Source: Selaginella moellendorffii
Taxonomy: Eukaryota; Plantae; Lycopodiophyta
Direction of reading: 5' to 3'
DNA: 64,000 nucleotides
NCBI RefSeq assembly: GCF_000143415.4
Contig: NW_003314309.1
Span: 359,474-423,473 of the forward strand
The notes under the pieces were generated by a model, which did no database searches, was not told the origin of the DNA, and worked only from the letters and a program-made list of their open reading frames with translations. The position numbers were made by a program, and so were the translations under genes. The stretch's first letter is position 1. Each line of letters opens with the position of its first letter. Below are positions 1 to 64,000 of the stretch, one piece after another.

Positions 1-35
1 GAAGGCACTTATATAATATTTCGGTTTCTATGCAG

Positions 36-696
36 GCAAGTGTTGCAGGAACAATTTTCGGTGTAGCAGCATCAGTTGCTGCAACAATTGCAGTAGCCAA
101 GTCAGCAATGCACAAGCGACCAGAGAGGTGCATGTTTGCAGGGCTTCCAGCTGCCATTGTCACAGTTGCTATGTATGCATCTCCTCTCACTGTCATGGTA
201 AGAAGATTTCTTTATTTCTTTCCTCACTGATCAAGAATTCTTTGTAACAGAGGCTGGTAATCAAGACCAAGAGTGTGGAGTACATGCCATTCTTGCTCTC
301 CTTCTCAATCTTTGTCAATTCGGTTGCCTGGACAATCTATGGTGTTTTACAGCTTGACTACTTCATACTGGTAAACTTTCCTCTCCTCATTCTATGTGTT
401 TTCTGTTTTTCCTGATAATATTTTTCTTCTTCTTCTCCATCCAGATTTCAGAAGGACTGGGTGCCATCCTTGGTACTAGTCAGCTTGTTCTATATGCTCT
501 GTATAGACCAAGAAAGGACACCAGCAAAGAAGAGATTAAACTTCGGGAATTACGAGATGATCCCAAGAAAGCAGCACATATTACATTTCAGGAATTACAA
601 GACGATGCCAAGAAAGTAGCACATATTACACTGGATGTTGACAAACTGCAAGGCCTGAACAAGAACACAGAAGAGGTCTCTCAATGCAAAAATTGA
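36..696 (+). CDS. SWEET: SWEET/MtN3 sugar transporter, 3' part (5' exons lie outside the window)
   Basis: Exons 36-197, 251-370 and 445-696 with GT-AG borders. They give MYASPLTVM|RLVIKTKSVEYMPFLLS...WTIYG...|ISEGLGAILGTSQLVLYALY, the canonical second MtN3 repeat. Confidence 0.93.
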
Positions 697-746
697 GGCT
701 CCAAATTATATCTCCCAGCAAAAGAATATGGTCCTTTTATACTTTC

Positions 747-2827
747 TCACTTCTTTGCCTTGCCACAAAGCAAGACGTTTTGAGGAATTGGCTCGTTGAT
801 TCCATTGGGATCTTCCGGATTGACCACCCGCATGTAAAACTCTTGTCCAAGGTACTGCCTTATAACATTTTGAGACCGCACATTCCACATCCCAACGTTG
901 TCCAGCTCCAGCATAATGGCAGTCCACGACTTGGCATACACCTTCAAATCATAGATTAAAACATCTTAGCTTGCGAATTAATAGACTAACAGCTTACTTG
1001 AACTGTGGATCTGGCAACCGCATCCACAAGATTGTAAGTTAGCCTGCTTGAAGTTGTCCAGTCCCCTGGTCCCATACTGAGAAAACATAGTCCAGCAATT
1101 AATACAAATACCGAAGTAACAAAAAGATAAAAACGATGAAAACACTTACCCAACCACAAAAAAAGCATAGCCATCGATATGCCAGGACTGTACTGGATTC
1201 TCGTTGTTCTGGAATATGATCTCCATGAACGACCTGTACGTGCCAGATAGCACCGACGCACCATTATAGGGACTCCGCCCGTCGGGATACTCGGGGATCG
1301 AGTTGGGAGAAAAGACTCCTCCGATCTTATAGAAATCTGCCAGCTTCAATGGTGTTCCTGGATGCATGTAGGAGATGCCATTCACAGCAAAGCGCTGTTT
1401 TCCATTGATGGCCGGGGCCGAGTTTGCGAGCTTTACTGTTTTGGAGATGTTGATAAGTCCATAGTGGAAAGACCCCTGTGGATTTGGCCTCGCGGCGCCA
1501 GCGGTCAGATTCCACCTGCAAAATGGAAGTGAGGCATGGGAAATGCAGCTTCATTTTTTATACCAGGATTACTTACTTGATGGTACGTGCTTGATTAAAC
1601 GAGAAGTTTATATCACCCACAGCAGGCCCCGCTGGAAAGGGACCAGAGACACGCGAGAAAGAGTTTGTGTAGTGAAGAACTGCAACACCCGTGATCTCTG
1701 GGAGACTGAACCTGGAAGTTGCCATAATATAAAAGTCTTTGGGACTCTGATCAGTGGTGATGAGAACCGAGTAGGACTGGCCAACGTGAACGTCAAGTGA
1801 GTCGTAGAGTGCTTGAGCCGTGTAGGATCCCTCCGTCTCCACCAGCTTCATTTTGTGGCCTTGAATTCTAAAGTTGAGCGAGGAAACGCTCCCCACGTTG
1901 GAGATTCTAAGCCTGTAAGTTTTGCCTGCACCATTCTAGCAGTGTTAGTCTATCTGTTAGCTTATAAACGATAAAGCTTTGTGTACCTGGTTGTACTGTC
2001 AAGGTTGTTCCATAAGGACCACGTCCATTGATAAGCACGCCATCCCCCTTCCCAATCATCTCCCCTCGATCCAACGCAGCTCTTAATTGCTGGAAGAACG
2101 AAACATGTTTAACATAAAGGAGAAACACAAAAAAGCTACGAACTTACTGTGTGATTAAACTTGTACCAGTCGCCGATAAGAACTGTTAGCTCCGCAAAAG
2201 GAGGAGCAAATGGAACAGGAATCACTGCTCGGTTGTGGATGCGAATCCCTCCGTAGCCACCAGCCGCTCGTTGAAGAAGCAAGGATGGAAAGTAGGAAAA
2301 CGTTCCAATCTGGTCCTTGGCTTGGAACTGGTAAGTCCAATTCTGTCCGGGCATTATTGGGCAGTTCGTTCCAAGCGTTCCATCTTGCCATGAATCTCGC
2401 CGCAGTTGCAATCCATTCCTAGAAGAAGAAAGCAAAAGAAATTCATCAACAAAGTGCCACAACAGGGCATTTGCTGCAAAGATGCGTTTGAGATGTTCCT
2501 ACCAGGTAAGAAGCAGAGGCTCGTCCAAACTGTTGCGCAGATTGATAACGACGTTGTTGTTCGTTGTGGTCTCAAGCTCGGGACCCGGAAACTGCCCGTT
2601 TATCGCGATTACCTGGACGATCCCCAAGAACATCACAAAAAAGAAGACGATAATCTCATTGCCTGCAAAGATCTCGAAACACTTACCCGCTGGTTCACTC
2701 CCAGAGGCGATGTGCTGACGAAAGAAACATTCCAGTCGTGGAACTGGTACGGATCTCCCGCTCTGGCGACTAGTACCAAGGCGCATGCGACCAATGCAGC
2801 ATTGAGGAGCAATGCCGGTCGCGCCAT
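747..2827 (-). CDS. SKS: SKU5-similar (SKS) monocopper-oxidase-like protein, multi-exon
   Basis: Signal peptide MARPALLLNAALVACALVLVARA. Motifs INGQFPGP, SWQDGTLGTNCPI, KDQIGTFSYFPS, LNFRIQGHKMKLVETEGS, QSWHIDGY and LDNVGMWNVRSQN (laccase HCH absent). Ends LLCGKAKK* with no GPI tail. Confidence 0.93.
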
Positions 2828-3551
2828 AGCTGGAAATCGCCCCCACAAGCCGCGATCGATCGAAATATCAGCAAAGAATCGAAGAATCGATGGATTTCGG
2901 CGCAAGAAGGACGAATCTAGCTAGAGCCGGGGTGGAGAGGCCATGGCCGCGAGCAAGAGGCGTCGTCGAGAGGGAGGAGGCTGGAGCAATGGAGAGAACC
3001 CTGAGAGCGACGGCGTTAACGAGAAATGAATATGCCACCGATTTGAGGCATGGATACCTTTTTCCTCGCGGTGGGCACGAGGAAAAAGCTCTGGATGCCC
3101 AGCCGCGATTAATCATTACTAATGGGGATTATCGGACTAAGAGGAAAGAGACCAGCCTCCATTCATGTGAATGGCGGGACAAAAAAGCTGACCTGGCGTG
3201 CTAGCTGTCCTAGTCAGCTTTAGTAGTCAACGGCCCCGATCTCCCCTGATCGCACGGCGCGCCGCAAATGCCAAAGCATATTCGTTTTCCCGCCGTTTGG
3301 AGGCCAGCACAGCTGGAAAAGGACCCCCGCCCCCGAAAAGAATGTTTCTTGGTTCTTTCCTTCACCGCGTCACGATAATGAGATCGGCGATCATGCTTTT
3401 TAACTCAAACTAATCCTGGCTTCCAACTGTTAGAGAATCTACAAAACAATAAGCAAAAACATACCTCGCGTCGTAAGTTGCCGAGAGAACATCGTGTGAT
3501 CTCGCAAGTTTGTCAGTTGAGTTGCTTGAGATCTCGCAACCCAAGGTTAAG

Positions 3552-7817
<4,266 letters not shown>

Positions 7818-8385
7818 TCCAGTCAGCAATTCCTCGGGATTTCTTCGGCATTTACCTCCTATTCATGAGTTCGTAGCATGTTGAAGCTCAAGCCGAGGAA
7901 AATCACTGCCCTGAAAACCCTAGCTGATCTCAGCCCAAATCTTACTCCATAGAAGCTGCACTGCTCACCCCTTGATTTCGAGCGGCTGCTACATTCGATC
8001 CGCGCAGTCTCTCAGCCCAGCGCCTTCCTCCCGACGAGCAATGCAGCTGAAACCCAGGGCTTCCCAAAAATGGAGGGAAAAAAGTGCGAAGAGCCCTAAA
8101 TTTCAAAAGCCAGTAGTGGCGTACAAATTCTTAGTAAATTCTCCACCGTCCAAAGACTGAGCACTACGGATTATATAAACCTGTAAAGGAATAGATTCGA
8201 CGATCACGAGAGAGGGAGTTTATCTTGCTACCCAAGACAATATTCGTTTTGCTCGCAGGATTTCTTTCTTTAATTTTGGGCAAAGTGAGGGACTCCGCGC
8301 AAGAATAAATAAGTGGTGTTAAAGCCAAATGTTCTCGCGAAATTGAAAGAGCTAACGCTGCTCAGGAGGCTCGAAAATCATAGCA

Positions 8386-9655
8386 ATGGATCAAATATTA
8401 CACGCGAAATTCATCATTGGAATCATAGGTGAAGTTCTTGATCCAGAAATCCAGCCAGAGCTTTCTCTTTCTCCTCTCTGTCTCTCTCTCTGTTGCTCAA
8501 ATTCTTTTGTGCAATCAACCCATGTTTGATCGTCACTGGTGCGTGGCATTCTTCCAAAGTGATTGAATCTTTCCTCGATCATTCTTCTCCGCGATTTCAT
8601 CAGCAATCTCTTTGCTTGTAGTCGCAAAAAAGACGAGAAATCTCTCGCGGATTTCTTAACTAACGGAAGCTAACGCCTTCAAGTTGCCTTGTGGTGCCAG
8701 GAAATATTGCTACCATATCAACCAGCCTCGCTCCAATGTAAAAAACTCTAAAGAACTCTTCCTTTTTTCAAATCTCTGACAGATTCAAATATGTTTAGCC
8801 CAACTTTCTGGCGGATTTGCAAGCGAAGGTCCACGGACGATTTCTCGTTTCTTCCATACTTAATGTCATTTACATGCAATCTTTTGTGGGGATGGTACGC
8901 TCTCCCCTTCATCACCTCCAACAATTTCGAGCTTCTAACCATTTGCATCGCACAAGTCTCACTCCAAACAATCTATATCCTCCTCTACTTTACATTCACG
9001 GGCCGCTACCAAAAGGCAAGCCCTCTGGAAAGAGTTTTTCAATCTCAAACTTTTGGCAACTTTGTTTTCCAGATCAAGCTCTTTCTCTCGATGCTCTTCG
9101 TGGGCTTTATCTTCGCTGTTGATTCAGTGGCGTGCCTGAAAATACTTGGCAAGTCTAGAGGACAATTCTTTGCAGGAACAGCCGCCACGATCGCAGCGCT
9201 TCTCTGTTTTGCGTCACCACTTTCGATAATGGTATGTGCGTGTTAGTATTCCCTCCTCCACTTTCTAATATTCTTTGGACTATATACACTCTTTAACGCT
9301 TCGGTTTCTTTTCCCAGGGACTGGTCATCAAAACCAAGAGTGTAGAGTATATGCCACTTCTGGTCTCCCTTGCGCTCTTATTCAATTGCGTCACTTGGAC
9401 GGTTTACGCCCTTTTGGGGAAAGACGTGTTTCTCACGGTAATCCACACTTGTTTGATGTTTATCTACTGAGTTTTGGTTGCCAGATTGCCGAAGCCATGG
9501 GAACTGCATTGGCTGTCGGACAGCTGATTTTGTATGCTTGCTACTGCCGTGTCAAAAAGCCACCGGTCCATGTGGAAGAGTCACTTTTTGAGTCGTCTAA
9601 GGATCACTCCAAAGTGGAGATTGCTGTCATAGTTGCACAGCCATCCGAGGATTAG
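8386..9655 (+). CDS. SWEET: SWEET/MtN3 sugar transporter, complete, 6 exons
   Basis: Exon 1 8386-8428 (MDQILHAKFIIGIIG), exon 2 8701-8747, then PTFWRICKRRSTDDFSFLPY, FASPLSIM, LVIKTKSVEYMP and LAVGQLILYACY. Stop at 9655. Typical SWEET six-exon layout. Confidence 0.92.
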
Positions 9656-9941
9656 GAAGAGATTAGAACCATTCAATTGATCCGGCTCCTAAACCAAGCT
9701 CACAACGCTTGAACAACCTCGAAGACAAATAAAAAATTCTCAATGTGTTTATGGAATAAAGAATTTAAGCATTTTTGTTGCTAAACTTGAACGAAGAAAA
9801 AGTTAGGGCTATCTAAACAATTCGTTATCCACGTGGACAACAGCGGTTTGTGAGTTTAAGGTTCTTGGCATCCACGAATCTTGGAAGTTTCAGTAAACCA
9901 CACTTTCACTTGTGCTGTTTGCTCATAGCTTGTTCGCAGCC

Positions 9942-11370
<1,429 letters not shown>

Positions 11371-11461
11371 TAGAAAACAAGTTTTTCCTATATAATGTAT
11401 TTTACCTTTAAACTCCTCAGGCATTTCTAATAGTTAGTCCATTTTCGCTGCTACCAGGGGA

Positions 11462-12550
11462 ATGGGCGCACCAATCTTTGCCGCCGCGATTTCTATCGCC
11501 TTGTTCGCGGCTCCTGGCAGGATTGAAGAGCTACGATGTCACAAATGCAGAATGCCGCTGAAATCCACCTCCGCCTCAAGGTGTGGAGCTTCATTGTGGC
11601 GTGGGAGGCGAGTAGCGTTTGACAATCAGATTCGTGCATTAGATCGCAAGCGATCACTCTTAAAGTTATTTCCTCGCAGGTAATATCTTTTTTTCTTTTC
11701 TTCCACGGGCGTACGTTTTTCTCTCTTTCCTTTTTTTGTGATAATCAGCGGCATTCACATGCACGCGGCTACTAACAGTACGTTCTCTCCGTAGGGATTT
11801 TCAAGCAATCGTTCAACGCTCTAGATTTTTAACAGAGAATTTGAGGCGTTGGTCTTCCATCGTCAAGATACTAAATCTCTTGATTTTAAAGTTGGCTCCA
11901 GGTGAGCTTTTGAAACCAGCGCATATCTCAACAATCCCTTGGAGAAAAGGAACGAGACAAGTACAATGTTGACAAGAACATACAGAAAACTAGCTCTGAT
12001 CGGTGCTTTCAGCTGGTTTTACTTGGATGAATCGGACCAACGAGCTCGTACGTAACCCGTGACAACTTGCTTCGCATTTCATGGAAGATTGTTGGTTTGA
12101 CAAACAGCTAGAAGAAGAAGGTACTGAGGCTACCTTTGCTCGTTTCTATTTCTTTCCCTTTCCGTTCCTTAGAGCTAGGAAACTTGACTGATCAAACCAT
12201 TTAAAACCAGGTGGGAGGAGGAGGCTTCTTGGTGATTCTAGCTCACCTTTCAACCATAGCACCTGTGATGGAGCAGTGCATTGGGTATGTAGTGGTTCCA
12301 AGTTTTTCTTATTTGCTTGTTTCAGTTTGGTAGAAACCCGGATTGCTTAGCGAGCACAAGATCATTGCTCAGAAACGGCTCCAGAAAGCAATAGAGCTAG
12401 GTCGAGTGAATTATAAGCAAACTTTCGTTGATTTCTCCCAACTTAAAGTAGCTCTCACCAATGGAAATGGAAGGAACACGTGGTTTTAGCTCCTCAACGG
12501 GCACGAAAGACGGTCCTGGAGCTTTTGATTTTATACAAGGGTATACCCAG
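11462..12550 (+). CDS. Putative multi-exon gene of unknown product, apparently interrupted by the downstream repeat block
   Basis: ATG at 11462 gives an R/S/A-rich transit-peptide-like ORF ending at a CAG|GTAAT donor. Several later exon-like blocks have GT/AG borders, and the last donor is at about 12551, just before composition turns AT-rich. No family recognised. Confidence 0.35.
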
Positions 12551-13178
12551 GTAACACGTTAAAAGCTTTTCCATAGTTCTCAGTCTTTCACACTTGAGGC
12601 AAGGGAAATGCATTTTGGCGAATTAGAGCAGCCCTGAAAATACCAAAGAAAGCATAAGTTGACAAAGCCATTTGAAGCACAGGAGGCAATCTAACTTTAG
12701 TAACAATATTTAGAACATTATTTAGAAAAGGGATTTCATGTTCAATCACACTCAAGACCACAAAAGGAAGAGTCTCATAACAATTGTTATATAGAAGGGT
12801 AAAATGTTGGTAAGCATGGGAGCCAAGTGTGGGTAGTAATAACATTTTTCTAGCTATTCCCATACTCTAAGTTGAACTCTTATGTATTATTAGTGTTATA
12901 ATAAAAACTCATTCCCTGATTCTTGATAGTTTAGATTGTCAATCTAAAAAATGAGACTTTAGAATTACAATAGTGTTAGAACCACTTGTGTTATAATTAT
13001 ATAGAATAACTAGAATACTGTCATTCTTAAAAATGTAAGATTTTACACTTTACTCATAATGAACTAAACTTTCAAAGAAACTAAGACATTATATGTACAA
13101 TAACTCTTATGGTGTCCTTAGAACAAAGTATGCTAACTATAATCAATATCATTTAACCATATATTCATTAATTTTGGT

Positions 13179-13289
13179 GAATTCACAATCTCAAAATAAG
13201 ATTCTATTTTAGAATATTCTTAAGAATGAGATTAAATTTAATTCTTAAGAATATTATAAAATAAAATCTGATTTTGAGAATGTGGATCT
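13179..13289. repeat. ~48-bp imperfect inverted repeat (hairpin) with a ~13-nt loop
   Basis: Left arm gaattcacaatctcaaaataagattctattttagaatattcttaagaat versus reverse complement of the right arm gatccacattctcaaaatcagattttattttataatattcttaagaat. Confidence 0.8.
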
Positions 13290-14739
13290 TATTTTGAGAT
13301 AAGTTACATTTTTGTTTTTGGTTTTAAATTTTTAGCTGTATACCTTTCTTCACCAACTCAAAAAACCATTTTCTTATATTTTATGGTAATGAAAACTGTA
13401 ACTATGAGTAGTGTTTTTTATAAATGTTTTTAAGTCTTGTAAAATCTTAATTTTTTTTATATGGTATTTTTGTGTAAAGATGTTTTATATCCTGAAAAAT
13501 AGATGGATTTGCAGATATATATATGATATACCATTTATCACTTTTTTCATATATACTCTTTTGAAAACTATATTTTAATTTTTCACATAAAAAATCTTTT
13601 GCATCTTTATCCACAATTAACATTCACATCATGTAATTTTGAAGTTGTTTGAAGATTTTATCTTCTTTAGAAAGTTCAAATGGTGATAAACATAAAGAAT
13701 GAATTATTTTGTTCGTACCTCCTTGATATAAAGTATTATTTATTTATTATATCTCTATATTAGGCATTTTTATATTTTATCCTCCATTTGAATTAAATAA
13801 GTTTTATCTTCAATAAAAATCTCCTTTGTATTGTTCTACGTTTCAACCTTTTCTTTATTTTTCAACTTGAGGAACATCATGTCCTTCAACTTGGGATACA
13901 ACACCTTCTTCATTTTAATATATCATTGTGAATAAGTTTGAATATTTTTATGCATAAGTAAAATAATTTAGTAATGGTAATAACTATTGTTTAGAAGTGA
14001 AAGACCAAACTCTAAGTTGTAAAAAATCTTTTTTAAATAATCCAAGATATTTTAGAAATAAGATAGTATATAGCCTTATAGCAAAATATTGATTATAATG
14101 TTTAATTATCATATTATTATTTTGCACTCCAACTTCAACTTCATTGATCTTTGATACTAATAATCCATTAATTTCAAGTAATGTAAGCCATATTTTCTCT
14201 TTAGAATTAGCATTAAAAATTAATGGCTGTTGATATTAAAGTTTTCTAATATCCTTATCAGGAGTCTCCAAAATAATATCAATATTATTTGTACCTGTAT
14301 TTGTAACTATAAATTAAAATATATATAGAAAAAATATTATACTTACTTTGTAAAGGAGATTGTGGAGGTGTAATAAAATTATAATGTTTGATTCTGAAAT
14401 ATTCATGTTTTACAAGACCTTACATAAAAAATCTTAAAATATTTTTCATCTCATAATTTATATATCTTTCTTTAAATTTTGTGATTTATACTAATTTCAT
14501 AAAACAAGAGAATAATGGTTAAAGAATTCATTTGTAACTTAGACATAAACATAAAGAATGATTTACTAAAAAATAATTTTTACCCTCAAAAGTTGATTCT
14601 AATTAGTGAAACAGCTAACCAAAATTATCTTCATTCTCTGTTTCTTTAAGAACTTCAAAATTTATATTGTTTATAATTAGAGAATCTGTTATAAAATATT
14701 TATAAATATATATGTAAATAATAATGTTTTAATTTTAAT

Positions 14740-15610
14740 TACATATGTATGTTTATTTTTCTCCTTTCTTATTATCATCCTTTAAAGTATTATTTGTAAC
14801 ACCTAAAATATAGGTAAATAATAATATTACATAAAACCTTATAAATAAATTACTTACTTTTTTCTTTGTTTTTATCATACAAGATTGTATTATTTGAAGT
14901 GGTATATTTATCACCTTAAAATTATAAGTAATAACAAAATTATAGTTATTTATTAAAAATTACTCACTTACATTTTCATCTTCATTATGAGAAGTATCAT
15001 TTAAAGTATTATACTCATCATCTGGAAACTAATAAATGATGATGTTATAAATTTTTATATAAATATATTACTTACTTCTTTCTTAACCATCATTAAATAT
15101 TTAATCTTTTGAAGTGTTATGCTTATCACATAAAATTTATTAACAATAAACTTATTATATAGTTATTTATTTTATAAATCTCTCATAATGATTATAACAA
15201 GCACTTACCTTTATCATGTACTCTCTTTTATCATTTTTCAGATACTTTATATATTGAAGAGGTAGGCTCATGATAATCTATACCTAAAGTCTTTCATAAA
15301 ACTCCCATAATAATTATAAGAAGCACATACCTTGATCATGTACTCTCTTTTGTCATTTTTCAAATACCTTATTTGCTAAAGAGGTCATGATGATCTGTAC
15401 TTAAAATATTTTATAAACCTCTCATAATAATTATAAGAAGTGCTTATGTTTATCATATGCCCTCTTTTTTGTTTTTTAAATACCTCATTTGCTATATAGG
15501 TAAGCTTGTGATCTGTACTCAAAATATATTATAACCTTTCATAATAATTATAAAAGATACTTACTTTTATCATGCACCCTTTTTTGTTACTTTTCAAATA
15601 CCTCATCTAT
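14740..15610 (-). repeat. Tandem exon+intron unit repeats (four ~115-120 bp units at 15180-15610 plus looser units at 14740-15170)
   Basis: Recurrent unit ctcataatgattataacaagcacttacctttatcatgtactctctttt...; each unit contains the reverse complement of a GTAAGT-type donor. Confidence 0.75.
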
Positions 15611-18600
15611 TATATCTTGTGGCATTTTATGCTTCAAGCTTCCACTAAAAAGTTTTTTAGATTTTTTACTTCCCTTTTTTCTTTTCTCTTAGCCTTTTGT
15701 TTTGGTTCTCTTTAGCCTTAAAATTGCCACTTCAGAGCTTAGAGATGTCAGTCTTTGCTTGCCTATTGCCTTAGATGAAGTTGCTCACCCTTCCTCTAAT
15801 TTTTGCTTTTGTGGAACTATCTTTGAAAGGAGAGGACAAAGGTCAAATTTCTTAAGCATCTCAACCTTTTTTGCAAGTGTTCCTCCAGACTTTATATGAC
15901 CCTAATGCTTTAATAACTCAAGAGCATTCCAACTTGCAGAATTATATGGCACCCATACTCCAAGACACAAGCCTCTTTAGGAACTTTTTGAATTATATAC
16001 TGAGCAACTCCTAATTGCAAGGTTCCACTAAAATGCCATATTCCTTTCCAATAATTTAGAATGCTAAAATTCTTTTTTCCAAAAATAAGATCCTCATCTT
16101 CTGGTGTCAAGTTGTCATGGATGTCTTATTTGGTATGAAAACTAACCACCTGCATCTTCCTTATCAAAAAAACATTTGATGTTGAATTTATCTTTAACCC
16201 TAGCCTTTTGAAGGAAGTTGAATACCAACAATGTTTGTTTGTGTCCATAGAAAATCAAAATCTTGCAACTATAATTCTTGTTTCTGACAACTCCAAAAAG
16301 ACATTTTAATTATTCTTTCACCTTTAAATCTGCCAATTCTTGATCTCCTCTTAAATCCATAACTAGTAATTTAATTATGTTATCTTTTTGTGCTAACCAT
16401 ATAGGCCAAGCATTCTGATCACTATCTATGTTGAAAACTCTATATGGATTAGCCTTACTTTGAAGTGCTAAAAAAACTCAAGCTAGAAAGGGTGGTTTTT
16501 TTCTAGCTTGATTCATAAGAGCTTTTATATAAACCTTATCATCTAAAATCAAAGATCAAAATCCTCATTTGAAATATTCATATTCTACATAAAGGATTCT
16601 TTGCTAGTGTTTGTGGTTATACCCTTCAGCTACTTTATAACACAAAACTTGATCATCTCACTGGTCAAATTCATCCATTCCCAAAGTTTTGACCCCAACT
16701 TAAAACCTTTGTTTGATCTTTACTTACCACTTTTTTGATTGAACATTTGTCCATGAGAATCTCTTGGCCTAAGAGATTACAAACATCTTTAAAAAGATTC
16801 ATTGTCCAAGAAATAATTTGCTGCATCTTCTTTGTTATCTTAAGAGAAAGTGTATCTTCTTCTCCCTTATGAACAACTTTGATCCAAGTATTGAAAATTT
16901 CTTTTGAGCTTCTCAAGAGGCAGTGGATGTTTATAGAGTCAGTAACCCCAAATATCATGTTAACCACATTTTCAAAGTTCTATAATAAATTATAAAATTA
17001 GTATAATAATATGTTTATACCTTCTATTCTCCACAATGAGCTTCTCTTATAGATTTTTCTTAGCATTCACCCATGCCTTTGTGGTAGGGTCTCTACTAGT
17101 TTTCTAGTATAACTGTATAGTAGTGGACATACCTATTTGAATATTTTGGGATATTCTACCATCTAATGGTTTTTTTAGATTAATATTTTTGAAAGGTGGG
17201 ATATTCAATATTTAGTGTTAATTATCAACAAGAAAACATTATTCATGCATTTATAATTTATAAATATGTTTATAATTCATAAAAGTTTCTAAAAACCTCC
17301 TAGTACATCTGAGTTATCCAGCTAATGGTTGATATTCTATAAGATTAATCTTGTGTTCATAAATTATAATTAATTTTAGAAATATAAACTTCTAATTAAT
17401 CAACTGAAATACTAAACACTACTAGTTCTTTTGGTTTGCATGAGCAAACCTAGTGGGACTGGGGTGGAAATAGATATATCTTAAATATACTAGAATATTC
17501 TTTCTTAGACTGTCAGCATTCATTTATATTAATATTTTTTAAAAAACTTATAAACATATTTATAATTTATAAACATAAGATTAAGTTTAAAGTTTCCCAA
17601 TTAAAGGAATTGCTGAAACTCTAAGAAAAATAAATTTAAACCAATGCTAGAAAATATATGATAAAGAATCATTATTGTATTTCATAATGATACAAGTTTA
17701 ATAAAATTCATTATGGTCTTTTTTTAATTACAGTTATTTTTACTGTATTAAATAAATTTATCTTGCCAATATCTTTAATTTTTATTACACTTTTTGTCAC
17801 AATATTAATACCAGTATTTGAAGCCCAAATTTGATTATGCATGTTATTATAAATAACAAATTTTTTATTTGTTTCTAAAATACAAAAGCAATTAAAACAT
17901 TTACCTTCTGTTTTACTTTCCCAAATTTTGAACCTTAAAAAATTAAAATACCAAATTACAACTTCTTTTCATGGTTAATTTAAAATTTTCATTTGGAGAA
18001 ACAATAGAATTTTCTGAAAGAAGATAAGATCCTATATCATTTAAACTTCCACTTACCAGAGATGGTCTATAAAATCCAACAGTCATTTTCATTTGTCTTT
18101 CTCTAGTATATTTAACAATATTTTAAAAGTTTCACCATAAATTATGATTTCAGGTCCTTTAAAACAACAAGTTTTACCTCTTGTATGAGCATAAATAGAT
18201 ACTGTCAATTGTATTTGAGGCACTGAAGCTCCTCCAAAGCATTCAATAGGGAAAGTTCTTGTACTTTAAAATGAACCATTTGTCTATAAAACAGTTAATT
18301 CTTTCACTAATAACACTTATATCACCATCAATAAGACTATTATACAATGATTTTACTGTTATTAAAAATAAGGTGAGAAAAATAGAAGATTAATAACTCT
18401 TATATTTAGTTTTGTAAATATAAAATAAAGTAAAAAATTTATAGTAAAAATTAATTAAATTTTTTTTTATCTTTATTTTTATATTTTATAAAATTAGAAT
18501 TTTTAGCTAATAGATATAAAATACATACATATACACACATGTATAGCCAAAACTATATTTGGGATATTAGTCAGTTGTCACTTAGCATTATATAGGCTCA

Positions 18601-20649
18601 TGTGCCACTCCCTTATAGTTCATTATATCTAGAGCATGCTCTTGCTAAAGTTAAACACTAAGAGAACTTATTATGGATTGCATCTTTAGTTTGAGAAAAC
18701 AAGGGGCTATTCTCTTCCTCATCTTAGAATTATTCCTCCTTGTCCTTTTTTGCCCTTTTTCATTTCTCCTCATCTTTGATTTGCAAATATTTTTTCCTTA
18801 CAAGTTTTAGGCAACAGCAATATTGCTAATCCAAGCTTTATATTGCAAGAGCTTACAATTTTTCATGGTATTTTTTTCACTCATGCACATAAATTAGGAG
18901 TTGGACTCCAAATTGTTTCATAAAATAAAGGGACTTGGAGTATAGTATTAATTAGGGCAAGGCCTTTGCTTATTTACAAAAATGGATAAACTAAATTGAG
19001 TCTTAATTACTATATAATTAGTGTATATAAGGTTATAACAGTAAGTTATATCATTTGAAACTTCTTGTATTACCATGAGAACTGATGGTGTTGTCAACAC
19101 TAATCATTGGGAGTGGAATGGATCAATTGGCAGCTAAGTTACTGGCACTTGTGGAGTCCCTTTGTCCCAGGAGTATGGGAATGTTTGGTCCCCCCAAGAT
19201 CCTGATGGAGTCTCTTGCAGCCAAGGTTATGAAACTTAAAGCTCTTATAGAATTATTGAAACAACCATAGCAAAAACAAAACCCAAAGGCATGGCACAAA
19301 CATTAACTTTAAAGCCATAACTTGGAACTAAAGGAAAGTGACTTAAAAAACTATTGTAGTTTATAACACATTGGTGTAACAACTAATACCTATCTTTGCA
19401 TCCTCTTTCCAATCAACCTCCAACTTGGGCTCATTACAACTACAAAATATGTCCATACATCTAACAAAAGTTGTGTCTTTTTTTCTTTGGTTATCTTACC
19501 ATCTTCAATAATCTTTCAAAGCTGGTTTATATGTAGATTTATAAGGTTGATTAATTCAGCTGGTTCTAATTAAACTCATATACATTTTTATCACAAATTG
19601 AAACTCATATAAGTTCTATTCTCACTCAAGCAACTTTATCCCAAACTACAATTGTAGTGTGGACTTTGCAAAAAGCTAGGGGTAAAGTCGAAGAGATGTG
19701 ATCTGGAAAGAATGGCATCACATCAATCAGCTCCTTAGGCTCCTTAGCTTCAAGACCTCACAATCCACAACACTATTAATTGAGCAAGGGTTGTTGATGC
19801 ATAAGAGTTCCAAGTCCCTTGCTTGTTACAGTTGGTTGTGGCATAAAAAAATCAAACATTCAACTAGAAATCACTTGATCTAATTTATATATATGCACGA
19901 GTGTGAGAAAGACCGGGGGAATTTCTAGGGATTGAGAGAGCACAATGAGGTACATTTCTTTCCACTTGCTATAAAGCTCTCCCCTCTCATAAATATGATT
20001 GCATGACCACTTCATACAGCAAATTGGTGATCATCTGCAAGATTGTGAATTTCCCTAGATCAACACACTTGTATTTGTCACTACCAAACATAGATCTATA
20101 GAGCGTGTTCTTGGAGATTTAGGAATAAACTAGATGCATGGATTCGTAACATTTCTCTTCTATCTCAAACCTTAAAGTTATTCTTTCTAGGAATTTTTGA
20201 ACTTTTTGTGCCATCTTCATGTTAGGATGTATCACTAGAGTCAAGATCCTTAGAAACTCATTGCATGCAAGTTGTTTTTCTCCCTAGAGATGTGATAGAA
20301 CAAGATCCAATATTTTACATCTATTTCTCTCTTAGTCTTGAGTCTTTTGTTGTGCCATTTGTTTTCTAGGCAAATATTTCATCCTATCTCTCCTTTGGTA
20401 TCAGAAAATCTCATTCCTACCTCATATTAGTGTCACATACAATCATTTTCCCCTATCATATTTTTTTTCTTCTCTCTGTTTGGCTTTTTCATGCTTTATA
20501 CATGACTCTACATTTCAAACACAACAACCATATGCAAGTGACAGCCCAGCACTACATAATGCCTAGGCAACTTGCCATATCATCTAAAGTGCCTTCTCTA
20601 GCTGCCAAACTAGCACTACCAATTTCTTGCCCTCCATCTATGCCTCAAT

Positions 20650-21380
20650 TTTAACGGCTTTTGATACCCTTCAAAAAGTGTTATTTTTCATAAAATGGAA
20701 AACTTTGATTAAGCCTTTTAAAAGAAATGTTGTGATGAAAAAACAATTTCAAAAAGAAAGGTATTTAATGATATCAACCTTCAAAAGAAAGGCAATGTTG
20801 TAAAAAAAATTTAACTTTTGTATGGGTTTTGAACCTTAGACTTATACAAGTAGCACTAAACTCTCATTTTGGGGTTAAATTCTCATGATACCAATAATAA
20901 CAGTAGATTGGGAAGGCCCAAAAAAGACATCAAACAATCAATTTTGGGTAATGTTATTTCCATTTTAAAAATAATTTTTCTAGGGTATTAGATCAAGCCA
21001 AAAAAGGTGGTGGGAGGGGAATGCCATAGTTCAAAAAGGATTGGCAATTAGTTTATCTTTGACTTCTTAGAATTAGTGTTTTGGGGGGTTGTGATAGTCC
21101 AACACTATAGAATGTGAATGAGGTTTTAAAAGGCAAAACAATATTAAAACTAAAAGCTTTCAACATGCTAATGTTCTTCTCACTTTTAGCTCTTGATACT
21201 ATAGATGTAAATTACCAACTTATATTTAATTTTTGGCAAGAAAAACAAAATAGGTGCATCTTGAACTTTGATTGTACTTAAAGGTTATATCAAATAAAAG
21301 CTTGCTTTTGAAACACAAAATATTTTTTAAATTTTCAAGATGAAAGGTAGATCAAAACTAAAATTTTCAAAAGAAAATAA
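20650..21380 (-). mobile_element. Helitron-like RepHel N-terminal relic, part downstream of the LINE
   Basis: Degenerate reads ...FKTSFTFYSVG...PPKTLILRSQ and VDIIKYL...HHN resemble the Helitron YNS.F.FTS.G / GPP.F.I.GQ / L..HNP segments. Continues the zinc finger found on the other side of the LINE. Confidence 0.4.
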
Positions 21381-21885
21381 GGTGTGCCAGGCATGCCTCC
21401 ATCAAATCGACCTTGCGATGCTCTAGGAGCATGATATCGACTACCTTCAGATCAAAACAACTCCCACACACAAGCATCTTTCCACCAAGAGCTCCACGAA
21501 AAGGGGAGAGGGTTGCCACTCATGACTCAATTGCCACCAGTGCTCAACCAACACTCGCCAACACAAGCCTTCCTATGAAGCTACTCCCCACAACCCGACT
21601 TGTACTCAACCTTGGCAAATCTACTAGATGTAGACCACACCAATGGCAACATTGCCTTTCCCTCCAAAGATTCATGCCCACCTTCTTAACCCCTAGCTTA
21701 GTGATAGTGGCCAACCTTACTCAACATGGATTGCCTACTTGTACAAAGGAGCCATTGGTTTGGTGATTGTGAGGACAAGTAGTAGTGCCCACTCCATGAG
21801 CAACATGCCCACCAAGCCAATCCTCCCCCAAGGCAAGCATATGAGAGAGTGCCATAGCAATCTCTGCCCACCTGATGCTCCTTCA
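21381..21885 (+). mobile_element. LINE (non-LTR retrotransposon) 5' part / ORF1 region
   Basis: Abrupt switch to C/A-rich composition at 21381; the same composition resumes at 29717 beyond the LTR element TSD. Confidence 0.6.
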
Positions 21886-22889
21886 TGTAAGCGACTAAAT
21901 TTTCCATTCTACTTTAGTCACTTAACCACACCTCTGACCACTTGGAGGAGTCTCATTCACAACCTCCATAAGTCCAATCCAGGACTTGGGGCTTGCTAGC
22001 CCCGAGAATGGCATCCATGCCACTCAACATTTGCACTTGGTCCAAGTGCTCCACGTGTCCGATCCCATGACCGACACTCAAAGGTACCACCGACATAGCA
22101 GCCCGTTACGCTAAGGCCATGCCCAATCACCTTTGCCACACTGGTAGTCCAATACCACTTGCATCACCGTCTTGGCTCTCCAAGACTAGGCAAACCATCC
22201 GTGAGTGGTCATCTCAGATCCACTCCTTAGCATCCTTAGGATGCCCACCGACAAGGGGAATAGCCTTCCCCAATATCCCTCTGTCATTCCCCACTAAGTC
22301 CCTTTCTGCCCCTGGCTGTGTTTGCCAACACTGCCATTGGATCGAGACCCACAGGCTCGACCACTAAGTCCCACGGTCCTCTGGGACTTCCTCACCACAC
22401 GACTGTGTCCTTGGTCACTACCCCAGAGGACTGCTCCTCTTCCTTTCCACAGTCTGGGCCTTTGGGACAACATTTCGGAACACCGTGGCCTTACGCAAGC
22501 CACCTGGGTACTCTCCTCGCCTTTCGCCTTTAGGTGCTCTAGCCATGGGCTTAGAGCGAGGTTCCGTTGAGCCACAACAGGTGTCCAAGTAGGTAGTGCC
22601 ACCCACACTTGGACTGGGAGCATCGGCCAGTCGATCTCCCGGGGGAACTAGAGCCGGCTCTCGAACACTTCACCAAGCTACCCCACTTGTCGGTCCGTGT
22701 TCACTCTAGTCTTGGACTTCCCAATGGGCAGCTCATCACCCAACACTGGGTCCGGCCTTCCTGGGCCAAACTGGCCTTTCCTGGCCAAACTGGCTCCACT
22801 GCAGTCCTCCCCCTACTATACTTTTGGAGCTCACCAAACCCCCCAGGGTCTGGGAGACGAACGCTTTGGGCTTTCACCCTCTCAGGCTC

Positions 22890-23517
22890 CGGACTCGGAC
22901 TCGGACTCGGACTCGGACTCGGACTCGGACTCGGACTCGGATTCGGACTCAGACTCGGGCTCGGGCTCGGTCTCAGCCTCGGCCTCGGTCTCGGTCTCGG
23001 TCCCGATCTCGGTCTCGGTCTCGGTCTCGGTCCCGGTCTCGGTCTTGGTCTCGACTTCGGACTCCATCTCGGACTCCATCTCGGACTCCGTCTCGGACTC
23101 CATCTCGGGTCCATCTCGGGTCCATCTCGGACTCCATCTCGGACTCCATCTCGGGTCCATCTCGGACTCCATCTCGGACTCCATCTCGGACTCCATCTCG
23201 GACTCCATTTCGGGTCCATCTCGGGTCCACCTTGGACTCCATCTCGGACTCCATCTCGGGTCCATCTCGGACTCCACTTCGGACTCCAACTCGGACTCCA
23301 TCTCGGGTCCATCTCGGACTCCACTTCGGACTCCAACTCGGACTCCATCTCGGGTCCATCTCGGGTCCATCTCGGACTCCACTTCGGACTCCAACTCGGG
23401 TCCATCTCGGACTCCACTTCGGACTCCAACTCGGGTCCATCTCGGACTCCACTTCGGACTCCAACTCGGGTCCATCTCGGACTCCACTTCGGACTCCAAC
23501 TCGAGTCCATCTCGGAC
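22890..23517. repeat. Tandem array inside the left LTR: (GGACTC)n, (GGTCTC)n, then 12/11-mers and a 35-bp higher-order unit
   Basis: Directly visible: ggactccatctc, gggtccatctc and ggactccacttc-ggactccaactc-gggtccatctc. Confidence 0.95.
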
Positions 23518-26500
23518 ACTCCCACGTGTCATGTGTTGGTCCTTTTGGGTCCCTTTTTGGAGCCTTGCCTTTTGCTCGCTTCGTGCTCGTTCCTCGAGCA
23601 CTTCATTGGGAGTTCCACTCCCGCTCTTGACTTTTCAAGTCGGAGCTTTTGGTCCAAACGTGTTACGCTCGTTTGGCTCTCGCTTCGGCCACTACCATGT
23701 GGCGCCCTTCCAGCTCCACTTTGGGGCCTAGGGATTTTGTGTCTCACAACTCCACCACCCATAGACGAAGTTCGATGTCCTCATCGAACGGTAAACCATT
23801 TTGTAAAGTAACACTCGCGTGTGTTACCATTTCCATCCTTGGCACTTAGCCAATATTTGTCAATGGTTTGACATTGAAGGCTCACCATGCCTTTTGCATA
23901 GGCCTCCATGGTTTGACACCAAAGGCTCACCATGCCTTGCCTATCCTCTAAGGAGGGTAGTCTCTCCAACTTAGAGATTGATTGGACCACATGTAGTGGT
24001 TCTCTCCTTTTATTGGTTTAGTCCTCGCTAAACCTCTTAGAGACCCTTCTCTAAGTCAATCCCACTACTCCTTCTCGAGTAGCCTCGATTTCCATCGATA
24101 TAACCTTTGCACTTTGGAACTTTGAAATTTGACTTCTTGGAGTCAATTTCCTAGGTGTCTCCGACACCTTGCCTTGCACCTTTTTGTGCAACTCCACTTC
24201 CCATCCTAGGAAGTTCTCTACTCGAGGGCACCATCATCCTCTCTTCTATTTCGTGCCAAAGTTCCAGTTATCATACTTTGTGCTAGGGCTGTTCATGGCC
24301 CTATCATTTGGCTACCTTACCGCTCCCTCCTTTGGAGCTTCCACTTTCGCCAAATCGGAGCATTTCGGAATCCCTCCTTGGAAACACACTTCCTTTCCCG
24401 CAACTTGTTAGCGTCCAACACATTAGTGTTCCTCGCCTAACTTTGTCACTTGGATTCCTTCCAAGGGATTCCACGGCCTTATCTTGGCCACTCATCTTTT
24501 GCTCCTATCCGTTGATTGTTGCACCAAGCAACATCGAATCTCTACCTCCCTTCTTGAGGTATTGTTTCGGTTCCATAGCAAAGACTCTTCTTTGCCAAGT
24601 CCGGAGGATGTTCACCCCTAGTACGTCTCTTTAGCATCTTCTGCTATGGGCTCTATCCACGGCCCAACTTCGTGACCCTCCCATGGGTCTTTTATAGAGA
24701 CTACTTTCCTCGGACTCACTATGCCATCGCACGGACATAGTTTATTTCCCTTAGGTGCTCTTCCCACTTGGTCATCACGACCAAGTCACACCACCTTAAA
24801 TAGTTCAATTTCAACATTTTGAACTAGGAACTTCATTCCTTAGCCAACCAAGGACCTTGTCCTTATCTGGCCATAAGATCACCTAGTGATCTCACCTTGG
24901 CACCTTAACAGAGCTGCCAAGAGGTACTTGGTCTTCTAGACCTCCAAGTTGTTGACTATAACCCCGGGGGCATCCCCCACACTTGGCGGTGCACCCAAGC
25001 CAGCCCTTACGGCCAAGGGTTCATAGCAACTGAGATTAGGTGTCCCCATCTCACTCACCACGACCTTGGTGCCACTTGCACCAAAGCGTTCAAGTTAGAT
25101 ATGCTGAGCTTTCACACTAAGCAATCTAACCGTGCATCACGACTCCGAGGCATCCCTCGCTTGGCGGTGTGCCCAAACCAGTCTCCCCACTGAGAGTCCA
25201 TGACCACCGAAATATGAGTGTCCTCATATTCCAAACCATCACCACGCCCTAGTGATTTGGGACTCGAACCCAAGCACTAGAGGGTCGGGACTCGAACCCA
25301 ACCTCCGTATATGCATCTACGGACGGCATCACACAAGATGCCTGGCGTGACTCCCCACGCCGGTGCACCAACTTATTTTTAAAGCGCGCTACAGATCACA
25401 GTTTAGGAACCTAGTTCCTCCACACTGCCAAGTCCTCTCACTTGACATGTCTGTGATCATGCATGGACTCCTCCATGCTCGGCCCCATGGCCCACCCTTT
25501 TTGAAGTTATCACCTTCAACTAGGGTATTTGTTCCCCTGACGTGCCAATCTCGCTTGGCAAGTCCTCCGACCACTGTAACATGGTTCCTGCATAAGCGTG
25601 AAAGTCCTTGACCATCGACTTTCGTTCAAAGCCCTCTCTTTGAACACTCGGGAACTACTTCCCTAACCTTGATAGCCTTGCCTCATGGCAAGCTTCAAGA
25701 CCACGCTTCTGCTGCGCCACTCTGATTTCGCGCGTTCCATGAACCATTTACACTTGGCCTTTCTAGGTACTAAGCTACCTAGAATCGTCTTTGGGAACTT
25801 TGAAGGAACTCTGTCCCTCAGCTTGCTAAGGCCTCCCTTTTTGCAAGCCTTCCAAATGCCACATAGTCTAACATGGACAATTCCATATTTTAGACTCTCC
25901 ATGGCATCACGGTTGCTAGCGGCAACACCCTCGAGCCCCCCACTTGATTCTCCACTCCCAGCTGGCATAACCAACCTTGGTTATCCCCTTTGATTCCTAC
26001 GGTTCGGTTCTATCCCCTTACTTCTTGCTTTTTGGCTTTACACCTTTCCTTTGGTCATTCTCCTCCAGACCAGGAGGATAGCTTTGCACTTTCTATCATG
26101 CTTTAGCAAGTATTCTTAGGGATGAACCTACCCAATAGCCTAGGGAGGGGTTCCTCAATCCGGGTATGCTCACCTTATAATGCCACACACTGGGATTACA
26201 TTGTTGCTTATGGGCCTTTGCATGCCCATCACTAGCCTTGCCAAAATTCCATTTTTGGCTTTGTCCAACTCGGGTAGACAGTCCTCTTCTGTCTCCGTAA
26301 CCTTGGACATTTGGATAGCACCTTCTATCCATCATTCGCTAGGGACTTAGTCCCTTGGGCTTTATCCATTGCCCTCGCGACATCAAACACCACCTTCTGG
26401 TGTTTTAGAGTGTTTGGGTGTCCCAATGATGGCTTTTTTGACAATGAGTATTTCCTTTTATGACATTGACTTACTATATCGCAACACAGGCAACTTATCC

Positions 26501-27833
26501 CCCGTAAGGGTGTATCCGACTTCCCTATGCTATTAAGAAGTCTTGGGTAGCTACCTTCTACCCGTTCAACCAGCTATTTTGCACCTCTTGCTTAGTTGCC
26601 TCATAGTTGTCAAGTCCTACAACTCATTGTTTGGTGCTTTCACACCTCCATCATTATCTGGGTCACCACACTCCAACTGCATGCTCTGCAGCTTAGGCTA
26701 TGCCATTCCCATTTCCATTGGGATTCCTTTGGCAAGGGGTTCTCATGAACCCACCAACATAGCCTCAAGGTATCACACCTTGGCACATTTGGTGTCTCCA
26801 CACCATCGGCTCCACGAGCCTACCTCTATGACACTTCCCCTTCGTGTTTATGTCTTTGCCAAGACCAACACCGCTCTTTCTCATGCCAACCATCCGTTAG
26901 CACTGCACCATAGAGGTCACACACAACTTTATGTCAAAGTTGTTTTCTTCTGGGAACACCTTTCCCATAACTTTAGCATGGCACATTTTGCCATCGATGA
27001 GATACCCTCTGTTCTCATCCTTGGATCCTATGATCCCCCCCCCATCCTTTGTGGGGTACAACACACCACAGTCCAAATGCTTCCATCAGTCCTTTTAGGA
27101 CCATCCGTTGACTCTACTTGAGTCATCCAGCAGTTTTGGACTTGGTTAATCCACAGACCCGTAAGGTCCTACTTGTGAGGCACTAGCTCACTGGAATACA
27201 CTTCTTGCATTCCTGTCCTACTCAAAAGGACTATTTTCACAAGTGTTACTCCGACACTTGATTTTGTTCTCTGGAGGCAACTTTTGCCCCTTAGGACTAC
27301 TTGTCCATGCGATGAGAATACCACTCATCTCTAAGTACACCCCCCAACTCCTTGGGTTGTTCCAGCATTTATTAAAGGTAGCCCCGGCTACCATTTCAAG
27401 GACTTGAGTCCTCTTCCGTATTTGACCTCCCACGGTCATTACCTCTGGTCTCACATTCATGAGCACCAACCTCAACTATATGAGGATAATCTTGTGACTC
27501 CTTTATTGTTTTGGAGTCTCTATCTTTCCCGTGATCCCAACTTTAGTTGTTTACCACAACAACCTTAGCCAATTTGCTGAGACAAATGCTCATCCGGATC
27601 ACATCCTCAACTCAATGAGGAAAACCTTGCACTGTTCCCAAGATCCCAAAGTCGTTCCATTATTGGCCCTTTTCTATCCACCACCTCGTCTACAAGTTCA
27701 CACATGAACTGTAATGGGGAGCCATGTCTTCCCGACTTGCTACTCCTCAAGGATAGGCCCACTCCTCGGACCTTCCGATGCCAACACTAGTGGTGATATA
27801 CTTGAGCACCAATAAAAGTCGGACTAAGGAACA

Positions 27834-27845
27834 GCTCCGATACCA
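27834..27845 (-). promoter_or_regulatory. Primer-binding site complementary to the tRNA-iMet 3' end
   Basis: Plus strand gctccgatacca = minus strand TGGTATCGGAGC, one mismatch to the canonical TGGTATCAGAGC, 3 bp from the LTR end. Confidence 0.85.
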
Positions 27846-28852
27846 AGTTGTAAGCGACTAAATTTTCCATTCTACTTTAGTCACTTAACCACACCTCTGA
27901 CCACTTGGAGGAGTCTCATTCACAACCTCCATAAGTCCAATCCAGGACTTGGGGCTTGCTAGCCCCGAGAATGGCATCCATGCCACTCAACATTTGCACT
28001 TGGTCCAAGTGCTCCACGTGTCCGATCCCATGACCGACACTCAAAGGTACCACCGACATAGCAGCCCGTTACGCTAAGGCCATGCCCAATCACCTTTGCC
28101 ACACTGGTAGTCCAATACCACTTGCATCACCGTCTTGGCTCTCCAAGACTAGGCAAACCATCCGTGAGTGGTCATCTCAGATCCACTCCTTAGCATCCTT
28201 AGGATGCCCACCGACAGTGGGAATAGCCTTCCCCAATATCCCTCTGTCATTCCCCACTAAGTCCCTTTCTGCCCCTGGCTGTGTTTGCCAACACTGCCAT
28301 TGGATCGAGACCCACAGGCTCGACCACTAAGTCCCACGGTCCTCTGGGACTTCCTCACCACACGACTGTGTCCTTGGTCACTACCCCAGAGGACTGCTCC
28401 TCTTCCTTTCCACAGTCTGGGCCTTTGGGACAACATTTCGGAACACCGTGGCCTTACGCAAGCCACCTGGGTACTCTCCTCGCCTTTCGCCTTTAGGTGC
28501 TCTAGCCATGGGCTTAGAGCGAGGTTCCGTTGAGCCACAACAGGTGTCCAAGTAGGTAGTGCCACCCACACTTGGACTGGGAGCATCGGCCAGTCGATCT
28601 CCCGGGGGAACTAGAGCCGGCTCTCGAACACTTCACCAAGCTACCCCACTTGTCGGTCCGTGTTCACTCTAGTCTTGGACTTCCCAATGGGCAGCTCATC
28701 ACCCAACACTGGGTCCGGCCTTCCTGGGCCAAACTGGCCTTTCCTGGCCAAACTGGCTCCACTGCAGTCCTCCCCCTACTATACTTTTGGAGCTCACCAA
28801 ACCCCCCAGGGTCTGGGAGACGAACGCTTTGGGCTTTCACCCTCTCAGGCTC

Positions 28853-29480
28853 CGGACTCGGACTCGGACTCGGACTCGGACTCGGACTCGGACTCGGACT
28901 CGGATTCGGACTCAGACTCGGGCTCGGGCTCGGTCTCAGCCTCGGCCTCGGTCTCGGTCTCGGTCCCGATCTCGGTCTCGGTCTCGGTCTCGGTCCCGGT
29001 CTCGGTCTTGGTCTCGACTTCGGACTCCATCTCGGACTCCATCTCGGACTCCGTCTCGGACTCCATCTCGGGTCCATCTCGGGTCCATCTCGGACTCCAT
29101 CTCGGACTCCATCTCGGGTCCATCTCGGACTCCATCTCGGACTCCATCTCGGACTCCATCTCGGACTCCATTTCGGGTCCATCTCGGGTCCACCTCGGAC
29201 TCCATCTCGGACTCCATCTCGGGTCCATCTCGGACTCCACTTCGGACTCCAACTCGGACTCCATCTCGGGTCCATCTCGGACTCCACTTCGGACTCCAAC
29301 TCGGACTCCATCTCGGGTCCATCTCGGGTCCATCTCGGACTCCACTTCGGACTCCAACTCGGGTCCATCTCGGACTCCACTTCGGACTCCAACTCGGGTC
29401 CATCTCGGACTCCACTTCGGACTCCAACTCGGGTCCATCTCGGACTCCACTTCGGACTCCAACTCGAGTCCATCTCGGAC
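28853..29480. repeat. Second copy of the LTR-internal tandem array
   Basis: Same array offset by 5963 bp; one visible difference (cttgga vs ctcgga). Confidence 0.95.
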
Positions 29481-29716
29481 ACTCCCACGTGTCATGTGTT
29501 GGTCCTTTTGGGTCCCTTTTTGGAGCCTTGCCTTTTGCTCGCTTCGTGCTCGTTCCTCGAGCACTTCATTGGGAGTTCCACTCCCGCTCTTGACTTTTCA
29601 AGTCGGAGCTTTTGGTCCAAACGTGTTACGCTCGTTTGGCTCTCGCTTCGGCCACTACCATGTGGCGCCCTTCCAGCTCCACTTTGGGGCCTAGGGATTT
29701 TGTGTCTCACACTTCA

Positions 29717-32700
29717 GTGACAGCTTGTGGATCTTGCCCGCTAAGCATGTTGCTCATGACTTTGGTGGATGCCCAACACATGGCAATCTGCCAAGGCCAC
29801 CACCACACCCACCACTGTTGCTAGCATTTCCAAGACCTTTGCCACAAGGACCAAACATGGCCACCATACCATATGCAATGGTAAAAGCAGTGCTCTCGGC
29901 AATAGCTGATGACACCCACGTACTTAATGATGCAATCATTTTATTCGCAGCCCAAATGATCTGGCAACCCAGAGAGCACCACAAGGAGGCACCAGCTTAG
30001 GTGCAACCAACTCCCCCAAAGATGGTTGGTGGTGTGGCTGCACTAGTGAGGAGGTCATGGCTCTAGTGCAGAGCCACACATATGCTGCCACCCACTGAGT
30101 GCCAATACTCATGCCACCCCTGCTACAAGGTGAACAACAAGCTTAATTAGGAATAAAGGATGATGAGATGACCACCCTTGGCTCTAGCAACATCCTGCAC
30201 TACCCCTTTGGAAACTAGTAGGGCACATCCCAATGGTAGCTCCTCATCCATGTCAACTATAAAGACTTTCAGTTTGCCCAAGCTTTACCATAGTTCAAGA
30301 ATCTTGTACTTGCCACCTTCAAATACCAAGACTTCTACCTCCAGCCAATGGAACATCAGACATCTTCTACATCATGCTCAAAGAGGAGGGACACTACAGG
30401 GCCCTCCTTGGCCAAGGGTGCTTCCAATACAAGGACCACCTCGCATATGCACAAAGCACCTCATCTACAAACAAAGCACACCTTTGTCACTTTCACGCCT
30501 GTTGTGCCCTCCCACACCTCAATATCACCAAGTGGAATGATGCTACTATATAGGAGATCTTCCACTCAATTGACAACTTCATCCAAATTGATCACAAAAC
30601 ATGGCAGGAAACATGTGAAGTTAGAGTTGAGCAGCCATTACTCTTGGAAGTCCCCACGGGTGAAATAAACCAGCCAACCACCAAAGTCTAGTATTTCAAC
30701 ATCCCCCAAGTGAAAGATATCACCCACACAATGGCACAACCCTAGTCTTCAATATTGCTAGTCAAATGACCACACCACCCCAACAACAACCCATAGCATC
30801 AAGTGGGAGCTCCCCCCTCTGGCCCCACCCCACGATGGAGAAACCCAAAGCTAGCTCCCCACTAGTGCAAGAAGGCCTTATGGAAACAATGTTACATGAA
30901 TTGACAGAATTGGTTGAATGCTAGAAGATGACCATCTCCGAACTTCATGCTAAACATAAGTTACATTTGGTAGAGAAACACAGAAGGGATGCACACCCCA
31001 AGGACCAAGTAACTACCAACAGTCTAGGGCTTCTTAAGGCCGTCCCCACACCCATGGGTGGAGTGGCAGCCTCAACCAATGCAATAGCCACAAACTTGCC
31101 TAGTGAAGGCTATGTAGTAGGATGCGGCTGTAGAAGGCCCCTTGGAAGAATAAACAAGACAAAAGTGGCACCACTGGCCTCAACCAGTGGAATTGTTGAG
31201 CAGCTCCCACCCAAACGGCTATATAAAGCACTTAAGAAGAAGGGTGAAGACTCAATAAATGGCCAATTGATGCTACTAAAGGACTCTAAGACCTCAAACC
31301 CATTACTCATCGAGCATAAGACTTTATCAACACCATAGGAGCACAAGTCCACATGAATAAACACCAGGAATGATGACCTCAACACACCACTACCAATGTT
31401 TCCACTACCAACAATGTAAGATGCAATCAACAAAATCCAAGCTAAAATCTAGCTGGGACAACCAGACCATGTTATCCCCTTGTCACAAGAATCTCAAATC
31501 GGCTATGTGGAACCTCCTCAACACCAAATTGCCCTCTTAACAAAACTCTACTAATGGCCTTGTGAGCACTACATTAGCACTTGAATGCATTGCCATGCAT
31601 CTTAATGGCTAAAAGACCCCAAACCCCCATTGTCAAGACCCCTACAGCTATATAGATTCTATATAACAACCAACCACCCAATCACCAGCACTTTTGTTTT
31701 TGCACTCCCCTTGGGGGGTTATCACAAGTTTTTCTTTTGAGAATCACCTCATTACCATGCAAGCTCCTCAACTATTTATAAAAGAAATCTTTATCATTGT
31801 CTGCAACAAGAAGTTCTTCTAATAGTCTACATCTTTCAACCCCTAATATGTGATAACCTTCAACCCCCACAAAGGAAATACGGCACAACCATGCCCAAAC
31901 AAAAATGCAAAAGGGTGCCCCCACTCGATTAGAACACATGAATCTTGATTGGAGCATGGAATGTTTGAGGGCTGATAATGGATCATGGCACTGGATTAAG
32001 CAGAATTAGCAAGTATGACATCACGATCCTTAGTGAGACATGGGAGAGTCCAACAGCCCATCCCCCACAATACCTTGGGTACATCACATACTCCACATTT
32101 AATATGCATATAGAGGGGACTTGCATATATGTCAAGCACGCCATACACCACTTGGTCCAAGACATCATCGGTGCCCCTATTGCAAACTTCATTGCACTGA
32201 GGCTTCAATTGAACACCACTGAATAATTGATTGTTGTTGGCTGCTACTCCTCACCATCCACAATGTCAATGACAGTCACCTCTTTGATCATTTGGGCATG
32301 ATTGAATTGTGGCACACAAAAGCTACAATTATGATGCTTGGAGATTTCAACGCACAAACGGGATCAAGCCAAGCTTTGGTCAAGCAAGGAGGTGATTTGA
32401 TTGAAGCACCAAGTGACTTTCAATGCACGTATACAAACGACAAGAAAATCCTCCCAAGTGGTGTCAAACTTCTCAACTTCTACATAGCAATGCAGTTGCT
32501 CATCATAAATGGCACTAAATATTGGCCACCCACAAGGGAACACACATGCATGATGTGGAATGGCACTAGCACCAATGACTATGCCTTTATCTCACAAGTT
32601 GCAATTGACACCATAGCCGACTACCACCTCCAGCACTTTCTTGATTCCAAGATCTCAAACCACCACCCACTCAACATCTCACTACTAGTCCAAAGTGGCA

Positions 32701-34061
32701 TTACAAACCCACCTCACATCTCCATTGTCACCATGGATCTTTGGAACCTTAGGGGATAAATGGGGATAACATAGCCACTAAAAGCTCTTTCATTAAGCAA
32801 TTGCCCTTTTTTCAGTTGGCTTAAGAGGAGAGAGATAGGGCGCACTACAATCAGGACATAAGTCTCAAGATCAACCTAATTAAAACACAAATTGAGATCT
32901 TCGGCTTAAAAATAGGCCACACCCTGCTCCACTATCAAAGATAGGAGGTCCTGCAAGTTACCACTTACAAGTACCTTAGTTATCACCTCCACCATCAGCA
33001 AACATGGACCACTAGAGTAGCTCAACACGAAGCTACAGCCAAACAGGCATATTACAACCTACTGAACTCACTTTGCCAAGCAGCCCTCTACCAGTAGGAT
33101 GCAAGAAAGGAGCACTATCAGGCTAAGGTCCACACCATGCTACTATATGGTTGCATTGCCTAGGACCCCAGCCAATCAGCAATGAGCTGGTCCCACCTAG
33201 AAGGGCTTAACTAAACTTTCATTGCTAATGACTTTGGCATCAAACAGAGAGCATCCTATTGCTTGCTATGCATGGAGACTAGACTGCTCTCAATTGAAAT
33301 CCAGGCATGGAAATGCACCATGTAGTTCATACTCTCCACATGGAAGGACACGTTCAACTGCTGTGCTTGGGCAGCTATTGCGGACTTGATCCAACTTGAC
33401 ACCAAAAAGAGCCAGGGATGGTGGAAGGATTGCTGAAAGTGGATGGAATGTCTCGATAGACTACTAGGCCAACTAATCACGACAGTCCCCCCAGCTTGGA
33501 TCAGCCTTGCATTTAAAGGCTAGTTGGCAGGCTCAAATAGGAACTCCTACTTCCAAGACTACCTCAACAACATCAACCCTAGAAGAATCATCAACCCCAG
33601 CATTCACAACTCCACAAGCTACACCACCAGACACATCCTTGCAAAATACCAAACGAGTGTATACTCACTTCATGTTAGTCACATGTAGGTGGGGTAGTTA
33701 TATATAACATGTGACAGGGTCTCTATTCCTGTCTTGCACAGGGGGTAGAGGCAGGCATCTCTAGGCATGACTGGTGTCTGTCTTTGACCTAGCTTGAGCT
33801 CTTCTTCCCAACACTGAACTTCCATGCCCACGACCTCCTAGCATTCATGGGGAACACAACCATGGCAGCAACAATTCCTCTTTTTCTTCATGCTATTGAA
33901 AACCAAAGGGCACTGCTCATTAAAGCAATATGCCCTCACTTCCAAATAGAAACACCTAGCAAATACCTGAATGACACTTCCCTCCCCTCTTCACCTTCTA
34001 CCCAAAAAATCCCATACTCTCACGGGCTAACAGTGACTAAACATATCTATCTATCTATCTA
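29717..34061 (+). mobile_element. Degenerate LINE: ORF1 remainder, APE endonuclease, RT core missing, C-terminal region and (ATCT)n tail
   Basis: APE motifs SWNV-like at ~31960, DITILSETW, MLGDFNAQTG, TSTNDY and SNHHPL (31940-32680). RT-end motif KTQIEIFG...YKYLS at ~32880-32980. Tail atctatctatctatct at ~34045-34061. Confidence 0.85.
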
Positions 34062-34300
34062 TTGATATGTGTCCACTATAACAACATTAAAACTGAGGTT
34101 CTAGTTCAATAAAAAATGCTTTGCAATGAGTATAGTGTTTTTCCATAAGACCAATGTAATCTACTTCACAATTATATTCAAAATTATTTTGCAGAAGCTC
34201 TAAATATCTTTTCTCTTCAATGTTGTTTGTTTCATCTATATGACTTGAATGATTAATATTGAGAGTGAAAAATTCAATAACATTTGTACATGTGGTTTGC
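34062..34300 (-). mobile_element. Helitron-like N-terminal zinc-finger segment
   Basis: YIGLMEKHYTHCKAFFIELEPQF*CCYSGHI resembles the Helitron RepHel G.M...C.HC.A...E...CC..G.V pattern. Confidence 0.5.
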
Positions 34301-35149
34301 ACTTGAATATCACTATCACAAACATGAGGTATTACAAGTACTACACAGCTTTTATGTAAAATTAAGTCACATGTTTTTCATTTCTTTTTTCTACTCATCA
34401 AAATATAATAGAATTTCCACTGCATAAACTAACTTCAATAGAAAGAATAGTCAACATTGTGGCAGCTGGCAAGCAGTAAATGATGCTAATAGATAAATAG
34501 ACACTAACATTTAAATATATACTATACTAATTATAGTTTTCAATCAATGTTCTTTGTCCTTTTGGTTCTCTTAAAAACACAAAAGCTGAACTTACCCCTA
34601 AAGTAATGACAAACAATAAGCCAATCTTTATCTTTATAGTTTTCTTATAAATTCAGAAACCGATATTTCCTTGTGCTCCTAAACTAACAACCTATATAAA
34701 CTGTAAAAACCTTTTCACTCAAGTTATTTGGATACCAGAAGGTTTCTTCTTTTCTTAATTGTACAAGACAGTGCTTCATTTCTCCAAAGAATATTCAACC
34801 AATGGTAATTTTTTGCTCTTACATCTTGTTATCTTTTTTATTTTATTCTGAGTCACTTTTATCTTATCTCATATCCTGTTCTTCCAATCTATCAGCATCA
34901 CAACTTTACATTATAATATTGAATGCAATTGCTTGAAATTTCTGAAAGGAAGCATAATCTTTTTACAAATGTTTCAATGTTCTGAAGTTTGATCGATCAC
35001 CATTCTGTATCAAAGAGAGGGAATAAGACAATGTTGTATATCTGTTCCCAAGAACTTGTTGAGAACCCATGTCTGTGGCCACAACACTCTTAGGAATCGC
35101 TGTACGTAACTCTGCCAATCCTAGTACAAAATTCAATAAACCCACAAAA

Positions 35150-36075
35150 CTCAGATGGGATGTTATTACTTGCAAGCAAAGGAAACCAGAAGAAGAGATG
35201 ATCATCTTGCTCAGGGCCACTTTCAACTTTTTCAAGGCTGGGAGGGATATTACTCAGAGATGCAGTCTCGCCACAAGTATTAGTGAAGTTCCAGAGGTTG
35301 CAACAGAAAAACAAGCCTCTCTGTCTAGAGCTCCCTTCACTTGGACTCCTGCTAGTGTGGAGTTGAGTGCGTTGCTCCATGGCACAGCAGCATGAAGAGT
35401 CGTCGTCTCCATAGCTCCACCAGAAAGGCAACTTGCCGCTGCTGAGGTAAGTTGCATTTCCTCCTTCTATTCTTCTAACTTGGTTGTCCACAGTTCAGGG
35501 TCCATGAACTTGTCCACTTGACCTTGCCATAAGCCAACACGTCTGCTTGGGCGAAAAATTGCACATAAGCTCGTCATTGTTACTAATAATCTCATCTGAA
35601 TGAATCGTCAACCTGTGGTAACGAGAGTAATAAAAATCTTCTTACTTCTCAAAAACAGTGAGTGCTGGCTTTTGATGATTCCAATGAAGCTGCATGGAAC
35701 AACTTGATGTTTGTTACTATCTGAAAGTATTGAGCTCTCCTTCACCAAGCTTTAAGGTGCAAAAATGCAGAAAAGCGAGAGCGTTGAGGCCGATATCATC
35801 ACTAAACTTGTTGTTTATGAATGCAAGAAGGCAATTCACACAGTCTCTGAATATTGTGTTCTCAATTTCAGTAATGTGTTGAAAGTAATCTCTAACAACT
35901 TTCTCCACCGGTTCAAATACCTTGTCCAAAATGGCTCAAAACTTTGTTACCATTTCACATTGCCAAATTGGATCCTGCCTTTGTTGAGACCTGTGGTACT
36001 CAGGAGGAACTTGGCGACCTCTTCAGGAATTTTCTTCACTTTCTTGGCTTTTACAAAGAAATCAATACCCTTGCA
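35150..36075 (-). pseudogene. Rearranged fragments of a BIG-type ARF guanine-nucleotide exchange factor
   Basis: Sec7 N-part KGIDFFVKAKKVKKIPEEVAKFLLSTTGLNK (~35975-36072). HDS piece VEKVVRDYFQHITEIENTIFRDCVNCLLAFINNKFSDDIGLNALAFLHFCTLKLGEG (35717-35929). DDHLFFWFPLLA (~35170-35205). Confidence 0.85.
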
Positions 36076-36374
36076 AATAGTATGATTTCTTCCTGCATAG
36101 TGTAAAAAGCTTGTAATGGAATGCCAAGTCCTTCATGCATCCCTGGTGTATAAGGTGGAAAATTTATATAAGAAATTCACAGTGCTGGCGCTTATTTACA
36201 ATGAAGCAAGGATAGAGATTACCTAAAGGTCAAGGTTGCAAACACATCTTTACTCAAAAGTAACTGCACTTTCAGTTGATGCTTGGTCTATTGCTGGTTC
36301 ATTGATCTATTGCAGTATTGCAGCGTCCAGTGTGCTGTTCAGAAGTCGTTCAGAAATCGGTCTTCTCAGCAGTC

Positions 36375-36424
36375 GTGTCGTGTGTGTGTGTGTGTGTGAC
36401 ACACACACACACACACACACACAG
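36375..36424. repeat. (GT)n immediately followed by (AC)n: self-complementary microsatellite
   Basis: gtgtcgtgtgtgtgtgtgtgtgtgacacacacacacacacacacaca. Confidence 0.9.
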
Positions 36425-37599
36425 AGCTACTTTGCAGCTCAAAATCTGCCCAATATCCCAAAGGTTGGAGCGTCATTACAAAGTTAAAGCATTGATGCCA
36501 TCTATTTGAAGTTTTTAAAGTTTAACCATTAGATGAAAAGTATATTCTTAGATAATATTTTTAAATAAGAGATTTAGTAAAGGGAGTATGAATAATGAAA
36601 GAATAAGGACCTACCTTTATTTTCTAGTAAACCAAAAATAAAAAACTTAGAAAGGCAAATAGTTTAGGAGATTGCAAATATCAACTACTGCCATGCCAAT
36701 TGTGTGGGGGAGGAAATTTCTTCTAATTCTTTGAAAATTTAATGTTACAGGTTTATTATAATGCATTTAGTGAAATTTGGCTTTTTTATCAGCTTCAACC
36801 TTTACATTAACTCATTGAAATTTGTTGTAGTGATTAGAATAAATTACAAAATAATAAGGAATTTAAAATTCACTGAGATTTATAAACTTTATAAGCTTAC
36901 TATTTTGTTTTTAATGGCAAAACAAGTTCAATAACTACTGTATAAAATGAAATGTTTAGGTATTAGTTTTATCTTTCTAAAAATGTTACTAGATTAATTA
37001 CACTTGTGATAAATGCTAAGAAATCACTTGAAAATTATTAGAAAAATTAACAATGAAATTACAATATTACAAAGTTTACTCTAAATCTTAAATTTTTTAT
37101 CATTTTTATTATAAATTTAAGGAGTGAAGATGTAAATCTAACTAATTCATATTATTAAATTTACTCAGTTTCTGAATTCTATGATTTAGAGATATATGTA
37201 ATGTATTAGTAAAAATTTATTTATATTTATCATTCTAGTGATCATACTTAGAAGCATACTTTTCATCTTACTTATGCTTTTGAGTTAGTTGCAAAATCCA
37301 TTAATGATATCCATTTAGCCACTTATATTGCTATTCAGTGCTTAGTATTAGAGGGGGGGCATAATATCATATATTTGCCATCTTTCTATATTTGCTAAAG
37401 TGTATTTTAGGATTTGAACTTTAACTTTTACTCATGAGATTTGAACTCAAATTACATTAAAAAATATTTTTCATTCATAGGTTGGACCAAATTAGTTTCT
37501 AAGATCATTATAAACCTAGGACTTTATATTTAAAGTGTTTAACACAAATTCATTTTTTTCTTCTTTTATTTAGTATTTGATTAGTAATTTCATCATCTT

Positions 37600-38870
37600 C
37601 CCTCTCTTGATGACAAGCTCTTGATAGTTTAAACAGTCTAAATACAAAGCTCTTGCACCATTCATTCATAGGTGAACATGATCCAAACCACTACAAACAA
37701 ACATCATATCACAATAGCCATAGAAGGCCATAAGAAAAAGACCACAGTCATAAAGAGATCAATCCAGCAACAAAGGTGACAACTTCTATGCTAAACTCAC
37801 TTTGTGTAAATTGCCTTTTCCTTTGGCTTTTCCACTTTGACTTAAAACTCTCTAAGGTCAATCAATCCTAGAAAAAGGTGAGATAGAGAATTATACTTGA
37901 GACTCAAGTCTTATTATTCCTTCTTGCAACTAGCTCTAGGAATTAGCTAACGCTTGGAAGAGTTTGCATAGCTCACTGTCTACCTTACCAGGACTTGTCC
38001 ACACGGTGACTACTAGGGAGACTTCTAATTCAAAGGCTTTTGTCCTCCTAGCAAAGGTGGCACATGCTGATTTCACTTGACTCAGGATCCAGCACCAACA
38101 TCATATCTCTTAAACTTGCACAACATATTGACATTCCAGATCTCCCTAAATGCCCAAGTCTTGTTTGAAAACATTTGTGAATCATAGCATCACATGGCTG
38201 TTGGAGCTCCTTCTCTCAACAAGTCCTTGATTCTTAATCGGCCTTATCATGCAGCTGCCATACAGCCTGGTGCGCAGGATATATGAATATTGGTGCTGGG
38301 ACATCCATGCAAAGGATCACAAACAATAGTGGCCAAGTTCTTGGGACAAACTCCTCTTTATGTGAGCTACTATCCACAGCAGCAGCCAGCCAGCCAAGAA
38401 CGGCCGCAAGTGTTGGACGACTAGAGAACTCCACTTTGACAAAGGTGGGTATCTATCTCAACAGTGGAATCTACTTACCTGGGAGCCACACCGAGTTGAG
38501 GATCACGAGAGGGACGGCTAACAAATGTGACATCACATTCTAGGGGCAAGAAGTACTTGAAGCAATTTGCAGATCTCCCACCGACTTTACCTGGGAAGAA
38601 GCTACAATATGAGCTGTTGGAAGCATTCCCCAACTACCAAGCATCTTACTTCAACTCTAACAAGTAGGTGCAATAGAGAATTGAGCTTATTGAGCAAGTC
38701 TACGAGTGCAAATTGCTAGACCATGTTTGTGAACTGGAAATAAGAAATAGGCTCATTGGATTGCGAAAGTAGCTTAGGACAGTGGTGGATGCCATGAAGG
38801 AGATGGGGAATGAGCTCATAAAGTACAAATATAATTGGAGCTCGGGAATTTGAAGTTGAAGTGAAGATCT
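37600..38870 (+). mobile_element. Degenerate retroelement fragment with an aspartic protease motif
   Basis: HMLISLDSGSSTNIISLKLAQH at 38061-38126 (retropepsin D-S-G motif) and a downstream ILVLGHP; stops and frameshifts around them. Boundaries approximate. Confidence 0.55.
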
Positions 38871-39519
38871 CTACTTTTTGAAGGTATCAATTTAACTTTC
38901 AAAATTATCAATATAGCTTGTCCAATGGTTGCAGTGACTTTTTGTCATGGAATTGCAACAATAAAAAGCCTATGGTTAGAACCATGCAACTATACTAATG
39001 AGGACAAATACATTTGTAGATCCGGGTTTAATGTAAATCCTTTTCAAGACAGCATTCCAAACTTGTGCTCGGCACTGAAGAAATATTATTCTGGATTTGG
39101 TTTTATTTCCTCAAAAGCTAAATGTTATAGAAGATATATTGGCCTCAAGGCCATTGAAGATGATAACAAGCTAATAAATCTTTGATTTATTCACAATATG
39201 GTAAGAGAATAAATAAAAGAAAGAAAGAAGAAAGAGGCAATTTTATGACATCTTTAACTGTATATATACACATATACACATGACGAAGTATGACTTATAT
39301 AAGCAATACAACCAAACAGTTCAGCAAACAAATGCTTTTTGCTAGAAACTAAAACCACATCTATGATTGTATGTGTAAATCCATATATAAATTGTCGCAA
39401 TAATCATATTCTCCAAACAGTTTAAATTCTCGTGAACTAGGGTTATATATATTTAAAATATTAAATATTTTAAACCTATAATATATATCGCTATATATAT
39501 CGCAACTTAAGCATAGCTC

Positions 39520-41600
39520 CACCGCTTCCTGGCAGCAGATGTCAATCGCTTGGAAACAAACGGGACCTGGATTCGCCTCCATGATGTGAAGTTCTGTGCG
39601 ACAGTCGATCAGCGCAGCAGACGCTGAGCTCCTGCGTCTCGTATCGTCATTAAGGACCCCTGTGACCCCGGAATGCTATTCCAGCATTCCGTGTTCGGTG
39701 CTCCATGTGTTCCATGATTCCCCGGCTCCGTTGCCATCCGCCAGGCAGTCGACATCGATCTCTGAAGAGCCCGTCAGATACTTGTCGTCTGTCAGGATCG
39801 ACTACTTCAAACCCCCGTCTCCAAGTACTCTTCCAGGCTTTTCGTTGCTGTAAACTATCTCCATGGCCCGTCCACCAAGAACATAGGAAGGACGGACAAG
39901 GACCGCCTCTCTGCAATCTCCAATGCGCCTTCTGCCTCCAGACGAGCTGCTATTCCCAGCTGCTTGAACAGCCTTTCCTGTCCTGGACAGCGTCGATAGA
40001 ATTTGGAGAAGCCTCATCCAGACAGTTTTGTAAAGGCACCGCCAGCCTCAAAGATGTTTGGCAAGCAAACTGCCCGTCCGGCTTCTCCAAATCAATGATA
40101 TTCAAGACCGCGGCTGAAAAGCCAGACCACCTCTCGCATCATAGCCAGTTGAGACGGGAGTTCATCATCTGTTGTCTTAAATCCTATTTCCTGGAACGGA
40201 AAAAAAAAAACGCGCCAGTCAATCAAGGAGAAACGATCATAAAACAGACCAACCAAAGCAGTAACTTAACAAGAACAAACAGGAGGAGCATGTACATACG
40301 TGAAGTACGAAGGATGCATGACAGCAGCAGTAGTCGAATTCACAGCAGTAGTCGAATTCAATTCCTTGTCCGATACGATCGGGACCACCACCAAGGATCA
40401 ATAACTTCTTCCTGTTGCAAGCCTGGGGCTATCGTCATAGGATGAGTACCTGTAAGGTGTGTTGGCTTCGAACTCTGCAGCACAGGTGTTAAATGCTGGC
40501 ACCACTCCCAGAGCCCTGTGAGCTCGAACCTCTGGTTCGGCAGTTTTTGTAGCATAAGTAACTTGTCTGTCGCCAAAAACCTCGTTGCTTGATCTGGTAC
40601 ATAGCTGTGTCAGCTTTGTGTTGGACAGAAACTCCTCCACCACGAATGACTCCTTGAGCTGTCCCAGGAACCACGGATCGAAAAAAGTCAGCTCGCTAAT
40701 TTCTTCCGAGCTCGTTCTCCGCGTAAACGGAATATATCCGGAACTGGTTACTTAATCCCCTCGGCGTCACTTGAGTTCTTTGGTACCTTCGCAACATCCA
40801 AAACCACCCGCTCCCAACGGCTTTCGAAAACGATTCCTGAAAGTCCGCCTTCATCTGAATGGGAAGTATGGAACCTGCGATCCCGGAAACTCCTGAAAAG
40901 CAGAACGAGGAATCTGCACACACTACACACAAAGCAAACGGGAATCCTCATAAGAAAAAGGACGAGAAAGACAAGGACGCAAGAGAACTGACCTTCGTGA
41001 CCGCACAGTCCATGGATGGCTCAAAACTAGCAAGGTGCCTTTCGTTGGGAATCTGGTCCAAAGTGCAGCTTTATAGAAAAACCAGTGACCTTTGAAGCCA
41101 GCGCCGACGATCATCTGGATAACCATCACTTCTCAGATTTACTGCAAACTGGACGTTGGAGCCACCGCATTCAACACCTTTCTCTCGGCTCTAGCTTGGT
41201 CCCGCGGTCTCTCGTATCCTTTTCTGTCAGGATCTGAGCTGGTGCTACTGTGGAAAAGTGTGAACAAACCCATGGGGTCGATGTTCTCGATCAAGCAGAT
41301 GATGACACAAGTTGTCAGCGGGGTCCCCCTTAACTCCTATTTCGCACTCCTTCCAACCACGCCAAGCAAGGACTTCTCAACCGAGACCTGTGAAGTGATG
41401 CTCGCTGTCAAGCTTTAAAATAGATTTGGGCTCCTCCTCTTGTTGTACGCATTACCCCCTCCGATCCGATCCGTGGGTATGCGTGGAAGGAATCGGTGTA
41501 ACAGCCGTTCGAGTCACTCCCTTTGAAATTCTCCGTTCTTCTTATCGGGCTTGGCTACCCTGGGACGCAAGCTTGAAAGCCTACGATGCTTATCGTAAGT
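39520..41600 (-). pseudogene. carB: Carbamoyl-phosphate synthase large subunit pseudogene (unprocessed, heavily microdeleted)
   Basis: Colinear remnants [119 protein letters not shown] and MEANP. Many frameshifts; an intron-like block remains at ~40190-40300. Confidence 0.92.
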
Positions 41601-43232
41601 CATAGAGGCCGGATACTTTGGTGCCGATGAAAGGTGTGGAACTCTTTTGGAACTGCAAGAGATCTCTTCCGGTCACGCAGGAGTTGAGATTTGGCAAGTG
41701 GATTTTACTTACCGTTCAGCCGCCATCGCTGCCTCTAGCAAACGCCTTATGCCGACAAATCCATTCCCCACACCGGGAAATGCGAGCGAGAATGCAGGCG
41801 CCGGCGGCACATCGACGCCTCGAAATCTAGCAGCTAGAGTCTCCTCCGCCATGAAATCCAGCTCCGAAACGCCTACCTCGGCTCGGCGCGGGCGCCCGAC
41901 GCCTTTAGGGCTCCTCATACACCCTAATCGAAGATCGTTAATTAGAAGTATAGCCGATTGAGACGTATATTGTATAAATACGCATCCAGTACATTTATTG
42001 TATCGCCCACGTACACACACACACTCACACACACATACAACTAAGGCTGCATGATTGGTGACAAGTATGGTCGACCAGATATTATACAAAACCTCTTGAA
42101 AGACTATAACGGCTGGTGGTTGGTATTTCTACGTCCGAGGCCGTACGAAGTCTTTGATTTTGTTAAGCGTATAAACACGTGGGTCAAGCACTAATCTAAC
42201 AATCAGGCCGCCCCCGCCAAACAACACTGGCATGGCAATGATCCGCCAAACAAAAACAACGAGACTAAGCTATGGGAGTGGCATCTCTTGGGAGTCCTTT
42301 GAATGGAATTTTGGATGTTTAGAAGAACAGCGTGCGTGATTGATTGATGGAACCACATTTGGGAACAAGTTGTGCCTTGTCCCAACGCGTTTGTTTTGGG
42401 CCGTTTAGTTACAAGCCGGTTTTAAGAACATTAGATTTACGGCCCAAAGCCAAAAGTTTGCCCAACAAACATTTAACAAAAAATGGGTGAGAGCATAAAT
42501 TTGCCAAATGGTGGCTTTTTGGGGAGCTCGAATGTGCCAATTGCGGCATCTAGTGAAGGGCAGAAGGATCACAATGCTCCCATAAGTAAGATTCGTTGCT
42601 TTGTTATTCTTTTTTCCACCATAACATTGCCAAATAGCTAGACCGAAATTTCTGCCGTACGGACGGGGCGAAAGTGGACCACTCCTGGCCGCCTGGCGAA
42701 AGTACAACCGGTTGAGTAACCCAAGCTATAGCACAAACAAGTTTTACCACGCAAAAAAGTCCACTGGAGTCATCGCATCGGCCATCTAGTATTACTTAAA
42801 GCACCGCCCCCTTGCTCATCGCCTTTCATTGCCATTGCTCGCTCCTTCCTCGGCCCGATTTTTAGGTCACTATAAGCGCTTTGGCTTTGTTTTACCCTGT
42901 GTTCCCGGGGCGGGGCGCTGCCCGCGCGAGAGAAGGCGCGAGGGGAATTTCTTGGTGTCGCGCGCGCGGCCGCGATTTCTGGAGCGCCGAGGAGCCGCTC
43001 GGATGCCCGTCGCCAATGCAGATGTCGCCGCCGCGCCTCGCTCTCTCCAAGAATCCCTGCCTGGGGAGCGCGCACAACAGGCCCGGGATGCGGCATTCTG
43101 TCCAGATTTCGGGCGGGGCTGAGCTCCGGATGGTGTGATTGAGCACCGGATTGACGAGATTTTGCCAAGAAATCAGCCTCTCTCTCGCCCCGCTGCTCTC
43201 TTTGCTCTCGCTCCTCCTGCCGCGCCGCCGCG

Positions 43233-45833
43233 ATGTGTCGTCTCAATCCCTGCGAGTGCGAGGAAGATAATCCTCTGATTGCCGCCGCCGCGGCAGCGCC
43301 AGCGCCAGCGCCTTCGTCAATCGTGCTCGTGCTTCCCAGCATCAACGATCCTGTCGTCCAGCCCGTGAAAGATTACGAATCGGAGCTCCATCGATGGCCA
43401 ACATCCGCCGAGGTGGGTGTCTCTTGCCATAATATATTTTCTCTTCTTGGATCCCTCTTTCTTTCCTTGGCTGCATGCATTGCTTGCGGCCTTGATCGTG
43501 ATTTTTCCAGGGAATTTTTTCCGTGCGGCGCTGTGCTGGTGTGTGCCTGTGGTACCATCACTCCCACGGCAGCCAGCGTCCATGGCCAGCTAGTTTGCTT
43601 GCTCGCGAGAATCACTGTGTTATTGTATTTTTTTCCCTCGGGATTTGATCTCCGATTTGGCTGTGATTTATATCCTTTGTTTTCATGTGGCATTTCTTTC
43701 CTCGGTCATACGGGCACGTTTGTAAATGTATTGCTTGCTTGCTTGCACCTCTCCTGCTGTGGATCCATCGGTGTCAGTCGCCCGCTATGCTCTGTGACAA
43801 GCTTGGACTGGAGGCCGTGTCGCGTTCGCGTGGATTTGTGTATGATATTGTACCGGCACCGGCACGGTGCCTGTGAGAGCGAGTCAGTCGGTCGCGACGA
43901 GCGGAAGAAAGAATGCGTGCTGTGACTTTGTCATGCGTGTGAGACCGAGGTAGAGAGCAAAGGCACTGATCGATCCTTTCTCGTTTTTTTTCCAAATGGA
44001 GCACAGGTTGTGGAGGAATTGAAGCAGATGAGTGGCATAGCGGGACCCATGGTGGTAATGGGTCTGCTTCTTTATGCCAGGTCTATGATATCCATGCTAT
44101 TTCTAGGCCATCTCGGGAAGATGGAGCTCGCTGGAGGAGCTCTATCCATGGGCTTCGCCAACATCACCGGCTACTCTGTGCTGGCGGGGCTGGCCATGGG
44201 GATGGAGCCGATCTGCGGCCAGGCTTGCGGAGCCAAGAGGTGGCACCTGATGGGCATTACACTCCAGCGGACCATCCTGGTGCTCCTCTGCGTCTGCGTG
44301 CCCATCGCCAGCCTGTGGATCAACATGCAGCGAATTCTGCTGTGGTGCGGCCAGGACGAGGGCATCACGGCAATGGCGGGTACATACATACTCTTCTCGC
44401 TTCCCGACTTGCTGGCGCAGGCAATTCTCAACCCCCTCCGGATTTACCTGCGGACGCAGAACATCACCACGCCGCTCACCTGGTGCTCGGCGCTGGCGCT
44501 GGCGCTGCACGTTCCCATCAACCTGCTGCTGGTGATCCACTTGAAGATGAGGATCCGCGGGGTGGCGCTCTCCGCCGCATTGACCGACTTCAACCTCGTC
44601 ATCTTCCTGGTGGGCTACCTCCGCATCTCGGGCAAATACAAAAGGACGTGGGACGGCTGGTCGCGGGACTCGCTCAAGGACTGGCGCCCGCTTCTCAACC
44701 TGGCCATCCCCAGCTGCATCAGCGTGTGCCTCGAGTGGTGGTGGTACGAGTTCATGATCATCGTGTCGGGGCTGCTGACCAACGCAAAGGCGGCGGTGGC
44801 GTCCATGGGCATCCTCATCCAGACCACGGCGCTCGTCTACATCTTCCCCTCGTCGCTCAGCCTGGCCGTGTCGACGCGGGTGGGCAACGAGCTGGGCGCC
44901 AACCGGCCGGCCAAGGCCCGCATTGCGATGATGGTGGCGCTGGCCTGCGCGGGGGTGGTGGCGGTGCTGGCCATGACGTTCACGACGACGATGCGGCATG
45001 TGTGGGGGGGCATGTTCACCAAGGACGACTCCATCCTCTCGCTCACGTCGCTGGTTCTGCCCATTGTTGGGCTGTGCGAGCTCGGGAACTGTCCGCAGAC
45101 AACTGGCTGTGGGGTCCTCCGGGGCTGCGCGCGGCCATCGACGGGGGCCAACATCAATCTGGGATCCTTCTACTTTGTGGGGATGCCAGTGGCGATGGCT
45201 CTTGGGTTCTTGTTTAATGTCGGGTTCCCTGGGCTCTGGCTGGGCCTGCTGGCGGCACAAGGGACATGTGCGGCCCTCATGATGATTGTGCTGATGCGGA
45301 CGGATTGGGCTCTGCAGGCGGAGAGAGCCAAGCACTTGACGTGCTCGGTGGATGCTGCTCCTGCTGCTGCTTCGAGTCCCAGGAATGACGAGGAGGAGAT
45401 GAGCTGCATCATGAGCAGCAGCAACAGTGGCAGCACCGCCGCCGCCGCCACCGCCACCGCCACCGCCACCATTACGAGCAGCGCCACTAGTGTGCTCAGT
45501 GCTGCTGCCACCAACAACAACAGCAGCAGCAACAGCAATGTTTGCAAGGCAGTGGATCATCGCCACCATGAGACGACTTTTAGAGTTGATGAAGACGAGG
45601 CGGCCGTCATATCGGTGAAGGTGATGCCCCTGGTGGAAAGTGAAAGGGAGCACGGAGACAAGCTTCCTCCCCTTCTTCCTCCTCCCCCGCCTGCCGCTGC
45701 TCCAGCTGCTACTGTTGCTCATCATCATCATAATCATCTTCGTCAACCATATCATCATCAACAACATCATTATCAACAGCAGCACCAGCAGGAAACTACT
45801 GCGGCAGCAGCGGCAACAGCAGCAGCTACTTGA
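43233..45833 (+). CDS. MATE/DTX efflux transporter (ABS3/DTX48-56-like), exons 43233-43412 and 44007-45833
   Basis: A phase-0 GT-AG splice joins RWPTSAE to VVEELKQM. Motifs LLYARSMISMLFLGHLG, FANITGYSVLAGLAMGMEPICGQA, CLEWWWYE, STRVGNELGANRP and CELGNCPQTTGCGVLRG. Long low-complexity C-terminal tail. Confidence 0.93.
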
Positions 45834-48800
45834 AGGAGGCGGACAGGGACAAGAGGGGATCAGATCTAGATACTAAAACCGGTAATGGCGGGGGAGGCTG
45901 GTTGGCCGGCTGGCTGCTGCAAGAACACTTGTGTCGTCGAATCTGCGTCATGCAAAAGGTGGTGGAAGGCTCTCCTTGAGTCATGGATGGGTGGATGGTT
46001 GGATGGGTATGTGCGTGCACAGGGTGACTGGTTTTCTTTTTGTGCGTGCAGTGAGAGGCAAGAAGCGAGCCTCTTGGTCTCGGTGTCGCCATCCAGAAAA
46101 GTTGCGGCTTTAAGTGTAGCTAACTGGTGTGGATTACACAAAAGAGAGAGAGCAGCTTCTTTTCTTGTTTTTCGTGTGCGGGAGCTACACCTACAGTGGC
46201 AGCAGTAGCAGCACCACCACACCACCACTACCAACAGCAAAGAGTTCGCATCAGCACCAGTGCTCTCCAGCAGCTACAGCAATACTTTGCAACAAGCAAG
46301 AAAATTGATAAACGAGATTAGGCCGGTTTGGTACATTGTGGTTCCAGAGAAGTTGGCCCAGCACAAGTCACAATGCAAATTGCAGTATATGAGGGAAGAT
46401 TGATCAGCAGCCAGCCATAAGAAGGCTAGCTACATTATTCTCAAAGTCCTTTTCTTTTCTTTTCTTCTTTTCATTTTTTTGGTTTTTCCTGGTGGGGGAT
46501 GGATGGATCATTGGTGTAAGAGGAGGGGAAAACAGGAACTCCTCTCTTTAAAATTTCTGGAATTTGTTTATTTCCTTCTAGAGACTAAATGGTGGTGGTG
46601 ATCGGTTAGATTGCCACTTGTATTTGTTTGGCATTTGATATATGGATGTATATGCCCAAAGGTATCATTCTTTTCTCCTAAAGTTCATGCCTTGCTTTCT
46701 TTTCTGCCAACCGAACACAAGAAGAAGGAAGTGCTGCTTAGGTGGGCTGTATAGTCGTCACGAGTTCTTTGCTCCTCGTATGGGAGGTGGGGGCTCCCAT
46801 TGGATGGAAGTGGAGCTACTGCAAAACAAAGAAAGCCTTGTGTGTACTTTGGCCTTCTCTCCTGACGTGTGTGGAATTCACCAGCCAGCTTCAGCTCTGA
46901 ACCTTTGTAACAAAGATTGGATAGAGATCAAGATCAAATCATATGATCAGTGAGGCTTAAGCTGTTAGCTTAGTGGCTAGCAAACAGATAGAGATGGATA
47001 GCATGCAAGACAATTGGTGGTGAATGATGAGTGGGGTGGTGGGTTCCCCACTGTGCTGCCAAGGCAAGGCATGTAGCACAGCCAGGAAAGAGTGATAGGA
47101 GAGAGGGCAAAATGTAGAGAAAGAAGAGGACAAGGGAGGCAAATGCAAATCAAAAGGACTGCCCTTCCTCCTGGCCTGCTGCTTCTAGATGGAACCAGCC
47201 AATTGCTATGCTCTCTTTTCCTTTTTTTGCGATCTTTTTTGCTGTATTTTATCACCCAATAGGAGAACAGCACACTGCAATCTTTTGTGTTTCTGCTGCT
47301 GCCACCCCAGCCACATCAGGAAGAGTTTATATGCCTGCGTGTGAGGGCCACACACTCACATCCTTGTGTACATTGCCCAACCCAAAAAATGACCAGAATT
47401 CAAGAATGCAAGCCAAAATTCCATACAATATTATTGTTGCTGTCCAAAAGGCAGAGCCGGCATGTAAATCTTGAGATGGGAAGGGTGTGGCTGCAACACA
47501 AAGAGAACAATGCACAATATCATGTCTCAAAATCAAAGCGAAAAGAATTTTGGTTTGTGCTGGCCACTTTAGCACTAGATAGTGCTAACAACAAAAATAA
47601 GCTAACAGTTTCGGGTCGCCACCTTTCTCCCTCAACGATTGCTAACCAGGATCTTGCTTGCTTGGTCTTGTTTTTTTCTTGTTGCTTGATTACTACCCAC
47701 AAGGTGACAAATCAGGCACAAACTTTGTTGTTGCGTTCTTAATCTCAAATCTAAAGACATGAAAGAGTCAAACGAGCCCAGTTGAGACTGCTACTAGCTG
47801 CTGCCCGCCTGCTATTCCTAAAATCCTTGTTAAGCATCCCGCCTAAAACGCCTATAAAGTCGAGAGCACAACGACAAGGATCTTTGCAACACGACACTCG
47901 GCTTTCTACACCGACAAAATGTTTTGGGACTCGTCGTGTCGGCTGCAAAACTTCCAAGAATCCACAAGAGAAGGGCCACTTGTTAGTAATGAAATCACTT
48001 ATAAGGGTGTTATAGCTGCTCAGCAATTTGGATTGTTTTGCAACACTAGAGATTTTGTAACTCAAACTGTGTCTTTTAGTGCCTCCTCCTTGGATTGAAA
48101 AAACTTAAAAGGAATCTATCTATCAGTGTTATACCGGTTTGACCACGCCTAGGACGCGAACTTTGATTCCTATGGAGACCTAAAAGACAAACTACTCTAG
48201 ACACTCATATTATGTTATGTTGTAGCGTAGTGGGGTGTCAGTGTTTCTTCTTCGTATTCTTTTTAGCTCCTAAAAAGAAGGGACTGTGGATAAACTTCTG
48301 GAGTTTCTAGACATATTTTTGCTAGCTCAAGCACGGAACCAAGTACGCGATCGCTTGTCTTGCGGGGAGGCCTCACAAGCTTGGAAGACCACATGAAATC
48401 TGGTCAGCACACTTGATTCCACTCCAATCTGAACGGCTGCACGTTGCATCTTCTGCGGCAAGCCAGAAGTCACGCGAAAATCCACACTCAAGCCTTGAAA
48501 GTTGGTCAAGAGAGTCAAAAAAAGGATCTGGAAAACAGTGATAGTGGTGCGACAGTAGAATCATATAGCCACACTTTGTTCTTACCTAGGGAATTGGTGC
48601 TCAAGACCCCTGGTCAGTCAAGAAGCCACCTGGTAAAAATGCAAGCAATAATGCAACACTTGGAACGATCAAAGAAATTCTCTTTATCACAATCACATAG
48701 CTAGGTCTCTTGACCTTGGTGAATTTCACACTTTTTCCTTTGTGTAGTCAAAACTTTCCACACAATTCCTTTATGGAAGAAGAAAAAGAGAGAATTTGAT

Positions 48801-51182
48801 TCTCTTACAAAGATAAAAGGGAAGAGAGGCGAGTCAAACGAGTTGGAGGAAGACAAATGCACCTAGTCTGTGCGTTTGTTTCTTGATAGCACCACCATTG
48901 CTACCACCACCACCCCCACCACCGACGACGCTTTGGATTTGTTTCTATCACTTGCCATACACGAGGACTTGCAAGGTTTTTATATTTGCCAGTCCCCACG
49001 TTCCATTCGACACTAGAATTCTAACATATTAGCTAGAAGGAAACATGTCAGTGTGATGCTACTGCTCCATTCTGGAATTGTTTCCTTCCATGACAGAAAC
49101 CATCGCTCTCCAAGTTTAAACAATTTGCAGTGATGATCTACTACTTGACATCAGTTACCATGACGACCAGCTGATCAAATCAAGACTAACCAGATGGAGG
49201 TTGACAAGTTATGAACTATTGTTGTTTTCAAGTTGTCTTAAAACATCCATCCGGGCGCCTGGCCATCGCTATTTTCACCGGCCAATGCGTGGCGGGGCCA
49301 AATCCTAAAGCACAAATGGCCAGGTAGGCAAAGACGCGTTCCGTACACTTTGCCACCCACGTACGGAGGAAAGCGATGGCGAGACAGGTCGGGAGGACGA
49401 ACAAAGCACGCCCGTCTTTTTGGAGACAGGCCCTTTGGTTGGTGCCTTGAGACGGGACCGCTCTTGGGCATGTTCCTTGGGGCAAAGAAAAAAAAAGGTG
49501 GAATAAAAGGGGGAAAAGGGGGGTTAAATCCATAATAAAGAATTTCATCTTTTTCTCGTGTTGTGGGACCTGGAAACCAAAGGAAGATTCTTGTTATTGC
49601 GGGGGAATTTTCGACCTTTGCCTTGATATTGTCTTGATTTTGCTAGACTTGAATAAGCCGGAAAATCATGAGAGGCAGATGGCGTGTCGAGAAAATGGTT
49701 ACAAAACCTTTGACTTTCTGTAGATTGGATCATTTTCTTCTTTTTCCCCGGACCGCTTTCTAGCAACTGACTTTTGGAACCACGATGTAAAAAAAAAAAA
49801 ACATAAAAGAAAAAAAAGGTTCTCTCACCTTTTTCATTTGTTTTTTAATTGATTAAATTTTGTCTGTAGTTGCATTCCCTTTGACCCCACATCAATTTCC
49901 CAGATACAAGTGTTTGTAAAATCTTCAAATACTTCTTTATTTTTAATGTTTAATTTTGTTCTTGTTTCGGCTCTTTTTTCTTGTGAGTGCTGTTGTAGCT
50001 GACTCGAAAGGAACAGAATCTCTTCCCACTCCTTGAGTTGAGTGGTGTGGTGGGCTGTGAGTACAACAGCACACAATGCGGCACCCACATTCTGCTAGAA
50101 AATCTTCTTTCCTCCAAGAAAACTGAAGAGAAAAAGCAAAAGCTTCAAATTTTTCTTTTTTCAAGAAAAAAGAAATGAAAAAGAAGTGGAAGGGACCTTA
50201 AGCACTATCTAGCAGCTACAATCATTGTGGAAGGAAATGCTGGATCCTCTATGGCAATCCTTGCAAAGTTTGTATCTCAGTGTTGTAGGGTGGTGGTGGA
50301 ACTAAGAAAGAAACCACTGAATGGAGATCTCAAGCTTTCTCATAATAATAATATCAATGTTAACACTACTGTCATTGAGACGTAGTTACAAGAGAAGCTT
50401 CACAGATATCTCTCTTCTAATAATAACATCAATAGTAACAGTATTGTTGTTGATCAAGCATGGTGGGTCTAGCCAAGATTCTCAAAGCCTTTAAACTCCA
50501 TCCACATTTTCTTAAAGCTGCGGGAAAAACAAACTTGTACAAAAAGAGCAGCGGGATTTCCTTGACTAGAAAGAAAAAACACCACAATAGAGATTTTTAC
50601 TGGAACGGAGGCCGCTGTGATTTGAACAGCGCACCAAATTATCAAATCAGGAAAAGTCATTGCAGCGGAAAAAGAATCGTCCACCACTTCCCATTCAAGG
50701 ACCATCGAAGTTTGAAAAAAATTTCGCGTCGACTTCGCTTTGTCACAAATCTCCATCCAGCCTTTCCTTTCCGGAGAAATGACCACAAACAGCACGCCAA
50801 CCCACATAATGCAAGGGAGGATAGACAATGGATGCCCCGCTCGAGTACTCCTGGAAGGAAAAGATGAAAAGAGAAATACCTCACTGATCAGTCTGTCATT
50901 CACGGCCTGGACGGACAGACGGAAGAAAGAATCCAAAGGCTTGTGCACTGTCGTTTCAGTTGCAAGAGACGAGCCGGCTCGTAACAGAGTCTTTTCTCGT
51001 TTCTGTCCCCGCAAGGCCGTAGCGTTTGCTTATCTCTTCGCTCTGTCCCGATGGAAACTGTCCAGTCCTGTAAAAGGCCTTGTCAATACGTCAAAAAGGA
51101 GCCGGAAAGACAAGTTTCATACCTTTCCATGCTTGCTTGTCCGACACTCTGCGTCTCGTTCTCTGTTTTCTCTTTTGCTTTC

Positions 51183-52456
51183 TTAGTTCGGAAGCCGAGG
51201 GTCGTCGTACAGGACGACGGACTGCGATAGCTTGATGGATTCCAAGGGCCGAGATGGAGGAGGAACAGGAGGAGACGCTCCTTGGTTGGAGTTTTGGCCG
51301 CCTTCGCTTCGAGTGTGCCACCTCTTTTCCAGCTCGATCTCGTCCGCCTGTGTGGAGCTTGCCACCAGGTGTTGGTCCGATTCCAGCTCCTCGGGCAAGT
51401 TCTTGACGCTCCCGTAAGCCACTTGTTGCACAGGGGGACGATAATACACTGCGTACAGAATGAGCTGCAGCGTGGAGAGCAGGAAGCCAAGCCCATCCGA
51501 TATCTGCAGAGTACGATAAAGAAAAGAAAGGCCAGTTCCATTATTGAGGCACCGTGGAAAGCAAAACAACGTGTATTTACCTTGCGCGTTTTTTTTACCG
51601 GGAGCTCAAGAGCTTTTGGATCAACTTACAATGACAAAGATGTCGGGTCCAAGTATACCATAGACAGTCCACGTAAAACCGCTGCAAAAGATGGCCAAGG
51701 AGAGGAGGAACGGCATGTATTCGACGCTCCTGGTTCTGATTACAAGGCCCTGCCGAGAAATCGTGTTTTTGAGTAAAGAAAACGTAGAAAAGAACATGAC
51801 GGACCATGATAGACAAGGGAGCGGCATAAGCCAGAATGGAAGAAATAGTGGCAATCACGCCGGCAAAAGTTTCTCTCTTGCTCTGCCGAAGAAATGCCAT
51901 TGTTATAATTATATCCATGGCGAAGAGGATGACGGTCGTGACAACCATTACTGTTGTCCTCGACTGGAAAAAACCAAATGGAGGAAACAAAGAAGGAAAA
52001 GAGAAAAACATCACCAAATCAAATTGAGGAATAAAATTGGAGAGTACCTTTCTTTCAGGTGGAGCGTAGATGAAGAACATGATAACGTAGATGGATTGCA
52101 ACACCACCTGAATCGCACTGATAATAAAGAGGAGAAGGTTCTGGCTCGTGATGAATGGCAATGCATACCAAGCCCAGAATAAATTGCACAAGATCGTGGT
52201 TATATATGGGAGCACTGAGAAATTCTCAGTGTCCTTCCTCTTGTAAATCCGGTAGAATGTGGGTCTAGAAAAAACCAACCAAGGTAAAAGGACATAGGCA
52301 TAAAACACTTTACATTGGGGCTAAACTGGAGAGAATCGTAGTGATGTTGCCTGTGGAGACAAAAGAACAAAAACCCTTTCGATCAGAGGGAATGTAGTTG
52401 CGCCCGCCGAAGATCTCACCAAGAACGCCAAATACGATCCTCAATTTCTTTGTCAT
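51183..52456 (-). CDS. SWEET: SWEET/MtN3 sugar transporter, complete, 6 exons
   Basis: MTKKLRIVFGVLG|NITTILSSLAP|PTFYRIYKRKDTENFSVLPY...YAAPLSIM|LVIRTRSVEYMPFLLS|ISDGLGFLLSTLQLILYAVY; stop at 51183. Confidence 0.93.
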
Positions 52457-52511
52457 TCTCGCAGCATCGTGATCTCTCTCCCGCCCAGACCTAAAAAGAA
52501 ACTTCTTCCAT

Positions 52512-52530
52512 TTTAGGGCTAGGGTTTAGG
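52512..52530 (-). promoter_or_regulatory. Telo-box-like motif just upstream of the bL36 ATG
   Basis: ttagggctagggtttaggg contains the reverse complement of AAACCCTA, common in plant ribosomal-protein promoters and 5' UTRs. Confidence 0.6.
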
Positions 52531-52531
52531 G

Positions 52532-52898
52532 ATGAAGGTGCGATCGGCTGTGAAGAAGCTGTGCGAGCACTGCTACGCGGTCCAGCGAGGCCGCCGCGTC
52601 TACATTGTGTGCAAGGTGAATCCCAGGCACAAGCAGCGCCAGGGCTACTCCACTGATGCCGCCCCCGCCTCCAAAGAGCTGGAAAATTCGTCTTCAAAGG
52701 TATACATTCCCCCTTCCTTCTTTTGTCTGAGTTTGTTTCTAGGTGGAGCTCAAGGAGCCCGAGACTCAGCTGAGCAAGTAAGAACTCCACTCTCTTGTTA
52801 AACTTTTGTAATGCTGCAGGGATAGAAGCGGCTCTGGATTGTCTTGGTTCTTCTCCAAGTTCTCGCTGGAAAATGTTTTCATGAAGAGCAAATACTAG
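52532..52898 (+). CDS. RPL36: Nuclear-encoded organellar-type ribosomal protein bL36 with C-terminal extension (exons 52532-52699, 52743-52777, 52820-52898)
   Basis: [38 protein letters not shown] with the CxxC..C..H zinc ribbon intact. The spliced frame stays open to KSKY*. Confidence 0.9.
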
Positions 52899-52984
52899 AA
52901 TCTTTTTGTGAAGGAGATTAATCTCAATTAGTTCAGAAAAGTCTTTTATCTTAAATCATAAATAAAGGTCTATATATATTTCCA

Positions 52985-55740
52985 TGGTATATTAATTAAC
53001 CCAAAAACTTTAAGTTTATATATAGGAGTGAGTGGTCCGAGTTAAAATTAATTTGATGGTTACTAAAATCCTATTGTGCTAATATTAATATGAGTGATGG
53101 TGGATGTAACGGATGGGCTGGGGTTGACTTCACATCATCCCTTTTTTTTAGAATAATGGAAGACCATCAAGGTTCTTTTATGAATGGGCTAAGATTAGAA
53201 AGAATATCAGGAAGAAACATTGATGGATCTATAGATGATGTTAATTGTTTATAATCCCTTTGTACAAAGTGTTTTAATTGTTGCATATACACAATTTCTG
53301 GAGGATCGGTTTGCTAAATGTTGTGCCAAACCTCATAAACTTTGGGTCCAACTTGCCACAACACTTAATACAATCCTTTCCACTGAGCAAAAAACCTTTT
53401 AGATAAACCACATTTCATAACATGGGGAAAATAAACTAACACTAAGTCATTCATTTTGTATTCCACAGATGGATGATGGTGGGAGTTGTAGCACCATTGT
53501 TATCCCCTTTGTATGCAGCCCAAGAGATTGGTAGATTGTGCTCGGGCAAGTGGAAGAATGCTTATCAAATATTGATCCCACGATCTAACATTAGTAGCCT
53601 ATAGCAATAGTGAAAGTAAACTCAACTACATTGATAGTATTGGATCATGATCATATAAGAATTTATATAATGAAGCACTAATGGAACTCTATACCCTTAT
53701 AACATACACATACCAAAGAGATAGCAAATAACCATCATAATCTGAATGTTGAAAGTTCACATATTTCATGATTATTCATTTGAAGGTTCAAATGAGCCAT
53801 TCCATTAAATCATTTGACTATGGATGATAAGCACTCATGAAAGTATGACATTTTCCCAAATGAGTGTATTCCCAAACAAGACATCAAAATGTGAAATGCC
53901 TCAGCTATAAATGTGGAACCATTATCCAAAAGAATCTACTCCAGACAGGAATGTTGGAACACCACTCGATTAAAGAGGAAGTAACTAACATAAGTAGTAG
54001 ATGCGCTAGCAAGAGCACCAACTTCCACTCAACGAGTTAAGTAGTCAAAAGCAATAATGATATACTCACTACCAGCAGTCAGCCATGGAAAAGACTCCAT
54101 TATATCAAATGCCACCAATTCAAACAAATAGGAAATTGCAATTAACTCCAACCATCCTTCCACAACATGAGGGGGAGTATTATAAACTTGGCACTAGACT
54201 TAGTTACACATATACTAGATAACATCATATTGCACCTCTAGCTAATAAAAAGACCTGCGCAACTTCTCGATCACGTGATGATATTCTATATGCCCGCCTA
54301 TGATAGGAGAACTATGGTAGGTCTGAAGAATAAAGAGTAAAGGCACCACAAACCATAAATAATCATTAGGATCCGTCCCTACAAAATAAAAAAGATCATT
54401 CTTAAGGTGATATTGAGAATGTAAATGCCAAAGTGGCAAGTCATCAATAAATGATGCATGATTCTCAAATCTATTGCGAAATTTTCGAATCTATGATTCA
54501 ATCTTTTGAGCCTTGCGAACCTCATCAAGAGAAAGTAAATCTTGCTTTACACTTGTGGACACTAAATGTAAAGTATAACAATTACTAATGGTATGGAATC
54601 CTCGTCCAAAAAATCCATAGATGCAGGAGTAATAGAATCATCAGAAAGATAAGAAGAGAGCGAAGAAGGAAGAGGAACTTGAGAAAGAGTATCAACATTA
54701 GTCATAAAACTCCCTAGATGATGAATAATATCAAAATTATATATCTGAAGTTTCAAAACCCATTAAACAATATGACTAACTAAGTTCTTCCGCTTCAATA
54801 ATGAAGAATTGCAATATGATCACCTTTTAATAATGTCTAAAAACTATATAGACATGCATAAAGTTTCTCAAAACCCCAAATACTACTACTAAACACTCCT
54901 CTTTTGTCATGGAGTAGTTCACCTTTGCTAGTTGTAATGTATAGGTGATATATGCAATAGGATAACATTGACTAAGCATACTTGGGTTTTCTTGCATCAA
55001 CACACCTCTAAGACTGATATCAAAAGCATCCATGAGCAAAATGAAAAGTTAAGTGTAATCAAGATATGCCAAAATTGGAGGAGTCGTTAATAATTCTTTG
55101 AGATCTGTAAATACCCACTCACAATCTATAGACCAAGTGAAAGATAACATTGATGATTTTAGCAATGCTGGTAACGGTGTAATGTGATAAAAAAGATAAT
55201 CAACAAAATGACTGAGATACTACACCAAGAAGTGTTGTATATCATTCACACACTTTGAAGTAGGGAATTTTATAGCAACCATAAGTTTGTTATGATTAAT
55301 TTGTAAACTCTCATGAGAAATGCGATACCCAAGATAAGTCTTGTTTTTAAACCCAAACACGCACTTTAACCACTTTAGCTTTAAACTAACTTCATGTAGT
55401 TAATCCAACATTTTACGAATATCATGGACGTGTTTCTCCCATGTCCCTTTCAAGTGGATCAAAACATCATTAATGAAGTTAAAAGTGACTTTTGGCATAT
55501 CACAAAAAACCTCATCTATCATTTGTTAAAAAGTGGCTAAAGCATTATTCAAAATAAATGGCATCACTAAGAATTCGTACAACTAAATGGTGTATAAAAA
55601 GTAGTTTTAGGAATATCCTTTTCAACTATCGGTATTTACTAGTACTGAGAAGCAAGATTCAACTTGGTGAATTAATGACTTATCCCCAAATGATCCAAGA
55701 GATCAGAAGTGTGAGGAAGAGAGTATACATCTAGGAAAGT
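52985..55740 (-). mobile_element. Old, strongly AT-decayed copy of the Gypsy element (3' LTR remnant, PPT, integrase, RNase H, RT)
   Basis: Colinear with 58790-61180. LTR remnant ~52985-53133 matches 63388-63523. PPT AAAAAAAGGGATGA on the minus strand at ~53134-53148. Confidence 0.9.
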
Positions 55741-58700
55741 AATTATAATAGTGTAATATGTGGATTTTTAATTGAAAATTTAATCCATTCATTCGTTTGC
55801 TCTTTTTTATGATCTTAATTACATTTCTTTTTTATTATACTACTTTATTGTTGATAAAGGAGTGTGCCATTAAAGCCATAGATGTTGCTCTATTATCCTC
55901 AATATTGTTTTTGCTACTATGTCACATATTGATTATGCTTTTTATATCAAAGTTCATAAATAAGGTATTAATTTTTTAATTTACCATCTGATATTTTTTT
56001 CACTCTTTCTTTGACATTTCATTATGCTAGTATATAAGCTCTTCTGAGAAATCATCATACTGAAATTCAAGGATGTTTAACCTTAAATAACTTAAGACCC
56101 TTGGGAAATATAATGCACTCTTATTTATCAACCTTTTATCTCAAGTCGTTCACCCTTTAGTTATTTACATGGAATTTCTTTTTCATCTATAATACTTTCT
56201 TCTTTTAACACATTAATGATCTCTAATTTCATAATTTTCTTTTTTAGTCTAGTGTTAACTTGAGTGTTTTATGCCCTTCTTATATTGATATGGATAATGT
56301 GCTATAGTTGATGTAGAGAATGTGTATATAACTAAAAAATTTGCTTTTGTCTCAATTTTTTACTAATTTTGGTTTTAAATATTCTTTTGTTCCAAGGGTT
56401 ATACCACTTATATTAGTGTTTTGAGTTAAGTGCTATTTTTAATTGTGATTGTTGCTAATTTATAGTTGTTATTGAGGAATTTATTTATTCCCTAAAGAGT
56501 GGGGTTTTTCTTTAATATTTGTATCTCAATTGGTGTTAAGGAGGTTGAGTGGTGTAAATATCTTCCTTATTTAATTTTGGCTTAAGTAATTTATAATAAG
56601 ATATCTAATATTATCTAGTTTTTATATATGGACAGAGTCTCTTATAACATGAGGCCTCTTGTTATCTAAACCTTTAGCATATCATTTTCTTTTTCTTCTT
56701 TGTTTTATCAATACTTTACCCATTTTTTCTTCTTTCACTTTATTTTTTCTTTAATTTTTTCTACTTTCTCCTTTTAGTCTTGATACTTCAAACTTTTTTC
56801 TCTTTGGAGTATGGGATAGATAAGAGTTAGGTATCAATGATGAAGTGAGGATGACTGACAATAGTATTGGAGTAAACACAAATGATATGGATTGTGGAGT
56901 GAGGATGAATATAATGAGTTTGAATGAAATATCTAGCTCCAATGGAGTGAGATCAAGTGCATATGATAATAGAGTGAAGGTTTAGGCTAAAATTAAGCTA
57001 AAAGTATATAGCAAAAGTGCAAGAAGTCAAAACAAAACTAGTGCTTCATAACTTTTTTTTTCTTTTGAAAAGGGGATTATGAAAATATGAAGGACAAATG
57101 GACTATTGAGTCCAATACAATGTCAAATGAAGACAAATGTCATAAGTTTGAGTTAACATTAGTCTCAAAAGCTAACTAGAGGGATAACATATAATAGATT
57201 TTATTATTTGCTGTAGTAGTGTTTTATGGATTGTTGTTACCCTTGAAGTGTTTTGCTTTGGTTCACATGTCTTTGATGTTGGTTCAAACATTTATCACAT
57301 ACACATAGAATTGCAATTAATTCATCAGCATTTCAAAGTTGGTTACTCTTTATGCTATGGCTTTGGGTTTAATTTTGTCATAGGTTAGTGCTTTTATAAA
57401 AGTTTAAGTTTTTGTCATAGTTTATCATCACCCATTAGAAAGTTTTTAATATTTTATCTAACTTACCGTTATCAACTTTTCAGCTTCCAAATGGGAGGAT
57501 GGTGTAAGGTTTATAAATACATATATGTATAATCCTAATGGGTAGATATTCTAATTATAGTAGTGTAGTATATAAATTTTCTAATTAAGAGTGAATTTGG
57601 TCCATCCATTATTGTTTATAAATAGGGGTTCTTACCTCAATTAATATATTTATTCACATATTTGAAGCACTTATATTTATGATATTTTTATTATTTATTG
57701 TTTATTTTTACTTTAATTTTCAAGAGTATTTCTAATACTTCTACAAGATAAAATATTAGAAAATGTGATTAATAAAAAGTAGTTTTAGATATATTTATAG
57801 ATTTAGTAGCATCATTAGTTTAGAGTATTTATATTTAATTATAAGTTGTAGTTGAAGGGATATTAATAATTACCTATCTTGCAGTATCTTAATTTTTGAT
57901 ATTTTATATTTTATGATATCTTTAGAATGAATAAAAATCTAAAAATATTGCAACAAGTGTCACAACAAATATAAAGAATTTATATACTTTTCACCTAATT
58001 ACTCCCTAAATCATAAATATGAGAGACATAAATATTTAGTGGTACATTTGAGAAGCTCCATCAACCAAAATTGGCCATAACCAAGGCCTTATAATCTTTT
58101 TCATATGGTGTTTAATGCTTAAGAATGCAAGATTTTGAATTCAAATACCATAAGTGGAAATTTTTTAATAGGACTATATAATCAAGAATATACTATTGAT
58201 CGCTTAAGATGAGTGTTTTATTTATTGATGGTTAGCAATTATCAAAAAGTTCTAGTAAGGTATATTTAATTATTAATTTTATCAATAATTGTTTCAAGAA
58301 GGATATTTTATACACCAATGTAAAAGACCATTCCTATTATCAATAATACCTTTTATATAAGAAAATGGATAACAATAATCTATATTCCAATAGGAAAATG
58401 AGCTTGAACAAGAACATCTAATTAATATACACTAATCATTACTTCATTAAATATTTCATAAAGCATATTTTGTTAAATTAGCATCAAATTGATCACTATA
58501 CTCATTAAGATTAAGTCTAGAATGGATACTTTTATTTCTTTCATTTAGACATGATGCATCTAAGATGTAATTTGATATAATGGAATAAATTCACAAGTTG
58601 AATAAAAATTGAACATTGAAAATTGATAATTTATGAATTGAGAAATTATATTACAATTGTTTTTAAATACCTACCACATGGATGAAGAGGATCGACATTA

Positions 58701-58785
58701 TCACATTAAGCTCAATAATCATAAATCTGAAAATTATATACATTGTTGTGAAATAGATATCAACTTGGATTTTTCTAGTGGGATT
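55740..58785. mobile_element. Unclassified AT-rich, CpG-depleted degenerate sequence separating the two Gypsy copies
   Basis: Sharp homology breakpoints at both ends; stop-riddled coding-like patches; no family recognised. Confidence 0.4.
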
Positions 58786-58789
58786 TTTC

Positions 58790-61700
58790 TACCAACTTGC
58801 TGCAACACCCGATATGGTCCTTTCCACTACGCAAGGAGCCTTTTAGATAAACCACATACCGTAAGATGGGGAAAACGGACTAACACCAAATCATCCACTT
58901 TGTATTCCGCAGGTGGATGATGATGGGAGTTGTAACACCGTTGTTGTCTCACTTGTACGCGGCCTAAGTGTTCGGCAGACTCTACTCGGACAAGTGGAAG
59001 AATGCTTGTCAAATATTGATCCCATGACCTAGCATCAGGAGCTCGTGGCAATCGCGAAGGTAAACCCAGCTCTGTTGATAATATTGGATCATGACCATAT
59101 AGAAGTTTATATGGTGAAGCACCAACAGAACTCTGCACCCTTGTGACATAGGCATACCGAAGAGACAGCAAATAACCATCTCAATCCGAATGCTGAAAGT
59201 TTACATACTTCGCAATCATCCCTTTGAATGTCTGAATGAGCCGTTCCACCAAACCATCTGATTGTGGATGATAAGCACTCGTAAAAGTGTGGCGTATCCC
59301 CAACCGAGATGTCAAAACATGAAATACCTCAACCATAAATGCAGGACCATTATCTGAAAGAATCCGCTTTGGACAAGAATGCTGGAACACCACTCGATTG
59401 AGGAGGAAGTATCCAACAGCAGTTGCAGAGGCGCTAGCAAGAGCACCAACTTCCACCCAATGAGTCAAGTAGTCAGAAGCAATAATAACATACTCATTGC
59501 CAGCAGTCGATCATGGAAAAGGTCCCATAAGATCAAACGCCACCAACTCAAACGGACGGGAAATTGCAATTGACTCCAACCGTCCTTTCGCAGCACAAGG
59601 GGGAGTATTACGAGCTTGGCACCAAACGCAGCTATGCACATACTGAATAATATCACGTCGCATCTCCGGCCAATAGAAAGACCTGCGCAGCTTCTCGGTG
59701 ACACGACGGTGTCCCATATGCCCACCTAGAACAGGAGAATCATGGTAGGCATGGAGAAACCGTGGAATAAACACCGAAGGCACCACCAACCGTAAATGAT
59801 CATCAGGATCCATCCCCACAAAATAAAGAAGGCCATTTTTAAGGCGATATTGAAAATGCCGGAAAGGCAAGTCATCAGCAAGTGATGCAGGATTCTTAAA
59901 CCCATCTCGAAGCCTTCGAATCCACAGCTCAATCTTTTGAGCCTCACGAACCTCATCAAGAGAAGGTAGATCTTGTTTTGCGCCTTGTGGACACTGAATG
60001 TCAAGGACAGCAACCGCCGACGGCACAGAATCCTCATCTAGAAAATCCACAGATGCTGGAACAATAGGTTCGTTAGAAACATGATAAGTGAGTGGAGAAG
60101 GAAGAGGAGCTCAAGAAAGGGCATCAGCATCAGCCATAGAACTCCCTGGGCGATGAACAACATCGAAATCATATATCTGAAGCTTCAAAGCCCATCGAGC
60201 CATACGACCAACCAAGTTCTTCCGCTTCAATAATGAAGTAACAGCAGCATGGTCACCTTCAAGTAACGTCCAAGAACCATATAGATATGCATGAAGTTTC
60301 TCAAAACCCCAAATTGTTGCTAAACACTTCTTCTCCGTCGTGGAGTAGTTCATCTCCGCTGGTTGTAATGTACGGCTTATGTATGCAATGGGATGGTGCT
60401 GACCAGGCACATTCGAGCTCTCTTGCATCAACACACCTCCAAGACCAATGTCAGAAGCATCCACGCGCAAAATAAAAGGTCGAGTGTAGTCAGGATATGC
60501 CAAAACCGGAGGAGTTGTCAATAGCTCTTTGAGATCCACGAACGCCCACTCACAATCCGGAGACCAGATGAAAGATGACGTTGATGACTTTAGCAACGCT
60601 CGCAATGGTGTAGTGCGATTGGAAAAATGATCCACAAAACGACTGAGATACTGCACCTTACCCAAGAAGCGTTGCACATCATTCACACACTTCGGAGTAG
60701 GGAACTTTAGAACAGCCACAAGTTTGTCAGGATCAACTTGCAAACCCTCACGAGAAATACGATACCCAAGATAAGTTGTGTCTTTGGACCCAAACATGCA
60801 CTTTGACTGCTTCAGCTTTAAACCAACGTCGCGTAGCCGATCCAACACTTTACAAACATCACGAACGTGCTCTTCCCACGTCCCTTCCGAGTGGATCAAG
60901 ACATCATCAATGAAGTCAGCAGTCACCTCTGGCATATCGCAAAGAACCTCGCCCATCATCCGCTGGAAAGTTGCTGAAGCATTGTTCAAACCAATCGGCA
61001 TCACCAAGAACTCGTATAAACCAAATGGTGTACGAAAAGCAGTCTTAGGAATATCTTCTTCGGCCATCGGTACTTGCTAATACCCAGAAACAAGATCTAG
61101 CTTGGTGAACCAATGACTGCGCCCTAGACGATCCAAGAGATCAGCAGTGTGAGGAAGAGGATACACATCTGGAATTGTCACTTCGTTTAACGGACGATAG
61201 TCGATGTAGAAACGAATACTCCCATCAGGCTTCATCACAAGATGAGGTTCACATGTCCAAGGACTCCGCGACTTCCGAATAACACCCTTCTCCAACATCT
61301 CCTTGACGTTTGCACGTAAAATCTTGATCTCCTTGAGTGACCGACGATGAACAAGAACTTTGATTCGACGAGCATCCCCAGTTGGAATGGGATGACATGT
61401 GGCAATCTTGGCCCCAGACGATAGGTCAAATTCAAAGAGATCAGAATACTCCTTCATGAGCTGGTCAACAGCTGCAACACAAAGATTATCGGAGGGATCG
61501 GAAAAGGGAAGAGCAGAACAAGATGAAAACATAGAAGGAAATAGTGGGGGAACAAAAGTAATGGAAGCAGAGGTAGAAGTAGAAGGACGAAGAGGTATGA
61601 AAGTGAGAGGAATGGATGAAATATAAGGAAGTATGAGACAAGGGGGAGAAGCCTCAAAGTCACACCTGGCATGATTGTGCTGCAACCAATCCATACCAAG

Positions 61701-63519
61701 AATGAGATCAAAAGCTTGACTCGGCACCACCTGCAACGACTGTAACTCAAGCTCGAGATCGCCCATACGCACAACCAGGTCTGCCTCATCTCGTGCACAT
61801 ACATGTGTATGGCCGTTGCCATAAAGAATGAAAACTGGATCTGCCGCACGACGCAAGTGTAGATGACAACGTGTGGCAACAGGTCGAGCAATAGAAGATA
61901 AACTCGAACCTGTATCAACCAACACGGAGAGAAGAATAGGAAACCTCTTGTTATAAAAACAAGCTTGGAAAGTAAACACTGGATGAATCGGTGCTGAGTG
62001 AACCCCTTGATGATACTCCCGAAAGAAAGATGGAGGGGTCACTAACTTATTCGCGCAAGATCCCTCCATTACTCGCGCGACTCTTCGTTTCCCGGATGCA
62101 CCTCGGTATCCAAACCTTCCACTGTAGCAGCACCAACGGGACGTTGCTGACACCAAGGTCTCCACCCAAGAAATGGAGGTCGCTGTAAGTAACCAAAGGG
62201 AACGACTCGAGAGATGATCCGTTGGGGTTCAAATATAGAGGGAAAGGGCCTATAAACAAGAGTGCACCCCCTTTTCCAATCGGTTAAGGGTCTTGGGATA
62301 TTTGGGGTTAAGCGTCCTTGGGTTTGAATAGTACTAGGCTGGGTGACCTCCCGGGAAGTCCAAACTCAAGAGCTTACAGTCACCAATCTGAAAAGCACCG
62401 ACAACGCCAATAAGTATGACCAACTTCATCACATGCCCAGCAACAAACATCACGGCCACGACCATGTCCTCGCCCTTGTCCTTGGACTCGAGTAGCAACA
62501 GCATCAACCTCCATAGGAACAGGATCATCACTCATAGGAAGTGGAGCTGAAGGACGTATAGCGAAAAGTGGAAGAAGTGATGTCTCATAATGTTGTGCCA
62601 AGCGAAGAGCATCGTCAAGAGTGGCAGGAGCAAGTGCATGCACAAGTCTGACAAGATCTTGACAAAGTGTTGGCCACAACATTCCTAGCTTGATCCGCTC
62701 CGACATATTGGGCTCCGCACGAAGCAAAAGACTTCGGAAACGAACGCCAAATTGCATCACCGACTCAGATGGCCTTTGGCGAAGACGATGCAATTGTTGG
62801 AAGGCATCGTCACAATCATTAGCATGTCCGAAAGTGCGTTTGAAGACGTATGGAAGAACACTCCAATCCCCACGATCCACACCAATGTACCATTGCAACG
62901 CTGTCCCTTGGAGACACGTGGGAAACTCACGCAAACATTGAGCATCATCCCAAGAATGATATGTGGCAATCACCGTGAAGTGATCGAACCAATGGTACAC
63001 ATCATCCCCAAGATTCCCACGAAAGAACTTTGGCCGATCGCGAGGATTGGCACCAAGAGCAAGAGGAGTTGAACCATGTGCTGTGAATGTCACCATTAAT
63101 TGAGTTTGGTTGTTCAATTGCAAGCGCATAGCATCAAGCAATTGAACCAACTGCTGCTCTAGAGTCAAGGAGGAGATTGCGGATCGGCCATGAAGATGAA
63201 CGAAAAAGAAAAAGCAAAAGAAGAGAAATGACAAAAAGCTGGAAAGAAATGGTAGATCTAGACAATGCAAAATGCTAGATCTAAACTAAAATCCTGAAAG
63301 GAAAGAATAATAAAAGGGACAATCAAAGGTGCCCCTCACCTCCACCAATGTGAGTGCATGGAATATGGAAAGGGAATACAGAAATGTGTATATCAATTAG
63401 CCCAAAAACCTTAGCTTATATACAGGAGCGAGTGGTCTGGATTAAAACCAATCTGATGGCTACCAAAATCTCACTACGCTAATATTAGTATACGGCATCG
63501 TAGTTGTACACTTGGCCCT

Positions 63520-63523
<4 letters not shown>
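58790..63523 (-). mobile_element. Ty3/Gypsy LTR retrotransposon, 3'-truncated, with premature stops
   Basis: gag 62380-63270 with zinc knuckle CWACDEVGHTYWRC. Domains in Gypsy order: PR VLVDTGS, RT FIDDVLIHS, RNase H DAS...ADADALS, integrase HHCC and PQSDGLVER, GPY. Short 5' LTR at 63349-63523. Confidence 0.95.
63332..63347 (-). promoter_or_regulatory. Primer-binding site, tRNA-Ala-like
   Basis: Minus strand TGGTGGAGGTGAGGGG, 1 bp inside the LTR CA end; tRNA-Ala 3' ends read ...CTCCACCA. Confidence 0.6.
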
Positions 63524-63586
<63 letters not shown>

Positions 63587-63771
63587 ATATATATGTATAT
63601 ATGTATATATATATGTATATATGTATATATATATATATGTATATATGTATATATATATGTATATATATATGTATATATGTATATATATATGTATATATGT
63701 ATATATATATGTATATATATATATATGTATATATATATGTATATATGTATGTATATATGTATATATGTATG

Positions 63772-63803
<32 letters not shown>

Positions 63804-64000
63804 TATATGTATATATGTATGTATATATATATATATATGTATATATATGTATATATGTATGTATATATGTATATATGTATATATGTATATATATATGTAT
63901 ATATGTATGTATATATGTATATATGTATGTATATATGTATATATGTATGTGTATATGTATATATGTATGTATATATGTATATGTGTATATGTGTATATAT
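63520..64000. repeat. Compound microsatellite (CA)n-(TA)n-(TATG/TA)n running to the window end
   Basis: Directly visible. Confidence 0.98.

Follow-up and report, generated by a model that had tools for sequence, protein, structure and literature searches.

Probable gradual loss of cytosines in all sequence contexts from silenced repeat DNA of Selaginella moellendorffii

The window, a stretch of 64,000 nucleotides of Selaginella moellendorffii DNA, contains two neighboring retrotransposon fragments that differ mostly by C-to-T and G-to-A changes (C>T/G>A). This pattern is probably best explained by a gradual, site-by-site loss of cytosines in every context in silenced repeat DNA, and not by fungal-style RIP. 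The same explanation, which we hold as probable as a whole, takes both fragments as truncated, same-orientation pieces of one very high-copy Ty3/Gypsy family that differ in age. What was observed directly is the mutational spectrum, the ranking of contexts, the absence of clusters, a C>T load that scales with transversions, and the contrast to neighboring unmethylated DNA; spontaneous deamination combined with inefficient repair in silent chromatin would be the chemical cause.

The layout of the fragments is summarized in Table 1. In the younger fragment, the Pfam domains on the minus strand follow the order Retrotrans_gag, gag-asp_proteas, RVT_1, RT_RNaseH_2, and Integrase_H2C2, which is that of Ty3/Gypsy (Metaviridae) elements. 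The younger fragment is truncated at its 3' end, at 58792, where loose ends in the reads showed that other copies of the family run on beyond it; this continuation matches 53318-53347 of the older fragment. The older fragment is truncated at its 5' end, at 55737, has its RT-RH/INT frames interrupted by at least 10 stop codons (tblastn with the open reading frames [ORFs] of the young copy), and is missing from the other assembled haplotype (GL377578.1). A 106-bp match between 52987-53092 and 63388-63492 joins their LTR ends, the sole LTR part recognizable in each. In the other haplotype, a microsatellite similar to that of the window abuts the AT-rich block, beside a 100-N assembly gap. A search for close relatives of the family returned a closest protein only 45-50% identical, and none was usable to fetch further DNA copies. 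Elsewhere in the window, a young LTR pair (21886-23748 and 27849-29711) has only 3 mismatches and is uninformative as a second spectrum; its internal tandem units are a 12-bp minisatellite. The window's MATE ORF is 100% identical to S. moellendorffii DETOXIFICATION 48.

Table 1. Positions of the two Ty3/Gypsy fragments and associated features in the window
Feature	Position	Strand	Content or basis
Older Ty3/Gypsy fragment	52985-55737	-	3' part: RT, RNase H, integrase, 3' region, LTR end
AT-rich block between both fragments	55738-58791	.	Composition, empty Pfam scan, haplotype alignment
Younger Ty3/Gypsy fragment	58792-63492	-	Pfam domains; LTR end and leader, gag to integrase N-terminus
Younger copy, integrase N-terminus	59511-60050	-	Pfam
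Younger copy, RT-RNase H	60111-61067	-	Pfam
112-bp sample, younger copy	60114-60225	.	Partner in older copy, 54682-54793; exact recount
Younger copy, protease	61077-62165	-	Pfam
Younger copy, gag	62380-63270	-	Pfam
(CA)n/(TA)n/(TG-TA)n microsatellite	63520-64000	.	At expected site of 5' LTR body

We recounted the ungapped 112-bp sample on which the original prediction of one-way hypermutation was based and reproduced it exactly: from the younger to the older copy there were 22 differences, comprising 12 C>T, 9 G>A, and 1 C>A, with no reverse transition, and the 21 transitions fell at 5 CG, 3 CHG, and 13 CHH sites. No other 100-bp bin of the overlap is as one-sided as this sample (P value = 0.008 per single bin given the overall ratio, about 24 bins). 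We then aligned the full overlap of about 2.4 kb (53348-55737 against 58792-61174; blastn, MAFFT), in which the copies were 77.2% identical. Over 2366 aligned columns there were 508 mismatches (younger to older, C>T 190, G>A 162, T>C 46, A>G 46, transversions 64; Ts/Tv = 6.9), with 8 indel events spanning 42 columns. When purines and pyrimidines were collapsed, identity rose to 95.6%. The expectation that the rest of the overlap would resemble the sample thus held for the scarcity of indels and the predominance of C>T/G>A, the 112-bp piece being its extreme. The claim that no changes go the other way did not survive in the raw pairwise alignment (352 C>T/G>A against 92 T>C/A>G, a ratio of 3.8:1), but it was nearly true once the changes were polarized.

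Polarization was based on per-site read tallies (run X4) and on distant protein outgroups, in place of a family consensus or an ancestral sequence. From the younger copy to the bulk of the family, the tallies were T>C 58, A>G 36, C>T 10, G>A 9, and transversions 10, so that the younger copy had T or A where the family has C or G at 94 places and the opposite at 19. Compared with 40 distant Gypsy proteins, 62 codons were derived in the older copy and 5 in the younger; the older-derived codons contained 72 C>T/G>A, 6 T>C/A>G, and 6 transversions. Both sources indicate that most of the 92 reverse transitions are C>T changes of the younger copy itself, and the decay is therefore nearly one-way in both copies.

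Per-site loss in the older copy was 0.495 at CG, 0.419 at CHG, and 0.255 at CHH, and the younger copy showed the same ranking at a lower dose (0.23, 0.17, and 0.10). After correction for saturation, CG was lost only about 2.3-fold faster than CHH, and CHH sites contributed 186 of the 352 C>T changes (53%). By dinucleotide the order was CpG (0.50), CpA (0.33), CpT (0.28), and CpC (0.22); by trinucleotide, loss ran from CGG (0.69), CGA (0.59), CAG (0.52), and CAA (0.39) down to CAC (0.16). Even in the least affected contexts (CAC, CCA, and CCC), 16-18% of cytosines were lost, against 1.8-3.8% transversions per site. This ranking is that of plant methylation, including CWA above other CHH and CAG above CCG, which indicates that methylation contributes.

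The composition of the DNA changes in series from the young copy through the old copy to the AT-rich blocks: GC falls from 0.46 to 0.34 to 0.26-0.28, CpG o/e from 0.76 to 0.34 to 0.07-0.10, and, with the AT block as the third term, CWG o/e from 0.95 to 0.46 to 0.27. The block between the fragments (55738-58791) has a GC of 0.26, a CpG o/e of 0.10, and a CCG o/e of 0.08. This series fits the proposal that cytosine loss accounts for the AT-rich blocks of the window; the blocks' protein content gave that proposal no support. A tblastn search with 120 homologues and the ORFs of the young copy found no further family or Gypsy RT/INT remnants in them beyond both fragments, Pfam gave only chance-level matches for the 20 longest stop-free pieces of the blocks at 12.5-21, 34-35, 36.3-37.7, and 55.7-58.8 kb, and a purine/pyrimidine-collapsed self-comparison for transition-erased homology returned only the known pair, the 106-bp LTR end, and microsatellites. 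The blocks would be end products of repeat decay, with a transposable element (TE) origin that their content leaves unproven.

The two assembled haplotypes provided a control within one genome. In GC-normal DNA between genes, the haplotypes differed by 68 transitions and 60 transversions (Ts/Tv = 1.1), and C/T differences per C site were 1.4% at CHH, 1.5% at CHG, and 2.9% at CG. In a repeat at 32852-33675, there were 84 transitions and 15 transversions (Ts/Tv = 5.6), and over this repeat and the AT block (the part at 55736-57415 is shared with the other haplotype and 11-12% diverged) the same measures reached 16-26% at CHH, 36-50% at CHG, and 50-75% at CG, with 26% at CHH and 50% at CHG in the AT block. 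The allelic differences were symmetric between haplotypes and did not cluster. Relative to neighboring DNA, the acceleration in repeats was 11- to 33-fold raw (11- to 19-fold for CHH against DNA between genes) and 4- to 7-fold when normalized by transversions. Transversions, too, were 3- to 5-fold more frequent in the repeat and AT block, and constraint in the genic DNA or an older coalescence may account for some of the contrast. This acceleration is larger than what has reportedly been seen for angiosperm TEs. The haplotype control therefore bears out the predicted strong acceleration of cytosine loss in repeats, in all contexts. For the AT-rich block at 12.5-21 kb, the nearest anchor was a three-exon beta-tubulin gene, and a single-exon look-up in the other haplotype gave no match.

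High-copy repeats are methylated in S. moellendorffii (PMC2442089), genes are nearly unmethylated (genic mCG 1.2%; PMC5410703, supplementary file 13), and mCHG is about equal to mCG (PMC5410703). In two bisulfite-like runs from 2010 (X10 and X11), the 11 fully converted sites with the best support among the best 40 of 440 rows were all CHH, and unaligned contig ends kept C only in CG or CAG. This read-out is qualitative, being a small and biased glimpse through a few best-supported rows and only contigs at least 80% alike; as far as it goes, it does not support the dense CHH methylation that had been proposed. Over half of the changes are at CHH, and the CHH positions of the family in these rows read as unmethylated; methylation of the individual cytosine would therefore be insufficient for the large context-independent component.

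An active RIP-like system, sensing duplicated DNA and deaminating its cytosines so that the older copy was struck in one or a few episodes, is in our judgment very unlikely. It would account for the Ts/Tv of 6.9, for the nearly one-way spectrum after polarization, for the excess of changes outside CG and CHG, and for the non-CG order of CA over CT over CC, and S. moellendorffii reportedly has an orphan OTT_1508-like deaminase (PMC3239186). However, the events lacked strand coherence (352 events in 171 strand runs, against 168.9 ± 9 expected; longest run, 8) and hot zones (χ2 = 17.4, 23 df). Measured against the fungal criteria of TpA/ApT > 0.89 together with (CpA+TpG)/(ApC+GpT) < 1.03, and against the CpA preference of Neurospora, the older copy was RIP negative (0.80 and 1.38), the AT-rich blocks did not combine the two (0.91-0.96 and 1.17-1.32), and CpG was the most affected dinucleotide. 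The load differed 4-fold between the two copies and tracked transversions and indels, with C>T:transversion ratios of 352:54 in the older (6.5:1) and 94:10 in the younger copy (9.4:1) (Fisher test, P value = 0.41). Of 49,397 placed contigs, 40% were at least 95% alike, and most of the very many family copies are therefore undecayed; only 108 C/G places had a T/A share of at least 20%. Nor did decay depend on duplication: the AT block between the fragments is near single copy, with a few moderately repeated bins (summed contig depth of about 1e2-4e2 over most of it, against about 6e5-1e6 for the younger copy), and decays at least as fast in both haplotypes. The repeat-mutating system that the original prediction had offered is thus not supported, and part of what it had listed as speaking against itself was seen, namely appreciable raw reverse transitions, a load that tracks transversions, and per-site enrichment at CG and CHG. 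It is harder still to credit that the differences are inherited subfamily differences, or were made by APOBEC-like editing of cDNA or by RNA editing before integration, and did not arise by decay after insertion. Of 12 listed sites at which T or A in the young copy stands against C or G in the family, 5 have T or A in the older copy too, which may hint at a shared sublineage. Against this, the older copy has changed, on top of its stop codons, at 62 codons that distant Gypsy proteins conserve, and allelic repeats acquire the same spectrum independently in both haplotypes. APOBEC3-type hypermutation likewise yields retroelement copies with many G>A or C>T, but it is strand specific and clustered, whereas here C>T and G>A occur in similar numbers and are interleaved, which rules out single-strand editing.

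Two further alternatives concern the history of the older fragment and the cause of the loss. The older fragment may have arrived as a DNA duplicate of a copy that had decayed beforehand at another site, for instance as filler captured at a break, which would make its load uninformative for this locus; we consider this unlikely. It is absent from the other haplotype, lies exactly between the host bases that in that haplotype border a (CT)14 repeat, and is 5' truncated with a clean junction. Its load, however, exceeds the per-lineage divergence of the allelic AT block next to it by a factor of only about 1.4-1.9 (CHH, about 0.25 against about 0.13; transversions, about 2.3% against about 1.6%), so decay in place since about the haplotype split is sufficient, and such copying would alter the history and not the mutational mechanism. 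As for the cause, we regard as possible but doubtful that it is mainly independent of the methylation of each cytosine, through a deficit in uracil or T:G repair in heterochromatin, a nonprocessive deaminase that acts on silent chromatin, or transient all-context methylation confined to reproductive cells. The losses at CAC, CCA, and CCC, the raised CHH differences between haplotypes, the CHH sites unmethylated in a few best-supported bisulfite-like rows, and the merely 2-fold or so lead of CG over CHH point that way; the context order that tracks plant methylation, the small and biased bisulfite glimpse, and the raised transversions in the same blocks point the other way. Plants normally show a general C>T bias at cytosines that are unmethylated, as in the spectra of Arabidopsis mutation accumulation lines, and this too counts against such a cause. 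Were it true, vegetative bisulfite data would miss the methylation of reproductive cells, and decay in Selaginella would be mechanistically distinct from that in angiosperms. We hold with equal reserve the related proposal that silent chromatin undergoes a C-to-T process largely independent of individual cytosine methylation, exceeding that of adjacent open DNA in every context by the normalized and raw factors given above; a lineage-specific repair deficit, all-context methylation in reproductive cells, or a chromatin-targeted deaminase would be its causes, and this process, not deletion, would then be the way in which a small genome neutralizes its repeats.

Under the preferred explanation of gradual loss in silenced repeats, cytosines of either strand would turn into thymine, fastest at CG, then at CHG (CAG most), and then at CHH (CAA, CTA, and CAT most), with a large context-independent component. 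The decay would depend on chromatin being silenced and methylated, as in repeats and AT-rich blocks, and not on repetition itself, and it would be continuous and active in both haplotypes, the older copy having had about 4-5 times the exposure of the younger. Deletions would be few, so that old repeats would persist and drift toward CpG-free deserts of 20-30% GC.

The tempting reading, RIP in a land plant, is thereby dismissed, with the haplotypes as the in-genome control (Ts/Tv of 1.1 in open DNA against 5.6-6.9 in repeats). Retrotransposons of this lycophyte would not be deleted but erased into AT-rich deserts by cytosine loss, while adjoining genes keep their composition. Standard clocks for dating LTR insertions in S. 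moellendorffii will overestimate the age of repeats, and old elements become undetectable by homology search in repeat annotation. The results also bear on the shares of plant TE decay that stem from the methylation of individual cytosines and from chromatin state. Our literature searches on TE deamination and on mutation of the RIP type in Selaginella returned no paper that reports this pattern for S. moellendorffii.

Decay in Selaginella resembles fungal RIP (Neurospora, Leptosphaeria) in its near-exclusive C:G to T:A changes, on both strands overall, in AT-rich blocks beside GC-normal genes, and in the few frame disruptions by indels. Unlike RIP, it lacks repetition dependence and strand-coherent tracts, prefers CpG over CpA with a negative RIP index, has a load proportional to transversions, and is continuous and independent per allele instead of episodic. 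It is closer to the loss of GC by deamination in LTR elements of the GC-poor genome of Welwitschia mirabilis (PMC8275611) and of Brachypodium, where GC declines with copy age (PMC7497039). There, too, silenced LTR elements lose GC by C>T, with CpG and CHG going first, incomplete or old copies are more AT rich than intact ones, and genes stay GC and CpG rich. Selaginella differs in its large context-independent part, evident in the CHH share of changes and the narrow lead of CG, in its 11- to 33-fold contrast with adjacent unmethylated DNA between haplotypes, and in a genome that is small (about 100 Mb) yet retains indel-poor fossils; CHH methylation is high in Welwitschia, whereas the available bisulfite-like runs of Selaginella suggest that CHH is unmethylated. 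Overall, the Selaginella pattern looks like continuous, chromatin-linked deamination, a process already known in plants.

The younger copy carries, in order on the minus strand, gag, protease, RT-RNase H and integrase zinc-binding domains, which identifies it as a Ty3/Gypsy element. Contigs of other family copies extend beyond its truncation point, and the extension matches positions 53318-53347 of the older copy. The latter is the complementary piece; 106 bp of its LTR end can be aligned with 63388-63492. No coding remnant was detected in the 3-kb AT-rich block separating the two fragments. The six very small 2020 sequencing runs (X4-X9, ~3 Mb of contigs each) each contained ~30% of the words of the younger copy (58792-61174), as would fit a Gypsy family that ranks with the commonest sequences in this genome.

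Positions of annotated features in the window
Feature	Position	Strand	Remarks
Beta-tubulin gene	~9939-11370	plus	three exons
Long ORF	10615-11424	opposite to beta-tubulin	by-product of GC-rich codon use in beta-tubulin (true-frame GC3, 0.89)
Tandem repeat, 117-bp unit	15168-15603		3.7 copies, 79% matches; inside the 12.5-21 kb block
Very young LTR element	21886-29711		1863-bp LTRs, 99.84% identical (3 mismatches)
Minisatellites, 12-bp unit	22890-23517, 28853-29480		~600 bp, one in each LTR of the young element
LINE-type endonuclease match	31969-32223		weak (E = 0.0034)
MATE ORF	44010-45833		intronless; 100% identical to "protein DETOXIFICATION 48 [Selaginella moellendorffii]"
Older Gypsy copy	55737 down to ~52985	minus	RT to 3' LTR end; 5'-truncated
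Younger Gypsy copy	LTR end ~63492 down to 58792	minus	truncated at 58792
Compound (CA)n/(TA)n/(TG-TA)n microsatellite	63520-64000		long; where the body of the younger copy's 5' LTR is expected

The original prediction, a RIP-like, one-way loss of cytosine from the younger to the older copy, was drawn from a 112-bp hand alignment of 60114-60225 with 54682-54793. A recount confirmed this alignment in full: 12 C>T, 9 G>A and a single C>A, with nothing in the opposite direction, and 5 changes in CG, 3 in CHG and 13 in CHH context. No other 100-bp bin is as one-sided, however, in the whole overlap, which self-comparison placed at 53348-55737 versus 58792-61174 (77.2% identical). Across the 2,366 columns of a global alignment of this overlap, we counted 190 C>T and 162 G>A changes in the younger-to-older direction, 46 T>C, 46 A>G and 64 transversions (Ts/Tv, 6.9). 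The expected scarcity of indels extended to the full overlap (8 events), and in purine/pyrimidine coding the copies were 95.6% identical. The differences are therefore mostly C>T/G>A, far beyond chance, but with a raw pairwise asymmetry of 3.8:1 they are not absolutely one-way.

We polarized the changes by two independent routes: read tallies from the small run X4, in which contig coverage is essentially confined to the younger copy, and comparison with 40 Gypsy proteins as distant outgroups. In the X4 tally, the window had T/A where the family had C/G at 94 places, the reverse at 19 and transversions at 10. Against the outgroup proteins, conserved codons were derived in the older copy in 62 cases and in the younger copy in 5, and the older-derived codons held 72 C>T/G>A changes, 6 T>C/A>G changes and 6 transversions. 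The 92 apparently reverse differences between the copies thus resolve into approximately 64 C>T changes of the younger copy, at places where the older copy is still unchanged, and approximately 29 true T>C changes of the older copy. That these counts closely match the 92 indicates near one-way decay in both copies, the load of the older being ~4 times that of the younger.

For an internal control, we retrieved the second assembled haplotype (GL377578.1) via the allelic MATE protein and a neighboring ORF and found it colinear with 32852-52928. In 9.1 kb of GC-normal intergenic DNA, the haplotypes differed by 68 transitions and 60 transversions, with C/T differences per C site of 2.9% (CG), 1.5% (CHG) and 1.4% (CHH). 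The corresponding values were 50%, 36% and 15.7% in the repeat spanning 32852-33675, which is CpG-depleted and probably derives from a LINE (Ts/Tv, 5.6), and 3/4, 50% and 26% in the AT block at 55736-57415. Transversions were raised as well, to 1.8 to 3.3% in the repeat and the AT block versus 0.66% in GC-normal intergenic DNA. The acceleration, present in all contexts, amounts to 11- to 33-fold raw and ~4- to 7-fold relative to transversions. The differences were symmetric between haplotypes (41 versus 43; 44 versus 46), and we found no clustering of allelic differences by haplotype or strand; each allele is therefore still decaying, independently of the other. The decay tracks the kind of DNA rather than copy number. 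The haplotype comparison thus bears out, and now quantifies, the proposed accelerated all-context cytosine loss in repeats.

Haplotype divergence was very uneven and tracked composition (32852-57415 versus L001 and L002, the sequences of the second haplotype). Genic DNA (14.7 kb) differed by 1.2%, several AT-rich pieces by 2.7 to 6.1%, and the CpG-depleted repeat and AT block by 11 to 12%; in the last two, the 3- to 5-fold higher transversions mean that cytosine loss is not the only difference. An S. moellendorffii DNA run from 2024 (X1, record 2) holds an AT-block allele 6% off the window at 56031-56900. The 52 changes over 869 nt are mostly transitions, and the allele is the third known for this hypervariable stretch, intermediate between the other two. 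The older Gypsy fragment is itself an insertion/deletion polymorphism (52929-55735 versus L001 19684-19764); exactly at its site, and between the same host bases, a (CT)14 microsatellite stands in the other haplotype. Presence or absence of the younger copy there is masked by a 100-N assembly gap beside the compound microsatellite. The compound microsatellite is also found in the other haplotype (L002 12026-12408), directly after the AT block and beside an assembly gap, and beyond it lies an LTR related to the young element of the window (L002 12408-12661).

The MATE ORF assigns the window to the lycophyte Selaginella moellendorffii, and an atlas look-up agreed at the level of Streptophyta. 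A RIP-like process would be remarkable in this host, a land plant and not a fungus. The events showed no strand coherence (352 events in 171 same-strand runs versus 168.9 ± 9 expected; longest run, 8) and no overdispersion among bins of the overlap. Loss per site was 0.495 in CG, 0.419 in CHG and 0.255 in CHH, with CpG exceeding CpA and a RIP index, (CpA+TpG)/(ApC+GpT), of 1.38; the trinucleotide order (CGG/CGA > CAG > CAA ~ CCG > CTA, CAT > ... > CCA, CCC, CAC) follows the plant methylation ranking. C>T changes stood to transversions as 352:54 in the older copy and 94:10 in the younger (P = 0.41), and this proportionality in both indicates a clock-like load. Summed contig depth was ~6e5 to 1e6 for the Gypsy family versus ~1e2 to 4e2 over most of the neighboring AT block; 40% of the 49,397 aligned family contigs were at least 95% alike, and the T/A share reached at least 20% at only 108 C/G places. 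The family is thus largely intact, which argues against a repeat-triggered mutator, and together with the strand, context and proportionality results leads us to reject the RIP-like mechanism. Editing confined to one strand, at the RNA or cDNA stage, is excluded, as C>T and G>A were equal and interleaved.

Dense CHH methylation, the other route proposed, was not supported. The 2010 runs X10 and X11 behave like bisulfite-converted libraries; their best-supported 11 fully converted family positions were all CHH (chance, ~0.01 given 67% CHH), and in their unaligned contig ends C was kept only in CG or CAG. Zemach et al. reportedly found low CHH methylation in S. moellendorffii in 2010. The large CHH component, from cytosines of silent DNA that look unmethylated and yet decay fast, is the one part that ordinary 5mC deamination leaves partly unexplained. 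[quoted passage not shown]

Composition fell stepwise from the younger copy (GC, 0.46; CpG o/e, 0.76) to the older copy (0.34 and 0.34) and the AT-rich blocks at 55.7-58.8 kb (0.26 and 0.10) and 12.5-21 kb (0.28 and 0.07). Per site, polarized C>T changes outnumber T>C by roughly 14:1, from which GC would be expected to settle well below 20%, and the blocks are therefore compatible with end products of the same decay. Their suggested origin by cytosine loss agrees with composition in this respect, but no TE remnants were found in them. The 117-bp tandem units were 92% alike in purine/pyrimidine coding and so also differ mainly by transitions.

Elsewhere in the window, the 4.1-kb interior of the young LTR element had no Pfam-detectable domains, so the element is probably nonautonomous. 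The region 30000-34000, probably a decayed non-LTR element, has normal GC (0.45) but low o/e values for CpG (0.15) and CCG (0.13), and it is strongly strand-skewed (GC skew, -0.2; AT skew, +0.19).

The pattern is best explained by fragments that differ in age and undergo continuous decay by deamination, a process tied to methylation and the state of the chromatin. Our literature search found no paper on TE deamination decay or a RIP-like process in Selaginella. An orphan OTT_1508-like deaminase has been reported in S. moellendorffii (PMC3239186) and is at most a speculative lead. Silenced LTR elements lose GC by deamination in Welwitschia (PMC8275611) and Brachypodium (PMC7497039), and it is this deamination-driven loss that the decay of the Selaginella Gypsy copies resembles.
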